Both the position numbers and the translations under genes were made by a program. A stretch of 64,000 nucleotides of DNA. It comes from an uncultured Actinomyces sp. Lineage in GTDB: Bacteria; Actinomycetota; Actinomycetes; Actinomycetales; Actinomycetaceae. The stretch is from NCBI GenBank assembly GCA_900545825.1, contig URAS01000002.1, forward strand, positions 91,953 to 155,952. The letters are read 5' to 3'. The notes beneath the pieces are model-generated. The model saw nothing but the letters and a program-made list of their open reading frames with translations. It was not told the origin of the DNA and did not search any database. This document shows positions 1 to 64,000 of this stretch, piece after piece; positions within the stretch are counted from its first letter, which is position 1, and each line of letters starts with the position of its first letter.

Positions 1-1871
<1,871 letters not shown>

Positions 1872-2804
1872 TTATCGCGCAGCACGCGGCCCTTCGCTAT
1901 CGCGCTGCCACTGGGCCGACAGCTCGGCGATCTCGGCGACCGCCGCGGAGATCGTGTGCAACCGGGTTACCCGCTCCGACATCGGGCACGGCGCGTCACA
2001 GCCGACCAGGTAAATGACCAGGTCATCGACACTTTCGAGCTGTTCGATCGTCTGGCAGATCCCCTCGGGGGCGTCGACGATGATGAGGGCGTGGGCCCGG
2101 TTGTCGGCGAGGCAGTCGCTGATCGCGCCGCCGAGCTTGGCCGGTGAGGTGGACACCACACCCGCGAGGACGCCCTGCCACTGCAGCGCCGCCGCGAGGA
2201 CGTGGCCCGAAATGACCGAGTCCGTGGGCGCGGCGACGACGACCTCGGGTGGCGTACCCTCGGCCGGGCAATACGAGGTGTCGCAGCATCTCACGACCTG
2301 CCGGATCGCCCGAAGGATCGCCGACCTCAGGAGGACTCGCGGGGCGTTGCCGGCGGCCGACAGCTGGGGATGGTCCTCGATTTCGCGCAGCGCCGGGCAG
2401 ATCAGCGTCGTCCACGCGCACACGAGCCCGTCGGTGGCGATCGCCCGGTCGATGATCGAGCGGACGAGGACGTCGTCGGCCGCGTTGACCGCCTGGACGA
2501 GGGCCGGCACGGTGGCCTCGCAGGTGACGTCGACGTCGAGCTCCGACTCCTCGGCCGCGAGCGCCTGGTGGGCCGCGTCGGAAGCCGAGATGCCCTGTTC
2601 CATGAGGTGGCACATCACCTGCAGCCGGGCGACGTCGACCGCGGTGTACCGGCGGTGGGATCCCAGGGTGCGGGCGGAGGGGGCCATGCCGTAGCGCCGC
2701 TCCCACGTGCGCAGGGTGGACGGGGAGACGCCGAGTTTCCGGGCAACCGAGGCCACGGTCAGGGGCACTTCGTCGGCGGAGTGGCCGAGGACGACCTTGG
2801 GCAT
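1872..2804 (-). CDS. MerR-family transcriptional regulator with a C-terminal Rossmann/B12-binding-like domain
   Basis: Internal ATG at 2804 preceded by GGGAGG. The N-terminus (VASVARKLGVSPSTLRTWERRYG) is a MerR helix-turn-helix. The extra N-terminal stretch in the ORF track has no ribosome-binding site and was discarded. Confidence 0.6.
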   Translation of the reverse strand: MPKVVLGHSADEVPLTVASVARKLGVSPSTLRTWERRYGMAPSARTLGSHRRYTAVDVARLQVMCHLMEQGISASDAAHQALAAEESELDVDVTCEATVPALVQAVNAADDVLVRSIIDRAIATDGLVCAWTTLICPALREIEDHPQLSAAGNAPRVLLRSAILRAIRQVVRCCDTSYCPAEGTPPEVVVAAPTDSVISGHVLAAALQWQGVLAGVVSTSPAKLGGAISDCLADNRAHALIIVDAPEGICQTIEQLESVDDLVIYLVGCDAPCPMSERVTRLHTISAAVAEIAELSAQWQRDSEGPRAAR

Positions 2805-2901
2805 GTCATCCTCCCGGATAGGCAATCGGACTGGTTTACACAGCAATAGTGCACCGGTGCGGGCAGATTCTCCACTCGAGACTCGGGGTCTGCACAGGTT
2901 C

Positions 2902-3063
2902 GTGCGCAACTTTCCCAGGGAACATTGAGGAGCGTGGGTCACACTGGACACTGTTGTTCCGAGGAACCGCCACAGTTGCGCACACGTGAGGTGCGCCTAA
3001 CGCGCAAAGTTCGAGAGTATTTTTGCGAAACCCTTGAATAGCTTGTGCACAACTTGCTAGAGT
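2902..3063 (+). promoter_or_regulatory. whiB upstream region: the inverted repeat GTGCGCAACT (2902-2911) / AGTTGCGCAC (2974-2983), a related GTGCACAACTT at 3045-3055, and a -10-like TAGAGT at 3058-3063
   Basis: Read directly from the sequence. TAGAGT matches the actinobacterial TANNNT -10 pattern and lies 38 nt upstream of the whiB ATG. The RBS AAAGGGGAAG follows. Confidence 0.3.
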
Positions 3064-3100
3064 GGTCCCGACGATAAAGACCAGATGAAAGGGGAAGCCC

Positions 3101-3400
3101 ATGACCGATGTTTCTCGTCTGCCCGGCCCGTTGATGGATCTGTGGGAATGGCAGTACCAGGGGGCATGTCGCGACCTCGACACCGAGGTCTTTTTCCACC
3201 CCGAGGGCGAACGTGGCGGCACCCGCCGTCGGCGCGCCGCCGCGGCCAAGGCCGTCTGCGCCACCTGCCCGGTCATCGACCAGTGCCGCGAATACGCCCT
3301 CGCCGCCCACGAGCCGTACGGCGTGTGGGGCGGCATGACCGAAGAGGAGCGCCGCGACTACCTGCAGCACGAACGCCGCTACGTCAGGCGAACCGCGTAA
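3101..3400 (+). CDS. whiB: WhiB-family [4Fe-4S] transcription factor, WhiB3-like
   Basis: 99 aa with four Cys (C23, C53, C56, C62) and the motif GVWGG(M/L)TE(E/S)ER. Sits between guaB and groES as in mycobacterial synteny. Confidence 0.85.
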   Translation: MTDVSRLPGPLMDLWEWQYQGACRDLDTEVFFHPEGERGGTRRRRAAAAKAVCATCPVIDQCREYALAAHEPYGVWGGMTEEERRDYLQHERRYVRRTA

Positions 3401-3426
3401 CGCCGGTCAGTTTTCCCTCACAGCTT

Positions 3427-3461
3427 CCACAGGCGCCAGTCCCTCCAGCTGGCGCCTGTGG
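3427..3461 (+). terminator. Hairpin (12-bp stem CCACAGGCGCCA / TGGCGCCTGTGG) downstream of whiB
   Basis: Perfect inverted repeat with an 11-nt loop, followed by TCTATCC. Confidence 0.4.
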
Positions 3462-3488
3462 TCTATCCACTCCCCTTCCGGATATAGC

Positions 3489-3522
3489 GAAGCGGGGCGC
3501 GCCTGCTGGCACGCCCCGCTTG
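3489..3522 (-). terminator. Hairpin (10-bp stem AAGCGGGGCG / CGCCCCGCTT) immediately downstream of groES; no U-tract
   Basis: Inverted repeat seen in the sequence. It lies in the convergent gap between whiB and groES. Confidence 0.35.
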
Positions 3523-3536
3523 GCTGATCGCGAGTC

Positions 3537-3833
3537 TTAGCGCTCGACCTTCGCGAGGATGTCGCGAGCCGAGAGGATCAGGTACTCGTCCTCGCCGTAC
3601 TTGATCTCGGTGCCACCGTACTTGGAGTAGATGACCGTGTCGCCCTCGGCGACATCCATGGGAACGCGCTTGCCGGAGTCGTCAACGCGGCCGGGGCCGA
3701 CGGCGACGACCTTGCCCTCCTGGGGCTTTTCCTTGGCAGTGTCGGGGATAACGAGGCCGGAGGCCGTCGTCTTCTGGGCCTCGACCTGCTGGATGACCAC
3801 GCGGTCCTCAAGCGGCTTGATGGAGACGGACAT
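3537..3833 (-). CDS. groES: Co-chaperonin GroES (10 kDa)
   Basis: Internal ATG giving [49 protein letters not shown], with the RBS GGGAG upstream. No groEL follows it. Confidence 0.9.
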
Positions 3834-3930
3834 TCCTAGATCTCCCTTTCTTTTTCCACAGTTGTCGTTCTGGAGGATCTTGCCGTCGCGGGTGGCCAAG
3901 ATCAACCTCAAGGAAAACACTAGGCGCATT

Positions 3931-3957
3931 CTGGCACTCGTTCAACCTGAGTGCCAG
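3931..3957. promoter_or_regulatory. CIRCE (HrcA operator) upstream of groES
   Basis: CTGGCACTC-N9-GAGTGCCAG, a perfect 9-bp inverted repeat with a 9-bp spacer, matching the CIRCE architecture TTAGCACTC-N9-GAGTGCTAA. Confidence 0.75.
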
Positions 3958-3996
3958 CTTCAGCGGTGAGCGGAATGAAAGTGCGAGAATGTCGGC

Positions 3997-5214
3997 ATGC
4001 CGAACGCCCTTGATCTTGCGCTCTCCCCCACCGGCCAGCACCTGCTGACGGCGGCATCGTCACTGCCCGAGACCCTGTCCGACCGGCTGGGGCAGCGGCT
4101 GCGCGCGGCCGGATACGAGGCCGACCTCGTGTCGGCCGTCCTCACGCAGGCGCAGCTGCGGCGCGAGGCCGAGGCCAAGCTGGGGCCGGCCGCGCGCGAG
4201 ATGGTGTTCACCCGCGCGGGCCTCGAGCAGGCGACGCGCCTCGTCGTCGCCGCGCACCACGCCCAGCGCTTCCGCGAGGCGGGCATCGAGCGGGTCGCCG
4301 ACCTCGGCTGCGGGCTCGGCATCGAGTCGCTGGCGATGGCCGGCCTGGGGCTGCGGGTCGTCGCCATCGAGAAGGACCCCGCAACCGCCCGCGCCGCCGC
4401 CCACAACCTCCACCCGTTCCCCGAGGCCGAGGTCCGCGTCGGCGACGTCACCGAGATCGACCTCGCCGAGCTGGGGGTCGAGGCGTTTTTCGCCGACCCC
4501 GCCCGCCGCACTGCCGCCGGGCGCGCCCTCTCGCCCGAGCAGTGGTCGCCGCCGCTGAGCACCGTCCTCGACTTCACGGCCCAGCTGCCGGGCGGGATCA
4601 AGGTCGCGCCGGGGATCGACCACGCGCTGGTGCCGCCCGCCTCGCACACCCAGTGGACGAGCGTCGACGGCGAGGTCGTCGAGGCCGCCATCTGGACCGG
4701 CCCTCTGGCGCAGCCGGGGCCGGGGCGCAGCGCCCTCGTCATTCGTTCCGGGCAGGCGCACCGGTTCGTCGTGCCGGACCTGGCCGACGCGTCCGCGCCG
4801 AATCCGCAGGTCGAGGCGGCCTCGCAGCTGGGTGAGTACATCGCCGAGCCCGACGGCGCCCTCATCCGAGCCGGCGGCGTCGCCGCCCTAGCCGAGCGGC
4901 TGGACGCGGCGCCGGTGTTTGCGCAGATCGCCTATCTCACCGGCGACACGCTGGCACCGCGGGAGCTGCGGCCGTTCGTCACCCAGTGGCGGATCCTCGA
5001 GGTCGCCTCGCTGAAGTCGAAGAAACTGCGCGCGGCGTGCCGCGAATGGGGCGCCGGCGAGGTCGTCATCAAGAAGCGCGGGGCGAACATCGACCCGGCC
5101 AAGCTGCGCCGCGAAATCCTGCCCAAGCCGTTCGGCACGGAGAAGATCACGCTGATCTGCACGCGCCTGGGTAACCGGCGCGTCGCCCTGCGCGTGGAAC
5201 CCGTGGGCGCCTAG
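3997..5214 (+). CDS. Class I SAM-dependent methyltransferase with a C-terminal THUMP-like domain
   Basis: 405 aa containing VADLGCGLGIESLAMA (motif I) and VFADPARR. Confidence 0.55.
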   Translation: MPNALDLALSPTGQHLLTAASSLPETLSDRLGQRLRAAGYEADLVSAVLTQAQLRREAEAKLGPAAREMVFTRAGLEQATRLVVAAHHAQRFREAGIERVADLGCGLGIESLAMAGLGLRVVAIEKDPATARAAAHNLHPFPEAEVRVGDVTEIDLAELGVEAFFADPARRTAAGRALSPEQWSPPLSTVLDFTAQLPGGIKVAPGIDHALVPPASHTQWTSVDGEVVEAAIWTGPLAQPGPGRSALVIRSGQAHRFVVPDLADASAPNPQVEAASQLGEYIAEPDGALIRAGGVAALAERLDAAPVFAQIAYLTGDTLAPRELRPFVTQWRILEVASLKSKKLRAACREWGAGEVVIKKRGANIDPAKLRREILPKPFGTEKITLICTRLGNRRVALRVEPVGA

Positions 5215-6263
5215 GCGACCATCGGCTTCGTCAGCGCCATCGACGAGTCGGGGCTGAACGTCGGATCCGACGGCGCGCACCCGGCGCGGACCAGCTCGGA
5301 GCCGATCGCCGCGATTTGGGCGCCGTTGTCGGTGCAGAACCGCAGCGGGGGCAGGCGCACCTCGATGCCCGCGGCCTCGGCGCGCTCGCCGAGCATGCGG
5401 CGCAGCTGCGAATTCGCCGAGAAGCCGCCGCCGACGACGATCGCCGGGCAGTCGTGGTCGAGCGCCGCGCGGACGGCCTTCGCACTCAGCGAGTCGTTGA
5501 CGGCCTCGGAGAAGCCGGCACACACGTCCTCGCGCGGCACGGGCTTGCCCGCCTTTTCCAGGCCCTCGACGTAGCGGGCAACCGCGGTTTTCAGGCCGGA
5601 GAACGAGAAATCGTAGCGGTGGCGCTCTTTGTCTTTGCCGGCGGCCAGGCCGCGCGGGAACCGGATCGCCTTCGGGTCGCCCTCGTTCGCCATCCGGTCG
5701 ACGTGCGGGCCACCGGGATACGGGGTGTTGAGGAGGCGGCCGACCTTGTCGAACGCCTCGCCCGCCGCGTCGTCCAGGGTGCCGCCCAGCTCGACGATGT
5801 CGGTGGCGATGTTGCGGACGAGGACGAGGTTCGAGTGGCCGCCCGACACGATGAGGCCGATGAAGCGTTCCGGCAGCGGCCCGTCATGCAGGGCGTCAAC
5901 GGCCAGGTGCCCGATGACGTGATTGACGCCGTAAAGCGGCTTGTTCAGCGTCGCCGCGAGCGCCTTCGCCGCGGACTGGCCGACCGTCAGCGACCCGACG
6001 AGGCCCGGCCCCGCGGCCACGGCGATCGCGTCGACATCGTGGACGTCGACCCCGGCGGCCTCGACGGCGGCCTCGAGCGTGGGGATGAACGATTCGAGGT
6101 GCGCGCGCGACGCGATTTCCGGGATGATCCCGCCGTAGCGGGCGTGCTGATCCATCGAGGACGCCGTGACGTCCGCCAGCAGCGTGTGGCCTTTGACGAA
6201 GGCGACGCCCGTCTCGTCGCACGTCGACTCGATGCCCATGACCAACGGCTCGCTCATACTCAT
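5211..6263 (-). CDS. tsaD: tRNA N6-adenosine threonylcarbamoyltransferase TsaD (Gcp)
   Basis: Contains GIESTCDET and GGVSANS-like motifs. ATG at 6263 after GGGTGG. Its 3' end overlaps the convergent methyltransferase gene by 4 nt. Confidence 0.88.
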   Translation of the reverse strand: MSMSEPLVMGIESTCDETGVAFVKGHTLLADVTASSMDQHARYGGIIPEIASRAHLESFIPTLEAAVEAAGVDVHDVDAIAVAAGPGLVGSLTVGQSAAKALAATLNKPLYGVNHVIGHLAVDALHDGPLPERFIGLIVSGGHSNLVLVRNIATDIVELGGTLDDAAGEAFDKVGRLLNTPYPGGPHVDRMANEGDPKAIRFPRGLAAGKDKERHRYDFSFSGLKTAVARYVEGLEKAGKPVPREDVCAGFSEAVNDSLSAKAVRAALDHDCPAIVVGGGFSANSQLRRMLGERAEAAGIEVRLPPLRFCTDNGAQIAAIGSELVRAGCAPSDPTFSPDSSMALTKPMVA

Positions 6264-6345
6264 GCGTTCCACCCTAGTACGTTCCGGCCCGCACCCCTCA
6301 TCGCGCGGGGTGCGGGCCGGAATGGTCGAGCAGGTCGGCTGGCGT

Positions 6346-7686
6346 TTACAGGGACAGGCGGTCCTTCACCACACCGGCCAGGCGGTGGGCGACCTCGTCG
6401 GCCTGTTCCTGCGTCGCGGCCTCGACCATGACACGGACCAGCGGCTCGGTGCCCGACGCGCGGAGGACGACGCGGCCGGTGTCGCCCAGCTCGCCCTCGG
6501 CCTGGGCAATCGCGGCCTGCAGCTGGTCGTCGTCGGTGCGGTGCTTGTCGACCTCGGGGACGTTGACGAGCGTCTGCGGCAGGCGCTCGACGAAGCTCGT
6601 GAGGTCGGCCAGCGACCGGCCCGACCGCTTGACGGCGCGGGCGATCATGAGGGCGGTGAGGATGCCGTCGCCCGTCGTCGCGTGGAGGCCGTTGATGACG
6701 TGGCCCGACTGTTCGCCGCCGATGACGTAGCCCGACTTGACCATTTCCTCGAGGACGTAACGGTCGCCGACCGCCGTCTGGACGGTCTTGATGCCCTTGT
6801 CGCGCATGGCGAGGATGAGGCCGAGGTTCGACATGATCGTGACGACCAGCGTGTCGCCGGCGAGGTCGCCCGACTCGTGGAGGTCGAGGGCGAGCATACC
6901 CATGATCTTGTCGCCGTCGACCAGCGTGCCGGACGCGTCGACCGCGAGGCAGCGGTCGGCGTCGCCGTCGAATGCCACGCCGAAGTCGCAGCCGGCCGCG
7001 ACGACCTGGGCCTGCAGCTGCTCCGGGTGGGTGGAGCCGCAACCGTCGTTGATATTGCGCCCGTCGGGCGACGCGTTGATGACGACCGTCTCGGCGCCGG
7101 CCTCGCGCAGCGCCCACGGCCCCAGCTGGCTGGCCGCACCGTTCGCGCAGTCCACGGCGATTTTCAGGCCCGTGAGGTCGGTGCCGCATGCCTTGACGAG
7201 GTGGTCGATGTAGTTGCGCTCGGACTCGGCCGGATCCTCGTCGATCTCGCCGACGTCGGCGCCGGTCGGGCGGTCGAACTCGGTGCCAAGCAGCGCCTCG
7301 ATCTCGTCCTCGACGGCGTCCTCGAGCTTGTAGCCGCCGCGGGCAAAGAACTTGATGCCGTTATCGGGCATCGGATTGTGGGACGCGGAAATCATGACGC
7401 CGAGGTCGACGTCCGATTCTGCGGTCAGGTGGGCGACGCACGGGGTGGTGACGACGCCGATCCGGTTGACGTCAAAACCCGTCGCCGCCAGGCCGGCCGC
7501 GAGGGCATGATCGAGAAACTCGCCGGAAATGCGGGTGTCGCGTCCGATGATCGCACGCGGCTTGCGGCCCTCGACGCCCTGCGCGACCTTGCGGCCGGCG
7601 GCGATCCCCAGCGCCAGTGCGAGTTCGGGAGTGAGGTCCTTGTTCGCCAATCCGCGGACACCGTCGGTGCCAAACAGCCTCGCCAT
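6346..7686 (-). CDS. glmM: Phosphoglucosamine mutase
   Basis: Starts MARLFGTDGVRG at an internal ATG (RBS AAAGGA). Carries the active-site motif SASHNP. The 107-codon upstream extension in the ORF track was rejected. Confidence 0.9.
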   Translation of the reverse strand: MARLFGTDGVRGLANKDLTPELALALGIAAGRKVAQGVEGRKPRAIIGRDTRISGEFLDHALAAGLAATGFDVNRIGVVTTPCVAHLTAESDVDLGVMISASHNPMPDNGIKFFARGGYKLEDAVEDEIEALLGTEFDRPTGADVGEIDEDPAESERNYIDHLVKACGTDLTGLKIAVDCANGAASQLGPWALREAGAETVVINASPDGRNINDGCGSTHPEQLQAQVVAAGCDFGVAFDGDADRCLAVDASGTLVDGDKIMGMLALDLHESGDLAGDTLVVTIMSNLGLILAMRDKGIKTVQTAVGDRYVLEEMVKSGYVIGGEQSGHVINGLHATTGDGILTALMIARAVKRSGRSLADLTSFVERLPQTLVNVPEVDKHRTDDDQLQAAIAQAEGELGDTGRVVLRASGTEPLVRVMVEAATQEQADEVAHRLAGVVKDRLSL

Positions 7687-7756
7687 GAGTGGTCCTTTCG
7701 TCGACAACTCCCCTAGCATAACGCGGCCCGAGGGCGCCTCGACCCGTCTGGCACGC

Positions 7757-7799
7757 AAAAAACCGCAGGCCCACCACGCGGGTGGGCCTGCGGTTTTTT
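7757..7799. terminator. Bidirectional rho-independent terminator downstream of rpsI
   Basis: A6 run, then CCGCAGGCCCACC, loop ACGCG, GGTGGGCCTGCGG, then a T6 run. Confidence 0.8.
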
Positions 7800-7819
7800 G
7801 CGTATGCGGAAGCGAAGCT

Positions 7820-8314
7820 TTAGCGCTTCGAGTACTGCGGCGCCTTGCGGGCCTTCTTGAGGCCGGCCTTCTTGCGCTCGACGGCGCGGGCGTCGCGGGT
7901 GAGGAAACCGGCCTTCTTGAGGGCCGGGCGGTTCGCCTCACGGTCGATCTCGTTGAGCGCGCGGGCCACGCCCAGGCGGACGGCGCCAGCCTGGCCGGAC
8001 ACGCCACCGCCGACGACGCGGACGTTCACGTCGAAACGGTCGGCGAGCTCAAGCAGAACGAGCGGGGACTTGACTTCCTGCTGGAGCAGCTTGTTGGGGA
8101 AGTAGTCCTCGATGGGACGACCATTGATCGTCCACTTGCCCGACCCCGGGACGAGGCGCACACGCGCGATCGCGCGCTTGCGGCGGCCCAGGCCGTAGCC
8201 GGGCTCGATCGCCGACGTGCCGGCGCCCTCAACCGAGGAGTGGGTTTCCGACGTGTAGGAGCTGGGGACGGCGTCCTCGGCAAGCTCCTGGTTCTCCGAA
8301 GTGGTCTCAGCCAC
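7820..8314 (-). CDS. rpsI: 30S ribosomal protein S9
   Basis: GTG start after AAGGAG. C-terminus ...[14 protein letters not shown]. Confidence 0.88.
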
Positions 8315-8345
8315 GGTTCTCCTTAGTTCCTCTCGGCTGCCCGTA

Positions 8346-8792
8346 CTACTGGGCAATCTTGGTCGGGACGTATTCGACAGGCTGCTGCGCAGCGTGCGGG
8401 TGCTCGCTCCCGGCGTAGACGTGGAGCTTCTTGAACTGGGCGCGGCCCAGCTTGGTGTGGGGCAGCATGCCCTTCACAGCCTTCTCGACAGCCCGCTCGG
8501 GGTACTTCTCGAGCAGTTCCGCGTAGGAGACCGACTTGAGGCCACCCGGGTAACCCGAGTGGTGGTAAGCGCGCTTCTGTTCACGCTTCTTGCCCGTGAG
8601 GACCACCTTGTCGGCGTTGATGACGATGACGTAATCGCCCTCGTCCTCGTTAGGCGTGTAGGTCGGCTTGTGCTTCCCACGGAGCAGGTTGGCGACCGTG
8701 GTCGCCAGTCGTCCAAGGACGACATCTTGCGCGTCGATGACGTACCACTGCTTGGCAGAGCGGTCACCGGCTTTCGGCGTATAGGTTCGCAT
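8346..8792 (-). CDS. rplM: 50S ribosomal protein L13
   Basis: Starts [21 protein letters not shown] at an internal ATG after AAGGAA. Confidence 0.88.
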
Positions 8793-9053
8793 TCGCGTAG
8801 CCTTCATTCCTTTTCTCGTTGGCGGAATCCGCCAGGATCTTTTCCGTGTGTGCGCCTTTTGTTTCGCGCCCAGGTGGGAACCGGACGCAGTTTGTGGGCG
8901 CACAACATTTCCACCCTAGAGGTGGCCGGGGCCGAAATCAACGCGGGCCCGGTGTTGACTGGGGCACACTGGGGTGCGCCGAACTCCGGCGCACGCCCCG
9001 CGCCTCCCACCGTCAACGCCGCCTTTTGTGGTCACGTTCATGCAGAGGTACGG

Positions 9054-9935
9054 TCACGCGAGGCCGGTCGGCAGGGTGCGGACGATACGAGCGCGAGCCG
9101 CCTGCGCGGCGTAGTTGGCGGGGTCGGGGTAATCGACGCCCTCGAGAGTGAGGCCCTCGGCCGGCGCCAACGGCACCGCGGAATCGCGCACGCCCGCGGC
9201 GAGGACGTCGCCGACCCAACCGACCGGGCGCGCCCCCTCGCCGACGCGGGTGAGCGCCCCGACCATGAACCGCACCTGCGAGTGGCAGAACGCGTCGGCC
9301 ATCAGCCGAAAGGTGACGAGGCCGTCCTCGCGGGTGACGTCCAGCTGCTTGAGGGTGCGGATCGTCGTCGCACCCTCGCGGGGTTTGGCGAAGGGGAGGA
9401 AGTCGTGCTCGCCCAGCAACGCGGTCGCGGCCTCGGCCATCGCCGCGGTATCGAGCGCGCGCCGGTGAAAGGCGACGTCGTCGCGCGTCGGCGGCCACAC
9501 CCCCGCCGAGTCGGCCAGCCGATAACAGTAATGCCGCCCCAGCGCCGAAAAACGGGCGTCGAAATCGGGCGTCGTCTGCGTCGCGGCGCGGACGACGACG
9601 TCCCAGCGCCCCTCCGACTCGCGCCGCAGCACCCCGTTGAGCCGATCGACGAGGGCGTCGCCGCTCCCGCGATCCGACCGGCCCGGCAGGCGGCCCCACG
9701 CCTCGGCGTCGAGGTCGACGTGCGCGACCTGGGCGGCCGCGTGGACGCCGGCGTCGGTGCGCCCGGCGACCGTCAGCTGCACCGGGGCGCGGACAACAGT
9801 GGCCAGGGCGTCGGCGAGGACGCCCTCGACGGTCCGCAGGCCTGGCTGCGCCGCCCACCCGTGAAACCTCGCGCCGTTGTAGGCGACGTCGAGGCGCACC
9901 CGTACTCGATCCGCCGCCATCAGCTGATCGGTCAC
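9054..9935 (-). CDS. truA: tRNA pseudouridine(38-40) synthase TruA
   Basis: Contains RTDAGVHA (catalytic Asp) and VRLDVAYNGARFHGWA. The GTG at 9935 overlaps the upstream gene's stop codon as GTGA. An alternative ATG lies at 9920. Confidence 0.8.
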   Translation of the reverse strand: MTDQLMAADRVRVRLDVAYNGARFHGWAAQPGLRTVEGVLADALATVVRAPVQLTVAGRTDAGVHAAAQVAHVDLDAEAWGRLPGRSDRGSGDALVDRLNGVLRRESEGRWDVVVRAATQTTPDFDARFSALGRHYCYRLADSAGVWPPTRDDVAFHRRALDTAAMAEAATALLGEHDFLPFAKPREGATTIRTLKQLDVTREDGLVTFRLMADAFCHSQVRFMVGALTRVGEGARPVGWVGDVLAAGVRDSAVPLAPAEGLTLEGVDYPDPANYAAQAARARIVRTLPTGLA

Positions 9936-10699
9936 AGTTCCATTTCCCAGCAGCGCACGCCGCCGCGGATGCCGGCGTCGTTGGGGACGATGACGACCTC
10001 GTCGCCCAGCTGCCGCCGCTGCGCCGCCGTAATGCGCGCGCCGTTGCCGCCGCCGATGTACAGGCGATCCCACAAGAGGGCGGGCCGCAGCGCCTCGACG
10101 ACGCGGCGAACGCGGCGCGACCAGTGGGCGTCACCCAGGCGCAGGCGCTCGTGCTCGCCGATGTAGTCGTCGTAAATGAGGCCCCACCGCACGGGCATCC
10201 GCGAGATCTCCATGTGCGGCGCCAGCCGCCTGCCGTCCCACACCGAGTTCCCCAAGCCCGTGCCCAGGGTGATGATGACCTCGAGGCCCGTGCCGGTGAT
10301 CACGCCGGCGCCGGCGACCTCGGCGTCGTTGAGGACAAGGGTCGGCGCGCCCACCCGCTGCTCAATGGCCCGGCGGATGTCGCAGTGGTGCCACTGCTCG
10401 ACAAGGTCCGGCAGTACGCGGGTACGCGGCCCCGACTTACACACGTAGTGCGGGGTCTGGATGACGACGCCGTGGCGCAGCATCCCTGGCATCCCGACGG
10501 TCACGCGGTCGTAGCGCGGCAGCTGCGACCCGAGGTCCTCGACGATGTCGACGAGCAGGTCGGGCGGCAGCGGATAGGGCGTCGGCGTCCTGGTCGCCGG
10601 GGCCACCATCGTGCCCGAGGCGTCCAATACCGACGCCTTAATCCCGCCGCCACCGCAGTCGACGGCCAACGTTAACAACCCATGCCTATCCGCGCTCAT
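9932..10699 (-). CDS. ROK-family sugar kinase (no HTH domain)
   Basis: Contains LAVDCGGGGIKASV and ITLGTGLG motifs. Internal ATG at 10699. Confidence 0.6.
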   Translation of the reverse strand: MSADRHGLLTLAVDCGGGGIKASVLDASGTMVAPATRTPTPYPLPPDLLVDIVEDLGSQLPRYDRVTVGMPGMLRHGVVIQTPHYVCKSGPRTRVLPDLVEQWHHCDIRRAIEQRVGAPTLVLNDAEVAGAGVITGTGLEVIITLGTGLGNSVWDGRRLAPHMEISRMPVRWGLIYDDYIGEHERLRLGDAHWSRRVRRVVEALRPALLWDRLYIGGGNGARITAAQRRQLGDEVVIVPNDAGIRGGVRCWEMEL

Positions 10700-10807
10700 G
10701 TCCCCATCGTATCCGGCCCCCGAGGGCGCCGAGGCCGCCCGGCCAAACGCGCGAGGGCCGGGCCCCACGTGGGGGTCCGGCCCTCGATGTCTTCGGCTTA
10801 CCGGCGA

Positions 10808-11362
10808 CTACTCGGCGTCCTCGGCGGCCTTCTCCTCGACCGCGTCCGACTCGGTGGCCTCGGGAGCGGTCTCGACGACCTCCTCGACGACCTCGTCGGC
10901 CTTGGGCTCCTCGGCCTTCGGCTCGTCAACCGCGGGCTCCTCGGCCTTGGCGGCGGAAACCTTCGCCTTCTTCTCGACCTTGTCGAAGATCAGCGAGATC
11001 TGGGCCATGGGGGCGTTGTCGCCACGCCGCGGCGGCAGCTTGACGATGCGGGTGTAGCCACCCTCGCGCTCCGGGTCGAGCCGGGGCACGATCTCGTCGA
11101 ACAGCCGGTAGACGGCGTCCTGGCTGCGCTCGGCCTTCGAGACGCGGGTGCCGATCTTGCGGGCAACGAGGCGACGGTTGTGGATGTCGCCCTTGCGCGC
11201 CTTAGTGATCAGCTTCTCGACGTACGGCTGCAGGCGGCGAGCCTTCGTCTCGGTGGTGACGATCGATTCGTGTTCGATGAGCGACTTGGCCAGGTTGGCC
11301 AGGATCTTACGCTCGTGCGCCGGGGACGACCCCAGACGCGGTCCCTTCGTGGGCTTGGGCAT
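10808..11362 (-). CDS. rplQ: 50S ribosomal protein L17 with an acidic C-terminal extension
   Basis: [28 protein letters not shown]... plus an E/A/K-rich tail. Confidence 0.9.
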
Positions 11363-11408
11363 GTCTAGCTCCTACTACTACTTTCCAAAATGGGCCGAAA
11401 CGGCTATC

Positions 11409-12413
11409 TCACTCGTCGCTAAAGTTGACAGAGCTGGACGGCCCCGTCAAAAAGCTGTCGTCGAAGCCGCCAGTTGCCGGGCTGTCTTTCAAGCCCATCC
11501 CCATTTCGGCAAGCTTCTGCTTGATCTCCTCGATCGACTTCGCACCGAAGTTACGAATGTCGAGCAGGTCGGCTTCACTGCGCGCCACGAGCTCGCCCAC
11601 CGTGTTGATGCCCTCGCGGGTCAACGCGTTGAACGACCGCGACTGCAGACCGAGAGACTCGATCGACATCGCGAGGTCCTGGACGAGGTCCTGGTCGGTC
11701 TGCGACGGGCCGATCTCGATGCCCTCGGCTTCGATGTTCAGCTCCTGGCACAGGCCGAACAGCTCGACCAGCGTCTTGCCGGCCGACGCGAGGGCGTCGC
11801 GCGGGGCAATCGCGGGCTTCGTCTGGACGTCGACGATCAGGCGGTCGAAGTCCGTACGCTGGGCGACACGGGTCGCCTCGACCTTGTACGTGACCTTGAG
11901 GACCGGCGAGTAGATCGAGTCGATCGGGATGACCGAGATCTCGGCGTCGGACTGCTTGTTCTGGCCGGCCGAGACGTAGCCGCGGCCACGCTCGACCGTC
12001 AGCTCGATCTCGAGCTTGCCCTTCTCGTTGAGCGTCGCCAGGTGCAGCTCCGGGTTGTGGATCTCGACGCCGGCGGGCGGCGTAATGTCGCCAGCCGTCA
12101 CCTCACCCGGGGTGGCCTTGCGCAGGTACATAACAACCGGCTCGTCGTTTTCGGACGACAAGACGATCTGCTTGATGTTGAGGATGATCTCGGAGACGTC
12201 CTCCGTGACACCGGCGATCGTACGAAACTCGTGCGGGACGCCCTCGATGCGAATCGAGGTGACCGCCGCGCCGGGAATCGACGACAGCAGGGTACGGCGC
12301 AGGGAGTTACCCAGCGTGTACCCAAAACCAGGCTCCAACGGTTCGATGGTGAACCGGGAGCGGTAGTCGCTCAGCACTTCCTCGCTGAGCGTCGGTCGCT
12401 GCGAAATGAGCAC
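11409..12413 (-). CDS. rpoA: DNA-directed RNA polymerase subunit alpha
   Basis: GTG start after [21 protein letters not shown]... is collinear with actinobacterial RpoA. Confidence 0.95.
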
Positions 12414-12464
12414 GTTGTGTCCTTTCTCGCCTTAGCACCCGCCATATGATGCCAGGCGACCATT

Positions 12465-12480
12465 CTGGCCGATCGGCCAG
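12465..12480. repeat. Perfect 16-bp palindrome CTGGCCGATCGGCCAG in the rpsK-rpoA spacer, where rpsD normally sits
   Basis: Read directly from the sequence. The spacer is 146 bp with no ORF. Confidence 0.5.
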
Positions 12481-12559
12481 TCAGGTTGTCGCTAAACCCG
12501 ACTCCCCCACTATGACGGCCTTGGGGGCGCCGGATCGAGGTGGGCGAAACGCCCTGAGA

Positions 12560-12958
12560 TCACACGCGACGACGCTTCGGAGGACGGCAACCGTTGTGAG
12601 CCTGCGGCGTGACGTCCTGAATCGAACCGACCTCGAGGCCCGTGGCCTGGAGGGAGCGGATAGCCGTCTCGCGACCCGAACCCGGGCCCTTGACGAACAC
12701 GTCGACCTTCTTCATGCCGAAGTCCTGCGCGCGCTTGGCGGCGGCCTCGGCGGCCTGCTGCGCGGCGAACGGGGTGGACTTACGCGACCCCTTGTAGCCG
12801 ACCTGACCCGAGGACGACCAGGCGATGACGGCGCCCGACGGGTCGGTGATCGACACGATCGTGTTGTTGAAGGTGGACTTGATGTAGGCGTTGCCGGAGA
12901 CGATGTTCCGGCGAACGGAACGGCGGGGCTTACGAGCGCCCGAACGCGATGCTGCCAT
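12560..12958 (-). CDS. rpsK: 30S ribosomal protein S11
   Basis: ...[34 protein letters not shown]... Confidence 0.92.
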
Positions 12959-13008
12959 AAGTTTTTCTTCTTCCAGTCGTCGATCCGCTTGAAGAGCGGA
13001 CTACAGGG

Positions 13009-13389
13009 TTACTTAGCCTTCTTCTTACCGGCCACCGTGCGCTTGGGGCCCTTGCGGGTGCGCGCGTTGGTCTTCGTCCGCTGACCGCGCACCGGCAGGT
13101 GACGACGGTGACGCAGGCCCTGGTAGCAGCCGATCTCGATCTTGCGGCGGATGTCCGCCTGGATCTCGCGGCGCAAATCGCCCTCGACCTGGAAGTTCGA
13201 CTCGATGTATTCGCGGACCTTGACGAGGTCCTCTTCCGTGATGTCGCGGACGCGAACGTCGGGCGACACGCCGGTGGCCTCGAGGGTCTGCTGGGCGCGG
13301 GTACGACCCACACCGAAGATGTACGTCAGGGCGACCTCAAGACGCTTGTCGCGAGGCAGGTCGACGCCTGCAATACGTGCTGCTGGCAT
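13009..13389 (-). CDS. rpsM: 30S ribosomal protein S13
   Basis: Internal ATG (RBS GGAGAA) giving [26 protein letters not shown]. Confidence 0.9.
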
Positions 13390-13533
13390 TGATGCTTCTC
13401 CAGTTATTCGTTGTTTCGGAGGTCGTGACGTCGCCATCCGCGCAGCAACCACGCGGCCCCGGCCTCCGAACCGGGGGACACAATTTCTTGAGCGGTGACG
13501 TCCTTGCAGCCCCGAAAGGGGCCAGGTCGAACC

Positions 13534-13755
13534 CTACTTGTAGCGGTAGACGATGCGGCCGCGCGACAGATCGTAGGGACTGAGCTCGACGATCACGCGG
13601 TCCTCGGGCAGGATCCGGATGTAGTGCTGACGCATTTTGCCGGAAATGTGGGCCAGAACCTCGTGACCGTTCTTGAGTTCGACGCGGAACGTCGCGTTCT
13701 TCAACGCCTCAACGACCGTGCCCTCGATCTCAATAACGCCGTCTTTCTTTGCCAT
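13534..13755 (-). CDS. infA: Translation initiation factor IF-1
   Basis: [42 protein letters not shown]... Confidence 0.92.
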
Positions 13756-13894
13756 ATGCCTTCCACTCACTTCGAATTCTGGGACGTCGGCGAAGCCGGC
13801 GCGGGCACACCTGAGCCCGCATACGCCCAAATGTCAAGGGTACGGGGCACAGTTGCGTGACGCAAAGTCTGAACCCCTGTTGAATTGCTCACGT

Positions 13895-14746
13895 CTAGGC
13901 AGAAAGCGGCGCGGCATCCACGCCGAAGCGGGCGAGCTCGCTCGCTCCCCAGTCGGGCGCCGTGAGGACACAGATGCCGTTCTCGGTGATGGCGATCTCG
14001 TGTTCCCAGTGGCAGGCCAGCGAGTGATCGCGCGTCTTGACGGTCCACCCGTCCTTCAGCGTCGTCACGGCCGCCGAGCCGCGGGTGAGGATCGGCTCAA
14101 CGCACACGACCATGCCAGGCTTGAGCTTCGCCTGGCGTCCGCGGGCCCGATAGTTGAGGACGTCGGGCGCCTGGTGCATCTCGGTGCCGATGCCGTGGCC
14201 GATAAACTCTTCGACGATGCCCGCGGTGAACCCGACGGATTTCGCCTGTTGTTCGACGACCTCCTCGACGGCTTCGCCGACGCAGGCGATCGTCTTGCCC
14301 GTGGCGAGGGCGGCGATCCCCGCCCACATCGCCTCGTTCGTCACGGCGTCGAGGGCGACGGCGTCGCGCGACGCCGCCTTCCGTCCACCGACGAGGACGC
14401 TGATGCAGGCGTCACCGTGCCACTGCGACCCGGCGCGTTCGACGTAGGCGCCGCAGTCGAAGGAGACGAGGTCGCCCTCGGCGAGGAGGCGCTCGTCCGG
14501 GATCCCGTGGACGACGGTGTCGTTGACCGAGATGCACACGGTCGCCGGGTAGCCGTAATAGCCGAGGAAGTTCGACTTCGCTCCCGCCCGGGCGATGACG
14601 TCGGCCGAGACGGCGTCGAGCTCGAGCAGGCTGACACCCGGCTTCGCCGCCTCGCGCAGCGCCTCGTGGATTTGGGCGACGACGAGGCCGGCCTCGCGCA
14701 TGTACCCCATCTGCTCGCGCGTCTTGTACTGGATCTTCGCCTTCAT
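13895..14746 (-). CDS. map: Methionine aminopeptidase type I
   Basis: Internal ATG after GAGGAG. Metal-binding residues lie in DCGAYVERAGSQWHGD...HGIGTEMHQ...HWEHE. Confidence 0.9.
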   Translation of the reverse strand: MKAKIQYKTREQMGYMREAGLVVAQIHEALREAAKPGVSLLELDAVSADVIARAGAKSNFLGYYGYPATVCISVNDTVVHGIPDERLLAEGDLVSFDCGAYVERAGSQWHGDACISVLVGGRKAASRDAVALDAVTNEAMWAGIAALATGKTIACVGEAVEEVVEQQAKSVGFTAGIVEEFIGHGIGTEMHQAPDVLNYRARGRQAKLKPGMVVCVEPILTRGSAAVTTLKDGWTVKTRDHSLACHWEHEIAITENGICVLTAPDWGASELARFGVDAAPLSA

Positions 14747-14821
14747 GGTCGCTCCTCGCATCCCCTTCCCTATAAACGACGAAGCCGCAGCGGCTTCCCG
14801 CTGCGGCCCGTCACTGCTTGC

Positions 14822-15391
14822 CTATTTCAGCAGCGCCTCGATGCGCTCCCACACCTCGTCGATCGTCCCGTTCCCGTCGACGACCTTGAGCAGGCCGCGG
14901 TCGCGGTAGAAGGCGATGAGGGGAAGCGTTTGCTCCTTGTAGACCTCCATGCGGTGACGAATCACCGGCTCGGTGTCGTCGGCGCGACCCTCGATCGTCG
15001 CCCGCTTGAGCAGCCGGTCGACGAGGTCGTCCTCGTTGACGTCGATCTCGATGACGAGGTCGAGCGCCTTGCCGTCGGCCTCGAGCACGCCGTCCAGGTA
15101 TTCCGCCTGGGCCTGGGTGCGCGGGTAGCCGTCGAGCATAAAGCCGGCAGCGAACCGGTCGGAGTGGAGGGCGTCGGCGACCAGCGAGTTCGTCACCTGG
15201 TCGGGCACGAACTCGCCCTTCTCCATGTAGGACTGGGCGAGCTTGCCCAGCTCGGTGCCGCCCGAGATGTTCTCGCGGAACACCTGGCCCGTCGACAGCG
15301 GAACGATGCCGAGCGTGTCGCACAGGCGACCGGCCTGGGTGCCCTTGCCGGCTCCCGGAGGACCAATAAGCAAAACCCGAGAAATCGTCAT
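14822..15391 (-). CDS. adk: Adenylate kinase
   Basis: MTISRVLLIGPPGAGKGTQA (P-loop). The ATG overlaps the secY stop codon as ATGA. The 415-aa ORF in the track is an upstream read-through artifact. Confidence 0.92.
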   Translation of the reverse strand: MTISRVLLIGPPGAGKGTQAGRLCDTLGIVPLSTGQVFRENISGGTELGKLAQSYMEKGEFVPDQVTNSLVADALHSDRFAAGFMLDGYPRTQAQAEYLDGVLEADGKALDLVIEIDVNEDDLVDRLLKRATIEGRADDTEPVIRHRMEVYKEQTLPLIAFYRDRGLLKVVDGNGTIDEVWERIEALLK

Positions 15392-16683
15392 GAGAGGAAT
15401 CCTTCGTAGTGGTGCTGCTGCAGTTGCGCGTTGATTTGCTGAACCGTCTGGAGGCCGACGCCCACCATGATCAGCAGCGTCGTGCCGCCGAACGGCATGT
15501 CGGTGACGTGAAGCGCGATGAGCGCGAGGATCGGGACCATCGCGACGATCACCAGGTAGATCGCGCCCGCCGTCGTGATGCGCGACGACACGTAGTGGAG
15601 GTAGTCCGCCGTCGGCCGGCCCGCGCGCTTGCCCGGGATGAAGCCGCCGTACTTCTTCATGTTCTCGGCCGTCTCCTCCGGGTTGAAGGTGATCGACGTG
15701 TAGAAGAACGTGAAGAACAGGACGAGGATCGCGTAGATGATGAGGTAGGTCGCCGACGTGTGGTTGAAGTTCCGCTGGACCCACTGGACCCAGCCGTCGG
15801 TCGGCTTGCCGAAGCCCGCGATCATCTGGGGCATCGCCAGCAGCGACGCGGCGAAGATGACGGGGATAACGCCCGACATGTTGATCTTCATGGGGATGTA
15901 CGTCGTCGAACCGCCGTACATGCGGCGCCCAACCATGCGCTTGGCGTACTGGACGGGGATGCGGCGCTGGGCCTGCTCGACGAAGACGATCGCCAGCGTG
16001 ACGAGGAGGACCAGCAAAATGATGAGGATGACGTTGCGGACGCCGTTGTTCGAGCCGCCGATCGACCACAGGGAACCCGGCATGTTGGCGATGATGCCCG
16101 TGAAGATCAACAGCGACATGCCGTTACCGATACCGTGCTCGGTAATCAACTCGGCCAGCCACATGATGAGGCCGGTGCCCGCGGTCATCACGATGATCAT
16201 CATGATGAAGTTCGGGATCGTGTCGTGCGGAATCAGCGGCTTGTCGCTGGGGCAGTTCGGCAGCAGCGCGCCCGAGCGGGCCATCGCCACATACGTCGTC
16301 GACTGCAAGACGCCCAGAGCGATCGTCAGGTAACGTGTGTACTGCGTCATCTTGGCCTGGCCGGCTTGGCCTTCCTTGTGCAGGTCCTCGAACCTGGGGA
16401 TGACGACACGCAGCAGCTGGATGATAATCGACGCCGTAATGTACGGCATGATGCCGAGCGCAAACACCGACATGTGCAAGAGGGCGCCGCCGGAGAACAT
16501 GTTGACGAGCTCCAGCAGGCTCGACTTGTCGTTGTTAGCCAGGCACGCGCTGACGTTCTTCGACGAGATACCGGGAGAGGGAATGTGCGACCCCAGCCGG
16601 TACAGCATCATGATAAACAGCGTGAACAGAAGCTTGCGTCGCAGATCAGGCGTCTTAAATGCCTGCGCAAATACGCTCAGCAC
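15388..16683 (-). CDS. secY: Preprotein translocase subunit SecY
   Basis: 431 aa, polytopic. MLSVFAQAFKTPDLRRKLLFTL... Confidence 0.95.
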   Translation of the reverse strand: MLSVFAQAFKTPDLRRKLLFTLFIMMLYRLGSHIPSPGISSKNVSACLANNDKSSLLELVNMFSGGALLHMSVFALGIMPYITASIIIQLLRVVIPRFEDLHKEGQAGQAKMTQYTRYLTIALGVLQSTTYVAMARSGALLPNCPSDKPLIPHDTIPNFIMMIIVMTAGTGLIMWLAELITEHGIGNGMSLLIFTGIIANMPGSLWSIGGSNNGVRNVILIILLVLLVTLAIVFVEQAQRRIPVQYAKRMVGRRMYGGSTTYIPMKINMSGVIPVIFAASLLAMPQMIAGFGKPTDGWVQWVQRNFNHTSATYLIIYAILVLFFTFFYTSITFNPEETAENMKKYGGFIPGKRAGRPTADYLHYVSSRITTAGAIYLVIVAMVPILALIALHVTDMPFGGTTLLIMVGVGLQTVQQINAQLQQHHYEGFLS

Positions 16684-16788
16684 AGTGTCCTCCAGTCAAA
16701 TTTATTCGTCACGGCGCGAAGGGGGCACACGCCGGGGTGCTGGTCTCAGCGTACACGGCTGAGACAGCGAGTAGAAAACATGGCGAAT

Positions 16789-16815
16789 GGGCGGCACCCG
16801 CCTGGGGTGCCGCCC
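16789..16815 (-). terminator. 11-bp perfect hairpin (GGGCGGCACCC / GGGTGCCGCCC) in the rplO-secY spacer, followed on the minus strand by AUUCGCCAUGUUUUCUAC; possible attenuator or partial terminator
   Basis: Read directly from the sequence. Confidence 0.3.
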
Positions 16816-16825
16816 ATCCTCGCCT

Positions 16826-17290
16826 TTAACGGTCCGTAACGGACCCGCCAGCGGCTTCGATCTTCTGCTTGGCCGAAGCCGAGCACTTGTCCGCGGTCAC
16901 CTGGATCGCGACGGAAATCTCACCCTGGCCGAGGACCTTCACCGGCTGGTTCTTGCGAACCGCACCCTTGGCGACGAGATCCTCGATCGTGACCTGACCG
17001 CCCTCGGGGAACAGCTCGGCGAGCTTGCCCACGTTGACGACCTGGTATTCGACGCGGAACGGGTTCTTGAACCCGCGCAGCTTCGGCAGGCGCATGTGCA
17101 TAGGCATCTGGCCGCCCTCGAACCCGGGCTTGACGTTCTTCCGAGCGCCCGTACCCTTGGTGCCTCGACCCGAGGTCTTACCCTTCGAGCCCTCACCACG
17201 GCCCACGCGGATCCGGTCGCGCTTGGCGCCCGGGGCCGGCTTGAGGTCGTGCAGGCGAACGACCTGCGTTTCCTGAGTCTCCTCTGCCAT
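16826..17290 (-). CDS. rplO: 50S ribosomal protein L15
   Basis: Internal ATG giving MAEETQ...[31 protein letters not shown]. Confidence 0.9.
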
Positions 17291-17291
17291 G

Positions 17292-17474
17292 TCAGTCAAC
17301 CTCCTCGACGGTGACCAGGTGGGAGACCTTGGCGATCTGCCCACGCGTGGCGGCATCGTCGTTCTTGATCACACTCTGGTGGATCTTGTGCAGACCGAGC
17401 GACGCCATGGTCTTGCGCTGGCCGGGCTTGGTGCCCACGAGGCCGCGCGTCATCGTGATCTTGAGATTAGCCAT
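17292..17474 (-). CDS. rpmD: 50S ribosomal protein L30
   Basis: [28 protein letters not shown]... Confidence 0.9.
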
Positions 17475-18163
17475 CAGGCACTCACTCCTTCAGCGGCCTT
17501 GTCGGCCTCGGCCTTCGCGGCCGCATCGCGCTTCGCGGCGAGGCCCTCGGCCTGCGCACGCAGCATCGACTGCGGGGCGACACGCTCCAGCGGGAGGCCA
17601 CGGCGAGCCGCGACGTCCTCGGGGCGCTGCAACATCTTGAGGGCGGCAACGGTGGCCCGCACGATGTTGATCGCGTTGGCCGAACCCAGCGACTTCGACA
17701 GCACGTCGTGGACGCCGGCGCAGTCCATGACCGCACGCACCGGGCCGCCGGCGATAACGCCGGTACCGGGCGAAGCCGGACGCAGGAGGACGACGCCCGC
17801 GGCGTCCTCGCCCTGCACCGGGTGGGTGATGGTGCGCTGGATCATCGGGACGGTGAAGAAGTTCTTATTCGCCTCCTCGACGCCCTTCGAGATGGCCGCG
17901 GGAACTTCCTTGGCCTTGCCGTAGCCAACGCCGACCGTGCCCTCGCCGTCACCGACGACAACCAGCGCGGTGAACGAGAAACGACGGCCGCCCTTGACGA
18001 CCTTGGAGACGCGGTTGATGGTAACCACGCGCTCGATGTACTGGTTTTCCTGCTCGCGACGGTTGTCGCGGCGCCCCCGGCGGTTCTGGTCGCGGCCTCC
18101 ACGGCCGTTGCGCTGCTCGCCGCCCTCGGAGGCGGAGGTGGTGCGGCTGTTTTCGTCAGCCAT
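17474..18163 (-). CDS. rpsE: 30S ribosomal protein S5 with an R/N-rich N-terminal extension
   Basis: ATG after AAGGGA. ...[28 protein letters not shown]... Confidence 0.9.
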
Positions 18164-18195
18164 AATCAATCCCTTACTTCCTCACTCGTGGACGG

Positions 18196-18567
18196 TTAGA
18201 GGCTCAGGCCGCCCTCGCGGGCGCCTTCGGCGACCGCGGCGACTCGACCGTGATACTTGTTGCCGCCGCGGTCAAACACGACGGCGGTGATGCCGGCGGC
18301 CTTGGCGCGCTCGGCGATGCGCTCGCCGACCTTGCGGGCCTGCTCGACCTTCGTGCCCTCCTCACCGCGGTGCGCGGCTTCCAGGGTCGAGGCCGACACG
18401 AGCGTGCGGCCGGCGACGTCGTCGATGACCTGGGCGACCATGTGGCGGTTCGACCGGGTGACGACCAGACGCGGGCGCTCCGGCGTACCGAAAACGCGCT
18501 TGCGAAGACGCAGGTGACGACGGCGACGGGCAACAAACTTGCCTTTGCCTTTGACGGTGTACGACAT
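18196..18567 (-). CDS. rplR: 50S ribosomal protein L18
   Basis: [24 protein letters not shown]... Confidence 0.9.
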
Positions 18568-19103
18568 CACTTACCTGCCTTTCCGGCCTTGCGGCGGATC
18601 TGCTCGTCGGCGTAGCGGACGCCCTTGCCCTTGTAGGGCTCCGGCGGACGAAGCCGGCGGATGCGGGCAGCGGTCTCGCCAACCTTTTCCTTCGAGATGC
18701 CGAGGACCGAGAACTTCAGGGCCGACTCGACCTTGAACTCGATGCCCTCGGGGGCCGGGAAATCGATGCTGTGGGAGTACCCGAGGTGGAACTCGAGGTC
18801 CTTGCCCTTGGCGACAACGCGGTAACCGGTGCCGACGATTTCCATCTTCTTTTCGTAGCCGTCGGTCACGCCGACCACCATGTTGTTGATCAGCGAACGG
18901 ACGAGGCCGTGGAGCGCGCGGTTCTGGCGCTCGTCGCTGTCACGCGTGACCGTGATCTGGCCGTCGGCCAGCTCGAACGACACGCCCTTGGGGAACGTGC
19001 GCGTGAGCTCGCCCTTGGGGCCCTTCACGGTGACGGTTTGGCCGTCAAACTTCACCTCAACCGAGGAGGGAACGACGACCGGGGTTTTGCCGATTCGCGA
19101 CAT
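18567..19103 (-). CDS. rplF: 50S ribosomal protein L6
   Basis: [33 protein letters not shown]... Confidence 0.92.
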
Positions 19104-19121
19104 TTAGGTCTCCTCTCCCTA

Positions 19122-19520
19122 CTACCAGACGAAAGCGACGATTTCGCCGCCGACGCCTCGCTCGGCCGCCTCGCGGTCGGTGAGAAGACCGGACGACGTG
19201 GACATGATGGCCACGCCGAGGCCGCCCATCACCTGGGGCAGTTCGGTGGACTTGGCGTACTTCCTCAGGCCCGGCTTGGACACGCGCTTGAGGCCGGTGA
19301 TGGCCCGCTGGCGCTTCTCGCCGTACTTGAGGTGGAGGGTCAGCGTCTTGCCGACCCGCGCGTCCGTCACCTCGAAGTCCTTGATGTAGCCTTCGCGCTT
19401 GAGCATGTCGGCAAGCGCGACCTTCATCTTGGACGAGGGCATGGAGACGGACTCGTGGTGCGCCGAATTGGCATTGCGCAGACGCGTCAGCATGTCTGCG
19501 ATTGGGTCTGTCATAGTCAT
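19122..19520 (-). CDS. rpsH: 30S ribosomal protein S8
   Basis: [20 protein letters not shown]... Confidence 0.9.
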
Positions 19521-19634
19521 AGTGGGCTGTAGCCCTTCCTCGCCGCGGTTTCGTCGACACCCGAAGTGCCGAGACCTTCGACGTAGTTAGTTACCAGCTG
19601 AACAAGCCACACGATTCACAAGGAACCGCGCGGT

Positions 19635-20192
19635 TTACTGCTCCTTGAACGGGAAGCCGAGGTGGCGCAGCAGCGCGCGGCCTTCCTCGTCCGTCTTGGC
19701 GGTCGTGACGACGGTGATGTCCATGCCGCGGACGCGGTCGATCTTTTCGGGATCGATTTCGTGGAACACCGACTGCTCGGTGAGGCCGAACGTGTAGTTG
19801 CCGCGGCCGTCGAACTGCTTGGGGCTGAGCCCACGGAAGTCACGGATACGGGGCAGGGCCGTCGAGATGAGGCGGTCCAGGAATTCCCACATCCGCGCGC
19901 CACGCAGCGTGACGTGCGTCCCGATCGGCTGGCCGGCACGCAGCTTGAACTGCGCGATCGACTTGCGAGCACGGGTCACGATCGGCTTCTGACCGGTGAT
20001 GGCGGCGAGGTCGCGCTGGGCGCCCTCGATGAGCTTGGAGTCGTGCGACGCCTCGCCCACACCCATGTTGACGACGATCTTCGTCACCGTCGGGATCTGG
20101 TGGACGTTCGTGTAACCGAACTCCTTCTTCAGCTCCTCGGCGATTTCCTTCTGGTAGCGCGCCTTGAGGCGCGGGGTCATCGTCTCGCTCAT
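19635..20192 (-). CDS. rplE: 50S ribosomal protein L5
   Basis: ...[28 protein letters not shown]... Confidence 0.92.
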
Positions 20193-20611
20193 TAGATGTC
20201 CTCCCCCGAACGCTTGGCGTAACGGACACGAACGGTCTTCATGCGGCCGTTACGCTCAACCTGCTCTTCGCGGAAGCCAACACGGGTCGGCTTCTTTTCC
20301 TTCGGGTCAACGAGGGCGACGTTCGAGACGTGAATCGGAGCTTCCTTGTACTCGATACCGCCGGTGATCTGTCCCTGCTGGTTCTGGCCCTGGCGCACGT
20401 GGTGCGTGCGGATGTTGACGCCCTCGACGAGGACCCGCTGCGAATCGCGGTAGACCTCGAGGACGCGACCGCGCTTGCCCTTGTCGCCCGGCTTCAGAGG
20501 CTCGAGCCCCTGTTCCTCGCGACGCTTGTTGCGCTCGGCCAGTTTCTTTTCGTCGCTGGTACGCCCGGCAATGACCTCGACGAGGTCGCCCTTCTTGATC
20601 TTAGCTGCCAT
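20192..20611 (-). CDS. rplX: 50S ribosomal protein L24 with a ~30-aa internal insertion
   Basis: [16 protein letters not shown][[32 protein letters not shown]]RVLEV...[13 protein letters not shown]. The KOW domain and C-terminus are conserved around the insert. Confidence 0.85.
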
Positions 20612-20980
20612 TTAGAGCACCTCCGGGGCCAGCGAGATGATGCGCATGAACCGCTTGTCGCGCAGCTCGCGGCCGATGGGGCCGAAGATACGCGTACCAC
20701 GCGGTTCACCATTCGCCTGCAAAATAACGGCGGCGTTCTCGTCGAAGCGGATGTACGAGCCATCCTTGCGACGGCGCTCCTTCTTGGTGCGCACGACGAC
20801 TGCCTTGACGACGTCACCCTTCTTGACGTTGCCGCCAGGAATGGCGTCCTTCACCGTGGCGACGATCGTGTCGCCAATACCGGCGAAGCGTCGACCGGAA
20901 CCGCCGAGCACGCGGATGCAGAGGATCTCCTTGGCACCCGTGTTGTCGGCGACCTTAAGTCGCGACTCCTGCTGAATCAT
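20612..20980 (-). CDS. rplN: 50S ribosomal protein L14
   Basis: Internal ATG after GGAGAA giving [19 protein letters not shown]... Confidence 0.92.
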
Positions 20981-21281
20981 TCGTTGTTCTCCTGTCGCCT
21001 GCCCGGTTCTCGCTTGCGCGAGCCTGGCCAAACGGTTGTTCTTTCCTGTTGCCCGGTTCTCCGGCTCCCCGAGCTAGCCGGCCTTGCGGCGATGGACAGA
21101 CACAAGCGCTCGTGAGAGGCGCGCCAGGTCTCTGTCCCGACATTTCGGGGCGGAATGCAACTTGACTAGCCTACGCCACTTGCCCTCGAGGGCGAAACCG
21201 CGCCAGAGCGCGAAACCGTGTGCGTTTGCCCACGGTCGGGGTTGGCCGACATGACGTTGGCCACAGCCAACCCGGACGGCG

Positions 21282-21992
21282 CTAGGCCTGGGGAGGCGTC
21301 GGCGAGGGCGCCGCGACCAGCCGATACCCCATGCCCAGCTCGGTGACAAGGTAGGCCGGCGCGTGCGAGTCGTCCTCGAGTTTGGCCCGCAACTGCGACA
21401 GATAGACGCGGGTATACGTCGACTCGCCGACGTATTCCGGGCCCCACACGGCCGTTAAAAGATCGGTGCGCGAGACCAGCTGGTTGGCGTGGCGGGCGAG
21501 GACCTCGAGGACCTTCCACTCGGTGGCCGTGAGTTTGACGACTTCGCCGTCCTTCGTCACCTGGTGGGCGGCGAGGTCGATGTTGACGCGCCCGTCGGCG
21601 GTGACGACCTGGCTGACCTGAGCCGCGTGGGCGGCGCTGCGGCGGACGTTGGCGCGCAGGCGGGCCAGCAGCTCACCCAGCGAGAACGGCTTCGTCACGT
21701 AGTCGTCGGCGCCGCGGTCGAGGGCCTCGATCTTCGAGTGGGCCTCGTGGCGCGCCGAGACGACGATGATCGGGACGTCCGACCAGCCGCGGATCCCGTC
21801 GATGACGGTGAGGCCGTCCATGTCGGGCAGGCCGAGGTCGAGGAGGACGACGTCGGGGTCGGCGTCGGCGGCGGCCTTGAGCGCCCCGGCGGCCGTCGTG
21901 GCGACGACGACCTCAAAGTCGCGGACCTTGAGGTTAATGACGAGGGCGCGGGCGATCGCCTCGTCGTCCTCAACGATGAGCACGGTCGTCAT
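21282..21992 (-). CDS. kdpE: OmpR-family response regulator KdpE
   Basis: Receiver domain (DD...D53-like LLDLGLPDMDG) plus a winged-helix domain. Overlaps the 3' end of kdpD. Confidence 0.88.
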   Translation of the reverse strand: MTTVLIVEDDEAIARALVINLKVRDFEVVVATTAAGALKAAADADPDVVLLDLGLPDMDGLTVIDGIRGWSDVPIIVVSARHEAHSKIEALDRGADDYVTKPFSLGELLARLRANVRRSAAHAAQVSQVVTADGRVNIDLAAHQVTKDGEVVKLTATEWKVLEVLARHANQLVSRTDLLTAVWGPEYVGESTYTRVYLSQLRAKLEDDSHAPAYLVTELGMGYRLVAAPSPTPPQA

Positions 21993-24597
21993 TCGCGGCT
22001 CCTTCCATCGTCGGGACCGGCTGCGCCAGGGGCAGGGTGACGACCATCGTCAATCCACCGCCCGGGGTGTCGTGCGCGTCGAGGCTGGCCCCCGACGCCT
22101 CGGCCAACCCGCGCGCCACCGCCAGGCCTAAGCCGAGGCCGCGGATCGTCTCGCGGTCGTTGAACCGCCGAAACGGCGTGTACATGTCGCGTTTTTGTGC
22201 GTCGGCGAGGCCCGGCCCGTAGTCGACGACCCGCAGCGTCACGCATTCGCGGTTCGCGGCGGCGTCGATGACGCACCGATCGCCCCCGTATTTTGCCACG
22301 TTGTCGACGAGGTTGGTGATGATCCGCTCGAGGAGGCCGGCCTCGGCCTGGACCCGCGGCAGGTCGGGCGGCAGTTTGACGGCCAGGCGGGCGGGTTTCG
22401 CCGAGGGCGGCAGGTGGCGCAGCGCCGACCCGACGACGTCGCCGAGGTCGACCGGCGCGGTCGTCACGTCGAGTTCCTCGGTCTGGATCCGGCCCATCTC
22501 GACGAGGTGCGAGATGATCCGCTCGAGGTTGTCCGCCGACGTCTCGATCGTCTCGAGCAGCTCGTCGTGCAGCTCCGGCGGCAGCTCGACGTCGGTCATC
22601 CGCAGGCTCGACACCGACGCCTTGATGCTGGCGAGCGGGGTCCGCAGGTCGTGCGAGACAGCGTTGAGGAGGGCGGTGCGCACCGAATTAGCGGCCTGGA
22701 GACGGCGGGCGCGCAGGGTGACGGCCTCGAGTTCGCGCTCGTTGAGCATCCGGAGGATCCGCCCGGCGTAGGCGTCGAGGATCTGGCCCTCCCCCAACGT
22801 CAGCGCCCGCCCGCGCAGCCAGAGGGCGTAGCCGCCGCCGATCGGAAGGACGCTCGTCGCCTCGGCGACCGACGCGATCGGGTCGCCGACGTACTCGTCC
22901 GGCTGCCAGGACCCGCCGGCGCCCTCGTCGCCGGTTCCCGCGGCGGGGACCCAGCGGGCGAGGGCGACGCTCGTCTGGCCGAACGTGTGCGAAATCTGGG
23001 TGAGCAGCGCGTCGACGTTGAGGCCCTCGCGGATGACCGTGCCGGCAAGCTCCGACAGCAACAGGGCCTGGCGTTTCGCCCTCCGGGCGTCCTCGGCGCG
23101 CGTCGCCGCCTGGTCGACGAGCATGGCGACCGCCGCGGCGACGACAACGAAAAGGGCGAACGCGACGATCGTCGCGGGGTGCGAAATCTGCAGGCTGTAG
23201 AAGGGCCGCGCAAAGAACCAGTTCGTCAACGCGACCGACAACACGGCCGTCGCCAGCGCCGGCCACAGGCCCCCGATGAGGGCGGCGAAGACGACGCCGG
23301 CGAAGTAGCCGACCGGGGCGAGCGAGAATTCGCTGGCCCCGAACCCCCACAGGCCGACGACGACCGTCGTGAGCAGCGACCACACCCCGCCGACGACGCA
23401 CGCGAGGACGCGCCGCTGCCACGTCATCGCACTGCGCCCTCGCCACCGGACACTGCGCCTGGCCTGGTCACGCTGCGACACGATACACACGTCGATGCTG
23501 CCGGCGCCCGCGATGACGCGCGACGACACACCCGGCCCAAACAGCCGCTCGCGCCACAGCGACCGCGACGCCCCGACGACGATCTGGGTCGCGTTGATCA
23601 TCGTCGCGAACCCGATGATCGCCTGGGGCACGTCGCCGCCGGTCACCGTGTGCCAGGTCCCGCCCAACGACTCGGTGAGCCGACGCAGCTCGGTGAGCCG
23701 GCTCTGGCTGATCCCCGTCAGGCCCGTGTCCGCGGCGACGTACACCGCGTGGAGCTCGCGCCCCTTCATCCGCCCCGCCATCCGCGCGGCACGCCGGATA
23801 AGGACCGGCGAGAAATCCGTCCCCTCGACGGCGACGACCAGGCGCTCGCGGGCGGGCAGGGTCTTGTCGATGTTCTCGTCGGCGCGGTATTTCTCCAGGC
23901 CCTCGTCGACCTTGTCGGCCATCCACAGCAGGGCCAGCTCGCGCAGGGCGATGAGGTTGCCGATCGAGAAATAGTTGGCCAGCGCCGCGTCGACCTGTTC
24001 GGGCCGGTAGATGAGGCCGTCGCGCAGCCTCACCTGGAGGGCGTCGGGGCCGAGGTCGACGAGCTCGACGTCGTCGGCCTCGCGGACCACCCAGTCGGGC
24101 ACGGTCTCGCGCTGCCGCTTCCCCGTGATGTCGAAGACGACATCGTTGAGGGATTCGAGGTGCTGGATGTTGAGCGTCGAGATGACGTCGATACCCGCGT
24201 CGAGGATCTGTTCGATGTCCTGCCACCGCTTGGTGTGGCGCGCCGCGTGGAGGGCGCCCTCGTTGCCCTCGGCGGATTGGGGCTGGTCGGAGTGGGTGAT
24301 CGTGTGGGCCAGCTCGTCGATGAGGACGATGTCGGGTTTGCGGGCGATGATCGCCTCGACGTTGACCTCGCGGATACGGCCGGTGCGATAGCGCACGACC
24401 TTCAGCGGCACGGTAGGCAGCCCCGCGGTGAGGGCGGCGGTCGCGGCGCGCTTGTGGGATTCGACGAGGCCGATCACCACGTCTTTGCCCTGCTCCTGGA
24501 GGTCGTGCGCCTCCAGCAGCATGGCGTACGTCTTGCCCACGCCGGGCGCCGCCCCAAAGAACACCTTGAGGCGGCCGCGGCGCGCCGCCGAACTCAT
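21970..24597 (-). CDS. kdpD: Sensor histidine kinase KdpD
   Basis: 875 aa with the N-terminal KdpD domain (GAAPGVGKTYAML), a USP-like region, four TM helices, the H-box SHDLRTPL and an HATPase domain. Confidence 0.92.
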   Translation of the reverse strand: MSSAARRGRLKVFFGAAPGVGKTYAMLLEAHDLQEQGKDVVIGLVESHKRAATAALTAGLPTVPLKVVRYRTGRIREVNVEAIIARKPDIVLIDELAHTITHSDQPQSAEGNEGALHAARHTKRWQDIEQILDAGIDVISTLNIQHLESLNDVVFDITGKRQRETVPDWVVREADDVELVDLGPDALQVRLRDGLIYRPEQVDAALANYFSIGNLIALRELALLWMADKVDEGLEKYRADENIDKTLPARERLVVAVEGTDFSPVLIRRAARMAGRMKGRELHAVYVAADTGLTGISQSRLTELRRLTESLGGTWHTVTGGDVPQAIIGFATMINATQIVVGASRSLWRERLFGPGVSSRVIAGAGSIDVCIVSQRDQARRSVRWRGRSAMTWQRRVLACVVGGVWSLLTTVVVGLWGFGASEFSLAPVGYFAGVVFAALIGGLWPALATAVLSVALTNWFFARPFYSLQISHPATIVAFALFVVVAAAVAMLVDQAATRAEDARRAKRQALLLSELAGTVIREGLNVDALLTQISHTFGQTSVALARWVPAAGTGDEGAGGSWQPDEYVGDPIASVAEATSVLPIGGGYALWLRGRALTLGEGQILDAYAGRILRMLNERELEAVTLRARRLQAANSVRTALLNAVSHDLRTPLASIKASVSSLRMTDVELPPELHDELLETIETSADNLERIISHLVEMGRIQTEELDVTTAPVDLGDVVGSALRHLPPSAKPARLAVKLPPDLPRVQAEAGLLERIITNLVDNVAKYGGDRCVIDAAANRECVTLRVVDYGPGLADAQKRDMYTPFRRFNDRETIRGLGLGLAVARGLAEASGASLDAHDTPGGGLTMVVTLPLAQPVPTMEGAANDDRAHR

Positions 24598-25199
24598 CGA
24601 GCCTCTCCCCTGCCTTCCCGCATCGCCACCAGATCCGCATTCAACGCCACCACATTAACCCGGGGCATCCCGACGACCCCGAGGGCGGGGGCCTGCGTGT
24701 CACGCTTCACGAGGGCGGCGACCAGGGCACGGTCGAGGTGGTTGGCCCGCGCCACACGTGTGACCTGGGCGTTCGCGGTGGCCGGCGTGATGTCGGGGTC
24801 GATGCCCGAGGCCGATGCCGTGACGGCGTCCGCGCCGACGGCGCCCTCGGGCACCCCATCGGCGGCGGCGAATGCCGCGCGGCGACGACGGACGTCCTCG
24901 CGCCACGCCGGGTCCCCGGGGACCCGATTGCTGGGGCCCGTACCGACGAACCGGTAGCCCGTGGCCGAGGGGCGTCCGTGGAACAGCGTGGGATCGGCCG
25001 AGAAATCCTGCCCGACCAGCGCGGATCCGACCTCGCGGCCGTCGGATGCGATGGCGCGGCCGGTCGCGTGGCCGGGAACTGCCGCCGCCGCGGCGCCGAC
25101 GAGGAGCGGATAGCCGATGCCCGCGACCAGGGTCAGCCCGACGAGGGCGACCAGGCCGGTCACGCAGTAGCGGGCGAAAAGACGAAAAACACCTCGCAT
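24594..25199 (-). CDS. kdpC: K+-transporting ATPase subunit KdpC
   Basis: Internal ATG after AAAGGAGGA. 201 aa starting MRGVFRLFARYCVTGLVALVGL. Confidence 0.85.
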   Translation of the reverse strand: MRGVFRLFARYCVTGLVALVGLTLVAGIGYPLLVGAAAAAVPGHATGRAIASDGREVGSALVGQDFSADPTLFHGRPSATGYRFVGTGPSNRVPGDPAWREDVRRRRAAFAAADGVPEGAVGADAVTASASGIDPDITPATANAQVTRVARANHLDRALVAALVKRDTQAPALGVVGMPRVNVVALNADLVAMREGRGEAR

Positions 25200-25210
25200 G
25201 ACGTCCTCCT

Positions 25211-27241
25211 TTACGACAACGCCGGAATCAGCGTGAGGATGAGATCGATGATTTTGATGCCGACGAACGGCGCGATGAGGCCGCCCAGCCCGTAGATCGC
25301 CAGGTTGCGCCCCAGCAGCTGCTGCGCCCCGCCCGCGCGGTAGGCGACGCCGCGCAGCGCCAGCGGGATGAGGGCGACGATGATGAGGGCGTTGAAGATG
25401 ATCGCCGACAGGATCGCCGAGGACGGGCTGTGGAGGTGCATGATGTTGAGCGCCCGCAGCGCGGGAATCGACGTCATAAACATCGCGGGGATGATCGCGA
25501 AGTACTTGGCGACGTCGTTGGCGATCGAGAACGTCGTCAGCGCCCCGCGGGTGATGAGCAGCTGTTTGCCGATGTGGACGATGTCGATGAGTTTCGTCGG
25601 GTCGGAGTCGAGGTCGATCATGTTGGCGGCCTCTTTCGCCGCCGACGTCCCCGTGTTCATCGCGACACCGACGTCGGCCTGGGCGAGGGCGGGCGCGTCG
25701 TTCGTCCCGTCGCCGGTCATGGCGACCAGCCGGCCGGCCTCCTGTTCGCGCCGGATGAGGGCGAGCTTGTCCTCGGGTTTCGCCTCGGCGAGAAAGTCGT
25801 CGACGCCCGCCTCCGCCGCGATCGCGCGGGCGGTCAGCTGATTGTCGCCGGTGATCATCACCGTGCGGATCCCCATGGCCCGCAGCTGCTCGAAACGCTC
25901 GGCGATGCCCTCCTTGACGATGTCTTTGAGCGCAATGACACCGAGCAGGGACATGTCCTCGCCCCGGCAGTCGGCGACGATGAGGGCGGTGCCGCCCGCC
26001 GAGGCGATCCGGTCGGCCTCGCCCTCGGCCTCGGCGGCGACGGCCGCCCTTCCGCCGGCGGCCGCGAACCGGGCGAGGATCTCTGACGCCGCGCCCTTGA
26101 CGATGCGGTGGCCGTCGCCGAAGTCGATGCCCGACGCCCTCGTGGCCGCCGAGAACGGCATGAAGGTCGCCATCGCGTAGTCCTTTTCGTCGATCGCGGC
26201 GAGGCCGGTCTTTTCGGCGAGGGCGACGATCGAGCGACCCTCGGGCGTCGTGTCCGCGAAGGACGCCAGCTGGGCGGCGTGCGCGAGCTCGCCCTCGGTA
26301 ACGCCGCTGACCGGGCAAAACTCGGTGGCCTGGCGGTCGCCGATCGTGATCGTCCCCGTCTTGTCGAGCAGCAGGGTGTCGACGTCGCCGGCCGCCTCGA
26401 CCGCGCGCCCCGACATCGCGAGGACGTTGTGGGTGACCAGCCGGTCCATGCCGGCGATCCCGATCGCCGACAACAGGGCGCCGATCGTCGTCGGCACCAG
26501 GCAGACCAGCAGGGCGACGAGGACGCTGAGGCTCTGGCCGGCGTGGGCGAAGCGCGCCGCGGGCGCGAGGGTGGCGACGACGAACAGGAAAATGAGGGTG
26601 AGGACGGCGAGGAAGATCGTCAGGGCGATCTCGTTCGGCGTCTTCGCGCGGGCGGCGCCCTCGACGAGGCCGATCATCCGGTCGATGAAGGTCTCGCCCG
26701 GCTTCGACATGACGCGGACGTCGATGGTGTCGGACAGCACGGTCGTGCCGCCCGTGACGGCGCAGCGGTCGCCGCCCGATTCGCGGATGACGGGCGCGGA
26801 CTCGCCGGTGACGGCGGACTCGTCGACGGTCGCGGCGCCGGCGATGACGTCGCCGTCGGCGGGGATGACCTCGCCCGCGCGGACCACGACGACGTCGCCG
26901 AGGGCGAGGTCGGAGGCGCTAACGTCCTCGATGCCGTTCTCGGTCTTGCGGTGGGCGATCGTCGAGACGCGGGTGGCGCGCAGCGATTCGGCCTGGGCCC
27001 GCCCGCGGGCCTCGGCCAGCGCCTCGGCCATGTTGCCGAAGATCACCGTGAGGAACAGCCACACGGTCAGCGAAATCGTCAGCGCACCAGGGTGCATGAT
27101 CGCCGAGACGAGGGTGACGAGGGTGCCGACAAAGACGATGAACATGACGGGCGTGTGGATGAGGAGGCGCGGATCGAGCTTGACCAGCGCCTCCTTCAGC
27201 GCGCCCCGCCACTTGTCGCTCGAGCGGGTCAGTGCAGTCAT
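25211..27241 (-). CDS. kdpB: K+-transporting P-type ATPase subunit KdpB
   Basis: Contains DKTGTIT (phosphorylation site) and TGDN. The ATG overlaps the kdpA stop codon as ATGA. Confidence 0.92.
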
Positions 27242-28902
27242 GACAGTCCTTCCACAACCGGTCCCAGCGCGAGGGCGGGGACGAATGTCAGTCCGGCGAT
27301 GAGGACGGCCACGCCCACCATGACGCCGATAAAGAGGGGACGATGCGTCGGCAGGGTCCCCGCGCTTTCGCTGGCGCGCCCCGCGGTGGCCAGGCGCCCC
27401 GCGAGGGCCAGGACGAAGCAGATGGGGATGAAGCGGCCGCACACCATGGCGAGGCTCGTCGCCACGGCGATCGGCGGGACCTGTGCGTGAAGGCCGCCCA
27501 TGGCCGACCCGTTGTTGTTGCCGGCCGACGCGAAGGCGTAGAGCAGCTCGGAGAAGCCGCCGGCGCCCGGCGCGCTCATCGCCGCCCGCGCCTGGGAGAT
27601 CCCCAGGCACACGGCGGTTCCCACGAGGACGAGGATCGGCGTGATCAGCGTATAGAGGCTGATCAGCGTCATTTCGCGCGGCCCGATCCGTTTGCCCAGG
27701 TATTCGGGGGTGCGCCCGACCATGAGGCCGGCGAGGAACACGGCGATCATCGCGACGATGAGGATGCCGTAGAGGCCGGAGCCGACGCCGCCGGGGGCGA
27801 CCTCGCCGATGAGCATGTTGAGCATGAGGAGGGCGCGCGCTCCCCCGCTGAAGCTCGCGTGCGCCGAGTCGACGGCGCCGGTCGAGGTCAGCGTCGTCGC
27901 CGAGGCAAACAGCGCCGACGGGATGACGCCGAAGCGCACCTCCTTACCCTCCATCATCGCGCCGTTAGTGGCGAAGACGCCGGCGCGCGCGTGCCATTCG
28001 AGCGCCATCGTCGCCGCGGTAGAAGCCACGGCGAGGACGCCCATCGCGGCGAGGATCGCCCAGCCCTGGCGCTTTTGCCCGACCATGATCCCGAATGTCC
28101 TGGGCAGCGCCGTGGGGATGAGGAGGATGAGGATGATCTCGACAAGGTTGGTCCACGCCGTCGGGTTCTCGAACGGGTGCGCCGAGTTCGCACCGAAGTA
28201 CCCGCCACCGTTCGTGCCGAGTTCCTTGATCGCTTCCTGCGAGGCGACGGGCCCGGTGACGAGGGTCTGGTGCGCGCCGGTCAGCGTCGTCACCGTGTGG
28301 GCGCCGGCGAACGAATCGACGACGCCCAGGCAGACGAGGACGAGGGCGGCGACGACCGACAGCGGCAGGAGGATGCGGCCGATCGCCCTCGTGAGGTCGA
28401 CCCAGAAGTTGCCCAGCCCGGGGTGGTGGTCGCGGGTCAGCCCGCGGATGAGGGCGATCGCGACGCACAGCCCGACGGCGGCCGACGCGAAGTTCTGGAC
28501 GGCGATCCCGCCCATCTGCGCGGCGAAGCCCAGGACTTTCTCGCCGGAGTAGGCCTGCCAGTTCGTGTTGGTGACGAACGAGATCGCCGTGTTCGCCGCG
28601 AGCAGCGGGTTCATCGTCGCGCGTCCGCCCCATGGGGCCGGCAGTAGCGACTGCACCCTGACGATGACGTAGAGGACGACGACGCTGACGAACGAAAACG
28701 CGAGGACGGACAGGTAGTAGGTCATCCACCGCTGTTCGGCGTCGGGGTCGACGCCGAGCATCCGGTAGACGCCCCGTTCGACGCGCGTGTGCGCGGGGCT
28801 CGTCATCACGCGCGCGATATACGCGCCCATGGGGCGGTGCGCGAGGCCGAGGACGGCGACGACGAGGACGACCTGGGTGAGGCCGGCAGCGAGGGGGCTC
28901 AC
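27238..28902 (-). CDS. kdpA: K+-transporting ATPase subunit KdpA
   Basis: GTG at 28902 after GGAGGA. 554 aa, polytopic. Starts [32 protein letters not shown]. Confidence 0.9.
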
Positions 28903-28991
28903 GAGAAATCCTCCGGCTTGATCAGGACATACACCATGTAGGCGATGGCGGCGGTAACGAGGACGAGGCCGATGATGGACGAGGCGCTCAC
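28899..28991 (-). CDS. kdpF: KdpF (30 aa)
   Basis: [30 protein letters not shown]. The GTG start overlaps the upstream peptide's stop codon and the stop overlaps the kdpA GTG (two GTGA overlaps). It ends in the KdpF-like PE.F motif. Confidence 0.7.
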   Translation of the reverse strand: MSASSIIGLVLVTAAIAYMVYVLIKPEDFS

Positions 28992-29071
28992 AGGTGATCG
29001 ACCCCCCATCCCAACGCGGCAAGGCCTGCAAAAATAACGGTCACTCCAACAATGGCGAAGACGTCGGCCAT
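28988..29071 (-). CDS. Second small hydrophobic peptide (27 aa, KdpF-like) at the head of the kdp operon
   Basis: MADVFAIVGVTVIFAGLAALGWGVDHL, preceded by a strong RBS (GAAGGGAG plus a 7-nt spacer) and translationally coupled to kdpF. Confidence 0.45.
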   Translation of the reverse strand: MADVFAIVGVTVIFAGLAALGWGVDHL

Positions 29072-29515
29072 CGATAGGCTCCCTTCACTGGTTTAGGGCT
29101 CGGTTGAGCTCCGGGCACCCAGTGAACTCGCCTTCAGCCGTACCTCCGCACCGTCTTAACGCCGCCTTTACGCCTGGCGCGCGATTCTTAACGCCACCTT
29201 GATCCGTCCGTTAGCCACGCCACGTTCCGGCAGGTCCCAGGGACTTCCCCGACGCTCCCCAGGCATACGACGAGGGGCCCGAGTCGTCCTCGCGCCCCTC
29301 TCCCCTGCGTCGCGCCTCCTAGTGGCTGGCGCCGCCGTGAATATACGGTGATGCGCCGGCAATCCCCGTGCACTAAACCGTAGGAAGGCTGGGGGACCAC
29401 GCCCCCGACGCGTGGCCGGCCACCGACACGACGACCGTCGCCAGCGTGACGATCCGCGCCCTCGCGGCCCCGATAACGTTTCTCCCTAGCCTACGTCGCC
29501 CGAGGTGAGGGCGAA
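29072..29515 (-). promoter_or_regulatory. ~440-nt kdp operon leader/promoter region. It holds an AT-rich island (CACCGTATATTCAC on the transcribed strand, a possible -10 or KdpE box) and ACGGGGA-containing segments
   Basis: Non-coding in all six frames once GC-artifact ORFs are removed. Confidence 0.4.
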
Positions 29516-29564
29516 TAAGCACAAAAACCCGTGGGGGCCCAGGCTCAGCCTGGACCCCCACGGG
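29516..29564 (-). terminator. Rho-independent terminator after rpsQ (end of the S10 operon segment)
   Basis: A 15-bp stem (CCGTGGGGGTCCAGG / CCTGGGCCCCCACGG with one mismatch) and loop, followed on the minus strand by UUUUUGUGCUUAUU. Confidence 0.7.
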
Positions 29565-29587
29565 AATGCTTCGATCAGCGAGGAAGA

Positions 29588-29854
29588 CTACTTAGCCTTC
29601 TCGACGATCTCCATGACACGCCACCGCTTGGTCTTCGACAGCGGACGGGTCTCCATGATGCGAACGAGGTCGCCGACGCCACACTCGTTGTTCTCGTCAT
29701 GGGCCTTGACGCGCTTGTTGCGGCGCATGACCTTGCCGTACAGGGCGTGCTTGACGTGATCCTCAAGCTCGACCGTGACGGTCTTGTCCATCTTGTCGCT
29801 CACGACGTAGCCGCGGCGAACCTTGCGGTGATTACGTTCAGTCGTCTCCGCCAT
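29588..29854 (-). CDS. rpsQ: 30S ribosomal protein S17
   Basis: ...[32 protein letters not shown]... Confidence 0.92.
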
Positions 29855-29856
29855 GA

Positions 29857-30090
29857 TTACTCCTTCGGCTCCGGCGCGGTGCGAATGCCCAGCTCGCGCT
29901 CGTGAGCAATCGTGTAGATGCGCGCAATGTCGCGACGCAGGGTCGCCATGCGGCCACGATCTTCACCAGCGCCAGTCGCCAGGGCGAAACGCAGATTGAA
30001 CAGCTCGGTCTTGGCCTTCTCGAGCTCCTGGCGGAGCTGCTCGTCGTCCATGACGTCGAGCTGGGCCGTGGTCAGTCCCTTTTCAGCCAC
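29857..30090 (-). CDS. rpmC: 50S ribosomal protein L29
   Basis: ...[25 protein letters not shown]... Confidence 0.9.
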
Positions 30091-30509
30091 TACTGGTCAC
30101 CACCTTCACGGCTCACGAAACGAGTCTTCATCGGCAGCTTGTACTGCGCGCGACGCATGGCCTCGCGGGCGACGTTCTCGGGAACGCCGGCCAGCTCGAA
30201 CATGATGCGGCCCGGCTTGACGGGGGCAACCCACCATTCCGGCGAGCCCTTACCGGAACCCATGCGGGTTTCGGCCGGCTTCTTGGTCAGCGGGCGGTCC
30301 GGGAAGATGTTGATCCAGACCTTACCGCCACGCTTGATGTAGCGGGTCATCGCGATACGAGCGGCCTCGATCTGACGGTTCGTGACGTAGGCGTGCTCGA
30401 GAGCCTGAATGCCGTAGTCGCCGAACGAGATCTCGGTGCCGCCCTTGGCCATGCCCTTGCGGCCGGGACGGTGCTGCTTGCGGAACTTAGTCCTACGAGG
30501 GATGAGCAT
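30090..30509 (-). CDS. rplP: 50S ribosomal protein L16
   Basis: [24 protein letters not shown]... Confidence 0.93.
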
Positions 30510-30512
30510 GTC

Positions 30513-31376
30513 TCACTCCTCCGATCCGGTGTTCTCGGCTGCGGGGGCCTCGGCCGGAGCCTCAGCCTGGGCAGCCTGGTTCTCGGCGTCGCCCGAGGGC
30601 GCACCCTGGCGGTTACCGCCGCGGTTACCACCGCGACGCTGGTCGCCACCGCGGCCGCGACCGCGGCCCCGACGCTCACCACCGCGGCCACCGCGGCCGC
30701 GCTGAGCGGTCTCGGCGAGCTGGCGGTTGAACTCCGACTCGGTGACGTCACCCTTGTAGATCCACACCTTGACGCCGATGCGGCCATACGTCGTGCGGGC
30801 CTCGTAGAACCCGTAGTCGATGTACGCACGCAGCGTGTGCAGGGGCACGCGGCCCTCGCGGTAGAACTCCGAACGCGACATTTCGGCGCCGCCGAGGCGG
30901 CCCGAGCACTGGACGCGGATACCGTTCGCGCCGGCGCCAAGCGCCGACTGGATCCCGCGCCGCATCGCGCGACGGAACGACACGCGGGCAGCGAGCTGCT
31001 CGGCGATGCCCTGGGCAACCAGCTGGGCGTCGATCTCGGGGCGCTTGACCTCGAGGATGTTCAGCTGAACCTGCTTGCCCGTGAGCTTCTCGAGCTTCGC
31101 GCGGAGCTTGTCGGCCTCGGTGCCGCGGCGACCGATCACGATGCCCGGGCGGGCGGTGTGGAGGTCGACGCGGACCCGGTCGCGGGTGCGCTCGATGTCA
31201 ATCTTCGAAATACCGGCGCGCTCCAGCTGGTCTTCCATCATGTTGCGGATCTTGACGTCTTCCGCAACGAAATCGGAGTACCGCTGACCCTTCTTCGTCG
31301 AATCAGCAAACCAACGAGAACGGTGGTCGGTGGTAATACCCAGCCGGAACCCGGTGGGGCTAACCTTTTGTCCCAT
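30513..31376 (-). CDS. rpsC: 30S ribosomal protein S3 with an RG-rich C-terminal tail
   Basis: [24 protein letters not shown]... KH domain. Confidence 0.93.
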
Positions 31377-31744
31377 TACTCGTTCCCTTCTTCGTGGTCA
31401 TCGGTCGCGACGACGATCGTCACGTGGCTGGTGCGCTTGAGGATGCGGCCGGCGCGCCCCTGGGCGCGCGGACGGAACCGCTTCATCGTCGGACCCTCGT
31501 CAACGTAGGCGGCCTTGATGACCAGATCCTTCGCGTCAACCGAACCGCCGTCGCGGGCGGCCAGATCCTTCGCATTCGCCATTGCCGACTGCAGAACCTT
31601 ACGAACGTCCACGGCGACCCGCTGGGGGGCGAAACGCAGGATGTCGTAGGCCTCGAGAGCACGCTTGCCGCGAATCTCGTTCACGACACGGCGCGTCTTC
31701 TGCGGCGTGGAGCGCACATAGCGCGCTTGCGCCTTGGCTTCCAT
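31376..31744 (-). CDS. rplV: 50S ribosomal protein L22
   Basis: ATG after GAGG giving [26 protein letters not shown]. Confidence 0.9.
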
Positions 31745-31778
31745 CTTTTGCCTCACTTCTTCCAGATACGGGCCACCG

Positions 31779-32060
31779 TCAGCGACGGCGGGCCTTGCGG
31801 TCGTCCTTGTCGTGGCCGCGGTAGGTACGCGTGGGAGCGAACTCGCCGAGCTTGTGGCCGATCATGTTCTCCGTGATGTAGACCGGAACGTGCTTACGGC
31901 CATCGTGCACCGCGATGGTGTGGCCGATGAAGTCCGGCGTGATCATGGAGCGACGCGACCACGTCTTGATAACGCTCTTCTTGTTGGCGTCGTTGAGCGC
32001 ATCCACCTTCTTCATCAGGTGGTCGTCAACGAACGGGCCCTTCTTCAGGCTACGTGGCAT
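31779..32060 (-). CDS. rpsS: 30S ribosomal protein S19
   Basis: [20 protein letters not shown]... Confidence 0.93.
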
Positions 32061-32075
32061 TGCTCAATCCCCCTA

Positions 32076-32912
<837 letters not shown>

Positions 32913-32927
32913 TGTTCACTCCACCCC

Positions 32928-33233
32928 TTAGGCGACCGTCTCGCCGAAAATGTCGATGGTGCCTTCGCGAAGCGAGACGATGGCGCGCTTGGTGTCCTTG
33001 CGCTTGCCGTAGCCCGTGCGGGTACGGACGCGCTTGCCCTGGCGGTTGATCGTGTTGATCTTGTCGACCTTGACGTCGAAGATCGCCTCGATGGCCACGC
33101 GGATCTCGGTCTTGTTCGCGTCGGGAGCAACCTCGAACGTGTACTTACCGTTGTCAATGAGGCCGTACGCCTTTTCCGACACGATGGGCCGGATGATGAC
33201 GTCACGCGGGTTCTTGGATTTTTCCAGGCTCAT
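32928..33233 (-). CDS. rplW: 50S ribosomal protein L23
   Basis: ...[11 protein letters not shown]... Confidence 0.9.
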
Positions 33234-33236
33234 GCT

Positions 33237-33893
33237 TTACGCCTCCTCTTCGGACTTGCGGCCGCGGCCCAGGAAGTCGTCAAGACCCGTCTTGGTGAAC
33301 ACGACGTCTTCAGCGTTCAGAACGTCGTACGTGTTCAGCTGGTCGGCGAACAGCAGGTGAACCTGCGGGAGGTTACGCACCGACAGGCCCTGAATCTGAT
33401 CATCGGTCCGGCCGAGGACGACGAGGACCTTGCGCTGGTCGGCGACACGCTCGAGCGCGACGCGGCCGGCCTTGGTCGACGGCTTCTCGCCACCGATGAA
33501 CGCGGTCACCGCGTGGATGCGGCCGTTGCGGGCGCGATCCGACAGGGCGCTGCGCAGCGCGGCAGCCTTCATCTTCTTGGGGGTCCGCTGCGAGTAGTCG
33601 CGGGGCTTGGGGCCGTGGACAACGCCACCGCCACGCCACTGCGGCGCACGGATCGAGCCCTGGCGGGCGCGACCGGTGCCCTTCTGGCGCCACGGCTTGC
33701 GGCCACCGCCGCGAACCTCGCCACGGGTCTTCGTCGAGTGCGTGCCCTGGCGGGCAGCCGCGAGCTGCGCGACGACGACCTGGTGCATCAGCGGAATGTT
33801 GAGCTCGACGTCGAAAATCTCGGCGGGCAGGTCAACCGACTCGGTGACGTTGCCGTCGACGTCCAACACGTCAATGTTCAGGCTCATGATCAC
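33237..33893 (-). CDS. rplD: 50S ribosomal protein L4
   Basis: ...[29 protein letters not shown]... Start at the GTG at 33893 or the ATG at 33887. Confidence 0.9.
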
Positions 33894-34558
33894 GCACCCT
33901 TCACTGCGGTACGGACCAGCACGATGCCGCCCTTGGGGCCGGGGATGGCGCCCGTGAGCAGGAGGACGCCCTTGTCGACGTCGGCAGCCTGGACCGTAAG
34001 GTTTTGGATGGTACGACGCTGGTTACCCATGCGACCCGCCATACGCAGGCCCTTGAACACGCGGCCAGGCGTGGCGCACGCGCCGATCGAACCCGGCTTG
34101 CGGTGGTTGCGGTGGGCACCGTGCGACGCGGAGACACCGGCGAAGCCGTGACGCTTCATGACGCCGGCGAAGCCCTTGCCCTTGGTCGTACCGGTCACGT
34201 CGACCTTGGCGCCAACCTCGAAGGTGTCGGCCGCCAGCTCCTGGCCGAGCGAGTACTCGCCGGCATCGGAGGTGCGGACCTCGACGAGGTGACGCCTGGG
34301 GGCGACACCGGCCTTCTCGAAGTGGCCAGCCAGAGGCTTCGTGACCTTGCGCTTGTCGATCTCGCCAAACGCAATCTGGATCGCTTCATACCCATCGTTC
34401 TCGACAGTACGAATCTGCGAGACGACGTTCTTATCAACCTGCACGACGGTGATCGGGATGAGCTTACCGTCCTCATCCCAGACCTGCGTCATGCCGAGCT
34501 TGCGGCCGAGAAGTGCCTTAACCGGCACTGCGGCAGCCTGCTTCGTATCTGTGCTCAT
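33890..34558 (-). CDS. rplC: 50S ribosomal protein L3
   Basis: ...[26 protein letters not shown]... Confidence 0.93.
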
Positions 34559-34569
34559 TGCGCAGTTCC

Positions 34570-34878
34570 TCAGAGTTTGATCTCGATGTTGACGTCAGCG
34601 GGCAGGTCGAGGCGCATGAGCGAATCGACTGCCTTGGGCGTCGGGTCGATGATGTCGATCAGCCGCTTGTGCGTACGCATCTCAAAGTGCTCGCGGCTGT
34701 CCTTGTACTTGTGCGGCGACCGAATAACGCAGTACACGTTCTTTTCGGTCGGGAGGGGCACCGGACCCACAACGGTGGCGCCGGCGCGCTGGACCGTATC
34801 CACGATCTTGCGAGCTGAGGAGTCGATGACCTCGTGGTCGTACGACTTCAGCCGGATGCGGATCTTCTGTCCCGCCAT
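34570..34878 (-). CDS. rpsJ: 30S ribosomal protein S10
   Basis: [26 protein letters not shown]... First gene of the S10 operon. A 290-bp leader with small hairpins lies upstream. Confidence 0.93.
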
Positions 34879-35169
34879 GCCGTTCTACCCTTCTTCTTCT
34901 GGTTCTCTTCCCCGGTCCCCGCTTCCGGGCGTGTCGGCAACTGCTGCTGCGCGCGCTCGGATGAACGATCCGGGATGTGGCTGGCTGACGCCGCCCGCCC
35001 GCCAAGAGGGCGGGTGAGCCGCAAGCCCAAACCGTGCCCACGACGGGCACGAAAGGAAACTTACGGAGCCGAGGAACCACTCTAGCAACGCCCGGACAAG
35101 GAAATCTAGTCGAGGTCGTGTGAAGGCTCCCACGTCCCCGCATCCGGGCGTGTCGCGCCGCCCCCCCGC

Positions 35170-36723
35170 TCAGTATCGCTGGACCTCGCCCATGACGCGC
35201 AGCGCAAAAGTCGCGAGTTTCTCCCACGTGTCGAGCGCCATGAACTCCATCGGCTCGCCCGTCGTCACGTCGGAGCGTGACGTGAGCATCGAACGGGTGT
35301 ATTGGGCGACGGCAGGCCACCCGTGGCGGACCCCGGTCCCGGAGTCGCGCCACCCCTGAATCGGCGCGTTCCATGCGCCCCACGTCATGTGGTAGCCGTC
35401 GTTGATCATGACGACGCCGGCGATGATGGCGTGGCTGACCCGGCGGGCCAGGTCCATGTCGGCGGTGAACACCTGGACGCAGTTGCAGTACTGCGACCGT
35501 TGGATCTCTGCCTTGACGACGGCGGAGTCGGTGAAACGCTCGACAACGAGGACCGGCCCGTACGTTTCTTCATCCCACACGAGGGCGTCGTGGGGCACGT
35601 CGGTCAATACGGTTGGCTCGAAGAACCACGGGCCGAGGTCGCTGCGCGTATGCCCTCCCGTGACGACCTGCGCGCCGCACGCGACGGCGTCGGAGACGTG
35701 GAGGGCGGTGCGCTCGAAGCGCTCCTGCGAATAGAGCGACCCCATCGTCACCATGTGGTCGTAGCGGGCCCCGACGACGATGCGCCGCTCGATGAGGGAC
35801 CGCAGTTGGGAGACGAAGGTGTCGTACACGGCGTCGGCGACGTAGACCTTTTCGGTGTGAACCGACGACTGCCCGGCGTTCATGAAGGCCTGCCAGGCGA
35901 CCGAGCGGACCGCGGTTTCCATGTCGGCGTCGGCAAAGACGATCGCCGGGTTCTTCACCGACATGAACGTCGTCGTCCCGACCCCGGCGTCCTGGGCCCG
36001 TTGGACGAGCGAGACGCCGCGCGCCGTGTTCCCGAAGTAGGTGATGTGGTCGAAGAGGTCGATGTGGTCGATCCCCAACTGCCGCGAATGTGAGGGGATG
36101 ACCTGCCACATGGCGGCTGGCACGCCGGCGGCGATCGCCAGCTGGCGGGTGGCTTCGGCGGCCGGATAGGCCTGGTTGGGAACGAATTGAACAATGCCGT
36201 TCCCGGCGACGATCGCGGGGAACACGTCGGCGGCGCCATACGAGAGGCCGTAGTCGCCCAGCGTGAAGAACCCGATGACCCCCATCGGCATGTAGTGCTG
36301 CCACACTGTCGTGACGAGCGGAAGGGCGCCGCAATTCCGCTGGCCACGCGACACTTTGGGGAGGGCCGAGGCGTGCTGGAGCGGCGAGTTGATCATGTCG
36401 GCCCACTGGTCGAACGCGTCGTAGCGCGACGAGCCACAGAACACCTGCACCATGCGGATGATCTTCTCGCGGTGGTGCTGGACCAGCCGGGCGAAGCGGT
36501 TCGCCGAGCGCCACCGCGTCTCACGGGGCAACTCCGCCCACTGGCGCTGCCCCTCGCGAGCCCGCTCGACGGCACGGGCGACGTCGGCCGGGGAGGCTTC
36601 GTTAAAGGTGACGAGCGGCCGACCGGTCCAGATCTCGTCGGCGTGGGTCTGCGGCCCGGAAAACGCTCGGGCGGGCGCGACGAGCGAGTCTAAGAATTCA
36701 AGGGGTATTCCCGTCGACCTCAT
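35170..36723 (-). CDS. ALDH-superfamily protein lacking the canonical catalytic residues (predicted non-catalytic or repurposed), paralog 1
   Basis: 517 aa (ATG after GAGAGGAAG). ALDH-fold landmarks are present (DEETYGPVLVVERF ~ EEIFGPV; ITYFGNTARG ~ FTGSTEVG). However the ELGGKSP general-base box reads FMSVKNP and the FFNQGQCC Cys box reads FMNAGQSSV. Confidence 0.7.
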   Translation of the reverse strand: MRSTGIPLEFLDSLVAPARAFSGPQTHADEIWTGRPLVTFNEASPADVARAVERAREGQRQWAELPRETRWRSANRFARLVQHHREKIIRMVQVFCGSSRYDAFDQWADMINSPLQHASALPKVSRGQRNCGALPLVTTVWQHYMPMGVIGFFTLGDYGLSYGAADVFPAIVAGNGIVQFVPNQAYPAAEATRQLAIAAGVPAAMWQVIPSHSRQLGIDHIDLFDHITYFGNTARGVSLVQRAQDAGVGTTTFMSVKNPAIVFADADMETAVRSVAWQAFMNAGQSSVHTEKVYVADAVYDTFVSQLRSLIERRIVVGARYDHMVTMGSLYSQERFERTALHVSDAVACGAQVVTGGHTRSDLGPWFFEPTVLTDVPHDALVWDEETYGPVLVVERFTDSAVVKAEIQRSQYCNCVQVFTADMDLARRVSHAIIAGVVMINDGYHMTWGAWNAPIQGWRDSGTGVRHGWPAVAQYTRSMLTSRSDVTTGEPMEFMALDTWEKLATFALRVMGEVQRY

Positions 36724-36989
36724 CGTCGCTTCCTCTCTGCCTGGGGGCTGGGCAAATGTGACCCTGATGTTCAGTCAGGGTAGCAAAAGAGGAATACTCA
36801 CATAGCGGATACCGGAACGTGGTCCGGGGCACACGGCCGGACCGACGCCAGGGCCATGGCGAGAGCGACGGGCGGGTAAGGTCATCCTCGCAGGCCACGG
36901 GTAGGGACGCGGCGCGAAGCCGCCGGACAAACCGAGCACTCCCCACCGGACAGTGAGCGCTATCACATGGCGAGGGCGGGCTGGGGTGC

Positions 36990-38543
36990 CTAGTAGGTGT
37001 GGAAGTGGTCGCAGAACCTGAGGATCCTCCACGAGAGCTTCTCCCAGTTTTCCAGGGACATGTTCTCGTGGGGCTCGCCCGTGTAGCCGTACGAGCGCGA
37101 CGTGATCATCGACCGCGTGTATTGGCGCACGGCCGGCCAGCCGTGGCGCACGCCCGTGCCCGAATCACGCCAGCCCTGGACCGGCGCGTTCCATGCGCCC
37201 CACACCGAGTGGTAGCCGTCGTTAATGGCGACGAGGCCCGCGGGAACCGACTTGCTGATGCGCCGCGCCTTGGCGAAGTCGCTGGTGATGAGCTGGAGGC
37301 CCGAGCAGTACTGCGTCTGCCGCAGCTCGTCGAGGACCTCGTCCAGGTCGGTGAACCGTTCGACGATGAGCAGAGGCCCATAGGTTTCCTCGTCCCACGC
37401 GAGGGCGTGGTGGGGGACGTTGGCGAGGATCGTCGGCTCGTGGAACCACGGGCCGATGTCGGGCCTCGCCTTGCCGCCGGTCACGAGGTCGGCCCCGCAC
37501 ACGAGGGCGTCGTCGATGTGGGCGACCAGCCGGTCGAGGCGATCCTGGGAGTACAGCGACCCCATCGTCGCGCGGTGGTCGTAGCGGGCGCCGACGACGA
37601 TGCGCCGTTCGACCAGCGACTTCAGCCGCAGCATGAACTGGTCGTACACCTCCGCGGCAACGTAGACCTTCTCGATGTGGACCAACGACTGCCCGGCGTT
37701 CATGAACGACTGGTAGGCGACGGACCGCACGGCCGTCGCGAGGTCGGCGTCGGCGCACACGACCGACGGGTTGAGGACCGACATGAACATCGACGTCGAC
37801 GCGGAGGCGTCGTGGGCGTCCTGCATGACTGACACGCCCTTGGCCGTGTTGCCGATGTAGGTGATGTGGTCGAACAGCGGGATGTGGTCGATGCCTAGGC
37901 GCCGCGAATGCGACGGCATGACCTACCACATGTCGTTGGGCACGCCGGCCGCGATCGCCAGCTCCCGCATCGCCATCGCCGCGGGATAGGCCTGGTTGGG
38001 GACGAACTGGACGACGCCGTTGCCGGCCACGATGATCGGGAGGACGTCGACCGGGCCGTACGAGATCGGATAGTCGGCCAGCGTAAAGATCGCGATGACG
38101 CCGAGCGGCATGTACTCGCGGCGCACCGTCGAGATCAGCGGGATCGAGCCATAGTGGGTGTCCGGCGCCATGGCGCGCCGCATGGCCTGCGAGAACTGCA
38201 TGGCCGAGTTGTAGGCGTCCTCGAACTGGTCAAACGCGTCGAACCGGGACTGCCCGCCGGTGACCTGGAGGAGGCGGACGAGCCTTTCGCGGTGCCGGGA
38301 GATGAGGCCGGCGTAGCGGCGGACAATCCGCCACCTGGCATCCATCGACAGCTTGAGCCATTCCTGTTGCCCGGCGCGGGCGGCGTCGACGGCCCGCAAC
38401 ACGTCGAGGGGGGCCGCCTCCTGGAATGTCGCCAGCGGTCGGCCCGTCCACACCTGGACCGACGTCGCCTGCTGCCCACCGTACTCCTTAGCCGGCTCGA
38501 CGAGCCGATGGAAGAAGCTGCTGGGGATTCCGGGGGAAATCAT
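36990..38543 (-). pseudogene. ALDH-superfamily paralog 2 (517 codons, same degenerate active site), interrupted by an in-frame TAG at 37923-37925
   Basis: The two ORFs 37923..38543 and 36990..37919 are in the same frame: ...AGVPNDMW*VMPSHSRRLGIDHI versus paralog 1 ...AGVPAAMWQVIPSHSRQLGIDHI (CAG to TAG). The Cys box reads FMNAGQSLVH. Confidence 0.6.
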
Positions 38544-38640
38544 GCGTCAACTCCATTCTGCCGATGGCACCACGCAACACTGCCAACTCATGACGCTGTC
38601 TTCCAGCATCGTACACGCGTCGCGCAGAAGTGCCCACAGG

Positions 38641-38683
38641 AACAGGGGCGGACCTGCTCTGAATGAGCAGGTCCGCCCCTGTT
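38641..38683 (-). terminator. GC-rich 19-bp hairpin downstream of tuf, acting as a U-tract-poor intrinsic terminator; on the plus strand it is followed by TTTT
   Basis: AACAGGGGCGGACCTGCTC-tgaat-GAGCAGGTCCGCCCCTGTT. Confidence 0.55.
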
Positions 38684-38710
38684 TTAGACTAGGTTGACCC
38701 TAGGTGACGA

Positions 38711-39901
38711 TCACAGATCGATCTTCGTCACACGGCCCGAACCGACCGTGCGGCCACCCTCGCGGATAGCGAAGCCGAGGCCGACCTCCATGGCGATCGG
38801 CTGAATGAGCTCAACCGTGATCTCCGTGGTGTCGCCGGGCATAACCATCTGCGTGTCCTCGGGCAGCGTGATAACGCCCGTGACGTCGGTGGTGCGGAAG
38901 TAGAACTGCGGACGGTAGTTCGAGAAGAACGCCTTGTGACGGCCGCCCTCTTCCTTCTTGAGGATGTAGACCTGGCCCTCGAACTTCGTGTGCGTCGTGA
39001 CCGAACCCGGGGCGCAGACAACCTGGCCACGCTCGACCTCTTCGCGCTTGATGCCGCGCAGCAGCAGGCCGGAGTTGTCGCCAGCCTGGCACTCGTCCTG
39101 CGACTTGTGGAAGGTCTCGATGCCGGTGACCGTCGTGTGCTGCGGCTCGCGGATACCGAGGATGTCGACCTCGGAGTTCAGGGCCAGCTTGCCACGCTCG
39201 ATACGGCCGGTGACGACCGTGCCACGACCGGTGATCGTGAAGACGTCCTCGATCGGCATGAGGAACGGCTTGTCGAGGTCGCGCTGCGGCTCCGGGATGT
39301 AGGTGTCGACCGCGTCCATGAGGTCCTCGATCGCCTTCGTCCACTTCGGGTCGCCCTCGAGCGCCTTGAGCGCCGAAACGCGGATAACCGGAGCGTTCTC
39401 GCCGTCGAAGCCCTGGGACGAGAGGAGGTCACGGACCTCTTCCTCGACCAGTTCGAGCATCTCTTCGTCGTCGACCATGTCGGCCTTGTTGAGGGCGACG
39501 AGGATCGCCGGGACGCCCACCTGGCGGGCGAGCAGAACGTGCTCGCGCGTCTGGGCCATCGGGCCGTCGGTGGCGGCGACAACGAGGATCGCGCCGTCCA
39601 TCTGGGCCGCACCGGTGATCATGTTCTTGATGTAGTCGGCGTGGCCGGGGGCGTCAACGTGAGCGTAGTGACGCTTCTCGGTCTCGTACTCGACGTGCGA
39701 AACGTTGATCGTGATGCCACGGTCGCGCTCTTCAGGAGCGTTGTCGACCTGGTCGAACGGGGTGAACTCGTTGAGATCGGGGTACTTGTCGTGAAGCACC
39801 TTGGTGATCGCCGCGGTCAGCGTCGTCTTGCCGTGGTCAACGTGACCGATGGTGCCGACGTTGACGTGCGGCTTGGTGCGTTCAAACTTGGCCTTAGCCA
39901 C
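38711..39901 (-). CDS. tuf: Elongation factor Tu
   Basis: [32 protein letters not shown]... 396 aa. Confidence 0.97.
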
Positions 39902-40035
39902 TGTTGTGTCCTCCTGGACTCGGGTAGTTGTCTCTCGCCTTCAGATCCTAACACCCACTGGCGAGCGATTTCCTACGGGTTTTTGTCTTTCACTTGGGGA
40001 AGAGGGTGAGGTGTGTGTCACCACACCCGTATCAA

Positions 40036-42153
<2,118 letters not shown>

Positions 42154-42198
42154 AAATCGTCCTTAATCTCGAAAGTGGAGAATCGATTTCCGCGACGA

Positions 42199-42669
42199 CT
42201 ACCAGCGGTAGTGCGCGAACGCCTTGTTGGACTCGGCCATCTTGTGCGTGGTCTCGCGACGGCGGACCGCGGCACCCAGGCCGTTGGAGGCATCGAGGAT
42301 CTCGTTCATCAGACGCTCGGTCATCGTCTTCTCGCGGCGCTCGCGCGAGTAGTCGACCAGCCAGCGCAGCGCCAGCGTCGTGGCGCGGGACGGACGAACC
42401 TCAACGGGGATCTGGTAGGTCGCACCACCGACGCGGCGCGAACGCACCTCGAGGGCGGGGCGAATGTTGTCGAGAGCCCGCTTGAGGACGACGACCGGAT
42501 CCTGGTCCGTCTTCTCGCGGACGCCCTCGAGGGCGTTGTAGACGATGCGCTCGGCCAGCGACTTCTTGCCGTCGAGGAGAACGCGGTTGACGAGCTGCGA
42601 GACCAGGGTCGATTCGTAGACCGGGTCGACTGCGAGCGGGCGCTTGGGAGCGGGGCCCTTACGAGGCAT
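42199..42669 (-). CDS. rpsG: 30S ribosomal protein S7
   Basis: [28 protein letters not shown]... Confidence 0.93.
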
Positions 42670-43043
42670 TACTTCTTCTCCTTCTTCGCGCCGTACTTGG
42701 AACGGCCCTGCTGGCGGTCACGCACACCCTGCGTGTCCAGCGAGCCGCGAACGATGTGGAAACGCACACCGGGCAGGTCCTTCACACGACCACCGCGGAC
42801 GAGCACGATCGAGTGCTCCTGGAGGTTGTGGCCCTCGCCGGGAATGTACGCGGTGACCTCGATACCCGAGGACAGACGCACACGCGCGACCTTACGGAGG
42901 GCCGAGTTCGGCTTCTTCGGGGTGGTCGTGTACACGCGCGTGCACACGCCACGACGCTGCGGCGAGCCCTTCAGGGCGCGAGTCTTGGACTTCGCGACCT
43001 TCGAGCTGCGCCCCTTGCGGACGAGCTGCTGAATAGTAGGCAC
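42669..43043 (-). CDS. rpsL: 30S ribosomal protein S12
   Basis: Conserved from (V)[11 protein letters not shown]...[24 protein letters not shown]. The start is called at the GTG at 43043 (124 aa); the ORF track's ATG at 43139 would add an atypical 32-aa extension. Confidence 0.85.
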
Positions 43044-43331
43044 TACTTTTCCGTCTTTCTTTTGACTGCTACCTTCTCGGAACTTTTTGTCCACGCCGAG
43101 CCGATTGGAAGCATTGTGTGGGCCCCTTGAAGCGGGCACACGTCACCGCCAGGGGCCGGCCCGCCTTGAAAAGACGTCCGGAGCTCCGACGGAGGGAGCC
43201 CGCTGCTGCCACCTTGGGCAGCTGAAAAGGGGCCCGCCGACGCGGGCACCGCCGACAACTCTAGGGGGAATGGGCCGGTCGGGTCAATGTGAGGACGCCC
43301 CGGTGTGAGGGGACTCATGTCACACAATCGC

Positions 43332-43400
43332 GAAACGCCCACCCCGTTCGCCATTTCTGCCCGATAACCGGGAATCGATAGCCGATGGGGTGAGCGTTCC
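43332..43400. repeat. Copy C of a ~70-80 bp repeat family bounded by the inverted repeats GAAACGC(Y)CACC ... GGTGAGCGTT(Y)C
   Basis: CGAAACGCCCACC...CATTTCTGCCCGATAACCGGGA...GGGGTGAGCGTTCC. Aligns with copies A and B. Confidence 0.5.
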
Positions 43401-43509
43401 GGGGGTCCGAAGACCCAACACAGGCCAGGGGCGCCAAGGGAATACCGAGATCTCTCGCTCCCTCGTTGGAGGGGATTGTCGCGCCCTCGCCTGCGGTCTG
43501 GGTGGCCTC

Positions 43510-45393
43510 CTAGGCCGGGTAGATCCCCTCGAAGAAGTCGGCGAGCCGCTCGGGTTCACTGAGCGGGACGATCGCCGCGACATACATGTCGGGGCGCACG
43601 GCGATGGCGACGCCGCCGCGGTCGATCTCGCGCTCGGCGAAGATGTCGACGTCCTCGGTAATCCCGAAGACTTTTTCGAGGTTGATGAGCCCCAGCGGCC
43701 CCGTGACCGGCTTAAACAGGTCGGGCACGTCGTTGGGGTCGATGTCGTGGTGATCCTGCTGATAGATGACCTTGACGTCAAAGAGGGCGTCGAGGTCGTC
43801 GCCCTCGCGGCGGGTCGTAAGGATCGGCGAGCGGTCGTTCGACGCCATCCACTCGGCCCACGCGCGCAGCACCGAATCCTTGGCCTCGGCGGGCGCCGAG
43901 TCGGCGAACGCGTAGATCCGCCAGCGCCCGTCGGCCTCGTGGAGATGGCCCAGCTGCTTGGGGTTCGCGTCGCAGCGGCGGCCGACCTCGGCCGACTTGA
44001 AGCGCTTGCCCAGCGGGAAACCCTTGGCGAGGTCGGTCGCCGAGTCGCCGAAGGTGAGGACCGAAGGGCGGTACTGCGTCATGAAGCCGGCCGGGAACTC
44101 CGCGGTCTGGACGTAGAAGTCCTCGATGCTCAAGCCGTCCTCTTCCTTGACCATCATCGACGACCAGCGCGAGTCAAAGTCGATGAGGTCCTGGGCGATC
44201 TGCTGCCGCTCGGCCGTGTAGGTTCCCAGCAGTGAGCCGGGCGCGCGGCCGGTGAGGACATGCCCGAGCTTCCAGCCCAGGTTAAAGGCGTCCTGCATCG
44301 ACACGTTCATCCCCTGCCCCGCCTTCGCCGAGTGCGTGTGGCACGCGTCGCCGGCGATAAAGACGTGCGGGTCGCGGGTGCCGGCCTCCTCGACCGGGAT
44401 CTCGTCGAACCGGTCGGTCACGCGGTGACCCACCTCGTAGACGGACCACCAGGCGACCTCGCGGACGTCGAGCGTGTAAGGCGAGAGGATCGCGTTGGCG
44501 CGGCGGATGATCTCCTCGATCGGGGTCTCGCGCACCTTGTGGTGGTCGGCCTGCGTCTGATCGCCGAGGTCGACGTAGATGCGGGCGAGGTAGCCGCCCT
44601 CGCGGGGAATGTGGAGGATCGAGCCGTGCGTCGACTGGATGATCGCCTTGTTACGAATGTCCGGGAAGTCGGTGTTCGACAGGACGTCCATGACGCCCCA
44701 CGCATGCATCTGTGCCTTGCCCAGGTGGCGGGCACCGATCGCCCGACGCACCCGCGAATGCGCACCATCCCCGCCGAACAGGTACTTCGTCCGCACGGTG
44801 AACTGCTCACCATCGTGGTCGCCACCCACGTGCGCCACCGTCGCCAGCACCGGATACTCGGCGCCCTCGTCAAACTCGAGGTCGACGAACTCGTAGCCGT
44901 AATACGGCTTCAAGCGGGCCGGCGAGTAGCGTTCGGCGCGCTCGCGGAAGTAGTCGAGGATGCGCGCCTGGTTGATGATGAGGTGGGGGAACTCCGAGAT
45001 CCCCATGGGGTCGTCGGGCGTGCGCGTCGTGCGGACGATGTGGTCGGGGTTGTCCGGATCCGGCTTCCAGAAGGACGTCTCGGTGATCCGGTAGGCCTCG
45101 GCTTTGACTTCCTCGGCGAAGCCGAACGCCTGGAACGTCTCGACGCTGCGCTGCTGGACGCCGTCGGCGTGGCCGAGGACCAGACGGCCCTCGCGCTTTT
45201 CAATCATGGCCGTCCGCACCGTCGGGAAGTCCGCCAGCTGCGAGAACATGAGCATTCCCGCGGGGCCGGACCCCACAATGAGGACGTCGAGTTCGGTGGG
45301 CAGGGTGTCGGGGCGTTCCTCGAGGCCGACTCCGGCGGCGGGCTTGACCCGCGGATCCGTCGACACATACCCGTAGTGGTGAAATTGCTGCAT
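43510..45393 (-). CDS. FAD-dependent aromatic ring hydroxylase of the phenol 2-monooxygenase family with a C-terminal thioredoxin-like domain; candidate hydroxyphenylacetate hydroxylase
   Basis: 627 aa with VLIVGSGPAGM (GxGxxG), GDACHTHSAKAGQGMN (the DG/GD motifs of group A flavin monooxygenases) and a ~170-aa C-terminal extension. Confidence 0.7.
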   Translation of the reverse strand: MQQFHHYGYVSTDPRVKPAAGVGLEERPDTLPTELDVLIVGSGPAGMLMFSQLADFPTVRTAMIEKREGRLVLGHADGVQQRSVETFQAFGFAEEVKAEAYRITETSFWKPDPDNPDHIVRTTRTPDDPMGISEFPHLIINQARILDYFRERAERYSPARLKPYYGYEFVDLEFDEGAEYPVLATVAHVGGDHDGEQFTVRTKYLFGGDGAHSRVRRAIGARHLGKAQMHAWGVMDVLSNTDFPDIRNKAIIQSTHGSILHIPREGGYLARIYVDLGDQTQADHHKVRETPIEEIIRRANAILSPYTLDVREVAWWSVYEVGHRVTDRFDEIPVEEAGTRDPHVFIAGDACHTHSAKAGQGMNVSMQDAFNLGWKLGHVLTGRAPGSLLGTYTAERQQIAQDLIDFDSRWSSMMVKEEDGLSIEDFYVQTAEFPAGFMTQYRPSVLTFGDSATDLAKGFPLGKRFKSAEVGRRCDANPKQLGHLHEADGRWRIYAFADSAPAEAKDSVLRAWAEWMASNDRSPILTTRREGDDLDALFDVKVIYQQDHHDIDPNDVPDLFKPVTGPLGLINLEKVFGITEDVDIFAEREIDRGGVAIAVRPDMYVAAIVPLSEPERLADFFEGIYPA

Positions 45394-45561
45394 GGTCGCT
45401 CCTCACAACCTTGTGGGGTGATCTACCAGCACGATCATATATGCTTCCAGATAGGATGCCAAGAGTTTGGGCGACTTTTCCGCAGCCCCTCCCCCGAGAC
45501 GGCGGATCGTGTATGATTTCGGATAGGATTATGTATCCCGTAGCAGACCCAAGGAGGCGTT

Positions 45562-46347
45562 ATGCTCACCGACTCGCAGATCACCCGTATCGCCGATGAC
45601 CTCCTCGAGGCCCATCGCACCCGCACCCCGATCCCCCTGCTCACCAAGCGTTTCGACGGCATGGAGGTCGCCGACTCGTACGCCGTCCAGCGGCTGTGGG
45701 CCCAGCGGACCCGCGACGCCGGGCGCACGCTCGTCGGCCGCAAGATCGGCCTGACGTCGAAGGCCATGCAGGACGCCACGGGCATCACCGAGCCCGACTA
45801 CGGGGTCATTTTCGACGACATGGTCTTCGAGTCGGGCTGCGAGGTCGACTGGGGCCGCTACACCCACCCCCGCATCGAGGTCGAGCTGGCGTTCGTCCTC
45901 GGGAAGGACGTCACCGGGCCCGCGGCGACGGTGTTCGACGTCCTCGACGCGACCGAATGGGTGACGCCGGCGCTCGAGATCCTCGACTCGCGCATCGAGA
46001 TGGAGGGCCGGACGATCGTCGACACGATCGCCGACAACGCGGCGATGGGCGCGATGGTCGTCGGCGGCCGCCCGATGCGGGTCGACCAGCTGGATCTGCG
46101 CTGGGTCGGCGCGATGCTCTACCGCAACCAGACGATCGAGGAGACGGGCGTGGCCGGCGGCGTCCTCGGGCATCCGGCGAACGGCGTCGCGTGGCTGGCG
46201 AACAAGATCGCGCCGCACGGCGACCACCTGCACGCCGGCGAGATCATCCTCGCCGGGTCGTTCACGCGGCCGATGTGGGTCTACGAGGGCGACTCGGTGG
46301 TCGCCGACTACGGGCGAATGGGGACGGTGACATGCCAGTTCAACTGA
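45562..46347 (+). CDS. hpaH: 2-oxo-hept-4-ene-1,7-dioate / 2-keto-4-pentenoate hydratase (MhpD/HpaH family)
   Basis: 261 aa (RBS AAGGAGG) with [14 protein letters not shown] and [12 protein letters not shown] motifs. Confidence 0.8.
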
Positions 46348-47123
46348 GCACTTCTCGCACGCTGATCGCCCACCTGGCCGAGGCGGGGCGCCCGCTGGCC
46401 GGCATGTGGGTGTGTTCGGCCTCGCCGATCGCCGCGGAGATTTGCGCGGGATCCGGCCTCGACTACGTGCTGATCGACGCCGAGCATTCGCCGAATGACC
46501 TCTCGACACTGTTGCCGCAGCTGCACGCGTGCGCGGCGTACCCGGCGACGACGATCGTCAGGGTGCCGTACAACGACGAACGCCTCATCAAGCAGTTCCT
46601 GGACCTCGGTGTCGTTAACCTGTTGGTCCCTATGGTGCACACGGCCGAGCAGGCGCGCGCCGCCGTCGCGCGCGTCACCTATCCGCCGGAGGGCGTGCGC
46701 GGTGTCGGGTCGGCGCTGGCGCGGGCGTCGCGGTGGAATCGCGTGCCGAATTACCTGGCGAGGGCGCGCGAGACGATTTCGCTGATCCTCCAGATCGAGT
46801 CGGGCCAGGCCTGCGAGAACGTCGACGAGATCGCGGCGGTCGAGGGCGTCGACGCCCTCTTCGTGGGGCCGGCGGATTTGGCGGGCGACCTCGGGCTGCT
46901 GGGTCAGGCCGAGGACGAGGCCGTCGTCGAGCGGGTGCTCGCCTGCATCGAGGCGGGCCACCGCGCGGGCAAGCCGGTGGGGACGAACGCGTTTAACCCG
47001 GAGATGGCCAGGCGGTATTTCGAGGCTGGGGCGGACTTCGTCCTCGTGGGGGCGGACGTCACGCTGCTGGCGAGGGCCAGCGAGAAGTTGGCGGACGACT
47101 ACCTGCCGACGCTCGGCGGCTAG
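46332..47123 (+). CDS. hpaI: HpcH/HpaI-family aldolase (4-hydroxy-2-oxoheptanedioate aldolase)
   Basis: 263 aa. The ATG at 46332 overlaps the hydratase gene end by 16 nt. Contains LIDAEHSPND and LQIESGQA. Confidence 0.8.
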   Translation: MPVQLSTSRTLIAHLAEAGRPLAGMWVCSASPIAAEICAGSGLDYVLIDAEHSPNDLSTLLPQLHACAAYPATTIVRVPYNDERLIKQFLDLGVVNLLVPMVHTAEQARAAVARVTYPPEGVRGVGSALARASRWNRVPNYLARARETISLILQIESGQACENVDEIAAVEGVDALFVGPADLAGDLGLLGQAEDEAVVERVLACIEAGHRAGKPVGTNAFNPEMARRYFEAGADFVLVGADVTLLARASEKLADDYLPTLGG

Positions 47124-47139
47124 AGCCGCCCTCTTACGC

Positions 47140-47219
47140 GAAGCGCTCACCTAACGTGTTAAAACTGCCGGATACCGGACAGGATCGACATTTTAGGTGA
47201 GCGTTTCGGTTTTTTCGCG
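47140..47219. repeat. Copy A of the GAAACGCTCACC / GGTGAGCGTTTC repeat family. Here it ends in GGTTTTTT, so it also looks like the intrinsic terminator of the hydratase-aldolase operon
   Basis: GAAGCGCTCACC-TAACGTGTTAAAACTGCCGGATACCGGACAGGATCGACATTTTA-GGTGAGCGTTTC-GGTTTTTTCGCG. Its reverse complement is ~85% identical to copy B. Confidence 0.55.
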
Positions 47220-47223
47220 GAGG

Positions 47224-48657
47224 CTACCGCGGGAGGCCGACGTAGATCGTCTCTTCGAACTCGTCGATGCCCTCGAGGCCACCCTCGCGGCCCAGGCCCG
47301 ACGCTTTGACGCCGCCGAAGGGCGCCGCGGCGTTCGAGATGGTCCCGGAGTTGACGCCGAGCATCCCGACCTCGAGGCGGCGGGCCAGCCGCATGATCCG
47401 GCCGATATCGCGGGTGTGGACGTAGCCGGCGAGGCCGAACTCGGTGTCGTTGGCGTAGCGGACGACCTCGTCCTCGTCGTCGAAGCCGCAGATGGCGGCG
47501 ACGGGGCCGAAGACCTCCTCGCGCATGAGCGGGTTGTCGGGCGCGACGTCGCCGATCACGGTCGGCGGGTAGAAGTAGCCGGCGCCCTCGGGGACCTGGC
47601 CGCCGCAGCGCAGGATGCCGCCCGCGGCGACCGACCGGTCGACGAGGTCGGCGACATGGTCGCGCTGCTTCGCCGAGATAATCGGGCCGACGTCGACGCC
47701 CTCGGCCATCCCGTCGCCGACGGTCATCGCGGCGAACGCGTCGGCCAGGCGCGACGTGAACTCGGCCTGCAGCGACCGGTGGACGTAGAAGCGCGAGGAC
47801 GCGTTGCAGGCCTCGCCCATGTTGCGCATCTTCGTCGCGATCGCGGCGTCGACGGCGAGGGCGAGGTCGGCGTCCTCGAAGACGATAAACGGCGCCAGGC
47901 CGCCCAATTCCATCGAGGTGCGGAGGACGTTTTCGGCGGCCTCGCGCAGCAGGGCCCGCCCGACGCCGGTCGAGCCGGTGAACGAGATCTTCCGCAGCCG
48001 GGGATCGGCGATCATCGGGCCGGTCATCGGCGGCGTGTCCGCGGTCGGGACGACGTTGACGACGCCGGCGGGCAGGCCGATCTGGTCGAACACCTCGGCG
48101 AGCAGGAGCGACGTCAGCGGGGTCGCGTCGGAGGGCTTGAGGACGCACGTGCAGCCGGCCGCGAGCGCCGGCGCGATCTTGCGGGTGGCCATGGCGAGGG
48201 GGAAGTTCCACGGCGTGATGAAGAGGCACGGCCCGACGGGGCGCTTGAGGGTGAGGACGTGGACGCCGCCCTCGGGGGTGGGGTAGCTGGCGCCGTGGGC
48301 GTGGGGCGCGGATTCGGCGAACCAGCGCAAGAATTCGGCGCCGTAGGTGACCTCGGCGTATGCCTGGTCGAGGGGCTTGCCCATCTCGAGGGTCATGCAG
48401 CGGGCGAAGTCGTCGGCGCGGGCGGTGACGGCGTCGAAGGCGCGGGCGAGGTAGTCGGCGCGGACGCGCACGGGGGTCTCGGCCCAGGATTCGGCGGCGC
48501 GGTGGGCGGCGTCGAGGGCGGCCATGCCGTCGGCGGGCGACGCCGAGGCGACCTCGGCGAGGACGTCCTCGGTGGCGGGGTTGACGACGGGGAAGGTCTG
48601 GCCGGTCGCGGACGGCCGCCAGGTGCCGTCGATAAAGAGCGAGGTCGGATAGGACAT
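47224..48657 (-). CDS. NAD(P)+-dependent succinate-semialdehyde dehydrogenase (GabD-like), paralog 1
   Basis: 477 aa from an internal ATG (MSYPTSLFIDGTWRP). Contains MELGGLAP (Glu) and MGEACNASSRF (Cys). The 71-codon upstream extension was rejected. Confidence 0.8.
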   Translation of the reverse strand: MSYPTSLFIDGTWRPSATGQTFPVVNPATEDVLAEVASASPADGMAALDAAHRAAESWAETPVRVRADYLARAFDAVTARADDFARCMTLEMGKPLDQAYAEVTYGAEFLRWFAESAPHAHGASYPTPEGGVHVLTLKRPVGPCLFITPWNFPLAMATRKIAPALAAGCTCVLKPSDATPLTSLLLAEVFDQIGLPAGVVNVVPTADTPPMTGPMIADPRLRKISFTGSTGVGRALLREAAENVLRTSMELGGLAPFIVFEDADLALAVDAAIATKMRNMGEACNASSRFYVHRSLQAEFTSRLADAFAAMTVGDGMAEGVDVGPIISAKQRDHVADLVDRSVAAGGILRCGGQVPEGAGYFYPPTVIGDVAPDNPLMREEVFGPVAAICGFDDEDEVVRYANDTEFGLAGYVHTRDIGRIMRLARRLEVGMLGVNSGTISNAAAPFGGVKASGLGREGGLEGIDEFEETIYVGLPR

Positions 48658-48715
48658 GCGGGGGATCCTTTCGGGCCTGAAGGCTGGGGGGGTCGGCGAC
48701 GGTGCCGAACCTCCC

Positions 48716-48900
48716 ACTAATCGTATATGATTTCCTCGATAACGCGCCAGCCCCCGCGAGCCAACCGCCCCGGCCAGGCCCTTCACGCATCCCGACCACA
48801 CGCAATCCGCCAGAGAGAACTTCGCCGTTCCTCTTGACGCCGCCTGGTCGACCCCGTAGGCTGGAGTCAATCATATACGATTGAATGTATGATTAATCCG
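48716..48900. promoter_or_regulatory. Divergent promoter region carrying the operator-like 12-bp palindromes ATCGTATATGAT (48720-48731) and ATCATATACGAT (48870-48881), plus the half-site GAATGTATGATT
   Basis: AT-rich palindromes in a 70% GC background. The same motif occurs at 45506-45517 and 54102-54113. Confidence 0.5.
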
Positions 48901-48933
48901 AGAGAGACGACGTCGACTCCCACGGGAAGGACT

Positions 48934-50415
48934 GACATGGATCCTGTAACCGCCACCATTGGCCATCGCCCCGGCAAGATTTTCGCCGTTCACCTCTCGT
49001 ACGCCTCGCGCGCCGCGCAGCGCGGCCGCACGCCGGCCAACCCGTCGTACTTCTTTAAGGCGCCCTCGTCGCTGACCGGCTCGGGCACCGTCGCCCGTCC
49101 CGAAGGCTGCGAGCTCGTGGGCTTCGAGGGCGAGGTCGCCGTCGTCATCGGCACGCCCGGGCGCAACATCAGCGTCGAGGACGCGTGGAGCCACGTCGGC
49201 TGGGTGACCGCGGCGAACGACCTCGGCCTCCACGACATGCGGTACGCCGACCGCGGCTCGAACGTCCGCTCGAAGTCGGGCGACGGCTACTCCCCCGTCG
49301 GCCCCACGCTGCTGGATGCGCGTAAACTCGACGAAAAGCGCATCGGCGTCAAGACGTGGCTGGACGGCGCCCTCGTGTCGGACGACAACACGGGCGGGAT
49401 GCTGTTCACGATCTCGACGATGATCGCCGACCTCTCGCGCCTCCTCACCCTGGAGGAGGGCGACATGATCATGACCGGCGTCCCCGCCGGCGCATCGGTC
49501 GCCGAGCCGGGCCAGACGATCGAGGTCGAGGTCTTCAGCCTCGACGATCCCAGCCTGACGACGGGCCGCCTGCGCACCGAGGTCGTCTCCGCTCCCCCGC
49601 TGGCCAAGGTCGGCCACGCCCCGAAGGTCGATGACGCCCAGCGTTCGGACGCGTGGGGCTACCCGATCGGCACGGTCAAGGCCGAGGCCGACCGTCGCGC
49701 CCCGCTGGACCCCGAGGTCCGCCGCCGCCTCGAGAACGTCGGCGTCGGCACCCTGTCGGTGCAGCTGCGCAAGCGCGGCTACAACGAGGCGATCATCGAC
49801 GGCGTCAAGCCGCTCACCCCGGGCACACGCCTTATTGGTCCGGCCCGCACACTGCGCTACGTGCCGTTCCGCAAGGACCTGTTTGCCCAGCTCGGTGGCG
49901 GATTCAACCACCAGAAGCAGGTCGTCGACTCGCTGCGCGAAGGCGACGTCCTCGTCATGGATGCGCGCGGCTGCACCGAGGCCGGCACGCTGGGCGACAT
50001 CCTCGCCCTACGCGCGAAGACGCTGGGAGCGGCGGGCATCGTCACCGACGGCGCGGCCCGCGACTCGGCGGAGGTCGAGCGCGTCGGCCTGCCGGTGTTC
50101 ACGAACGGCCGCCACCCGGCCGTCCTCGGGCGCCGGCACGTGCCGTACGAGCACGACGTGACGATCGCCTGCGGCGGCGCCACGGTATGCGTCGGCGACA
50201 TCATCGTCGGCGACGACGACGGCGCCATCGTCATCCCCCGCGACCTGCTCAACGAGGTCCTCGCCGACGCCGAAGCCCAAGAACACCGCGAGCGCTTTAT
50301 CGCCGAACAGGTCGCGGCCGGCGAGAGCCTCGACGGGCTGTTCCCCGTGGCAAGCGACCACTGGAAGGAACGCTTCGCCGAGTGGGAGAAGGACCACCCC
50401 GCCCCGACTGCGTAA
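48934..50415 (+). CDS. Fusion protein: an N-terminal fumarylacetoacetate-hydrolase (FAH/HpaG-like) domain plus a C-terminal RraA-like (HMG/CHA aldolase / oxaloacetate decarboxylase family) domain
   Basis: 493 aa (RBS GGAAGGA). N-terminal domain: GFEGEVAVVIG...MIMTGVPAG. C-terminal domain: VLVMDARGCTEAGTLGDILALRAKTLGAAGIVTDGAARD. Confidence 0.65.
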   Translation, partial: DMDPVTATIGHRPGKIFAVHLSYASRAAQRGRTPANPSYFFKAPSSLTGSGTVARPEGCELVGFEGEVAVVIGTPGRNISVEDAWSHVGWVTAANDLGLHDMRYADRGSNVRSKSGDGYSPVGPTLLDARKLDEKRIGVKTWLDGALVSDDNTGGMLFTISTMIADLSRLLTLEEGDMIMTGVPAGASVAEPGQTIEVEVFSLDDPSLTTGRLRTEVVSAPPLAKVGHAPKVDDAQRSDAWGYPIGTVKAEADRRAPLDPEVRRRLENVGVGTLSVQLRKRGYNEAIIDGVKPLTPGTRLIGPARTLRYVPFRKDLFAQLGGGFNHQKQVVDSLREGDVLVMDARGCTEAGTLGDILALRAKTLGAAGIVTDGAARDSAEVERVGLPVFTNGRHPAVLGRRHVPYEHDVTIACGGATVCVGDIIVGDDDGAIVIPRDLLNEVLADAEAQEHRERFIAEQVAAGESLDGLFPVASDHWKERFAEWEKDHPAPTA

Positions 50416-50499
50416 CCCCGCAGGCGTCACTCCGCCCGACATCCCGGCGCCCAGCGCCCCGACACTTGTTGATTGTTCCGACTGACTGAAGGAGACCCC

Positions 50500-52032
50500 A
50501 TGACCGACGCAACCGGGTTGTTGCCGGATCACATCCAGCACTACATTGGCGGCCAATTCGTCGATTCGGCCGACGGCGACATGTTCGACGTCCTCGATCC
50601 GACGACGAACGAGGCCTACATCCAGTGCGCCTCCGGGAAGGCCGCCGACGTCGATGCCGCCGTTGCCGCCGCCCGCAAGGCGTTCGACGAGGGCCCGTGG
50701 CCCACGATGCAGCCGCGCGAGCGCGCCCGCATCCTCTACCGGATCGCCGACGAGGTCGAGAAGGTCCACTCCGAGCTGGCGGCGCTGGAGAGCCGCGACT
50801 CGGGTCTGCCGATCCGCCAGGCGAAGGGCCAGGCGAACCGCGCGGCCGAGAATTTCCGGTTCTTCGCCGACCTCATCGTTGCCCAGCGCGACGACACGTA
50901 CAAGATGCCGGGCCGCCAGATTAACTACGTCAACCGCAAGCCGAAGGGCGTCGCGGGCCTCATCACGCCGTGGAACACGCCGTTCATGCAGGAGTCGTGG
51001 AAGCTCGCGCCGGCCCTGGCGTCGGGCTGCACCCTGGTCCTCAAGCCCGCCGAGTTTACGCCCGCGTCGGCGTCGCTGTGGGCGGGCATCATGGAGCGCG
51101 CCGGCGTCCCCGAGGGCGTCTTTAACCTCGTCAACGGCTTCGGCGAGACGGCGGGCGACGCCCTCGTCAAGCACGAGGACGTCAACCTCATCTCGTTCAC
51201 CGGCGAGGCCGGCACGGGCCGCGTGATCTTCGCGAACTGCGCGCCGACGATGAAGGCGATGTCGATGGAGCTGGGCGGCAAGTCCCCGGCCGTCATCTTC
51301 GCCGACGCCGACTTCGAGGCCGCCCTCGACTCGACGTTGTTCGGCGTGTTTTCGCTCAACGGCGAACGCTGCACGGCGTCCTCGCGCATCCTCGTCGAGC
51401 GCCCGATTTACGACCGCTTCGTCGAGGCGTACGCCGAGCGCGCGAAGAAGATCAAGGTCGGCGTCCCGTCGGATCCCGACACCGAGATCGGCGCCCTCGT
51501 CCACCCCGAGCACTACGACAAGGTGACGAGCTACGTCGAGATCGGCAAGAAAGAGGCGCGCCTGGTCGCCGGCGGTGAGCGGCCCGCGGGCTTCGAGAAG
51601 GGCAACTACCTCGAGGCGACGGTGTTCGCCGACGTCGACCGCGACGCGCGGATCTTCCAGGAGGAAATCTTCGGCCCCGTCGTCTGCATCACCCCGTTCG
51701 ACACCGACGAGGAGGCCCTCGAGCTCGCCAACTGCGTCGAGTACGGCCTCGCCGCCTACGTGTGGACGAAGGACGTCACCCGCGCCCACCTGTTCGCGCA
51801 CGGGATCGAGGCCGGCATGGTGTGGGTGAACTCCCACAACGTCCGCGACCTGCGCACCCCGTTCGGTGGGGTCAAGGCCTCCGGCCTCGGCCACGAGGGC
51901 GGCTACCGCTCCCTCGACTTCTATTCCGACCAGCAAGCTATCCACATTCGCCTGGGCGACGTGCACACCACTCGCTTTGGCGCCACCGGTTACGCCGATA
52001 ACGACCTCGGCCTGGGCGGACCTTCCGCGTAA
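50500..52032 (+). CDS. hpaE: 5-carboxymethyl-2-hydroxymuconate semialdehyde dehydrogenase (HpaE / XylG family ALDH)
   Basis: 510 aa (RBS GAAGGAGA) with MELGGKSPAVIF, LNGERCTASSR (Cys) and EEIFGPV. Confidence 0.82.
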   Translation: MTDATGLLPDHIQHYIGGQFVDSADGDMFDVLDPTTNEAYIQCASGKAADVDAAVAAARKAFDEGPWPTMQPRERARILYRIADEVEKVHSELAALESRDSGLPIRQAKGQANRAAENFRFFADLIVAQRDDTYKMPGRQINYVNRKPKGVAGLITPWNTPFMQESWKLAPALASGCTLVLKPAEFTPASASLWAGIMERAGVPEGVFNLVNGFGETAGDALVKHEDVNLISFTGEAGTGRVIFANCAPTMKAMSMELGGKSPAVIFADADFEAALDSTLFGVFSLNGERCTASSRILVERPIYDRFVEAYAERAKKIKVGVPSDPDTEIGALVHPEHYDKVTSYVEIGKKEARLVAGGERPAGFEKGNYLEATVFADVDRDARIFQEEIFGPVVCITPFDTDEEALELANCVEYGLAAYVWTKDVTRAHLFAHGIEAGMVWVNSHNVRDLRTPFGGVKASGLGHEGGYRSLDFYSDQQAIHIRLGDVHTTRFGATGYADNDLGLGGPSA

Positions 52033-52121
52033 CCCCTCCGCGCGGCGTGGGCGGCCCGTCCACGCCGCGGCCTACACAGGCAATGCCCGATTACCGATGT
52101 CACAGCCAAAGGAGACTGATC

Positions 52122-53201
52122 ATGCACGAAATCGATCCCATCGCCACCCCGACCGCGCCTGCCCCGGACATCCTCCGATGCGCCTACATGGAAGTCATCG
52201 TGTCGGACCTTGCACGGTCGCGTGAGTTCTACGTCGACACGCTCGGCCTCGTCGTCACCAAGGAGACCGAGGACGCCCTCTACCTGCGGACCTTCGACGA
52301 GTTCATCCACCACAACCTCGTCCTCCGCGTTGGCCCGACGCCGGCGGTCGCCGCGTTTGCGTTCCGCGTCCGCAGCCCCGAAGAGGTCGACAAGGCCGAG
52401 GCCTACTACAAGGAGCTGGGCTGCCGCACCGAACGGCGCAAGGACGGCTTCGTCGACGGCATCGGCGACGCCGTGCGCGTCGAGGACCCGCTGGGCTTCC
52501 CCTACGAGTTCTTCTTCGAGTGCGAGCACGTGCCGCGCATGTGCTGGGACTACGACAAGCAGTCGGCCGGCGCCCTCGTCCGCCTCGACCACTTCAACCA
52601 GGTGTTCCCCGACGTCGTCAACGGCTCGAAGTACCTGGAAGACCTGGGCTTCAAGCGGACCGAGGACATCAAGGACGACAAGGACGTCACCTACGCCGCG
52701 TGGTTCGCGCGCAAGCACACCGTCCACGACACGGCGCTGACCGGCGGCGACGGCCCGAGGATGCACCACATCGCGTTCGCGACGCACGAGAAGCACAACA
52801 TCCTCTACATTTGCGACAAGCTGGGCGCCCTGCGCCAGTCCGACGCGATCGAGCGCGGCCCGGGGCGTCACGGCGTCTCGAACGCGTTCTACCTGTACCT
52901 GCGCGACCCCGACGGGCACCGCGTCGAAATCTACACGCAGGACTACTACACGGGTGACCCCGACAACCCGACGATCACGTGGGACGTCCACGACAACCAG
53001 CGGCGTGACTGGTGGGGCCACCAGGTCGTCCCGTCGTGGTACCGCGACGCCTCGCTGGTCCTCGACCTCGACGGCAATCCGCAGCCGCTCATCGCCCGCC
53101 AGGAACCGAAGGAGCTGGACGTGACGATCGGCGCCGACGGCTTCTCGTACACCCGCAAGGGCGACGAGGAGAAGGGCTACAAGGTCGGGTCGCAGCTGTA
53201 G
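52122..53201 (+). CDS. hpaD: Homoprotocatechuate (3,4-dihydroxyphenylacetate) 2,3-dioxygenase, a type I extradiol dioxygenase
   Basis: 359 aa (RBS AAAGGAGA). Two VOC modules with His/Glu metal ligands (HHIAF...; E in DPDGHRVEIY). Confidence 0.8.
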   Translation: MHEIDPIATPTAPAPDILRCAYMEVIVSDLARSREFYVDTLGLVVTKETEDALYLRTFDEFIHHNLVLRVGPTPAVAAFAFRVRSPEEVDKAEAYYKELGCRTERRKDGFVDGIGDAVRVEDPLGFPYEFFFECEHVPRMCWDYDKQSAGALVRLDHFNQVFPDVVNGSKYLEDLGFKRTEDIKDDKDVTYAAWFARKHTVHDTALTGGDGPRMHHIAFATHEKHNILYICDKLGALRQSDAIERGPGRHGVSNAFYLYLRDPDGHRVEIYTQDYYTGDPDNPTITWDVHDNQRRDWWGHQVVPSWYRDASLVLDLDGNPQPLIARQEPKELDVTIGADGFSYTRKGDEEKGYKVGSQL

Positions 53202-53303
53202 ACCAGCCCACGTTGTGGCACCCGGGCGGCGGCGGCCGGTCCCCATCCCGTTATGCTGGGACCGGCGCCGCTACCGGGCGGCGTCGCGATCAAGGAGGCT
53301 GAG

Positions 53304-53960
53304 ATGGCCGAGGGCATGTCCAAGTCGGAACGCGTCTACATGAAGCTGCGCGAGGGGATCCTCCAGGGCAAATACACGCCCGGCTACCGTTTCGTCCTCG
53401 ACCGGATCGCCCGCGAGGAGGGCGTGTCGCCCGTACCCGTACGCGAGGCCGTGCGACTCCTCGAGGCCGAAGGGCTCGTCACGTTCCAACGCAACGTCGG
53501 CGCCGTCGTCTCGGCGATCGACAAGCACGTCTACGCCGAAACGATGGAGACCGTCGCCGTCCTCGAGGGCTATGCCACCGCGCTGGCCGCGGCACACATC
53601 ACCGAGGACGACCTCGCCGAAGCCCAGAACGTCAACGACCGGATGCGGCATCGGCTGACCTCGGCGTTTGACCCGCGCGAGGTGACGCTCCTCAACAAGC
53701 AGTTCCACCGGATCATTACCTCGGCGTGTCCCAACCAGCGCATGCTCGACATCCTCGAGCGTGAATGGGACCGCATCACCTTTATTCGACGCAGCCAGTT
53801 TGCGTTCGACCCCGTCCACTCGATCCGTTCCGTCGACGAGCACGACGCCATCATCCAGGCGATGCGCGAGCGCGACGCCGACCAGATCGAGCAGCTGGCC
53901 CGGCAGCACAAAATGCGGACGCTGCGCCAGTACCTGGCCACCGACCACTCCCAGGCGTAA
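53304..53960 (+). CDS. GntR-family transcriptional regulator (FadR/FCD subfamily), the likely regulator of the cluster
   Basis: 218 aa (RBS AAGGAGG). N-terminal winged helix-turn-helix (RIAREEGVSPVPVREAVRLLE) plus an FCD domain. Confidence 0.8.
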   Translation: MAEGMSKSERVYMKLREGILQGKYTPGYRFVLDRIAREEGVSPVPVREAVRLLEAEGLVTFQRNVGAVVSAIDKHVYAETMETVAVLEGYATALAAAHITEDDLAEAQNVNDRMRHRLTSAFDPREVTLLNKQFHRIITSACPNQRMLDILEREWDRITFIRRSQFAFDPVHSIRSVDEHDAIIQAMRERDADQIEQLARQHKMRTLRQYLATDHSQA

Positions 53961-54072
53961 CCGCCGGCGTCACCCCCTGCGTCACCCCGGCAGGCGGGCG
54001 GTCGGTCGCGGCGATGCCCTGCGCGGCGCTGTTGTCGCGCGCGAGGGCGCCGCGGTTTTTCCTCGTTATCTC

Positions 54073-54150
54073 TTGACACCGTGGCGTACGTCACGGTTAT
54101 AATCGTATACGATCGCGTTTATGGTCGCATATGTGACTCACGTTCACCGC
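54073..54150 (+). promoter_or_regulatory. Near-consensus promoter of the MFS gene (TTGACA at 54073-54078, 19 nt, TATAAT at 54098-54103) overlapped by three operator-like palindromes
   Basis: CCGTGGCGTACGTCACGG sits between the -35 and -10 boxes. ATCGTATACGAT (54102-54113) overlaps the -10. CTCACGTTCAC (54138-54148) matches the GTCACGTTCAC motif of the 60-63 kb inverted repeats. Confidence 0.5.
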
Positions 54151-54161
54151 TGATAGGAGCC

Positions 54162-55604
54162 ACCATGACCCACCAGTCGACCCCCTCCCCCGCCAGCTCC
54201 CAGCTGGTCCTTAACCCCCACAACCGTGAAGACCGCAGAGTCGCGGTCGCCACCCTCGTCGGCACGACCGTCGAGTGGTACGACTTCTTCATCTACTCCA
54301 ACGCCGTCGCCCTCGTGTTCGGTCCCCTGTTCTTCGAGCCGCTGGCCAAGGAAAACACCGTGCTGGCCCAGCTCATCGGGTTCGCGACCGTGGGCATCAG
54401 CTTCTTCTTCCGCCCGCTGGGCGCCATGGTCGCCGGCCACCTGGGCGACAAGATCGGCCGCAAGGCGATGATGGTGGCGACGCTGCTGCTCATGGGTGGC
54501 GCGACCGTCCTCGTCGGCTGCCTGCCGACGTACGCGTCGATCGGGATGGCCGCGCCGTTCCTCCTCATCGCCCTCCGTATCCTCCAGGGCTTCGCGGCCG
54601 GCGGCGAGTGGGGCGGCGCCGCCCTCATGGCGGTCGAGCACGCGCCGGCGAAGCGCCGCGGCTGGTTCGGCGGGTTCCCGCAGGTCGGCGTGCCTCTGGG
54701 CATGCTGACGGCGACGGCGGTCCTCGCGATCGTCCACGTCATCTCGCGCGACCAGTTCACGACGTGGGGCTGGCGGATCCCGTTCCTCCTGTCGGTCGTC
54801 CTCATCATCGTCGGCATGCTCATCCGCCTCAAGGTGTCGGAATCGCCGATCTTCGAGGAGGTCCGCAACGAGGAAGACCAGCTGCGCCTGCCGATCGTCC
54901 AGCTGTTCCGGTTCAACGGCAAGCAGGTCGTCCTCGGCGCCCTCGCGTTCATGGGCAACGGCGTCGCCGGATACATGGTGACCGGCGGCTACATCCTCGC
55001 CTACACGTCCGGGCCCGGCGGCCTGGGGGTCAGCGCCGAGCACATGCTCACGCTCATCACGATCGCGTCGGCGCTGTGGGTCTGCTCGACCCTGTTCGCC
55101 GCGTGGATTTCCGACCGGATCGGGCGCGTGCGGACGTTCCAGATCGGCTTCGTCCTCCAGCTGCTGTGGGTGTTCCCCCTGTTCATGTTCGTTGACCGCG
55201 GCCAGATCGGCCTCATCGCCCTCGGCATGCTGCCGCTGACGCTGGGCCTGGGCCTGACCTACGGCCCGCAGTCGGCGATGTTCGCCGAGATGTTCCCGGC
55301 CCGCGTCCGCTACTCCGGCGCCGGCATGGCGTACGCGATCGGCGCGATCCTCGGTGGCGCGTTCGCGCCGATGATCGCCACGTGGCTGAGGGCGACGTTC
55401 CACACGTCGATGGCGGTGTCGACCTACCTGTTCATCTTCACGGCGATCGGCATGGTCGGCGTGTCCCTGATCAAGGACCGGACGGGCAAGCCGCTGGGCC
55501 GCGACGCGAACGACATCCCCGGCAACGCCGAGCTCGAGGCGGCCGTCACGGCGCACTCGGTCTCCGGTACGAAGGCGACGTTCGAGCGCGGCGCCGGCTG
55601 GTAA
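54162..55604 (+). CDS. MFS transporter of the metabolite:H+ symporter family; probable aromatic acid permease
   Basis: 480 aa with 12 TM segments, the signature GHLGDKIGRK and GGEWGGAALMAVEHAP. Confidence 0.8.
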   Translation, partial: TMTHQSTPSPASSQLVLNPHNREDRRVAVATLVGTTVEWYDFFIYSNAVALVFGPLFFEPLAKENTVLAQLIGFATVGISFFFRPLGAMVAGHLGDKIGRKAMMVATLLLMGGATVLVGCLPTYASIGMAAPFLLIALRILQGFAAGGEWGGAALMAVEHAPAKRRGWFGGFPQVGVPLGMLTATAVLAIVHVISRDQFTTWGWRIPFLLSVVLIIVGMLIRLKVSESPIFEEVRNEEDQLRLPIVQLFRFNGKQVVLGALAFMGNGVAGYMVTGGYILAYTSGPGGLGVSAEHMLTLITIASALWVCSTLFAAWISDRIGRVRTFQIGFVLQLLWVFPLFMFVDRGQIGLIALGMLPLTLGLGLTYGPQSAMFAEMFPARVRYSGAGMAYAIGAILGGAFAPMIATWLRATFHTSMAVSTYLFIFTAIGMVGVSLIKDRTGKPLGRDANDIPGNAELEAAVTAHSVSGTKATFERGAGW

Positions 55605-55645
55605 ACGGCTGGTTGCCGGTGCTGGCGAGACCCCCGTACTGACCC

Positions 55646-55715
55646 GGCGCGGATGGGGAGGACGGCGTCGCAGGCTTCGAAGTCTGCCTGCCGAGACGAC
55701 CTCCCCATTCGCGCC
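55646..55715. repeat. Copy D1 of a second repeat: a 16-bp imperfect inverted repeat GGCGCGGATGGGGAGG ... CCTCCCCATTCGCGCC closing a ~38-nt variable loop
   Basis: The outer arms are identical to D2 at 57598-57665 and the interior differs. Confidence 0.5.
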
Positions 55716-55735
55716 GCAAGGCACCCTCCACCCCC

Positions 55736-55846
55736 GAAACGCTCACCCAAAACCGGAAACGCTCACCTCAATTGTCATTTCTGTCCGCTATCCGGCAGAT
55801 CTAACACGTTAGGTGAGCGTTTCGCTCGGACGGTGAGCGTTTCGCC
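55736..55846. repeat. Copy B of the GAAACGCTCACC / GGTGAGCGTTTC family, with both terminal repeats duplicated in tandem
   Basis: GAAACGCTCACC x2 ... TGTCCGCTATCCGGCAGATCTAACACGTTA-GGTGAGCGTTTC x2. Lies in the convergent MFS/fhs spacer. Confidence 0.55.
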
Positions 55847-55855
55847 GCGAGGGCG

Positions 55856-57526
55856 CTACGAGAGGCCGATGACCTCGCCGTTGACCAAGTCCATGTCGAG
55901 GGCGCGCGGGTGCTTGGGCAGGCCCGGCATCGTGAGGATCTTGCCGGTCAGGCAGACGATGAAGCCGGCACCGAGGCTGGGGCGCAGCTCGCGGACGGTG
56001 ATCGTGAAGCCCTCGGGGGCGCCCATGACCTTGGGGTCGTCGGTGAACGACGCCGGCGTCTTGGCCACGCACACGGGCAGGCGGTCGTAGCCCAGCTCCT
56101 CCAGACGGGCCAGCTGCGCCTGCGCCTCGTCGGTGAGGACGACACCGTCGGCGCCGTAGCAGCGGCGGGCGACGGCGTTGAGCTTGTCGAGCAGCGAGTC
56201 CTCGTCGGCGTAGCAGCGATTCGGCACCACCGGGTCGCCCTCGGTGGCGGCGGCGATGACGGCGTCGGCAAGAGCGGCCCCACCCTCGCTGCCCTTGGCG
56301 AAAACCTCGCAGGGCGCGGCCGTCACGCCGGCCTCGCGGCAGAAGTCGCTGATCACAGCCAGTTCGGCGTCGGTGTCGGTGGCGAAGCGGTTGACCGCGA
56401 CGACGCAGCGCATCCCGAACGCCTGGAGGCTTTCCAGGTGCCGCGCGAGGTTCGCGGCGCCGCGGCGGACGGCCTCGACGTCCTCGGTGCCGAGGTCGGC
56501 CTCGGCGACACCGCCGTGCATCTTGAGGGCGCGCACCGTCGCGACGACGACCGTGCACGAGGGACGCAGGCCACCGAAGGCCGAGACGATGTCGAGGAAC
56601 TTTTCGGCGCCCAGGTCGGCACCGAAGCCGGCCTCGGTGACGACGAAATCTGCGAGCTTCAGCGCCGTCTTGGTCGCGATCAGCGAGGACGCGCCGTGGG
56701 CGATGTTGGCGAAGGGGCCACCGTGGACGAACGCCGGGGTGTGCTCGAGGGTCTGGACGAGGTTCGGCTTGACCGCATCCTTGAGGATCATCGCGAGAGC
56801 GCCCTCAATACCGAGGTCGTGGACGGTCAGCGGCTGGCCCGAACGGGTGTAGCCGACGAGGACGCGGCCCAGGCGCGCCTTGAGGTCGTCGGCGTCGGAC
56901 GCCAGGCAGAGGATCGCCATGATTTCGCTGGCCACGGTGATGTCAAAGCCGTCCTCGCGGATGTCGCGGTCCTTGCGGACGCCGCGGCCGACGGTCAGCT
57001 GGCGCAGCGCGCGGTCGTTGACGTCGATGCAGCGGCGGACGGCGACGGTGTCGGGGTCGAGGTCCCACTCGTTACCCCAGTACAGCGTGTTGTCGATGCA
57101 CGCACACATGAGGTTGTTCGCCGCGGTGATCGCGTGCATGTCGCCGGTGAAGTGGAGGTTGATGTCGTCCATCGGGACAACCTGGGCGTAGCCGCCGCCG
57201 GCCGCGCCGCCCTTGCGGCCGAAGACCGGGCCCATCGAGGGCTCGCGCAGGCACGCGACCGCGCGCTTACCGGCCGCGGCGAGCGAGTCGGCGAGGCCGA
57301 CCGTCACCGTCGACTTGCCTTCGCCGGCGCTGGTCGGCGAAATGGCCGTGACCAGGACCAATCGGCCGTCCTCCTGGTCGGCGACGCGACCCATGAGGGC
57401 GGTGGAGACCTTGGCTTTCGTCGTGCCGTAGAGTTCGAGGTCGCCCTCGTCGATCCCCAGCTTCTGCCCGATGGCGCGGATGTCGTCCAGTTCGGCCGCA
57501 CGCGCGATCTCAATGTCCGTGAGCAT
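55856..57526 (-). CDS. fhs: Formate--tetrahydrofolate ligase
   Basis: 556 aa. MLTDIEIARAAELDDIRAIGQKLGI...PTSAGEGKSTVTVGL (P-loop). Confidence 0.93.
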   Translation of the reverse strand: MLTDIEIARAAELDDIRAIGQKLGIDEGDLELYGTTKAKVSTALMGRVADQEDGRLVLVTAISPTSAGEGKSTVTVGLADSLAAAGKRAVACLREPSMGPVFGRKGGAAGGGYAQVVPMDDINLHFTGDMHAITAANNLMCACIDNTLYWGNEWDLDPDTVAVRRCIDVNDRALRQLTVGRGVRKDRDIREDGFDITVASEIMAILCLASDADDLKARLGRVLVGYTRSGQPLTVHDLGIEGALAMILKDAVKPNLVQTLEHTPAFVHGGPFANIAHGASSLIATKTALKLADFVVTEAGFGADLGAEKFLDIVSAFGGLRPSCTVVVATVRALKMHGGVAEADLGTEDVEAVRRGAANLARHLESLQAFGMRCVVAVNRFATDTDAELAVISDFCREAGVTAAPCEVFAKGSEGGAALADAVIAAATEGDPVVPNRCYADEDSLLDKLNAVARRCYGADGVVLTDEAQAQLARLEELGYDRLPVCVAKTPASFTDDPKVMGAPEGFTITVRELRPSLGAGFIVCLTGKILTMPGLPKHPRALDMDLVNGEVIGLS

Positions 57527-57597
57527 CTATTCCCCTTTGTCGTGTCACCTGGCCGGTTTCAGGTTACCGCCGCGGGCACGGGACCGACGAAAACCCC

Positions 57598-57665
57598 GGC
57601 GCGGATGGGGAGGTTACCCAGCAGGTTTCGGGGTCGTCTGCACAGGTGACCTCCCCATTCGCGCC
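57598..57665. repeat. Copy D2 of the GGCGCGGATGGGGAGG / CCTCCCCATTCGCGCC hairpin repeat, sitting in the fhs 5' leader ~70 nt upstream of the ATG
   Basis: See D1. Confidence 0.5.
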
Positions 57666-57721
57666 CACCGCAACCCCAGACAAAGCCTCGCCGCAAGCAA
57701 CCCCACGCGCCCTCCCCGGGG

Positions 57722-58522
57722 CTAATTCAGCACGGACAGCGCGGCCTGGTCGGTGCATTTCGCCAGTCGGCGCCGCAGCGCGTCCTCGGGCAGCTCGCCG
57801 ACCGCGGCGACGACGACGAGGTTCCCGGCTTTCCCACCGCCCTCGCCGCGCAGGACCCGCCCCGGCCCGACGAGGGCGACGGAGTCGAAGTGCCGCTTGG
57901 CGACGTCAACCTCGGCGCGGGACGGCCCCAAACCGGCCGCGCAGTTGGCGACGACGAGGCCGGTCGCCGGGTCGACGGCCCGGCGAGCCAGACTCCAGAA
58001 TCCTTCGCCGAGCAACGCCCCGGGCACCGCGCCGGCGGCGAATGCGTCGCGGACGACGACGCGGCAGGCGCCCTCGCGTGCACCGGCCAGCGCCTCGGCG
58101 CCGTCTTGGACGCGCAGCGACAGTGCGGGTTTGCGGGGCAGGGCGAACCAGCGCCGGGCCGCGGCCACCATGTCGGGGTCGATTTCCGCTGTCACCTGCC
58201 GCGATCCGCGGTACCGGGCCGCCCACGCCCGAGGCAGCGCGCAGCCGGCGCCGCCCAGGTGGAGGGCGACGTCGCCCTCGGCCAGTCCTCCGGCGGCCGC
58301 AACGACCGCGTCCATCCACTGCATGTATCCGAACGTCAGGTGCGTCGGGTCGGAAAGGTCGAGGGCGGACGACGGCCGCTGGTCGATGAGGACCGTGGCG
58401 ATCGTCCCGTCGACGCGCACCTCGATGCGGCCGCACGCGGCGTCGATCGGGGCATAGTCGCCGGTTGCGTCGCGGCGGCGGGCGCGTCCCACGGGCAGCT
58501 CCTCGCGTATGGTTGGTCTCAT
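57722..58522 (-). CDS. Spermidine-synthase-like protein (polyamine aminopropyltransferase / SAM-methyltransferase fold)
   Basis: 266 aa from an internal ATG. VALHLGGAGCALPRAW...VTAEIDPDMV resembles the spermidine synthase core. The start is uncertain. Confidence 0.5.
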   Translation of the reverse strand: MRPTIREELPVGRARRRDATGDYAPIDAACGRIEVRVDGTIATVLIDQRPSSALDLSDPTHLTFGYMQWMDAVVAAAGGLAEGDVALHLGGAGCALPRAWAARYRGSRQVTAEIDPDMVAAARRWFALPRKPALSLRVQDGAEALAGAREGACRVVVRDAFAAGAVPGALLGEGFWSLARRAVDPATGLVVANCAAGLGPSRAEVDVAKRHFDSVALVGPGRVLRGEGGGKAGNLVVVAAVGELPEDALRRRLAKCTDQAALSVLN

Positions 58523-60257
58523 GACTACAGCCCATCCTACGGAGCCCACCGCGCTCGACCAGCGCGCCGACCGTTTCCACGACGACATGCTCGCCCTCTC
58601 GCCGATCGGCCAGACCTTCGCGGGCCTCCACGACAACGACGCGACCTGGGACGATATGTCGCCCGCCGGCTACGACGCCGCGACGGACGCGATCCGCCAG
58701 ATGCTTGCCGACGTCGACGCCCTCGAGCAGCAGGAAGGCGGCTTTACCGGCAACGACGCCGTCACCGCGGCCGCGCTGCGTGAGCGGCTGGGCCTGGAGC
58801 TGCAGCTGGACGAGCGCAACGAGTACCTCGGTGACCTCAACAACATCGCCTCGCCGTTCCAGTCGCTGCGCGACGTGTTTGGCCTGATGCCGACCGATTC
58901 GCCCCAGGCGCGCGACAACATCCGCGCCCGCATCGCCGCGATGCCGACCGCGCTGGCGGGGATCCGCGAGAGCCTCGACGCCGCCCGGTCGCGCGGACGC
59001 GTCGCCGCCGCCCGCCAGGTCGAGCTCGTGGCCCAGCAGGCCGACGACTTCGCGAAGGCCGGCGGCTACCTCGACGACCTCGCGACGCCCGAAAAGGGCG
59101 AGGACGAGGGCGCCTGGGCCGCTGCCGCCACCGACGCCAAGGCGGCGTTGGCCGAGTTTTCGGCGTGGCTGCGCAAGGATCTGGCGCCGGACGCGCCCGA
59201 GGCCGACGGCGTGGGCCGCGAGCGCTACGAGCTGTTCTCGCAGCAGTTCGTCGGCGCGAAGGTCGACCTCGCCGACGCGTATTCGTGGGCGTTGGAGCAG
59301 CTGGGCGACCTCATCGTCGAGCAGCAACGCCTGGCCGAGCAGCTGTACGGCGCGGGGACCACCGTGCCCGAGGCGCTGGAGAAGCTCAACGCCGATCCCG
59401 CGCGGCAACTGATCGGCACCGACGCGCTGCGCGAGTGGATGCAAGGCTGGGCCAACCGGGCGTTGAGCGAGGTCGGGCGCGATTTGATCGACATCGACCC
59501 GCGCGTGGCGACCATCGACTGCGTCATCGACCCGGCGGGCACCGGCGGCATCTACTACCTGCCGCCGGCCGAGGACTTCTCGCGGCCGGGCCGCATGTGC
59601 TGGGCCGTCCCCGAGGGCGAGGACACGTTCCACACGTGGCAGGAGCTGACGACCGTCTTCCACGAGGGCGTCCCAGGCCACCACCTGCAGATCGGCGCGG
59701 CGATGTGCGCGGGGCTCAACAAGTGGCGCGCACAGGACTGCTGGCTGAGTGGGCACGGCGAGGGCTGGGCGCTGTACGCCGAGTCGCTGATGACCGAGCT
59801 GGGGTATGAGTCCGAGCCGGGCGAGCGGATCGGCTACCTCGACTCGCAGCGGTTGCGGCTGGCACGCGTCGTCCTCGATATCGGCGTCCACCTGGGCCTG
59901 CCCGTCCCGCCCGAGGGCCCGTGGAGCGCGGGCCTGCGCACGTCGGGCACGTGGGATGCCCAGTTCGCGTGGGATTTCTTGAAGGCGAACGTCGCGATGG
60001 CCGACGGGTTCTTGCGGTTCGAGTGCGACCGGTACCTCGGCTGGCCGGGGCAGGCGCCCTCGTATGCGCTGGGCCAGCGGTTCTGGCGGCAGCTGCGCGG
60101 CGACTACCTGCAGGCGGCGGGCGCCCCGCGCGACCTGCCGGTCCGCCGCGCCGACGGGACGATCGACCCGCTGCAGCGCGAATTCCACACCCGCGCCCTC
60201 GCCCTCGGGTCGTTGCCGCTGGACGTGCTGCGGGAGGCGCTGCTGCCCCGCCCGTGA
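58521..60257 (+). CDS. DUF885-family protein (HExxPGHH motif, putative metallopeptidase-like)
   Basis: ~578 aa with HEGVPGHHLQ. Start at the ATG at 58521 (MTTAHP); an alternative ATG lies at 58509. Confidence 0.55.
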   Translation: MTTAHPTEPTALDQRADRFHDDMLALSPIGQTFAGLHDNDATWDDMSPAGYDAATDAIRQMLADVDALEQQEGGFTGNDAVTAAALRERLGLELQLDERNEYLGDLNNIASPFQSLRDVFGLMPTDSPQARDNIRARIAAMPTALAGIRESLDAARSRGRVAAARQVELVAQQADDFAKAGGYLDDLATPEKGEDEGAWAAAATDAKAALAEFSAWLRKDLAPDAPEADGVGRERYELFSQQFVGAKVDLADAYSWALEQLGDLIVEQQRLAEQLYGAGTTVPEALEKLNADPARQLIGTDALREWMQGWANRALSEVGRDLIDIDPRVATIDCVIDPAGTGGIYYLPPAEDFSRPGRMCWAVPEGEDTFHTWQELTTVFHEGVPGHHLQIGAAMCAGLNKWRAQDCWLSGHGEGWALYAESLMTELGYESEPGERIGYLDSQRLRLARVVLDIGVHLGLPVPPEGPWSAGLRTSGTWDAQFAWDFLKANVAMADGFLRFECDRYLGWPGQAPSYALGQRFWRQLRGDYLQAAGAPRDLPVRRADGTIDPLQREFHTRALALGSLPLDVLREALLPRP

Positions 60258-60336
60258 ACGTGATCCTTTCGTCCGTTTTCATCACGCCCATGGGCCTCAA
60301 GCGGTGAACGTGACCTTTTTGATCACGTTCACCGCG
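60252..60336. repeat. IR-L: an ~85-bp low-GC block with two palindromes (CGTGATC...N16...ATCACG and GCGGTGAACGTGACC-TTTTT-GATCACGTTCACCGC) in the promoter of hydratase-2. It is the inverted copy of 62930-63013
   Basis: The reverse complement of 62977-63013 is CCGTGAACGTGACCCTTTCGTCCGCTTTCATCACGTT versus 60252-60288 CCGTGAACGTGATCCTTTCGTCCGTTTTCATCACGCC. Confidence 0.6.
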
Positions 60337-60409
60337 AGGGCGCCGGAGCGCGCGACGCGGCCGGAATTCCCGCGTAAGGTGGGGAGGCATCACGACGCAA
60401 GGAGGCGCC

Positions 60410-61195
60410 ATGCTCACCGACGACCAGATTTCCGCTGCCGCAGCCGACCTCGCCGAGGCCGCCGACACGCACCAGCTTGCTACGCCGCTGACCAGGCGGT
60501 TTACCGACATGACCATCCCGGACGCCTATGCGATTCAGCGCGCCCGGGTCAAGGAGCGCGAGGCCGCCGGCGAGCGCGTCGCCGGGCACAAGGTCGGCGT
60601 GACGTCGCGGCCCCTCCAGCGGTCGCTGGGCCTCGAGGCGCCGATTTTCGGCACGATCTTCGCCGATGACGTCCGCGATTCGGGGGCGTCGTTCGATTGG
60701 TCGCTGTTGCACGGCCCGCGCCTGGAGGTCGAGTTGGCGTTCATGATCGCCGAAGACCTGGTCGGCCCCAGCATCAGCCCCGCCGCCGCCCTTGCAGCGA
60801 CCGAGTACGTGCGCGCCGCCCTCGAGGTCGTCGACACGCGTGTGAGCCCCGACGGGTCGACGATGGTCGACGCCGTCGCCGACAACTCGAGCCTGGGCGC
60901 GATCGTCCTCGGCGAGGAAGAGGTGCGGCCCGACCTCCTCAACCTGCGCTGGTCAGGGGCGATGCTCTACCGCAACGACGAGCTGGTCGGCACCGGCCTG
61001 TCCGCGGGCGCCCTCGGGAACCCCGCGAACTCGCTCGCCTGGCTGGCGAACACGCTGCCGACCTACGGCGACCACCTGCGCGCCGGCGAGGTCGTCATGA
61101 CCGGGGCGTTCATCGCTCCCCTGCCGGTCGAGCAGGGTGACCACATTCGCGTCAACTACGGCCACCTCGGCGAGGTCACCTGCGCCTTCGCGTAA
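60410..61195 (+). CDS. 2-keto-4-pentenoate / 2-oxo-hept-4-ene-1,7-dioate hydratase, paralog 2
   Basis: 261 aa (RBS AAGGAGG), ~45% identical to the hydratase at 45562. PRLEVELAFMIAED; GEVVMTGAFIAP. Confidence 0.8.
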   Translation: MLTDDQISAAAADLAEAADTHQLATPLTRRFTDMTIPDAYAIQRARVKEREAAGERVAGHKVGVTSRPLQRSLGLEAPIFGTIFADDVRDSGASFDWSLLHGPRLEVELAFMIAEDLVGPSISPAAALAATEYVRAALEVVDTRVSPDGSTMVDAVADNSSLGAIVLGEEEVRPDLLNLRWSGAMLYRNDELVGTGLSAGALGNPANSLAWLANTLPTYGDHLRAGEVVMTGAFIAPLPVEQGDHIRVNYGHLGEVTCAFA

Positions 61196-61348
61196 CGCGT
61201 CGGGAGCGCGCGCGTCGTCCTCGAACATGAGCCCCAAATGTGAGTTTTTTCGGTGCGTAGCCGCCGGTTACGCACCGAAAAAACGCACAGAAAGGCGTAA
61301 GAGCGCAAGGGGATTACCCCCGAAACGTCACCTGCGCGGACTGCGCCC

Positions 61349-62812
61349 CTACCGCGGGATGCCGACGTACACGGTCTCGAGGAACTCGTCGATGCCAGTG
61401 TGGCCGCCCTCGCGTCCCAGGCCCGACGCCTTAACGCCGCCGAAGGGCGCAGCGGCATTCGACACGGTCTGCGAATTCAGCCCGATCATGCCGACCTCCA
61501 GGCGGTCGACCAGCCGGAAAATCCGCGCGGCATCGTTCGTGTAGACGTACCCGGCGAGGCCGTACGGCGTGTCGTTGGCCCACTCGAGCACCTGATCCTC
61601 GTCGTCGAACGCGAGGACGGGCGCGACCGGGCCGAAGACCTCCTCGTGCATGAGCGGGTCGTCGGGCCCGGACACGCGGATAACCGTGGGCTCGAAGAAG
61701 AAGCCGTCCCGGTCGATCCGGTGCCCGCCCGTGACGACCTCGCTGCCCGCGGCGACCGAACGGTCCACCAAATCAGCGACCGAATTGAGCTGCTTCTCGG
61801 AGATGATCGGGCCGACGTCGACGCCGTCCTCGAGGCCGTCGCCGACGGTCTGCGCCGCCATCTTGTCGGCGAAACGGCGCGTGAATTCGTCGACCAGCGA
61901 GCTGTGGATGAAGAAGCGGTCGGCGGCGTTGCAGGCCTCGCCCATGTTGCGCATCTTCGTCGCCATCGCCGCGTCGACGGCGAGGTCGAGGTCGGCGTCG
62001 GCAAACACGATGAACGGCGCCAGGCCGCCCAGCTCCATCGACGTGCGCAAGACGTTGTCGGCCGCCTGCTTGAGCAGCGCGCTGCCGACCCCCGTCGACC
62101 CGGTAAACGACACCTTGCGCAGGCGCGGATCCGCCATCAACGGCCCCGTGACCTGCCTGGTCGACGCCGTGGGGACGACGTTGACGACGCCCGCAGGCAC
62201 GCCGACCTGCCGAAGGACGTCAATGAACAGCAGCGACGTCAGCGGCGTGTCGTGCGACGGCTTGAGGACGCACGTGCACCCGGCCGCGAGCGCCGGCGCG
62301 ATCTTGCGGGTCGACATGGCCAGCGGGAAGTTCCACGGCGTGATGAACAGGCACGGGCCGACCGGGCGCTGATGGGTGATGACGTGGATGGCGCCCTCGG
62401 GCGTGGGGTAGGCGTCGCCGGAAATATGGGCGGCGACCTCGCTAAACCAGCGGAGGAACTCGGCGCCATAGACGACCTCGCCGCGCGCCTGGTCCAGCGG
62501 CTTTCCCATTTCCAGGGTCATAAGGGCGGCGAAGTCGTCGGTCAGTTCGATGACGCGGTCGTAGGCGGCGGCCAGCAGGCTGGCGCGGGTGCGGGAGGGC
62601 GTTTCGGCCCACGCGCGCTGGGCGGCGCAGGCGGCGTCGAGGGCGGCCGCACCGTCGGCCTCGGTGCCGTCGGCGACCTGGGCGAGGACCTGCCCGGTTG
62701 CCGGATTGAGGACGTCAAAGGTTGCACCACCTGCGGCGTCGCGCCATTCTCCATTGACGAACACCTGGGTGGGGATACGGCTGATGAGGGCGTCGACGTC
62801 TACTGTGGCCAC
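61349..62812 (-). CDS. Succinate-semialdehyde dehydrogenase (GabD-like), paralog 2
   Basis: 487 aa from the GTG at 62812 (RBS AAGGAG plus a 7-nt spacer), ~65% identical to the SSADH at 47224. MELGGLAP; MGEACNAADRF. Confidence 0.8.
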   Translation of the reverse strand: MATVDVDALISRIPTQVFVNGEWRDAAGGATFDVLNPATGQVLAQVADGTEADGAAALDAACAAQRAWAETPSRTRASLLAAAYDRVIELTDDFAALMTLEMGKPLDQARGEVVYGAEFLRWFSEVAAHISGDAYPTPEGAIHVITHQRPVGPCLFITPWNFPLAMSTRKIAPALAAGCTCVLKPSHDTPLTSLLFIDVLRQVGVPAGVVNVVPTASTRQVTGPLMADPRLRKVSFTGSTGVGSALLKQAADNVLRTSMELGGLAPFIVFADADLDLAVDAAMATKMRNMGEACNAADRFFIHSSLVDEFTRRFADKMAAQTVGDGLEDGVDVGPIISEKQLNSVADLVDRSVAAGSEVVTGGHRIDRDGFFFEPTVIRVSGPDDPLMHEEVFGPVAPVLAFDDEDQVLEWANDTPYGLAGYVYTNDAARIFRLVDRLEVGMIGLNSQTVSNAAAPFGGVKASGLGREGGHTGIDEFLETVYVGIPR

Positions 62813-62929
62813 GGTTTCGCTCCTTCGCGATCGGTCGGCCCCCGCACACGCGCCAGGGCCGGCGGAATTGTCCGTTTTTCTCAGCCTAACGCCGGGGCCC
62901 AACTTCGGCACCCGCAGGCGCTACCCCCA

Positions 62930-63013
62930 CAGTGAACGTGACGTGAAAAGGTCACGTTCACGGATTGACGCGCGTTAACGTGATGAAAGCGGACGAAAGG
63001 GTCACGTTCACGG
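62930..63013. repeat. IR-R: the inverted copy of IR-L (GTGAACGTGAC-GTGAAAAG-GTCACGTTCAC and CGTGAT...GTCACGTTCACGG). It sits in the promoter of SSADH-2 and overlaps the glycerate kinase stop codon
   Basis: See IR-L. Confidence 0.6.
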
Positions 63014-64000
63014 GGCCAGGCCGAGCGTCGCCAGCCGCATGATCGTCGCGGCGGTGCGGGTGAGGTTCTCGGCGCCGTCGGCGAGGGCGTCCTCCAGGGT
63101 GACGACGCCGGGGACGATGGGGACGAGCGCGGTCGCACCGCGGCCCAGGAGGGCGTCGGCGCCGGGCCTCACCGACCCGCCGACGAGGACGCAGGGGACG
63201 CCGGCCTCGCGGGCCAGCTCGGCGACACCCGCCGGCGTCTTACCGTCGAGCGTCTGGCGGTCTAATGCGCCCTCACCTGCGATAACAAGGTCGGCGTCGG
63301 CGAGAATTTCGCGCAGCCCCACGGCGTCGGCGACGATCTGGACGCCCGGCCGCAGCGTCGCGCCGAGGGCGAGTAGCGCCCACCCCAGCCCGCCGGCCGC
63401 CCCGGCCCCGGGCGCGTCGGCCAGGCCCGCCGCCCGCGGCAGCGCTGCGGCGACGGCCCGCTCGACGCGCCGGGCGCCCTCGTCGAGAAACCGCACGTCA
63501 TCGCCGGTTGCGCCCTTCTGCGGGCCGAACACGGCCGCGGCGCCCTGGTCGCCCAGCAGCGGATTCGTCACGTCGGACGCGCCGGTCAGCGTGACCGACC
63601 CCAGCCGCGGATCCAGGCCGGACGTGTCGACGCGCGCGAGGCCAGCCAGCCTGGCCGGCGTCGGCTCGAGCCGCGCGCCCGCGCCATCGAGGAACCGCAC
63701 GCCGAGCGCCTCGAGCATCCCCGCGCCGGCGTCCGACGTCGCCGACCCGCCAAGCCCCACGAGGACGTCGCGCGCCCCCGCATCCAACGCGGCCCGAATC
63801 AGCTGCCCGACACCCTGCGACGACGCGGCGCGAATGTCGCGCTTGCCCGGGTCGATCACCCCCAGGCCGACCGCCGCGGCGACCTCGACGATCGCCCGCT
63901 CGCCCGCGATCGCGAACTCCGCGGTGACCGGCCGCCCGAGGGCGTCGACGACCTCCACGCTTCGCAGCCTGGCGCCGAGGCTGGCGGCAACCGCCCTCGT
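63008..64000 (-). CDS. Glycerate kinase (GarK/GlxK family), C-terminal ~330 aa; the N-terminus lies beyond the window end
   Basis: ...GLGGSATSDAGAGMLEALG...LVIAGEGALDRQTLDGKTPAGVA... Confidence 0.8.
   Translation of the reverse strand, partial: TRAVAASLGARLRSVEVVDALGRPVTAEFAIAGERAIVEVAAAVGLGVIDPGKRDIRAASSQGVGQLIRAALDAGARDVLVGLGGSATSDAGAGMLEALGVRFLDGAGARLEPTPARLAGLARVDTSGLDPRLGSVTLTGASDVTNPLLGDQGAAAVFGPQKGATGDDVRFLDEGARRVERAVAAALPRAAGLADAPGAGAAGGLGWALLALGATLRPGVQIVADAVGLREILADADLVIAGEGALDRQTLDGKTPAGVAELAREAGVPCVLVGGSVRPGADALLGRGATALVPIVPGVVTLEDALADGAENLTRTAATIMRLATLGLAP

What the first reader, a model, noticed from the sequence alone, without database searches (positions are those of the whole stretch)
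35170..38543. Tandem pair of catalytically degenerate ALDH-superfamily proteins between tuf and the S10 operon
Two ~55%-identical 517-codon paralogs retain the ALDH fold landmarks (DEETYGPV, FTGS-like GNTARG). Both lack every key catalytic residue. The general base Glu of ELGGKSP is replaced (FMSVKNP / FMSVLNP). The nucleophilic Cys of GQCC is replaced by Ser (GQSSV / GQSLV). The oxyanion Asn of WNFP is replaced (GDYG). They sit in the variable slot between tuf and rpsJ and each has its own RBS. This looks like a pseudo-enzyme or a repurposed binding or structural protein rather than a dehydrogenase. I know of no characterised ALDH-like family with this residue pattern in this genomic slot.
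Basis: partly seen in the sequence, partly recalled or inferred. Interest (0 to 1): 0.75.

Follow-up and report, generated by a model that had tools for sequence, protein, structure and literature searches.

The report
Dead aldehyde-dehydrogenase-like gene pair beside rpsJ
Two neighbouring genes encode proteins that keep the aldehyde dehydrogenase fold but have lost every residue needed for that chemistry and for binding NAD(P); they belong to a small, conserved, unstudied family found only in Actinomycetaceae, and in this strain one copy has recently been broken by a stop codon.

Summary
The core observation holds, with corrections. Two ALDH-superfamily genes lie on the minus strand between tuf and rpsJ. 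Copy B (35170..36723) is an intact 517-aa ORF. The copies are 61% identical, not ~55%. Asn169, Lys192, Glu268 and Cys302 (ALDH2 numbering) are replaced by Asp, Phe, Phe and Ser; the window's copy A has Leu at 302. Four glycines that contact the cofactor are also replaced. The predicted structure is a canonical ALDH fold (pLDDT 94.8). The proteins belong to a single clade of 19 sequence clusters derived from GabD2-type succinic semialdehyde dehydrogenases. Every named member is from Actinomycetaceae (Nanchangia, Mobiluncus, Varibaculum, MAGs). The substitutions are conserved across the clade and dN/dS is 0.22-0.36, so the family is under selection and is not decaying. The gene sits immediately upstream of rpsJ in six lineages. 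Other strains carry an intact copy A (Q207, Ser302), so the window allele is a recent pseudogene. Three canonical ALDHs lie in the same window. Most likely this is a non-catalytic ALDH-fold protein with a remodelled cofactor cleft. Its function is unknown and I found no published description.

The parts
35170..36723 (-). Copy B: intact 517-aa ALDH-fold pseudoenzyme gene. Key codons (ALDH2 numbering): D157 = Asn169 (36253..36255), F180 = Lys192 (36184..36186), F253 = Glu268 (35965..35967), S287 = Cys302 (35863..35865), H289 (35857..35859), Y388 = Phe401 (35560..35562).
   Evidence: ORF. Pfam PF00171 at 259 bits. NCBIfam NF006916 at 400.6 bits, below the cutoff of 521. AF2 model pLDDT 94.8. Foldseek TM 0.85-0.92 to ALDHs. 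The identical protein is found on 37 contigs. Codon coordinates.
36990..38543 (-). Copy A: paralogue of copy B (61% identical), 517 codons, interrupted in this strain. It is a recent pseudogene, or at best a split gene.
   Evidence: Intact 517-aa alleles P0122 and P0124 are on 18+3 contigs; the split form is on 11-14 contigs. Locus L007 carries the intact allele.
37923..37925 (-). In-frame TAG at codon 207 of copy A. It is CAG (Gln) in copy B and in the intact allele, and Gln at this position is invariant in the core family (alignment A2).
37683..37685 (-). Codon 287 of copy A (the Cys302 position). It is TTG (Leu) in the window and TCG (Ser) in the intact allele.
38283..38285 (-). Codon 87 of copy A. 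It is AGG (Arg) in the window and AAG (Lys) in the intact allele; Lys is the family consensus (REKL).
38644..38680 (-). Terminator-like hairpin after tuf: 16-bp perfect arms, extending to a 19-bp stem. It separates tuf from copy A.
   Evidence: Sequence. Fold gives z = -5.95. The sub-threshold Rfam mir-302 hit is this hairpin.
38551..38554 (-). Shine-Dalgarno GGAG, 7 nt upstream of the copy A ATG.
36730..36735 (-). Shine-Dalgarno GAGGAA, 6 nt upstream of the copy B ATG.
34879..35169 (-). Spacer between copy B and rpsJ (291 bp). It holds a conserved motif GACACGCCCG-N4-6-GGGGAC(G/C) twice (35133..35154 and 34914..34935), a TTCACA box (35119..35124) and a -10-like TAGAGT (35079..35084). This is probably the S10-operon promoter and leader.
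   Evidence: Alignment of spacers from four species. The motif is restricted to this spacer in the window and the loci. Coordinates.

Best explanation
The locus carries a tandem pair of lineage-specific ALDH-fold pseudoenzymes that descend from GabD2-type succinic semialdehyde dehydrogenases. Shown: the proteins keep the complete ALDH architecture, but the thiol nucleophile, the general base, the oxyanion Asn, the ribose-binding Lys and four cofactor-contact glycines are all replaced. The replacements are conserved across the clade and mostly bulkier or aromatic (I165F, K192F, E268F, G270S, G271V/T, G225S/A, T244I, F401Y). The family is held under purifying selection in Actinomycetaceae. Copy B is intact. 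Copy A was maintained for a long time and was then knocked out in this strain by CAG->TAG, with two further amino-acid changes. Inferred: the protein cannot oxidise aldehydes through a thiohemiacetal and most likely no longer binds NAD(P)+ in the canonical way. I infer that it works without catalysis, as an oligomeric ALDH scaffold whose former cofactor and substrate cleft is now an aromatic-lined site with a conserved Asp, His and Tyr. That site would bind a different small ligand or a partner protein, possibly a paralogue, because several lineages keep two copies. The conserved position just upstream of rpsJ probably reflects ancestry and the S10 promoter lying in the spacer, not a role in translation.
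For: Fold: Pfam PF00171; AF2 pLDDT 94.8, pTM 0.92; Foldseek top hits are all ALDHs, with 3jz4 at TM 0.85/0.91 and rmsd 1.8 A. Loss of residues: alignments to solved ALDHs and a table of 19 degenerate versus 40 active sequences. That table gives N169->D in 18/19, K192->F/Y in 19/19, E268->F in 17/19, C302->no Cys in 19/19, I165->F in 19/19, G270->S in 16/19, G225->S/A/D in 15/19 and F401->Y in 17/19, while the active clade is at least 92% canonical at each position. No alternative conserved Cys exists. Of 13 clade-defining substitutions, at least 7 lie in cofactor or catalytic motifs. Origin: the best NCBIfam model is NF006916 (GabD2-type SSADH) over the full length, at 400 bits against a cutoff of 521, and the clade is monophyletic next to active GabD2-like proteins in an NJ tree. 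Selection: intact ORFs in 19 clusters across Nanchangia, Mobiluncus, Varibaculum and MAGs; dN/dS of 0.22-0.36; 130 invariant columns in the core clade. Not needed for ALDH chemistry: three canonical ALDHs lie in the same window. Copy A decay: 3 of the 5 differences between two strains over 11.5 kb fall in copy A, and all three are non-synonymous and derived (P = 0.02); another TAG-allele contig carries 4 further amino-acid changes. Two paralogues are kept in several lineages: the window, Mobiluncus (tandem, 37% identical), GCA_030540715.1 (P0275 plus P0278), and the SRR31383136 sample, where P0131 and P0008 co-occur.
Against: No biochemical or expression data exist for any member. Loss of NAD(P) binding is inferred from sequence positions and general knowledge of ALDH and Rossmann folds, and I could not inspect model coordinates. 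Glu399, Gly245 and Gly250 of the cofactor site are retained, so residual or altered nucleotide binding is not excluded. The strong conservation of Asp169, His304, Tyr401 and, in the core subclade, Ser301-Ser302 could equally indicate a new catalytic site. Copy A is dispensable in a successful strain lineage, so a strictly required A/B heteromer is unlikely. Codon adaptation is only average, and no binding partner or ligand is suggested by a consistent gene neighbourhood.
Confidence: 0.6

Rival explanations
1. Neo-enzyme: the remodelled cleft carries out new chemistry that needs neither NAD nor a thiol, for example a hydrolase or esterase using Ser302, His304 and Asp169, or an Asp/His acid-base pair acting on a ligand held by the aromatic residues.
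For: Asp169 (18/19), His304 (15/19) and Tyr401 (17/19) are conserved replacements that active relatives do not have, and Ser301-Ser302 is invariant in the core subclade. A dead site with no remaining role would be expected to drift, and this one does not. Canonical ALDHs have a side esterase activity at the same site (established knowledge).
Against: The residue at position 302 varies across the clade (S10, P5, R, T, V, I). The rpsJ-linked orthologues P0275 and P0131 have Pro and P0134 has Thr, so a Ser nucleophile cannot be the clade's common mechanism. Triad geometry could not be measured. No neighbouring genes suggest a substrate.
Confidence: 0.17
2. Regulatory subunit: the pseudoenzyme forms mixed oligomers with a catalytically active ALDH, or with its own paralogue, and modulates that enzyme's activity or stability, as inactive subunits do in other oligomeric enzyme families.
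For: ALDHs are obligate dimers or tetramers, and the oligomerisation elements and C-terminal helix are modelled with high confidence. Several lineages keep two degenerate paralogues. The organism has at least three active ALDHs within 27 kb. Inactive ALDH2*2 subunits dominantly affect heterotetramers (PMC10211241).
Against: The active ALDHs in the window are not GabD2-type and are only distantly related, and no active GabD2 partner was seen next to any family member. Copy A is lost without an obvious cost in one strain lineage. There is no co-occurrence or interaction evidence.
Confidence: 0.13
3. Translation-linked role: the protein acts with the ribosome or the translation apparatus, which would explain its fixed position between tuf and rpsJ.
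For: The gene is immediately upstream of rpsJ on the same strand in six lineages, with four different upstream neighbours (tuf, rplQ, an Rce1-like gene, an MCP gene), and directly after tuf in Mobiluncus. No significant terminator structure follows copy A or copy B, so read-through into the S10 operon is possible.
Against: Codon adaptation is ordinary (0.54 and 0.63, against 0.74 for ribosomal-protein and EF genes and 0.62 for other genes). The spacer has its own conserved promoter-like and leader elements, which by itself would discourage rearrangement breakpoints there. Paralogues and the Varibaculum orthologue sit in unrelated contexts: whiB, lactate utilisation, and a 2-oxoacid:ferredoxin oxidoreductase cluster. 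Nothing in the fold suggests RNA or ribosome binding.
Confidence: 0.05
4. Decaying relics: both genes are non-functional remnants of a former SSADH and do nothing.
For: Copy A is demonstrably broken in this strain and keeps accumulating amino-acid changes. All catalytic residues are gone.
Against: Full-length ORFs persist in 19 sequence clusters across several genera. dN/dS is 0.22-0.36. The substitutions are conserved across the clade instead of random. Copy B is identical on 37 contigs.
Confidence: 0.05

Closest known systems
GabD2-type succinic semialdehyde dehydrogenase (NCBIfam NF006916 / PRK09407; M. tuberculosis Rv1731 type)
   Same: It is the best-scoring curated family, matched over the full length including the ~40-residue C-terminal helix (profile positions 19-524 of 526). 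The nearest active relatives, at 31-36% identity, are of this type, and the degenerate clade branches beside them.
   Different: The score of 400 bits is below the family cutoff of 521. Asn169, Lys192, Glu268 and Cys302 are all replaced, so it cannot be an SSADH. Some database records for Mobiluncus curtisii members still carry the SSADH name.
Vertebrate ALDH16A1, the described ALDH-superfamily pseudoenzyme
   Same: It is an ALDH-fold protein that has lost the catalytic residues and is thought to act through protein-protein interaction (PMC12041015).
   Different: ALDH16A1 has an extra C-terminal PutA-like domain, belongs to another ALDH family (cd07111), and its bacterial orthologues are active. 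The proteins here are single-domain, bacterial and GabD2-derived, and the entire clade is degenerate.
Canonical NAD(P)+-dependent ALDHs such as E. coli GabD (3jz4) and human ALDH2
   Same: They share the three-domain fold (TM 0.85-0.92, rmsd 1.8-2.0 A) and the structural Gly/Pro motifs, and Glu399 is retained.
   Different: Identity is 24-26%, and the entire catalytic and cofactor-contact set is replaced. The three canonical ALDHs in the same window keep that set.
Taxon-restricted inactive ALDH-derived lens proteins (crystallins)
   Same: These are precedents for an ALDH scaffold being reused without catalysis. (PMC10211241) mentions eta-crystallin as an ALDH; that cephalopod and scallop omega-crystallins are inactive is from my own knowledge.
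   Different: Crystallins are eukaryotic, extremely abundant structural proteins. Codon usage here gives no sign of high expression.

Membership tests
ALDH superfamily (Pfam PF00171 fold) | Significant match to the family profile over the whole domain | tested here: met
   Copy B scores 258.9 bits against a cutoff of 23, covering residues 33-477 and profile positions 16-457 of 461. The copy A fragments score 73.7 and 171.6 bits.
ALDH superfamily (Pfam PF00171 fold) | Three-domain ALDH architecture | tested here: met
   AF2 model with pLDDT 94.8 and pTM 0.92. All top Foldseek PDB hits are ALDHs, with TM 0.85-0.92.
Catalytically competent aldehyde dehydrogenase | Nucleophilic Cys302 | tested here: not met
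   The position is Ser in copy B and Leu in the window's copy A (Ser in the intact allele). Across the clade, 0 of 19 sequences have Cys there, against 40 of 40 active relatives, and no other Cys column is conserved.
Catalytically competent aldehyde dehydrogenase | General base Glu268 (ELGGK motif) | tested here: not met
   The position is Phe in both copies. The clade has F17/Y1/N1, and active relatives have Glu in 40 of 40.
Catalytically competent aldehyde dehydrogenase | Oxyanion-hole Asn169 (PWN motif) | tested here: not met
   The position is Asp in both copies. The clade has D18/E1, and active relatives have Asn in 40 of 40.
Catalytically competent aldehyde dehydrogenase | NAD(P)+ binding residues (Lys192; Gly225, Gly227, Gly270, Gly271; Thr244; Ser246; Glu399; Phe401) | tested here: not met
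   At sequence level, K192->F/Y in 19/19, the four glycines mostly carry side chains, T244->I/V/F, S246->N in 13/19 and F401->Y in 17/19. Only Gly245, Gly250 and Glu399 are kept. Actual binding cannot be tested with these tools.
GabD2-type SSADH (NCBIfam NF006916, equivalog) | Score at or above the curated cutoff (521 bits) | tested here: not met
   Copy B scores 400.6 bits and copy A (stop replaced by Gln) scores 390.3 bits. This is the best hit and covers the full length, but it is below the cutoff.
Pseudoenzyme (enzyme homologue lacking catalytic residues but maintained by selection) | Loss of catalytic motifs together with evidence of purifying selection | tested here: met
   For residue loss see the rows above. 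dN/dS is 0.22-0.36. Clade-specific conserved replacements are shown. Intact ORFs occur in 19 clusters and several genera.
Pseudoenzyme (enzyme homologue lacking catalytic residues but maintained by selection) | Demonstrated absence of the ancestral activity | not testable with these tools
   This needs enzyme assays on purified protein.
ALDH16A1-type pseudoenzyme | Additional C-terminal PutA-like domain; cd07111 lineage | tested here: not met
   The protein is 517 aa with a single ALDH domain plus a short C-terminal helix, and its nearest family is GabD2-type.
Pseudogene (copy A in this window only) | Disrupted reading frame relative to functional alleles, with signs of relaxed constraint | tested here: met
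   CAG->TAG at codon 207. Intact alleles exist (P0122, P0124, L007). Two more derived non-synonymous changes, including one at the family-invariant Ser287, are present, and another TAG-allele contig has four further changes. Whether re-initiation at the ATG two codons after the stop gives a usable split protein was not tested.

The most novel reading that the evidence does not exclude
Actinomycetaceae, including the bacterial-vaginosis-associated Mobiluncus, carry an unrecognised family of bacterial ALDH-fold proteins. In it the NAD(P)/catalytic cleft has been rebuilt into an aromatic box (Phe165, Phe192, Phe268, Tyr401) with a conserved Asp and His. Under this reading the protein acts as a receptor or sensor for a small, possibly cationic, metabolite, or as a cofactor-independent enzyme. 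It often works as a pair of paralogues and is kept at the head of the S10 ribosomal operon.
Probability: 0.3. Interest if true: 0.65.

Novelty: new variant of a known kind. Interest (0 to 1): 0.5.

Why it matters
Bacterial pseudoenzymes are rarely described. Within the ALDH superfamily, the recent superfamily review I consulted names only vertebrate ALDH16A1 as a pseudoenzyme. This finding is a clean case of a whole bacterial clade that lost catalysis and probably cofactor binding, yet has been conserved across genera, has duplicated repeatedly, and holds a fixed genomic position. Members occur in cultivable, clinically relevant Mobiluncus curtisii, so the predictions (no NAD(P) binding, no ALDH activity, a new ligand or partner) can be tested directly. 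There is also a practical point: these genes are annotated as 'aldehyde dehydrogenase' or 'succinic semialdehyde dehydrogenase', and that would mislead metabolic reconstructions of these organisms. Finally, the polymorphic knockout of copy A is a natural experiment on whether the second copy is dispensable.

Tried and rejected
(1) Riboswitch or known leader RNA in the three spacers. The Rfam scan at E<=1 gave only a sub-threshold mir-302 hit, which is the tuf terminator hairpin. (2) Sigma-70 promoter and intrinsic terminator scan. It found nothing useful, which is expected for a high-GC actinobacterium. (3) The TAG as a sequencing or assembly error. I rejected this because the split form is called on 11-14 contigs from NCBI, ENA and Logan, and the intact form on 21 others. 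(4) A Ser302/His304/Asp169 hydrolase triad as the family mechanism. I downgraded it because position 302 is Pro, Thr, Arg, Val or Ile in other clade members, including rpsJ-linked orthologues, and I could not obtain model coordinates to measure geometry. (5) A highly expressed, ribosome-like protein. Codon adaptation does not support it. (6) Shared regulatory motif upstream of the genes across species. No k-mer was shared clade-wide; there was only an ATGTGAG-N5-CTCA(CAT) inverted repeat in two close relatives and a half-site before copy B. (7) Recent horizontal acquisition. GC3 is 0.89-0.93, typical of the genome. (8) Literature on this clade, on bacterial ALDH pseudoenzymes, or on Mobiluncus ALDHs. 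Nothing relevant turned up. (9) A genome-wide search for an active GabD2 partner in Nanchangia or Mobiluncus.
Full report
1. WHAT IS IN THE SEQUENCE

Both genes lie on the minus strand, in the order fusA (40036..42153), tuf (38711..39901), copy A (36990..38543), copy B (35170..36723), rpsJ (34570..34878), rplC and onward.

Copy B is an uninterrupted 517-aa ORF. Copy A is 517 codons long, but codon 207 is TAG (37923..37925; 'tgg TAG gtc atg'). The ORF finder therefore reports it as two same-frame pieces of 206 and 309 aa. The aligned codon in copy B is CAG.

The two copies are 61% identical in protein, not ~55%.

Each gene has a Shine-Dalgarno sequence: GGAG at 38551..38554 and GAGGAA at 36730..36735.

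tuf is followed by a very stable hairpin (38644..38680, z = -5.95). The regions after copy A and copy B show no significant structure. No riboswitch or known leader RNA was detected.

2. THE FOLD IS KEPT BUT THE CHEMISTRY IS GONE

Copy B matches Pfam PF00171 over the whole domain, at only 259 bits. Three other ALDH genes in the same window score 527-549 bits.

The AlphaFold2 model is confident (pLDDT 94.8, pTM 0.92). It superposes on solved ALDHs with TM 0.85-0.92 and rmsd about 1.8-2 A, and E. coli SSADH 3jz4 is the top hit.

I aligned copy B to solved ALDHs and compared 19 degenerate sequences with 40 active relatives. In ALDH2 numbering, the degenerate clade shows:
- Asn169 -> Asp (18/19)
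- Lys192 -> Phe/Tyr (19/19)
- Glu268 -> Phe (17/19)
- Cys302 -> never Cys (S10, P5, R, T, V, I)
- Ile165 -> Phe (19/19)
- Gly225, Gly227, Gly270 and Gly271 mostly replaced by residues with side chains
- Thr244 -> Ile/Val/Phe
- Ser246 -> Asn (13/19)
- Phe401 -> Tyr (17/19)

Every one of these positions is at least 92% canonical in the active relatives. The three canonical ALDHs in this window keep PWN, Lys192, ELGG, Cys302 and EExFGP.

No other column in the degenerate clade has a conserved Cys.

The retained positions are the structural Gly/Pro residues, Gly245, Gly250 and Glu399.

From established knowledge of ALDH and Rossmann-fold cofactor sites, Lys192, Glu399, the 245-250 turn and these glycines pack against the dinucleotide. 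I therefore infer that canonical NAD(P)+ binding is lost as well. This is an inference from sequence, because I could not inspect model coordinates.

3. WHAT FAMILY IT IS

The closest curated family is NF006916, the GabD2-type succinic semialdehyde dehydrogenase. It matches over the full length, including the C-terminal helix, at 400 bits against a cutoff of 521.

A word-indexed search found only about eight close relatives, after which identity drops to 31-36% with active GabD2-like enzymes. A profile search of 1.84 billion representative proteins, a second indexed search and cluster look-ups enlarged the degenerate set to 19 clusters. Every hit scoring below them has the canonical W-N-K-E-C signature.

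Every named member is from Actinomycetaceae: Nanchangia anserum, Mobiluncus curtisii and uncultured Mobiluncus, Varibaculum sp., and several MAGs.

In a neighbour-joining tree (no bootstrap support) the degenerate proteins form one clade beside the active GabD2-like proteins.

Of the 13 clade-defining substitutions, at least seven (I165F, N169D, K192F, P193V, E268F, G270S, F401Y) lie in cofactor or catalytic motifs.

4. THE FAMILY IS UNDER SELECTION

Full-length ORFs persist across genera. The core clade has 130 invariant columns.

Nei-Gojobori dN/dS is 0.36 for A versus B and 0.22-0.28 between orthologues, with dS near saturation.

The replaced active-site residues are themselves conserved. 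That is the opposite of what a site with no remaining role would show.

5. GENOMIC POSITION

The gene is immediately upstream of rpsJ on the same strand in six lineages:
- the window (tuf-A-B-rpsJ)
- L001 and L002 (tuf-X-rpsJ)
- L016 (tuf, 165-aa gene, MCP gene, X, rpsJ)
- L008 (rpoA-rplQ-X-rpsJ)
- L012 (ABC, Rce1-like gene, X, rpsJ)

In Mobiluncus a tandem pair follows tuf directly and is followed by an ABC-transporter binding-protein gene.

Varibaculum has the gene between dnaB and a 2-oxoacid:ferredoxin oxidoreductase cluster. A second paralogous lineage (P0008, P0278) sits beside whiB or beside lactate-utilisation genes.

The spacer before rpsJ holds conserved elements. A motif GACACGCCCG-N4-6-GGGGAC(G/C) occurs twice, and a -10-like TA(G/A)(A/G)GT box aligns in four species. 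rpsJ therefore probably has its own promoter inside the spacer. That alone would make rearrangement breakpoints there costly, so I regard the synteny as ancestry plus this constraint and not as evidence for a translation role.

Codon adaptation points the same way. Copy B scores 0.54 and copy A 0.63, against 0.62 +/- 0.11 for other genes and 0.74 for ribosomal-protein and EF genes.

6. DUPLICATION AND RECENT LOSS OF COPY A

Copies A and B are each other's closest relatives. The Mobiluncus pair (37% identical) is a separate, older duplication.

Between A and B, third codon positions are 54% identical and first and second positions are 71% and 78%. Both copies were therefore maintained for a long time.

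Copy A exists in two forms in public assemblies: intact 517-aa alleles with Gln207 and Ser287 (P0122 and P0124, 21 contigs) and the split form (11-14 contigs).

I compared the window with a conspecific contig that carries the intact allele (L007) over 11,554 bp. There are only five real differences. Three are in copy A, and all three are non-synonymous and derived:
- K87R
- Q207*
- S287L, at the former nucleophile position
The binomial probability of this concentration is 0.02.

Another TAG-allele contig has four further amino-acid changes, while the two intact alleles differ by one residue. Copy A in this window is therefore a recent pseudogene.

An ATG lies two codons after the stop, so a split product through re-initiation cannot be excluded. 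However, the break falls inside a predicted beta-strand (residues 206-210 of the copy B model), and the extra changes argue for decay.

7. MECHANISM

Shown: the ALDH fold is kept, all catalytic residues and most cofactor-contact residues are lost, the replacements are conserved across the clade, the family is under purifying selection, and copy A is dispensable.

Inferred: the protein does not oxidise aldehydes, does not bind NAD(P)+ canonically, and acts without catalysis through a remodelled aromatic cleft (Phe165, Phe192, Phe268, Tyr401 with Asp169 and His304) on an oligomeric scaffold.

The rivals are a neo-enzyme, a regulatory subunit of an active ALDH or of its paralogue, a translation-linked role, and decaying relics. 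Their weights are given in the rival-explanations section.

8. COMPARISON WITH WHAT IS KNOWN, AND NOVELTY

The recent superfamily review I consulted names only vertebrate ALDH16A1 as a pseudoenzyme. That protein has an extra domain and belongs to a different ALDH family (PMC12041015).

Four literature searches found nothing on this clade. Database records call its members 'aldehyde dehydrogenase family protein' or 'succinic semialdehyde dehydrogenase'.

I classify it as a new variant of a known kind, meaning an ALDH-superfamily pseudoenzyme. Interest is moderate: it is a clean, testable bacterial case with cultivable hosts, but it is not a new principle and its function is still unknown.

Noticed in passing
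window 34914..34935 and 35133..35154 (minus strand); also L001 7743, L002 7755, L008 3779 and 3957, L012 6152: A conserved motif GACACGCCCG-N4-6-GGGGAC(G/C) occurs in the spacer upstream of rpsJ in at least five Actinomycetaceae lineages, twice in some. One copy lies just after the ALDH-like stop codon and one just before the rpsJ ribosome-binding site. It matches no Rfam family. It could be an S10-operon leader or operator element.
   Followed up: partly
window 35079..35084 and 35119..35124 (minus strand): A -10-like TAGAGT box aligns with TAAGGT and TAAAGT in other species, and a conserved TTCACA lies 34 nt upstream of it. This is the probable S10-operon promoter region. The 34-nt spacing is too long for a standard -35/-10 pair.
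   Followed up: partly
window 38634..38693: The tuf terminator hairpin gives a spurious sub-threshold Rfam hit to the mir-302 microRNA family (33 bits against a gathering score of 55).
   Followed up: yes
window 35161..35167: A poly-G run directly after the copy B stop codon differs in length by one G between the window and the conspecific contig L007.
   Followed up: no
window 43510..55604: A gene cluster that looks like an aromatic meta-cleavage pathway (homoprotocatechuate-type). It has an FAD phenol-hydroxylase-like gene (43510..45393), two canonical ALDHs (47224..48870 and 50473..52032), a FAA-hydrolase/RraA-like fusion (48889..50415), an extradiol dioxygenase (52047..53201) and an MFS transporter (54081..55604). 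A third canonical ALDH lies at 61349..62911.
   Followed up: partly
window 21970..27610: A KdpD sensor kinase gene and a P-type ATPase gene (kdp-like) lie between the S10-operon end of the ribosomal cluster and the spc/alpha-operon genes (secY 15388..16683, rpoA 11409..12413). They interrupt the usual contiguous arrangement.
   Followed up: no
L001 about 5940..5965, L002 about 5945..5970; window 36797..36803: An inverted repeat ATGTGAG-N5-CTCA(CAT) lies 35-45 nt upstream of the ALDH-like gene in two relatives. A half-site (ATGTGAG) lies upstream of copy B, with a TCACAT 36 nt further downstream. It may be an operator.
   Followed up: no
L018 425..3763 (Mobiluncus, DRR582280): Mobiluncus carries an independent, older tandem pair of degenerate ALDH-like genes (540 and 541 aa, 37% identical) directly after tuf. 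M. curtisii members are annotated in some records as succinic semialdehyde dehydrogenase, which is probably a misannotation.
   Followed up: partly
L012 4189..6081 (P0131): This rpsJ-linked orthologue is called as 630 aa, with an N-terminal extension of about 100 residues that is absent from all other members. This may be a mis-called start or a real addition.
   Followed up: no
L014 6001..12580 (Varibaculum sp.): Here the degenerate ALDH-like gene lies 100 bp upstream of, and on the same strand as, a 2-oxoacid:ferredoxin oxidoreductase gene set (gamma, alpha and beta subunits) and a GltD-like oxidoreductase gene. This is the only context that hints at a metabolic link to 2-oxoglutarate/succinate chemistry.
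   Followed up: no

Follow-up and report, generated by a model that had tools for sequence, protein, structure and literature searches.

Three intergenic copies of a small inverted repeat lie in the window, by which we mean the whole 64,000-nucleotide stretch analysed. They belong to a family whose copies, judging by their distribution, have come to occupy new chromosomal positions in a single Actinomycetaceae species. Our preferred reading, to which we give a probability of about 60%, is that of a lineage-specific, non-coding, hairpin-forming extragenic family of the REP/REPIN/BIME type, non-autonomous and with SPRITE-like positioning. The host, an uncultured species of Actinomycetaceae, is represented by a MAG that comes from metagenomes of the infant gut. 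The initial annotation had described a repeat in three copies with inverted termini, and this was borne out at 43332-43400, 47140-47207 and 55736-55843, each copy being a quasi-palindrome of ~68 nt with inverted 12-mer ends GAAACGCTCACC / GGTGAGCGTTTC. The features are as follows:

43332..43400, no strand assigned: copy A, diverged single-unit element, GAAACGCCCACC ... GGTGAGCGTTCC
47140..47207, no strand assigned: copy B, single-unit element, GAAGCGCTCACC-44 nt-GGTGAGCGTTTC
47208..47219, plus strand: tail after copy B, GGTTTTTTCGCG; its T-run has six T in the window (T6) and seven in other strains (T7)
55645..55718, plus strand: native hairpin (context, outside the repeat), unique, GC-rich, GCGCGGAUGGGGAGG...CCUCCCCAUUCGCGC; z = -3.6
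55736..55843, no strand assigned: copy C, composite element, each arm with two 12-mers
55756..55823, no strand assigned: core of copy C, 68 nt, 86% complementary to copy B

With at most one mismatch allowed, GAAACGCTCACC was found 9 times in the window. The expectation from shuffled sequence was 0.46, and none of 100 shuffles reached 9; 8 of the 9 matches form the ends of copies A to C. Copies were scored with a covariance model of the family, which matched the three with E values of 1e-14 to 1e-23, and a filters-off scan of the 64 kb revealed no fourth copy. Copy A (59.7 and 49.1 bits on the two strands, E ~9e-18) has one mismatch in each terminus, its interior is 50 to 66% identical to the other copies, and its folding energy is -37 to -41 kcal/mol. 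Its flanking genes are co-oriented, the element being placed downstream of an FAD monooxygenase gene (stop 43510, minus strand) and upstream of a promoter-like site (43287-43258, minus strand) that precedes rpsL. Copy B scores 66 bits on both strands and folds at -43 / -38 kcal/mol (z ~ -6 to -7). It is followed directly by GGTTTTTT, which holds the T-run that had been noted at this copy; the run is found at only this one of the three copies. In copy C (74 / 65 bits), the core is enclosed by outer 12-mers at 55736-55747 and 55832-55843, and the whole composite folds at -60 kcal/mol on the plus strand and -74 kcal/mol on the minus strand (z ~ -7.5). The reported duplication of its termini was confirmed, with two 12-mers on the plus strand (55736 and 55756) and two on the minus strand (55812 and 55832), exactly 20 nt start-to-start in each pair.

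Copies B and C had been said to lie in opposite orientation and between convergent genes, and both statements hold. Over 77 nt, positions 47138-47214 are 86% complementary to 55749-55825, and among the 32 family members compared, the core of copy C is the nearest relative of copy B. Copy B separates an HpcH/HpaI aldolase gene (stop 47123, +) from an aldehyde dehydrogenase gene (stop 47224, -), and copy C an MFS transporter gene (stop 55604, +) from FTHFS (stop 55856, -). As for the internal core attributed to all copies, the likeness to CCGGATACCGG / CATTTCTG is a loose one; exact sharing was not found, the other copies having CCGCTATCCGG and CCCGATAACCGGG.

The family extends well beyond the window, as the earlier reading had anticipated: at least 29 further distinct copies exist in the same species, which brings the known total to at least 32, all reported as intergenic. 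A scan of the fragmentary ENA metagenome assemblies OKBA01 / OKKH01, in which perfect 12-mers were demanded, yielded 26 further loci with perfect termini. Two contigs of these assemblies are 99.8 to 100% identical to MAG contigs, and the window's proteins and those of the MAG contigs fall in the same two NCBI accession series. More copies were found in MAG sequence outside the window, at positions 13001-13061 of locus L034 and at three places in L039. The density is 7 copies per ~99 kb of contiguous sequence, from which ~200 copies per genome are estimated by extrapolation. Two matches were rejected as family members, namely L006, which folds back perfectly on itself at the very end of its contig, and L012, inside coding sequence and with an unrelated interior; the L001 match also lies within coding sequence. 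These three loci are what could suggest chance similarity or an assembly artefact. Such an explanation has almost no probability for the family as a whole, given the excess of 12-mers in the window (9 against 0.46), the thirty members that align over their full length, and the window copies, which apart from T6/T7 are the same in independent assemblies of several samples and in the NCBI MAG.

The family unit of ~68 nt can be written GAAACGCTCACC - TnAnTTGTCR - short variable central hairpin - YGACAAnTnA - GGTGAGCGTTTC. Two inverted arms of ~32 nt and a loop of 3 to 6 nt thus make one long hairpin, the arm and the 12-mer being themselves non-palindromic. Additional 12-mers, up to 4 per arm, can lengthen either arm outward at a strict period of 20 nt. 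Elements are 61 to 148 nt long, with inverted termini of 12 to 22 nt and a non-coding core. Among seven copies from contiguous sequence, the 12-mers had 4 mismatches in 168 nt, and the mean pairwise identity of the interiors was 65%; the interiors of L034 and L003 are unrelated. The closest relatives of copies are neighbouring copies, arrays and spacers included, which shows that whole composites with their arrays were duplicated to nearby sites.

About 10 of the 32 copies carry an asymmetric 'TTAA end' variant. It was considered as the stop codon of the upstream gene, as a mini-ORF (ATG GTG AGC GTT TAA) and, since TAATCT matches the -10 pattern TANNNT, as a promoter facing outward; all three were rejected on account of inconsistent frame, distance and orientation relative to the flanking genes. 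A second repeat family was also seen, with a related 12-mer, GGTGAACGTGAC, that matches GGTGAGCGTTTC at 9 of 12 positions.

Architecture of this kind could reflect an array of protein-binding sites acting at the DNA level, where a dedicated protein or recombinase binds the 12-mers, and marks or mediates the movement of gene blocks or organises the chromosome. The strict 20-nt phasing with up to 4 sites per arm would suit this, as would the related 12-mer of the second family and the contrast between ~98% conservation in the 12-mers and ~65% in the interiors; the 12-mer conservation, however, partly reflects ascertainment, since only perfect 12-mers were admitted by the metagenome scan. In L039, genes that Nanchangia anserum lacks between PEPCK and GH42 are bracketed by copies, and the bracketing copies are 93% identical, but bracketing of gene blocks is expected of any abundant intergenic repeat. 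No candidate protein accompanies this proposal, and the E. coli REPs, once proposed as nucleoid organisers, failed that test (bioRxiv 10.64898/2026.03.23.713779). We regard it as improbable.

Conservation in related species, which the initial annotation had named alongside further copies as a test of its reading, was not found: ~90 kb from three sister lineages contained no copy. In these lineages PEPCK is 89 to 90% identical to that of the focal species, and it was the only gene to give usable sister loci. Downstream of PEPCK, the relatives have a native hairpin alone, and the focal species has the same hairpin followed directly by the element array. Absence from sister lineages is expected for a mobile repeat and not for a conserved regulatory module. 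As regards other marker genes, FTHFS, tried as an empty-site marker, was without close relatives (the best were from Firmicutes, at 67% or less), the best relatives of MetE stood at 75%, and identical S12 and S7 proteins came from the same species only.

Databases were searched for the family as well. No perfect copies were found in 185,579 species-representative genomes, save for one chance match inside coding sequence in Alcanivorax, which was rejected; the perfect copies of the window itself did not turn up in the scan, which means that this species is missing or masked in the collection and that the negative is silent on the window's genome. BLAST found nothing similar in 72,556 plasmids, and two scans of IMG/VR viral contigs gave no match. 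Against Rfam, the window had no match at gathering thresholds, and permissive scans of the elements returned sub-threshold miRNA-precursor noise. A literature search for both 12-mers returned unrelated vertebrate PCR primers only. A tRNA-like reading of the elements was rejected. So was, on inspection, an integron attC site (RYYYAAC ... GTTRRRY): the termini read GAAACGC...GCGTTTC, and GTTTCGS does not fit GTTRRRY. The context, convergent core-metabolism genes and no cassette array, also speaks against an attC site.

Copies lie almost exclusively downstream of genes, mostly between convergent pairs. Among the 23 that could be classified, ~14 are convergent, 8 tandem and 1 divergent; convergent junctions make up 13.5% of the background, and the enrichment is significant (P ~2e-7, or 3e-4 with the background set at 25%). 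Most copies are 3 to 22 nt away from stop codons, and in L019, L010, L014 and L027 the intergenic region is essentially the element. The flanking genes are ordinary chromosomal genes (NAD-binding, AAA_16, LacI, HAD and similar). Among stop codons beside elements, TAG appeared enriched and TGA depleted (5/37 compared to 25/63), a weak bias, confounded by the general abundance of TAG in this genome.

Either strand of the element folds stably, the cores with energies of -24 to -47 kcal/mol and the composites reaching -74 kcal/mol. Covariation is weak, however: the pair 16:54 is mismatched in 21 of 30 copies, and the percentage paired, 77.8%, is nearly that of shuffles, 76.9%. Over the 30 copies, the stem gave no sign of selection for RNA pairing beyond a decaying DNA palindrome. 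Between 43 and 57 kb, hairpin-plus-U-tract terminators numbered 0, compared to 4.9 in shuffles, and none of the three copies was called. The stem of the element is strong and its tail is UUUC, within or after the stem; copy B alone has T6-7, two bases further on. The native terminator-like hairpins of relatives are followed by short CUUUC-type tails, and these tails resemble the GUUUC end of the element. A separate native hairpin lies between stop codon and element both at PEPCK and on the MFS side of copy C, where the hairpin at 55645-55718 is likely the native 3' hairpin of the MFS gene. In both places the element is therefore not needed as sole terminator. The gap beside copy A also folds, more weakly.

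Position and folding make a terminator role of the element plausible. The initial annotation had offered, as one option, a conserved bidirectional-terminator module, of which the convergent-gene bias stands and the conservation does not. The corresponding explanation would be a host-selected bidirectional terminator or 3'-UTR module, with similarity kept by function and mobility incidental or long extinct. It draws on the strong convergent enrichment with both stop codons very close, the four loci where the element is about the entire intergenic region, the hairpins ending in GUUUC on both strands, the local lack of canonical terminators, and the fixation of copies identical across strains. 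Function alone, however, does not account for more than 30 dispersed copies that share a 12-mer in one species, with zero in the ~90 kb from sister lineages. Stem mismatches are frequent and non-compensated, a native hairpin has been kept at PEPCK and the MFS gene with the element lying beyond it, one copy occupies a divergent promoter region (L039, 13521-13628), and neither the phased outer 12-mers nor the TTAA-end variant has a terminator role. We consider function as the origin of the family unlikely; within the REP/REPIN-like reading, a two-way 3'-end barrier (terminator or stabiliser) is probably a secondary role of the element, as its placement and predicted folds suggest.

The other half of the earlier proposal, a REP- or MITE-type element, holds for the dispersed repeat with its many further copies and fails for a MITE in the strict sense. 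MITEs are defined by flanking target-site duplications (TSDs) and a related parent IS (PMC3184786). For 32 elements, whose boundaries are not fixed by within-species empty sites, no TSD above expectation was found at offsets of 0 to 11 nt and lengths of 2 to 8, which is why the elements do not qualify as MITEs. No RAYT, IS200-like or other transposase was found beside a copy among the Pfam-scanned genes of ~170 kb of the species' sequence, nor any transposase between paired copies. Among the strains available, no presence/absence polymorphism was seen for the three window copies. A classical MITE, that is, an internally deleted derivative of a DDE-type IS, mobilised by the full-length IS through TIRs of 12 to 22 bp by cut-and-paste or copy-paste, would agree with the clear TIRs, small size, missing coding capacity and many copies, with identical termini around differing interiors (L034 and L003), and with the local duplication, which looks like local hopping. 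Against it stand the missing direct repeats, the lack of an IS or transposase in ~170 kb and of any match in the plasmids or viral contigs, and the variable number of phased subterminal 12-mers, unusual for bacterial MITEs. This origin appears quite unlikely.

The preferred REP/REPIN-like family would spread non-autonomously and depend on a trans-acting enzyme that has the 12-mer or the hairpin as its target. Given the absence of TSDs and the palindromic form, a RAYT-like enzyme directed by single strands or hairpins is more likely than a classical DDE transposase. Copies may be retained at the 3' ends of genes since the host tolerates insertion at these places or benefits from it. After transcription, either strand would form a very stable hairpin, with a stem ending in ...GCGUUUC, which may act as a two-way 3'-end barrier through partial termination and/or protection against 3' exonucleases, by comparison with the E. 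coli REPs. The latter are partial terminators and mRNA stabilisers, functions that fit the positions of the present elements (bioRxiv 10.64898/2026.03.23.713779).

The likeness to REP/BIME of Enterobacteriaceae and to the RAYT-mobilised REPINs of Pseudomonas is broad. These are likewise short, extragenic and hairpin-forming, with hundreds of copies; they are lineage-specific, vertically kept and TSD-free, and occur singly or in clustered arrays, with a bias to 3' ends and convergent pairs, and as in a REPIN the whole element is one long hairpin (PMC3116915, PMC3337134, PMC3184786). There is no sequence similarity, however, and the present element has a non-palindromic 12-mer in phased direct arrays, which are no described REPIN feature, instead of a palindrome of 20 to 40 nt with a GTAG-type head. 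The RAYT groups linked to REPs are illustrated with Escherichia/Enterobacteriaceae and Pseudomonas, and Actinobacteria are not mentioned in that account (PMC5581495). Both REP and SPRITE elements are biased to convergent genes' 3' ends (PMC3184786). With SPRITE terminator-like repeats the family shares the convergent-gene bias (~14/23 compared to 13.5%), a functional resemblance only and no homology: phylum and sequence differ, and the present elements are mostly without a U-tract and have phased 12-mer arrays.

Terminal inverted repeats around a non-coding core of less than ~400 bp, as in MITEs, are also seen in the present elements, at 61 to 148 nt. They have in common with the Correia element, a MITE of Neisseria, the TIRs around a non-coding core, the small size, the many copies and the stable RNA hairpins. 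Correia elements can act as terminators or processing sites. The MIRUs of Mycobacterium are direct tandem repeats within operons, not long palindromes. They have no sequence similarity to the present element, but they too are actinobacterial, intergenic and 40 to 100 bp long, with tens of copies, orthologous sites empty in relatives and a tandem unit number that varies, as in the present family (PMC3184786).

A more speculative version, which we think unlikely, is an actinobacterial REPIN-like partnership with a non-RAYT enzyme. Here a dedicated protein would bind the 12-mer GGTGAGCGTTTC, and in the second family GGTGAACGTGAC, as phased arrays two helical turns apart, would copy whole composites to nearby intergenic sites at 3' ends without TSD, and would thereby bracket and help to shuffle acquired gene blocks. 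The AAA_16 / XylA2-MFS insertion that separates PEPCK from GH42 would be one candidate block, and the aromatic-catabolism block flanked by the 47-kb and 55-kb copies another.

The small-repeat and REPIN/RAYT papers cited here describe such families mainly from Proteobacteria and Firmicutes. The present family enlarges a known kind of repeat and is no new system, and current understanding is unchanged. It would extend genome 'punctuation' of the REP/REPIN/SPRITE type to an uncultured Actinomycetaceae lineage, and, as the 12-mer clearly suggests itself as a recognition site, it offers a compact case for asking how repeats spread where no RAYT can be recognised. Short-read assemblies of this species are probably interrupted by the repeats, as many contigs of 1 to 7 kb carry one. 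The number of 20-nt units could serve as a strain marker and, if two-way termination or stabilisation proves true, the elements would be ready-made 3' modules for high-GC hosts without canonical U-tract terminators.

Family 1, the hairpin-forming extragenic repeat with a quasi-palindromic core of ~68 nt and inverted 12-mer termini, is a lineage-specific, high-copy, non-coding palindromic repeat. The three look-alike copies reported in the window by the initial annotation were all found as described.

43332-43400: copy A, flanked by an FAD monooxygenase gene on one side and by a promoter-like site ahead of rpsL on the other (gene, site and rpsL on the minus strand)
47140-47207: copy B, between HpcH aldolase and aldehyde dehydrogenase genes, convergent
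55736-55843 (core 55756-55823): copy C, between MFS transporter and formate-tetrahydrofolate ligase (FTHFS) genes, convergent

Two copies, B and C, do therefore lie between convergent genes, as had been claimed. The 12-mer GAAACGCTCACC (at most one mismatch) has nine matches in the 64-kb window, compared to 0.46 expected, eight of which are the inverted termini of the three copies. The ~85% identity in opposite orientation was reproduced, 47138-47214 being 86% complementary to 55749-55825 over 77 nt, and so were the duplicated termini of the copy at 55.7 kb, which has a further 12-mer on both sides, spaced exactly 20 nt from the inner 12-mer. Copy A is diverged, yet it scores ~60 bits with the family covariance model, and a run of this model over the window with filters off gave no convincing match beyond copies A, B and C. 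All three are fixed across the strains compared; the sole strain difference in or near any of them is the T-run 3' of copy B (47208-47219), which reads T6 in both the window and the NCBI MAG, and T7 in the BECK22 metagenome strain.

Three collections were scanned with a pattern in which both termini are perfect and 35 to 65 nt apart. The single match among 185,579 species-representative genomes fell in an Alcanivorax coding sequence and was discarded as a chance match. The window's own copies were also missed, so the species is absent from this set, or masked. Metagenome contigs had 28 matching loci, of which 26 came from ENA assemblies OKBA01 and OKKH01; the two others were rejected, one as a fold-back at a contig end and one as a match inside a coding sequence. 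Two ENA contigs with copies are 99.8 to 100% identical to MAG contigs. The PEPCK of these MAG contigs is filed in accession series MDU0968... and MDU0970..., which also contain the window's EF-Tu, IMPDH, monooxygenase and FTHFS. Given this identity and the common series, the ENA contigs carrying copies belong to the window's species. In contiguous sequence around genes of the window and of the MAGs, the model detected one more copy 11 kb left of the window (13001-13061 of locus L034) and three in the 22-kb PEPCK locus of the species (L039); the 3.5 kb that follow the window on its right had none. The additional copies that the initial annotation proposed to look for thus exist, and the species has at least 32 distinct copies, the window's three included. 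Density is about one per 14 kb (7 copies in ~99 kb of contiguous sequence), which by extrapolation, not by count, amounts to roughly 200 copies for a genome of 2.5 to 3 Mb.

The host lineage is thinly sampled, since a collection of 15 billion proteins contains no relative of EF-Tu at or above 90% identity. Under the name of an uncultured 'Actinomycetaceae bacterium', two NCBI MAG accession series include proteins identical to those of the window (67.6% G+C, with the rpsL-rpsG-fusA-tuf region and the S10 operon), and many 200-kb human-metagenome contigs carry identical ones as well. The nearest named relative found is Nanchangia anserum (PEPCK identity 90%). Two aldehyde dehydrogenase paralogues (35170-38546, ~72% DNA identity) lie between tuf and the S10 (rpsJ) operon in all strains seen, an unusual break in the conserved str-S10 order. 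The tuf-adjacent one (36990-38546, minus strand) is split by a stop at ~37920-37922 in the window's strain, giving ORFs of 206 and 309 aa in L031, a locus 100% identical to the window; two other strains (L030, L032) have it intact, at 517 aa, and the split gene is likely a strain-specific pseudogene. Two further paralogues (47224-48870 and 61349-62920), on the same strand and 14.1 kb apart, have ~78 to 80% DNA identity over at least 600 nt. For FTHFS (55856-57526, minus strand), the best non-self homologues among 5.8 billion proteins are from Firmicutes, at no more than 67% identity, which suggests horizontal acquisition or a very isolated lineage. On the same contig, ~4-5 kb left of where the window begins (L034 15748-16543), three tandem genes, each preceded by a low-GC spacer of ~250 nt, encode related peptides of 35 to 38 aa, such as MDNINLDVVSQLLTVAKQVVDLVFGLIKDMGKYEG, which look like amphipathic secreted or bacteriocin-like peptides.

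Thirty aligned cores share the layout GAAACGCTCACC - TnAnTTGTCR - variable centre - YGACAAnTnA - GGTGAGCGTTTC. At the centre stands a small hairpin, mainly in one of two forms, CYGTCCG-nTAA-CCGGACAG or CGGCCC-TGAG-GGGCCG; the copies of L034 and of L003, another locus outside the window, have the same termini and unrelated interiors. Either arm may carry one to three added outer 12-mers with a strict 20-nt period, hence up to four per arm, separated by 8-nt spacers of loose consensus. A variant, (G)AAGATTAAACGCTCRYC, forms exactly one outermost unit in ~10 of 32 elements. Interiors average 65% pairwise identity, and the inner 12-mers of the seven copies from contiguous sequence have 4 mismatches in 168 nt; among the metagenome copies, near-invariance of the 12-mer is partly imposed by the search for perfect termini. 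It is very unlikely that these phased 12-mers constitute a DNA-level protein-binding array.

Every core is predicted to fold at -24 to -47 kcal/mol on both strands, and composites down to -60 and -74 kcal/mol (z ~-7). The pair counts gave no sign that pairing is selected beyond what palindromy provides: the share of paired cells is 77.8%, compared to 76.9% in shuffles, 21 of 30 copies have a mismatch at pair 16:54, and double changes are modestly above shuffles, mostly owing to the two centre types. No canonical terminator made of a stem-loop and U-tract was called on either strand of 43000-57000, where shuffles give about five, and the genome seems to avoid U-tract terminators. Native hairpins in the relatives are followed by short CUUUC-type tails, which resemble the GUUUC end of the element. 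We consider it unlikely that the element is primarily a module selected as a terminator.

Gene context could be classified on both sides for 23 elements: ~14 are in convergent, 8 in co-oriented and 1 in divergent junctions. Convergent junctions make up only 10 of 74 in the contiguous sequence of the species (P ~2e-7, or 3e-4 if the background is set at 25%). The first 12-mer usually lies 3 to 22 nt from the stop codon, and at several loci the element is essentially the entire intergenic region. Larger gaps can contain a unique hairpin resembling the gene's native terminator, clearly so at PEPCK and between the MFS gene and copy C; the fold of the 110-nt gap adjoining copy A is more diffuse. 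TAG is an unusually frequent stop for 68% G+C (23 TAG, 25 TGA and 15 TAA among confident ORFs of the window, L034 and the element flanks L002-L029), and 32 of 37 element-adjacent stops are TAG or TAA.

Conservation in related species, which the initial annotation had named as a test, was not observed. Three sister lineages with PEPCK 89 to 90% identical were compared, namely N. anserum, MAG GCA_030527545.1 and a Logan assembly; their sequence, ~90 kb in total, contained no family-1 member at E <=10 and no 12-mer pair, for about six copies expected at the density of the window's species. A GC-rich hairpin stands 3' of PEPCK in all four lineages, and only in the window's species does an element array (four plus two 12-mers) start a few bases past it. 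There, 4.8 kb absent from N. anserum separate PEPCK from the GH42 galactosidase gene (L039 11840-16900, against 11846-12000 of the N. anserum locus L043). This segment comprises three genes, for an AAA_16 ATPase (its 3' flank low in GC), a XylA2-like protein and an MFS protein, and a family-1 element is present at each of the three junctions bracketing AAA_16, then XylA2 and MFS. A partnership between the repeat and a dedicated protein, by which gene blocks would also be shuffled, is improbable. No transposase was found among the flanking genes examined. Family 1 has been added at new places in the chromosome, mostly behind genes and leaving no target duplication. A classical MITE is an unlikely description, as no target-site duplication could be detected around the elements. 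Within the set of 32, elements that lie next to each other are the most similar: L039a and L039b share 93% identity in direct orientation, with homologous spacers and a difference of one 20-nt unit; for L025a and L025b identity is 84%, also in direct orientation, and for copies B and C it is 82 to 86% in inverted orientation. Entire composites are therefore copied, often locally.

A second dispersed hairpin family, CCGTGAACGTGAYC - A/T-rich loop of 5 to 7 nt - GRTCACGTTCACGG, was seen at the following sites.

60251-60333 and 62946-63014: window
367-455: L013, outside the window
74-103, 7438-7517, 19129-19159 and 20907-21030: L039, the PEPCK locus

It often has an extra direct 12-mer ~50 nt upstream, or two to three tandem hairpins. 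The 12-mers of the two families agree at 9 of 12 positions, and both families can occupy one intergenic region (for example in L013). Like family 1, the second family is missing from the three sister lineages.

The initial finding was real and its reading essentially right, family 1 being a dispersed REP-type extragenic repeat of at least 32 copies. Of the proposed REP-or-MITE label, the REP part stands as far as the descriptive features of REPs go, and the MITE part falls with the missing target-site duplication. Family 1 probably works like REP/BIME/REPIN and SPRITE elements, and REP and SPRITE elements have the same positional bias (PMC3184786). REP-linked RAYT groups are illustrated by Escherichia/Enterobacteriaceae and Pseudomonas, with no mention of Actinobacteria (PMC5581495). 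No Rfam family was matched, the core sites of integron attC were not fitted, and neither 12-mer was found in a comparable context in the literature searched. Family 1 is ordinary in kind and new in detail, its peculiar features being the phased 12-mer arrays and the asymmetric end variant. It is probably mobilised in trans by an enzyme reading the 12-mer or the hairpin, and probably persists at the 3' ends of genes because it is tolerated or useful there. In E. coli, a model REP terminates transcription, in part through Rho, and also stabilises mRNA; where REPs separate convergent genes, expression of both genes is higher (bioRxiv 10.64898/2026.03.23.713779). By analogy with this behaviour, a transcribed family-1 element probably acts as a two-way 3' barrier, which would place RNA 3' ends at or just past ...GGUGAGCGUUUC on both strands.

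Follow-up and report, generated by a model that had tools for sequence, protein, structure and literature searches.

A predicted GntR/FCD operator and its five-unit candidate regulon in an actinobacterial homoprotocatechuate gene cluster

The homoprotocatechuate meta-cleavage genes of E. coli (the hpa-meta operon) are controlled by HpaR, a MarR-family protein that acts as their pathway-specific repressor from operators located at the promoter and that is reportedly released by hydroxyphenylacetates or homoprotocatechuate. NanR, also from E. coli, is a repressor of the FadR subfamily that binds cooperatively to tandem GGTATA repeats. In general terms, the operators of this subfamily contain conserved GT and AC boxes placed 2 or 3 nt apart, with weaker adjacent boxes as a common feature, and the members acting as local regulators of catabolic clusters are typically repressors (PMC4494728). 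One member group, HypR2, from Gammaproteobacteria, has ATCGTATACGAT as its predicted operator (Suvorova et al. 2015, PMC4494728 supplement). A further regulatory gene, hpaL of Corynebacterium aurimucosum, is located in the hpaGLEDHI cluster, between hpaG and hpaE, and is considered "apparently involved" in its control (Trost et al. 2010, PMC2830990), with no protein family, operator or experiment given in the part of that text available to us.

The palindrome ATCGTATACGAT is genuinely repeated in the 64-kb stretch of DNA analysed here (hereafter, the window), in an hpa cluster that includes the gene of a GntR/FCD protein (53304-53960). It is very probably the operator from which this protein would repress five transcription units, the repressor being released by an aromatic acid of the pathway. 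The protein resembles HypR2 in its architecture (GntR wHTH plus FCD), in the core of the operator, in its local character with sites in divergent intergenic regions and, according to an alignment, in the recognition helix VS-x-(I/V)PVREA and the wing N-x-GA, the identity being 43-51% over the HTH region, to which the comparison is limited. However, HypR2 is a gammaproteobacterial group, from a different phylum, named after the hydroxyproline regulator HypR, whereas the regulon in the window consists of hpa genes, and membership of the HypR2 group was rejected, the likeness being at the DNA level. In the available part of the PMC4494728 supplement, no orthologous group is named Hpa. With HpaR, the window protein shares the predicted role of a repressor dedicated to homoprotocatechuate meta-cleavage, but HpaR belongs to the MarR family and has an unrelated operator sequence. 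An assignment to the MarR-family HpaR type was discarded, since Pfam and NCBIfam give only GntR and FCD and the cluster has no gene for a MarR protein; this is convergent regulation and not shared family membership. Regarding hpaL, its position is that of the GntR gene in most actinobacterial loci, a likeness of position, although it follows the first gene, whereas the window regulator gene follows hpaD.

The gene cluster and its regulator

The complement of a homoprotocatechuate meta-cleavage (hpa/hpc) cluster, namely HpaD, HpaE, a decarboxylase or isomerase, HpaH and HpaI, is found in the window. Three of its products score above the NCBIfam equivalog cut-offs: HpaD, the 3,4-dihydroxyphenylacetate 2,3-dioxygenase (52122..53201, plus strand; TIGR02295, 411 bits), HpaE, the 5-carboxymethyl-2-hydroxymuconate semialdehyde dehydrogenase (50500..52032, plus strand; TIGR02299, 652 bits), and HpaH, the 2-oxo-hept-4-ene-1,7-dioate hydratase (45562..46347, plus strand; TIGR02312, 359 bits). 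The latter gene is followed by that of an HpaI-like aldolase (46344..47123, plus strand; Pfam HpcH_HpaI, 2e-47), whose top NCBIfam match, TIGR02311, reaches 297 bits, below the cut-off of 368.8. The first gene of the hpaE-hpaD operon encodes a fusion of FAH and RraA-like domains (48937..50415, plus strand; Pfam FAA_hydrolase and RraA-like; NCBIfam PRK12764, 693 bits), which is taken to be the HpaG-type decarboxylase step, its FAH domain matching the HpaG C-terminal model under the cut-off; Pfam and NCBIfam searches of the cluster gave no HpaF-type isomerase. An aldehyde dehydrogenase similar to succinate-semialdehyde dehydrogenases (SSADH; 47224..48657, minus strand; Pfam Aldedh) has the SSADH model TIGR01780 as its top NCBIfam match, under the cut-off. 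A phenol 2-monooxygenase-like FAD hydroxylase of 627 aa (43510..45393, minus strand; Pfam FAD_binding_3 and Phe_hydrox_dim; NCBIfam PRK08294, 916 bits) is a candidate hydroxyphenylacetate hydroxylase and regulon member, while an MFS metabolite/H+ symporter (54165..55604, plus strand; Pfam MFS_1 and Sugar_tr; top NCBIfam match TIGR00883, under the cut-off) is a probable uptake system for the aromatic acid.

The regulator gene (53304..53960, plus strand) is the last of the FAH-RraA operon. Its product, of 218 aa, is 100% identical to a database protein of that length and contains a GntR wHTH (Pfam E = 1e-13, residues 25-86 of the 235-aa ORF) and an all-helical C-terminal FCD domain (PF07729, E = 4.9e-23, residues 97-219), which make it a FadR-subfamily member. 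Among solved structures, the nearest ones are likewise FCD regulators: 7xp0, TM0439 (3sxy/3fms), 3c7j and McbR (4p9f). Three histidines of the FCD domain (H135, H180 and H202) are invariant in 31 homologues, which we take to be compatible with the metal-assisted ligand site of other FCD proteins. The residue aligned with Arg35 of FadR varies in the orthologues (D/A/G/S/E) while the motif stays TCGT, so no specific contact can be argued from it.

Palindromic sites and their promoters

The first-pass annotation had reported four near-identical 12-mers in this region, and all of them are found where it placed them, at 45506 (ATCGTGTATGAT), 48720 (ATCGTATATGAT), 48870 (ATCATATACGAT) and 54102 (ATCGTATACGAT). 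They exceed chance, being the sole matches with up to 2 mismatches in the window, where 0.76 would be expected, and none of 100 dinucleotide shuffles of the window reached four sites; with 3 mismatches, the search of the window gave no signal above noise (15 matches vs 10.7 expected). A PWM trained on other genomes only yields 5 matches of 17-25 bits in the window, all in hpa intergenic DNA, the sixth-ranked match (10.9 bits) lying within a coding ORF. The site thus added to the four (ATCATATATGCT, 45434-45445, 17.2 bits) lies upstream of the divergent hydroxylase gene, and the candidate regulon that had been proposed is indeed defined by the shared motif, but comprises five transcription units instead of four. 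These five sites are confined to three intergenic regions that sum to approximately 650 bp of the 64 kb. As for the type of motif, the GTATAC core had been read as a GT/AC pattern, and this reading holds: the AT-rich palindrome ATCGTATACGAT contains GT-AT-AC, within TCGT-AT-ACGA, with the 2-nt spacing known for several groups of the subfamily (PMC4494728). The base preceding GT is C, vs the usual G or T of the family, and is likewise C in HypR2.

The promoters were read as consensus matches to the hexamers, with predicted transcription starts. Operator O1 (45434..45457; ATCATATATGCT plus a weak second unit, TCCAGATAGGAT; 17.2 and 1.1 bits) covers the -10 box TATGAT (45439-45434) of the minus-strand hydroxylase promoter, called as TTGGCA-17-TATGAT, and extends to its -35 box (45462-45457). 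It forms a 25-nt direct repeat of 80% identity with O2 (45506..45529; ATCGTGTATGAT plus TTCGGATAGGAT; 17.3 and 8.1 bits), which contains the candidate -10 hexamers TATGAT and TAGGAT and has the hpaH start codon 33 nt downstream. O3 (48720..48731) is a single unit, ATCGTATATGAT, of 24.6 bits, lying 63 nt before the start codon of SSADH; the promoter positions for hpaH and SSADH are uncertain, TACGAT in the minus-strand half of O3 being a possible -10. In the case of the FAH-RraA operon, the promoter read from the sequence (48834..48862, plus strand; TTGACG, 17 nt, TAGGCT) scores under the strict threshold of the promoter scan, and both of its hexamers are conserved in the loci L001 and L002. 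O4 (48870..48893; ATCATATACGAT plus TGAATGTATGAT; 24.6 and 2.4 bits) begins 7 nt past this -10 and so spans approximately +1 to +24, a layout that recurs in 59 of 60 orthologous loci. Its second unit (48882-48893) is the half-site that had been noted there, which proved to be real and in a conserved 12-bp register. Finally, O5 (54102..54137) starts with the perfect palindrome ATCGTATACGAT and continues, keeping the 12-bp register, with the degenerate units CGCGTTTATGGT and CGCATATGTGAC (25.2, -4.2 and -3.1 bits). It overlaps the end of the -10 box and the transcription start of the MFS promoter (54073..54103, plus strand; TTGACA, 19 nt, TATAAT), an assignment read from the sequence that is tentative given a spacer above the consensus length; as previously proposed, the site overlaps the -10, sharing the last two bases of TATAAT (54098-54103).

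The comparison with Nanchangia resulted in footprints, since the flanks have diverged around operators and promoter hexamers that remain conserved. O1 is kept there, O2 is identical in 24 of 24 nt between divergent flanks, O3 is kept both there and in an Actinomycetaceae MAG, and the MFS promoter has a conserved -35 box and ACCATATACGAT, TTCGTTTACGGT and CTCGTATGTGAC as counterparts of the O5 units.

Could the repeat be a promoter element shared by these genes, that is, an AT-rich TAnnnT box of the -10 type read by the RNA polymerase or a dedicated sigma factor? Its halves TACGAT and TATGAT do match the actinobacterial TAnnnT pattern, and the best -10 candidate falls inside the site at the hydroxylase gene and perhaps at SSADH and hpaH. 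Nevertheless, what is conserved is a strict dyad of 12 bp, the flanking C-G positions included, at the best-defined promoters it lies downstream of a separate conserved -35/-10 pair, and its repeats keep a 12-bp register; since a promoter element leaves the dyad, the downstream position and the register unexplained, this explanation was rejected as hardly credible. The operator reading raises in turn the question of the sign of the regulation. The GntR protein might bind the sites and yet activate some promoters, or act with mixed sign, most likely at the single site of SSADH or at the hpaH site, where the -10/-35 assignments are weak and, as elsewhere, the transcription starts are predicted; some FadR-family proteins, FadR included, do activate certain promoters. 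This is nonetheless improbable, for the clear promoters (the FAH-RraA operon, in about 60 loci, the hydroxylase and MFS genes) have the operator over the -10 box or between +1 and +24, which is the geometry of a repressor, and local catabolic regulators of the subfamily are typically repressors (PMC4494728).

Conservation of the motif in other loci

GntR/FCD orthologues of approximately 25 actinobacterial genera, including Arthrobacter, Microbacterium, Rothia, Amycolatopsis and Frankia as well as Actinomycetaceae, share the same hpa cluster, the usual gene order being FAH-RraA, GntR, HpaE, HpaD, HpaH and HpaI. Sites of at least 15 bits (a score reached by about 2% of random windows) within 300 bp upstream were sought in 80 loci gathered via the regulator alone, whose presence is therefore built into the set. 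Such sites precede FAH-RraA in 59 of the 60 loci where it leads an operon, the hydroxylase in 26/30, MFS in 12/18, hpaH in 4/5 and SSADH in 6/7 of those where they lead a unit, numbers that overstate the independent events because many loci belong to closely related Arthrobacter species. By the same criterion, operon-internal genes had none (0/63 for HpaD, 0/57 for HpaE and 0/61 for GntR). The promoter layout of the Arthrobacter-type loci (TTGACG, 17-18 nt, cATAGT, operator 1-2 nt later) has its window counterpart in TTGACG, 17 nt, TAGGCT and an operator after 7 nt. A metagenome scan with an 18-nt motif only, which partly offsets the regulator-based sampling and no more than partly, as the 18-mer was of the Arthrobacter type, gave 63 matches. 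In 48 of them the next gene downstream was FAH-RraA, with GntR after it in every contig that was long enough; among the other 15, 11 were on low-GC contigs, 3 were at a contig end and one, L109, fits none of these groups.

The palindromes might still be the target of another transcription factor, with its gene somewhere else in the genome, and the adjacent GntR protein would then have another operator or role. The view of this genome is restricted to 64 kb, and the C. aurimucosum cluster, in which hpa and amine-uptake genes are joined, is described as having two regulatory genes (PMC2830990). In the window, however, the cluster and its immediate surroundings have no regulator gene other than that of the GntR/FCD protein; the motif is of the FadR-subfamily class and identical to the HypR2 prediction, with a similar recognition helix; and it accompanies the GntR homologue into loci without hpa genes. 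Indeed, the homologues of Myceligenerans have no hpa genes within 10 kb and carry a tandem, ATCATATATGAG|ATCAAACACGAT, upstream of their own gene, over its TTGACA...TAGGAT promoter, which indicates that the motif follows the regulator. A different factor is thus very unlikely, though less so than a promoter element, and the predicted regulator-operator pair is conserved across Actinobacteria. The suggestion that the GntR protein is the repressor is accordingly backed by the motif class, the sites before leading genes (59/60 for FAH-RraA), the metagenome scan and the Myceligenerans loci.

Predicted regulation and its meaning

In the mechanism proposed, dimers of the regulator would occupy, without inducer, the five operators, placed over the -10 boxes or right after them, and thereby block the FAD hydroxylase gene, hpaH-hpaI, the SSADH-like gene, the FAH/RraA-hpaE-hpaD-gntR operon and the MFS transporter gene, and the regulator would control its own synthesis through O4. 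The repressor would be released once its FCD domain had bound one of the aromatic acids of the pathway, with 3,4-dihydroxyphenylacetate (homoprotocatechuate), 3- or 4-hydroxyphenylacetate, or more than one of these, as the likely inducer. What was computed is where the sites lie, also with respect to promoter hexamers, how far they exceed chance, how they are conserved and that they co-occur with the regulator; we infer physical binding, the sign of regulation (repression, given that the sites lie over the -10 box or the start of transcription), the cooperativity of tandem units and which compound acts as the inducer.

The tandem units deserve separate attention. A weaker second unit lies exactly 12 bp on from the main site at 4 of the 5 window sites (8.1, 2.4, 1.1 and -4.2 bits, all weak), and across loci about half of the sites have one exactly 12 bp downstream, with the consensus TTCGTAYnnGAT, forming a 24-bp tandem operator. 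With its complete second unit and strict register, this operator differs from the adjacent boxes of the family. It is reminiscent of NanR, another FCD repressor, whose several adjacent operator repeats over the promoter and the start of transcription point to several dimers on each operator, although NanR has direct hexamer repeats and the window a strong palindrome followed by weaker ones at 12-bp spacing. The register, in which one or two progressively weaker units follow a strong palindrome, always on the side of the downstream gene and with three units in all at the MFS promoter, might tentatively mean that several GntR dimers stack cooperatively and with a fixed polarity, starting from a nucleation site. 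Instead of the usual single dimer, there could then be a NanR-like multi-dimer repression complex reaching into the transcribed region.

With regard to its type, the switch is an ordinary one, a FadR-subfamily repressor, and implies no new mechanism. What it provides is a concrete predicted operator, with a regulon of five units, for the homoprotocatechuate/hydroxyphenylacetate pathway in approximately 25 actinobacterial genera, a pathway that in E. coli is under an unrelated MarR-type repressor, together with a better annotation for a regulator so far labelled only "GntR family transcriptional regulator". The predicted co-regulation further links three proteins to the pathway, namely the phenol-hydroxylase-like enzyme, the MFS transporter and the FAH-RraA fusion. 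Since homoprotocatechuate is the dopamine metabolite DOPAC, this compact repressor/operator pair is a possible biosensor for hydroxyphenylacetates or DOPAC, and in host-associated Actinomycetaceae the regulator might, tentatively, act as a natural sensor of these compounds.

The homoprotocatechuate cluster and its palindromic sites

Judging from Pfam and NCBIfam scans, the genes flanked by S7/EF-G at one end and by a formate-tetrahydrofolate ligase gene at the other are those of a homoprotocatechuate (3,4-dihydroxyphenylacetate) meta-cleavage (hpa) cluster. They encode, in order, a phenol 2-monooxygenase-like FAD hydroxylase (43510-45393, minus strand), HpaH (45562-46347, plus strand), an HpaI-like aldolase (46344-47123, plus), a succinate-semialdehyde-dehydrogenase-like enzyme (SSADH; 47224-48657, minus), a fusion of an FAH and an RraA-like domain (48937-50415, plus), HpaE (50500-52032, plus), HpaD (52122-53201, plus), a regulator with GntR and FCD domains (53304-53960, plus) and an MFS metabolite/H+ symporter (54165-55604, plus). 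No second regulator gene was found in the cluster besides the GntR-FCD one. The nearest sequenced relative found, Nanchangia anserum C64, presents the same gene order, with a regulator 69% identical and enzymes 75-91% identical to those of the window.

The first-pass annotation had described four operator-like 12-bp palindromes, with this regulator as the proposed repressor, and all of them are present, at 45506 (ATCGTGTATGAT), 48720 (ATCGTATATGAT), 48870 (ATCATATACGAT) and 54102 (ATCGTATACGAT, which is also the consensus). Allowing up to two mismatches, the consensus matches exactly these four positions in 64 kb against 0.76 expected, a number reached in 0 of 100 dinucleotide-preserving shuffles; at three mismatches the search of the window is uninformative (15 matches vs 10.7 expected). 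Since the window has a G+C content of about 67%, chance is unlikely to have produced such an AT-rich dyad. A position weight matrix (PWM) trained on 96 sites from other genomes, with the window and Nanchangia excluded, gives the four sites 17.3, 24.6, 24.6 and 25.2 bits, respectively, and adds a fifth, absent from that annotation, at 45434-45445 (ATCATATATGCT, 17.2 bits). These five positions rank far above the rest (the next-best, of 10.9 bits, falls within a coding ORF), and all of them are confined to three intergenic regions, together about 1% of the window. The original observation is confirmed and widened to five operators, mostly tandem: the proposed regulon holds for its four sites but not in its extent, given the fifth site at the hydroxylase promoter.

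Several features of the gene content deserve mention. The fusion of FAH (HpaG-like) and RraA-like aldolase/decarboxylase domains is a conserved leading gene of actinobacterial hpa operons and, as no HpaF-type isomerase gene was found in the cluster, its RraA-like half may supply the missing step. The FAD hydroxylase gene shares the operator and, in most genera, adjoins the hpa operon; its product, a single-component enzyme in contrast to E. coli HpaBC with its two components, may act on 3- or 4-hydroxyphenylacetate. Farther downstream, about 5 kb from the cluster, there are a second HpaH-like hydratase (FAA_hydrolase; 60410-61195, plus) and an additional aldehyde dehydrogenase (61349-62911, minus), with no operator ahead of either gene (the best nearby PWM score is 4.2 bits, inside a DUF885 gene).

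Co-occurrence of regulator and palindrome across genomes

A genome scan queried with the single GntR protein returned no matches; with an alignment of 31 homologues as the query, 80 loci from about 25 genera were retrieved, including Arthrobacter, Paenarthrobacter, Pseudarthrobacter, Microbacterium, Leucobacter, Rothia, Nesterenkonia, Georgenia, Bowdeniella, Amycolatopsis, Saccharopolyspora, Prauserella, Pseudonocardia, Frankia, Nocardia, Microbispora and Streptomyces. Their usual layout consists of a leftward hydroxylase or MFS gene, an intergenic region and, rightward, the genes for FAH-RraA, GntR, HpaE, HpaD, HpaH, HpaI and, at times, SSADH. The palindrome appears in nearly all 80 loci, typically immediately 5' of FAH-RraA. 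Counting sites of at least 15 bits no more than 300 bp upstream of a gene, leading genes carry one in 59/60 loci for FAH-RraA, 26/30 for the hydroxylase, 12/18 for MFS, 4/5 for hpaH and 6/7 for SSADH, while no site precedes internal genes (HpaD, 0/63; HpaE, 0/57; GntR, 0/61; HpaH, 0/45; HpaI, 0/51); among random 310-bp control windows, 34 of 1600 contain one. This comparative evidence is strong and supports the initial assignment of the GntR regulator as the repressor acting through these sites, and it is very probable that the protein binds them and represses the cluster.

Because the 80 loci had been chosen via the regulator, a motif-only search of metagenome contigs was also run with the exact 18-mer ATCGTATACGATTTCGTA. 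In 48 of the 63 stretches recovered, FAH-RraA lies directly 3' of the site in the correct orientation, followed by GntR wherever the contig is long enough. The remaining 15 comprise 11 low-GC contigs (0.33-0.48), where an AT-rich word can be expected to turn up by chance, three with the site less than 100 nt from the contig end, and one metagenome contig, L109, of GC 0.59. The latter has an exact 18-nt tandem-operator match at 4358-4375 and no hpa or GntR gene across 12.6 kb, being the sole high-GC match left unexplained. Two low-GC contigs, L132 (1745-3589) and L134 (1221-1350), harbour a 30-bp perfect palindrome (TTGTACGAAATCGTATACGATTTCGTACAA) in several copies within longer repeated sequence, unrelated to hpa genes; no GntR homologue was detectable by tblastn on either contig.

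Two Myceligenerans loci (L008 and L010) have no hpa genes within 10 kb of a regulator homologue that is 53-54% identical to that of the window, and a tandem at 9934-9957 (ATCATATATGAG followed by ATCAAACACGAT) overlaps the homologue's own TTGACA...TAGGAT promoter. The motif therefore tracks the regulator and not the hpa enzymes. In M. salitolerans (L010) the next gene after the regulator homologue encodes a thiamine-diphosphate enzyme, near enoyl-CoA hydratase and PaaZ-like (aldehyde dehydrogenase plus MaoC) genes; taken with the shared tandem, this points to a related regulon for aromatic acids that would have kept the DNA specificity.

Architecture of the proposed operator and its position at promoters

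Among 102 distinct primary sites, 52% have a second site of at least 3 bits at offset +12, whereas any other offset from -40 to +40 shows one in at most 3%; the column profile reads ATCGTATACGAT and then TTCgtAC..GAt, with no conservation 5' of the primary unit. In many cases, then, a strong dyad is paired with a weaker one in a 24-bp tandem operator. Four operators of the window are built in this way: 48870 + 48882, where the half-site reported earlier is a second unit in the 12-bp register, 45506 + 45518, 45434 + 45446 and 54102 + 54114, the last extended by a third unit, weaker again, at 54126; 48720 is a lone unit. The MFS operator of Nanchangia has three units (ACCATATACGAT, TTCGTTTACGGT and CTCGTATGTGAC), the third clearer than in the window. 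Weaker boxes are known to be common beside GntR-family palindromes (PMC4494728), and the tandem is a sharper case of this known feature. The data give no support to a fixed helical phase between the operators of a pair: 72 and 150 bp separate them in the window, 83 and 146 bp in Nanchangia and 134-199 bp in other loci.

At the FAH-RraA promoter, Arthrobacter-type loci show TTGACG, 17-18 nt and cATAGT, with the operator beginning 1-2 nt after, and the window, Nanchangia and an Actinomycetaceae MAG show TTGACG, 17 nt and TAGGCT/TATGCT, with the operator beginning 6-7 nt after. Starting just past the -10 box, the 24-bp operator would span roughly +1 to +24. A consensus promoter/terminator scan of 45300-54300 called a single promoter (TTGGCA, 17 nt, TATGAT; minus strand, 45462..45434), which serves the hydroxylase gene and whose operator covers the -10 hexamer and reaches the -35; the others were located by eye, with conservation as support. 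The MFS operator at 54102 overlaps the end of TATAAT, in agreement with the -10 overlap proposed in the first-pass annotation, and the best -10 candidates of hpaH (TATGAT/TAGGAT) and SSADH (TACGAT) fall inside sites, these promoters being poorly defined. In pairwise footprints against Nanchangia, operators and promoter hexamers are conserved in otherwise diverged intergenic DNA, including 24 identical nucleotides at 45506-45529. As far as sequence allows, this operator geometry is of the repressor type. The regulator is encoded within the FAH-RraA operon, at its end in the window and in second place in most other genera, and would therefore be autoregulated.

Directly past the gntR stop codon, a GC-rich hairpin followed by GTTTTT (54007-54062) may be the terminator of the FAH-RraA operon before the separately controlled MFS promoter; its folding is no better than that of shuffles (z = -0.1), and the scan of 45300-54300 called no terminator, this hairpin included. 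In the MFS promoter, a 20-bp near-perfect palindrome at 54078-54097 (ACCGTGGCGT followed by ACGTCACGGT) fills the spacer from the -35 to the -10 hexamer. It occurs once in the window, is not conserved in Nanchangia and may be an additional operator, serving a different factor, or a product of chance.

The regulator among known systems

With its GntR wHTH and FCD domains, the regulator has the sequence features of the FadR subfamily, and its nearest solved structures are FCD regulators. Its operator fits the GT/AC-box rule of the subfamily with the 2-nt spacing listed for groups including HypR and UxuR (Suvorova et al., PMC4494728), so the motif is indeed of the FadR/GntR type initially recognized. 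An identical core, ATCGTATACGAT, is predicted for the gammaproteobacterial HypR2 group (PMC4494728, supplement), whose HTH region is 43-51% identical to that of the regulator and shares with it the recognition helix VS-x-(I/V)PVREA and the wing N-x-GA. Nevertheless, HypR2 differs in regulon and phylum, and the comparison with it covers the HTH region; the protein is therefore not filed as an orthologue within the HypR2 group. An Asp aligned with FadR Arg35 was considered as the determinant of the C in TCGT and discarded, as this residue varies among orthologues with the same motif.

No dedicated study of a GntR-type regulator/operator of actinobacterial hpa genes was found in the papers searched. 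The sole pertinent mention is in the C. aurimucosum genome paper (PMC2830990), where a regulatory gene, hpaL, within hpaGLEDHI (cauri_2491-2501) is described simply as 'apparently involved' in control; its position there equals that of the regulator gene in most loci. In E. coli, control of the hpa genes falls to HpaR, a MarR-family protein, whereas Pfam and NCBIfam detect no MarR domain in the regulator or the cluster.

Other FCD proteins have a metal-assisted carboxylate site, and three FCD-domain histidines, invariant in the 31 homologues, fit such a site by analogy. Based on pathway logic and the analogy with E. coli HpaR, homoprotocatechuate and/or a hydroxyphenylacetate would be the most likely inducer, a proposal made with middling confidence. 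Overall, the system is a well-defined case of a very familiar, unsurprising kind, the probable local repression of catabolic genes by a FadR-type protein; its regulator/operator pair helps annotation and may serve as a biosensor part.

Follow-up and report, generated by a model that had tools for sequence, protein, structure and literature searches.

The window, by which we mean the whole stretch of 64,000 nucleotides of uncultured Actinomyces DNA that was analysed, encodes a protein in which a fumarylacetoacetate-hydrolase (FAH) domain is fused to an RraA-like domain. We judge the chances to be even that this fusion is the actinobacterial counterpart of HpaG/HpcE, with an FAH half that would act as OPET decarboxylase and an RraA-like half that would fill the role of the second FAH domain, namely isomerisation. 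Architecture, conservation, catalytic residues, gene context and a shared operator were observed directly, and from them we infer the reaction of each domain.

An intact fusion gene

The fusion is encoded by a single open reading frame on the plus strand (48889–50415), within which the ATG at 48937 is the likely start; the resulting length of 492 aa is also that of a protein from an independent assembly, identical at 100%, and of the orthologue in Nanchangia anserum. The earlier note had described a 493-aa ORF starting at 48934. The joining of the two domains in one intact frame is real and Pfam finds both, but that start lies one codon 5' of the ATG. Residue and domain numbers (aa 16–217, E65 and so on) are counted here from 48934.

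48937–50415, plus strand: coding sequence of the FAH-RraA fusion, the putative actinobacterial HpaG equivalent (492 aa plus stop)
48979–49584, plus strand: FAA_hydrolase domain (aa 16–217; Pfam 2.3e-43)
49585–49698, plus strand: inter-domain segment, its C-terminal part a variable-length linker
49699–50394, plus strand: long RraA-like/HMG-CHA-aldolase-like domain (aa 256–487; Pfam aa 278–433)

A frameshift at the junction (~49.6 kb), which the earlier note had raised, was not found: GC3 is uniform in a single frame (0.93 in the FAH part, 0.93 in the linker and 0.90 in the RraA part), no stop codon interrupts the fusion frame between 49500 and 49900, and 118 homologues are colinear across the junction, where only the short linker differs in length, with insertions that reach about 45 aa. 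The probability that two genes were falsely joined by an assembly or sequencing frameshift is thus negligible, since it is refuted by this even coding signal, the colinear homologues, the at least 583 species genomes that encode the same fusion and the identical protein in the independent assembly. In the AF2 model, pLDDT is lowest in the inter-domain segment (block means of 67–87 around aa 230–260), and the monomer has a pTM of 0.59, at which the inter-domain geometry is not reliable.

A widespread actinobacterial family

Proteins of the NCBIfam equivalog NF009399/PRK12764 are about 470–545 aa long, score above the cut-off over their full length and have a colinear FAA_hydrolase/RraA-like layout. 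The fusion has this layout and length and scores 693.1 bits (cut-off 444) over profile positions 13–497 of 501. The earlier note had called the fusion unusual, a description that does not hold: it is the normal form in Actinomycetota, all 80 loci returned belong to this phylum, and the hpaG label is already used for it in genome papers and JGI pipelines. The gene is ordinary and already catalogued, and its product would be the standard mid-pathway homoprotocatechuate enzyme of hundreds of Actinobacteria. The earlier note had said that its reading would fall if the fusion were widespread and already characterised; the first part is borne out and the second is not, since our literature search found no enzymology or characterisation of any family member.

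Two observations speak against the HpaG/HpcE assignment. Close orthologues of the fusion in Georgenia sit outside any hpa cluster. Moreover, among four short contigs that carry stand-alone halves, one of metagenomic origin has an FAH gene without the RraA part directly 5' of an HpaE-like gene; it shares 54% identity with the N-terminal half of the fusion and hints that the pathway may sometimes work with an RraA domain that is separate, or with none. Divergent fusions (33–41% identity) occur in non-hpa gene contexts.

Gene cluster and shared operator-like box

The cluster in the window spans 43.5–55.6 kb and comprises, besides the fusion, the following genes.

43510–45393, minus strand: single-component FAD phenol-2-monooxygenase-type hydroxylase (NF006144, 916 bits; Pfam FAD_binding_3 and Phe_hydrox_dim), presumed to be the hydroxyphenylacetate hydroxylase
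45562–46347, plus strand: HpaH, OHED hydratase (TIGR02312, 359 bits; cut-off 351.5)
46344–47123, plus strand: HpaI-type class II aldolase (Pfam HpcH_HpaI, 2e-47; TIGR02311, 297 bits, below the cut-off of 369)
47224–48657, minus strand: succinate-semialdehyde-dehydrogenase-like ALDH, divergent from the fusion (TIGR01780, 501 bits, below cut-off; start placed after an orthologue, the Nanchangia orthologue having 478 aa)
50473–52032, plus strand: HpaE, CHMS dehydrogenase (TIGR02299, 652 bits; cut-off 638)
52047–53201, plus strand: HpaD, type I extradiol homoprotocatechuate 2,3-dioxygenase (TIGR02295, 411 bits; cut-off 321)
53253–53960, plus strand: GntR/FCD-family regulator of the cluster (Pfam GntR and FCD)
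54081–55604, plus strand: MFS metabolite/H+ symporter

The HpaI gene is hidden within a longer spurious ORF. The GntR/FCD regulator has homologues in 64 of the 80 related loci, and a palindromic box, ATCRTATAYGAT, occurs in five copies in the window, at cluster promoters only.

45434–45517: two copies of the box, each with a single mismatch, in the divergent promoter of hydroxylase and HpaH
48720–48731: operator-like palindrome ATCGTATATGAT, in the divergent promoter of SSADH and fusion
48870–48881: operator-like palindrome ATCATATACGAT, 56 bp 5' of the fusion ATG
54102–54113: fifth copy, exact, at the GntR/MFS junction

The exact box of 48870–48881 is also found in 35 related loci, and in most of these it stands 20–140 bp ahead of the fusion gene. 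This shared element suggests that the fusion is co-regulated with the cluster, which we count in favour of its being the HpaG/HpcE counterpart.

A proposed place for the fusion in the pathway

Among 80 species-level loci, the fusion is accompanied by HpaE in 74 and by HpaD in 71; HpaH and HpaI are found in 35 and a DapA-like aldolase in 37, never both. As expected of an HpaG/HpcE, it is encoded with hpaD, hpaE and hpaH/hpaI in the window. A second HpaG-type FAH ORF was found neither in the cluster of the window nor, across the 80 loci, in the 10 kb on either side of the fusion, and single-sequence searches of limited sensitivity (tblastn and phmmer, with 1OTG, 4JCU and XylH as queries) revealed no HpaF/CHMI or 4-OT homologue in the window or in 91 loci. 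The fusion itself lacks a tautomerase-superfamily (HpaF/CHMI) domain, and gaps of at least 330 bp without an assigned gene occur within the core clusters of only two of the 80 loci. The earlier note's reading that the cluster lacks both HpaF and a second HpaG-type FAH domain therefore stands for the window, whose cluster is gap-free and otherwise complete. HpaH and its paralogue at 60410–61195 are only distant members of PF01557; the paralogue was considered as a XylI-like decarboxylase and set aside, since it is not a conserved neighbour of the fusion at other loci.

With HpaF and the second HpaG-type FAH domain missing from the cluster, the fusion is the only candidate for the steps from CHM to OHED. 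HpaD and HpaE would make the tricarboxylate CHM/OPET, which the fusion would take to the dicarboxylate HHDD/OHED; HpaH plus HpaI, or the DapA-like aldolase, would then convert this dicarboxylate to pyruvate and succinic semialdehyde. HpaF could also be encoded away from the cluster in these genomes: it has been claimed elsewhere in the genome for C. aurimucosum (cauri_0890). Physiology speaks for the assignment: 4-HPA and homoprotocatechuate both support growth of Arthrobacter sp. Rue61a, which has an hpcH-hpcG-hpcB-hpcC...hpaG cluster for which no hpcD/hpaF is listed.

Two other placements of the RraA half in the pathway were rejected. It does not stand in for a missing HpaI, which is present at 46344–47123, an aldolase accompanying the fusion in 72 of the 80 loci. 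Nor does a hydratase function in DapA-type clusters offer a general role, since in 35 loci an orthologous fusion occurs alongside HpaH, and the similarity among fusions does not follow cluster type.

The FAH half resembles the decarboxylase domain of HpcE

Canonical HpaG is a tandem of two FAH domains, as the earlier note correctly stated; the fusion has one, where an HpaG/HpcE would have two, in tandem or separate, and it falls below the HpaG equivalog cut-offs (TIGR02303, 124 bits vs 276; TIGR02305, 73 vs 229; NF011750, 109 vs 811). In HpcE, OPET decarboxylase is assigned to the C-terminal and HHDD isomerase to the N-terminal domain, and the split of decarboxylation and isomerisation between the HpaG halves is still called ambiguous (J Biol Chem 2025, PMC12718150). 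The FAH half scores 114 bits against the C-terminal domain of HpcE and 44 bits against the N-terminal one, and the same order is seen with the C-terminal (TIGR02303) and N-terminal (TIGR02305) models.

49126–49134 and 49219–49221, plus strand: FAH metal triad E65, E67 and D96, invariant in 118 sequences

These three residues align with the 'YEAEL...NDYAIRD' motif of the HpcE C-terminal domain, whereas the N-terminal domain of HpcE is without an E-x-E...D triad. Of the two domains of E. coli HpcE, it is clearly the metal-binding one, with OPET-decarboxylase activity, that the FAH half of the fusion most resembles in sequence, and this half would be an Mg2+/Mn2+-dependent OPET decarboxylase.

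The RraA-like half keeps an enolate site

The RraA-like half matches Pfam PF03737 over aa 278–433 (2.7e-32) and passes the cut-off of NF006093/PRK08245 (224 bits; cut-off 208). Foldseek gives it TM-scores of 0.88–0.93 to 3K4I and 5X15, that to 5X15 being 0.93.

49993–49998, plus strand: G354-D355, aligned to G101-D102 of 3NOJ
50059–50064, plus strand: R376-D377, aligned to R123-D124 of 3NOJ

In 3NOJ, R123 is the essential enolate-stabilising Arg and D124 the metal-binding Asp (PMC5065237). Among the 118 sequences, R376, D377, G354 and D355 are invariant, E450 is 100% conserved and E453 at least 90%; E453 aligns approximately with E199 of 3NOJ, the alignment of the C-terminal helix being itself approximate. 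A basic loop, HPAVLGRRH, is conserved in the fusion family and stands in place of residues 138–156 of 3NOJ. The half thus has what defines the HMG/CHA aldolases, that is, the RraA-like alpha-beta-beta-alpha fold with Arg-Asp/Gly-Asp and Glu residues. It does not reach the equivalog cut-offs of LigK/PcmE (TIGR02798, 72 bits vs 304; NF006731, 81 vs 179) or of RraA (NF006875, 51 vs 136; TIGR02998, 24 vs 241).

HMG/CHA aldolase catalyses exchange of the methyl protons of pyruvate, that is, enolisation of a 2-oxo acid. The sequence evidence leans towards an isomerase, or a partner of the FAH decarboxylase, as the function of the RraA half. With its HMG/CHA-aldolase fold and intact Arg-Asp metal/enolate site, it would stand for the metal-less FAH domain of HpcE as HHDD isomerase and activating partner; it probably performs keto-enol isomerisation of 2-hydroxy-dienoates (HHDD to OHED) and possibly also converts CHM to OPET, the HpaF step. 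In its boldest form, which we advance tentatively and hold for less probable than the HpaG/HpcE assignment as such, the RraA-like domain would be an undescribed metal-dependent keto-enol isomerase of 2-hydroxymuconate-type dienols that non-homologously replaces both HpaF and the second FAH domain, and in Actinobacteria one polypeptide would take CHM via OPET and HHDD to OHED, in three steps.

Since the FAH and RraA-like folds both include oxaloacetate decarboxylases, the roles of the two domains could be swapped. The FAH domain would then be the isomerase, and the RraA-like domain would decarboxylate OPET, a vinylogous beta-keto acid, much as HMG/CHA aldolases decarboxylate oxaloacetate. RraA-fold enzymes decarboxylate oxaloacetate (as the PDB name of 3NOJ has it), FlDet, also of the RraA fold, is a KDGR dehydratase/decarboxylase, and the catalytic Arg-Asp pair is invariant; the closeness of the FAH half to the HpcE C-terminal domain, which is the OPET decarboxylase, and its retained metal triad make this exchange unlikely.

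Similarly improbable is that the RraA-like domain serves mainly as a structural, oligomerising or activating partner of the FAH decarboxylase, mimicking the effect of HHDDI on OPETD and contributing no pathway chemistry. FAH proteins are generally dimeric. RraA-like proteins are typically oligomeric, with hexamers reported for Vibrio RraA (PMC5738090), and joining an oligomeric RraA to a dimeric FAH could build a defined higher oligomer. Moreover, the A. baumannii decarboxylase requires a complex with its partner, for which the authors suspect a structural role, while the CHM isomerase merely accelerates the reaction (PMC12718150). The invariant residues, however, are those of the catalytic and metal site (R376, D377, G354, D355), and the HPAVLGRRH loop is conserved too, which is unexpected for a scaffold.

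The earlier note had also proposed an added oxaloacetate or 4-hydroxy-2-oxo-acid branch. In fold and catalytic residues the RraA-like half does match the class II pyruvate aldolases. That it has an independent side activity as pyruvate aldolase or oxaloacetate decarboxylase is nonetheless very unlikely, because the window and 72 of the 80 loci have a separate gene for the pathway aldolase (HpaI 35, DapA-like 37), no pathway step produces oxaloacetate, and the LigK/PcmE models score far below their cut-offs. Regulation of RNase E/ES in the manner of RraA and RraAS2 is scarcely credible, even though the closest solved structure (5X15) is that of RraAS2, a described RNase ES inhibitor: the domain has a catabolic enzyme as its fusion partner, belongs to a substrate-specific operon, has the catalytic Arg-Asp pair and falls far below the RraA equivalog cut-off, and RraAS2 orthologues themselves lie in a conserved sugar-acid-type operon.

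Discussion

If the fusion is the HpaG/HpcE counterpart, Actinobacteria offer a natural experiment on HpaG, in which one FAH domain was kept while an unrelated fold that binds 2-oxo acids took the place of the other, and no HpaF lies close by; the fusion and its separated halves could reveal which activities are really required. A first reaction could be assigned to a family found in at least 583 species. This would help to annotate how tyrosine, tyramine and hydroxyphenylacetate are broken down by Actinobacteria of soils and hosts, among them Arthrobacter, Amycolatopsis, Trueperella, Schaalia and Corynebacterium. Were the RraA-like domain a dienol isomerase, this would be a new reaction class for the RraA/HMG-CHA-aldolase fold and would suggest that many 'RraA-like' proteins, RraAS2 included, are 2-oxo-acid enzymes.

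Comparison with known systems

The closest system is NF009399 (PRK12764, 'fumarylacetoacetate hydrolase family protein'), of which the window protein is a member; the two share their two-domain architecture without structural difference, and the family name is generic, with no assigned reaction. The closest solved relative of the C-terminal half, RraAS2 of S. coelicolor (128 bits), has the same N- and C-terminal extensions and is about 35% identical, but it stands alone, with about 270 aa, has been described as inhibiting RNase ES and is the product of a sugar-acid-type operon. HMG/CHA aldolase-oxaloacetate decarboxylase (P. putida F1, 3NOJ; LigK/PcmE/GalC) is more distant, at 55 bits to 3NOJ, and differs in that the pathway of the fusion has its own separate aldolase. 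HpaF/HpcD, the CHM isomerase of the tautomerase superfamily (1OTG), has no sequence or fold relation to the RraA half, which might catalyse the same CHM to OPET reaction if it is a tautomerase. Finally, HpcE/HpaG of E. coli (PDB 1I7O/1GTT) shares with the fusion its pathway position and gene neighbourhood, and its metal-binding C-terminal decarboxylase domain is homologous to the FAH half, which keeps the E-x-E...D triad; the fusion has a single FAH domain, lacks the metal-less N-terminal one (HHDDI) and carries the unrelated RraA-like domain C-terminally. HpaG1/HpaG2 (OPETD/HHDDI) of A. baumannii, the split version of HpaG, occupies this same position in the pathway.

The FAH-RraA fusion is an intact gene

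On the + strand of the window, an uninterrupted ORF (48889..50415) joins an FAA_hydrolase (FAH) domain (aa 16-217, Pfam, 2.3e-43) to an RraA-like domain (aa 278-433, Pfam, 2.7e-32), as the earlier note had stated. The start proposed there, 48934, lies one codon upstream of ATG 48937, which is the probable start and gives a protein of 492 aa; residue numbers are counted here from 48934, and Met-based numbers are lower by one. Firstly, the frame contains no stop codon between 49500 and 49900, and GC3 is even across the FAH part (0.93), the linker (0.93) and the RraA part (0.90). Secondly, P0001, a protein from an independent assembly, has the same length and sequence, and the Nanchangia anserum orthologue is 492 aa long too (81% identity). 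Thirdly, 118 homologues span the junction colinearly, with length variation confined to a short stretch around aa 243-256 (inserts up to about 45 aa). Finally, in the AlphaFold2 model (mean pLDDT 91.8) both domains are well folded and the linker has lower confidence; how the domains lie relative to each other is not fixed by the model (pTM 0.59). Foldseek matched the N-half to HpcE and other FAH structures and the C-half to RraAS2 (5X15, TM 0.93) and 3K4I, and no solved chain among the matches covers both halves. Taken together, the ORF, coding signal, homologues and model exclude a frameshift at the junction, a possibility that the earlier note had asked to be checked. The fusion is real, and that it is an artefact is barely conceivable.

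The fusion probably fills a gap in the hpa pathway

The gene lies in a compact hpa cluster that has no space for a further gene.

Genes of the hpa cluster in the window
43510-45393, − strand: FAD phenol-2-monooxygenase-type hydroxylase
45562-46347, + strand: HpaH
46344-47123, + strand: HpaI
47224-48657, − strand: SSADH-like ALDH
48937-50415, + strand: FAH-RraA fusion
50473-52032, + strand: HpaE
52047-53201, + strand: HpaD, type I extradiol
53253-53960, + strand: GntR/FCD regulator
54081-55604, + strand: MFS transporter

Every step from hydroxyphenylacetate to succinate and pyruvate has a candidate gene, except the conversion of CHM via OPET and HHDD to OHED. No CHMI or 4-OT homologue was found anywhere in the 64-kb window, which bears out the reported lack of HpaF, and the fusion is the sole candidate for these steps.

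In contrast to the two-component HpaBC of E. coli, the hydroxylase is a flavoprotein of the single-component phenol-2-monooxygenase type. In a plain list of ORFs the HpaI gene is hidden as the tail of a spurious high-GC ORF of 475 aa (45696-47123, +) that overlaps hpaH in another frame, which probably explains the earlier note's silence on the aldolase. The cluster is inserted directly upstream of the rpsL-rpsG-fusA-tuf operon (window 38711-55604), with identical synteny in N. anserum (locus L086); the window derives from a near relative of Nanchangia (Actinomycetaceae). An in-frame TAG (…VPNDMW*VMPSH…) divides an ALDH gene between tuf and rpsJ (36990-38543, −) into two ORFs, 206 and 309 aa long; either the gene is a pseudogene or the stop stems from a sequencing error. 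Some 10 kb away from the cluster, a second SSADH-like ALDH (61349-62911, −) adjoins a second HpaH/MhpD-like hydratase/decarboxylase paralogue (60410-61195, +; TIGR02312, 238 bits, below cut-off); other loci do not share this pair in the vicinity of the fusion.

The genomic context of the fusion is conserved

With the window proteins as phmmer queries, we annotated 80 species-level loci within ±10 kb of the fusion. HpaE was present in 74/80, HpaD in 71/80 and the GntR/FCD regulator in 64/80; loci lacking HpaE or HpaD are mostly truncated contigs. Neither an HpaF homologue nor an additional HpaG-type FAH ORF was detected by phmmer within this distance in any of the 80 loci. Unassigned gaps of at least 330 bp inside core clusters occur only in two loci (L005 and L006). 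The downstream half of the pathway exists in two mutually exclusive versions (L002-L083): HpaH and HpaI without a DapA-like gene (35 loci), or a single DapA/DHDPS-family gene without HpaH/HpaI (37 loci). Both types together were never found, and 8 loci have neither. The DapA-like gene matches TIGR02313 ('HpaI-NOT-DapA') best, with a score below cut-off, and the lack of a nearby HpaH in DapA-type loci suggests a class I hydratase-aldolase.

The window has five copies (1.4 expected) of a 12-bp, AT-rich palindrome, ATCRTATAYGAT, all in the three promoter regions of the hpa cluster (45434-45445, 45506-45517, 48720-48731, 48870-48881 and 54102-54113). The exact box is found in 35 related loci (within L004-L086) from many actinobacterial genera; in most of them it lies 20-140 bp upstream of the fusion gene and is matched nowhere else in about 21 kb. 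It probably serves the conserved GntR/FCD regulator as operator. The 80-locus context and the shared box thus indicate an ancient and tight tie of the fusion to the homoprotocatechuate meta-cleavage genes and their regulator.

Exceptions exist (L088 906-1933; L087 3558-4289; L090 1778-3085; L091 10001-11389; L001 and L009). Georgenia orthologues lie outside hpa clusters, and FAH-RraA fusions that have diverged further (33-41% identity) lie in non-hpa contexts. The halves are also found apart, on short contigs: a stand-alone 243-aa RraA-like protein (62% identity to the C-half) lacks hpa neighbours, and a 255-aa FAH protein (L088; 54% identity to the N-half) is followed directly by an HpaE-like gene.

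The fusion belongs to a widespread family

Over its full length, the protein fits the curated NCBIfam equivalog NF009399 (PRK12764; 693 bits, cut-off 444), whose only name is the generic 'fumarylacetoacetate hydrolase family protein'. Its best 120 matches among 5.8 billion proteins all contain both Pfam domains (439-544 aa), and their named sources are all Actinomycetota. With one genome scanned per species, at least 583 genomes encode a full-length relative; the 80 loci among the matches listed include Arthrobacter, Amycolatopsis, Microbacterium, Streptomyces, Actinomadura, Nocardiopsis, Trueperella, Schaalia and Kocuria. JGI pipelines already label it OPET decarboxylase/HHDD isomerase. The Arthrobacter sp. 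Rue61a genome paper gives ARUE_c40620 as hpaG; its position and gene order are those of the fusion in Arthrobacter/Paenarthrobacter loci, making it a candidate fusion by position. A paper on C. aurimucosum reports an hpaGLEDHI cluster whose genes follow the same order, and an RraA-like half is mentioned in neither publication. The architecture is thus the norm for the phylum, and the description of the fusion as unusual does not hold: sequence and architecture are catalogued and widespread.

Both halves retain predicted catalytic residues

The FAH half resembles the C-terminal domain of E. coli HpcE (114 bits) far more than the N-terminal domain (44 bits), as with TIGR02303 (HpaG C-terminal, 124 bits) and TIGR02305 (N-terminal, 73 bits), both below cut-offs. 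Its E-x-E...D metal triad (E65, E67, D96) is invariant in 118 sequences, whereas G-A-T replaces E-x-E in the HpcE N-domain. A study of A. baumannii (J Biol Chem 2025, PMC12718150) assigns OPET decarboxylase to the HpcE C-domain and HHDD isomerase to the N-domain. It also shows that CHM isomerase speeds the reaction but is not essential.

The C-half scores 224 bits (cut-off 208) with NF006093/PRK08245, the long RraA-like group, and its closest solved relative is RraAS2. R376-D377 align with R123-D124 of the HMG/CHA aldolase 3NOJ, the essential enolate-stabilising Arg and the metal-binding Asp (PMC5065237), G354-D355 with G101-D102 and, approximately, E453 with E199. In 118 sequences the first four never vary, and E453 reaches at least 90% conservation. 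A basic loop, HPAVLGRRH (aa 394-402), is invariant as well; RraAS2 and 3NOJ both differ there, and the loop would suit a polyanionic tri- or di-acid substrate. RraAS2 orthologues (L084 6001-6819; L085 6001-6792) lie in a conserved operon (GntR, sugar ABC transporter, DUF8034, RraA-like, aldo-keto reductase, (SDR), Amidohydro_2) that looks like a sugar-acid catabolic type and hints at an enzymatic role for these orthologues.

A possible division of labour

The fusion stands in HpaG's place in the pathway, and with high probability the whole protein is an HpaG-equivalent that takes CHM/OPET to HHDD/OHED. Tentatively, at somewhat under even chances, we infer that the FAH domain would decarboxylate OPET, while the RraA-like domain would grip the 2-oxo or 2-hydroxy-dienoate end via Mg2+, Asp and Arg and carry out the keto-enol isomerisation(s). 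It would replace the metal-less FAH partner of canonical HpaG, perhaps also HpaF.

RraA-like folds support pyruvate aldol cleavage, oxaloacetate decarboxylation, pyruvate enolisation (methyl-proton exchange) and KDGR dehydration/decarboxylation. Swapped domain roles are unlikely, the FAH half being closest to the HpcE decarboxylase domain. Equally unlikely is a purely structural or activating RraA domain: the A. baumannii decarboxylase, nearly inactive without its partner (PMC12718150), speaks for it, and the conserved putative catalytic residues speak against it. An independent aldolase or oxaloacetate-decarboxylase branch, which the earlier note had entertained, is less probable still, since the window and 72/80 loci encode a dedicated aldolase and oxaloacetate is not formed in the pathway. 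S. coelicolor RraAS2 (PDB 5X15) is a reported RNase ES inhibitor, but that the RraA half regulates an RNase is most improbable. The earlier note was right in its observation and only partly in its interpretation.

FAH proteins are generally dimers. With RraA-like proteins reported as oligomers (hexamers in the case of Vibrio RraA, PMC5738090), a defined higher oligomer of the fusion is, speculatively, plausible.

Comparison with known systems

The working of the two HpcE domains is described as still ambiguous (PMC12718150), and the fusion offers a testable handle on the open question of how the homoprotocatechuate mid-pathway works. We found no characterisation of it in the literature. With a single FAH domain and scores below cut-offs, it is excluded from HpaG/HpcE sensu stricto; its scores likewise exclude it from the LigK-type HMG/CHA aldolases and from RraA, and it has no relation to HpaF. 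By sequence it is a member of NF009399/PRK12764, an ordinary gene for its phylum; at the enzyme level it represents an undescribed variant of the HpaG step, whose novelty is limited to the function of the second domain.
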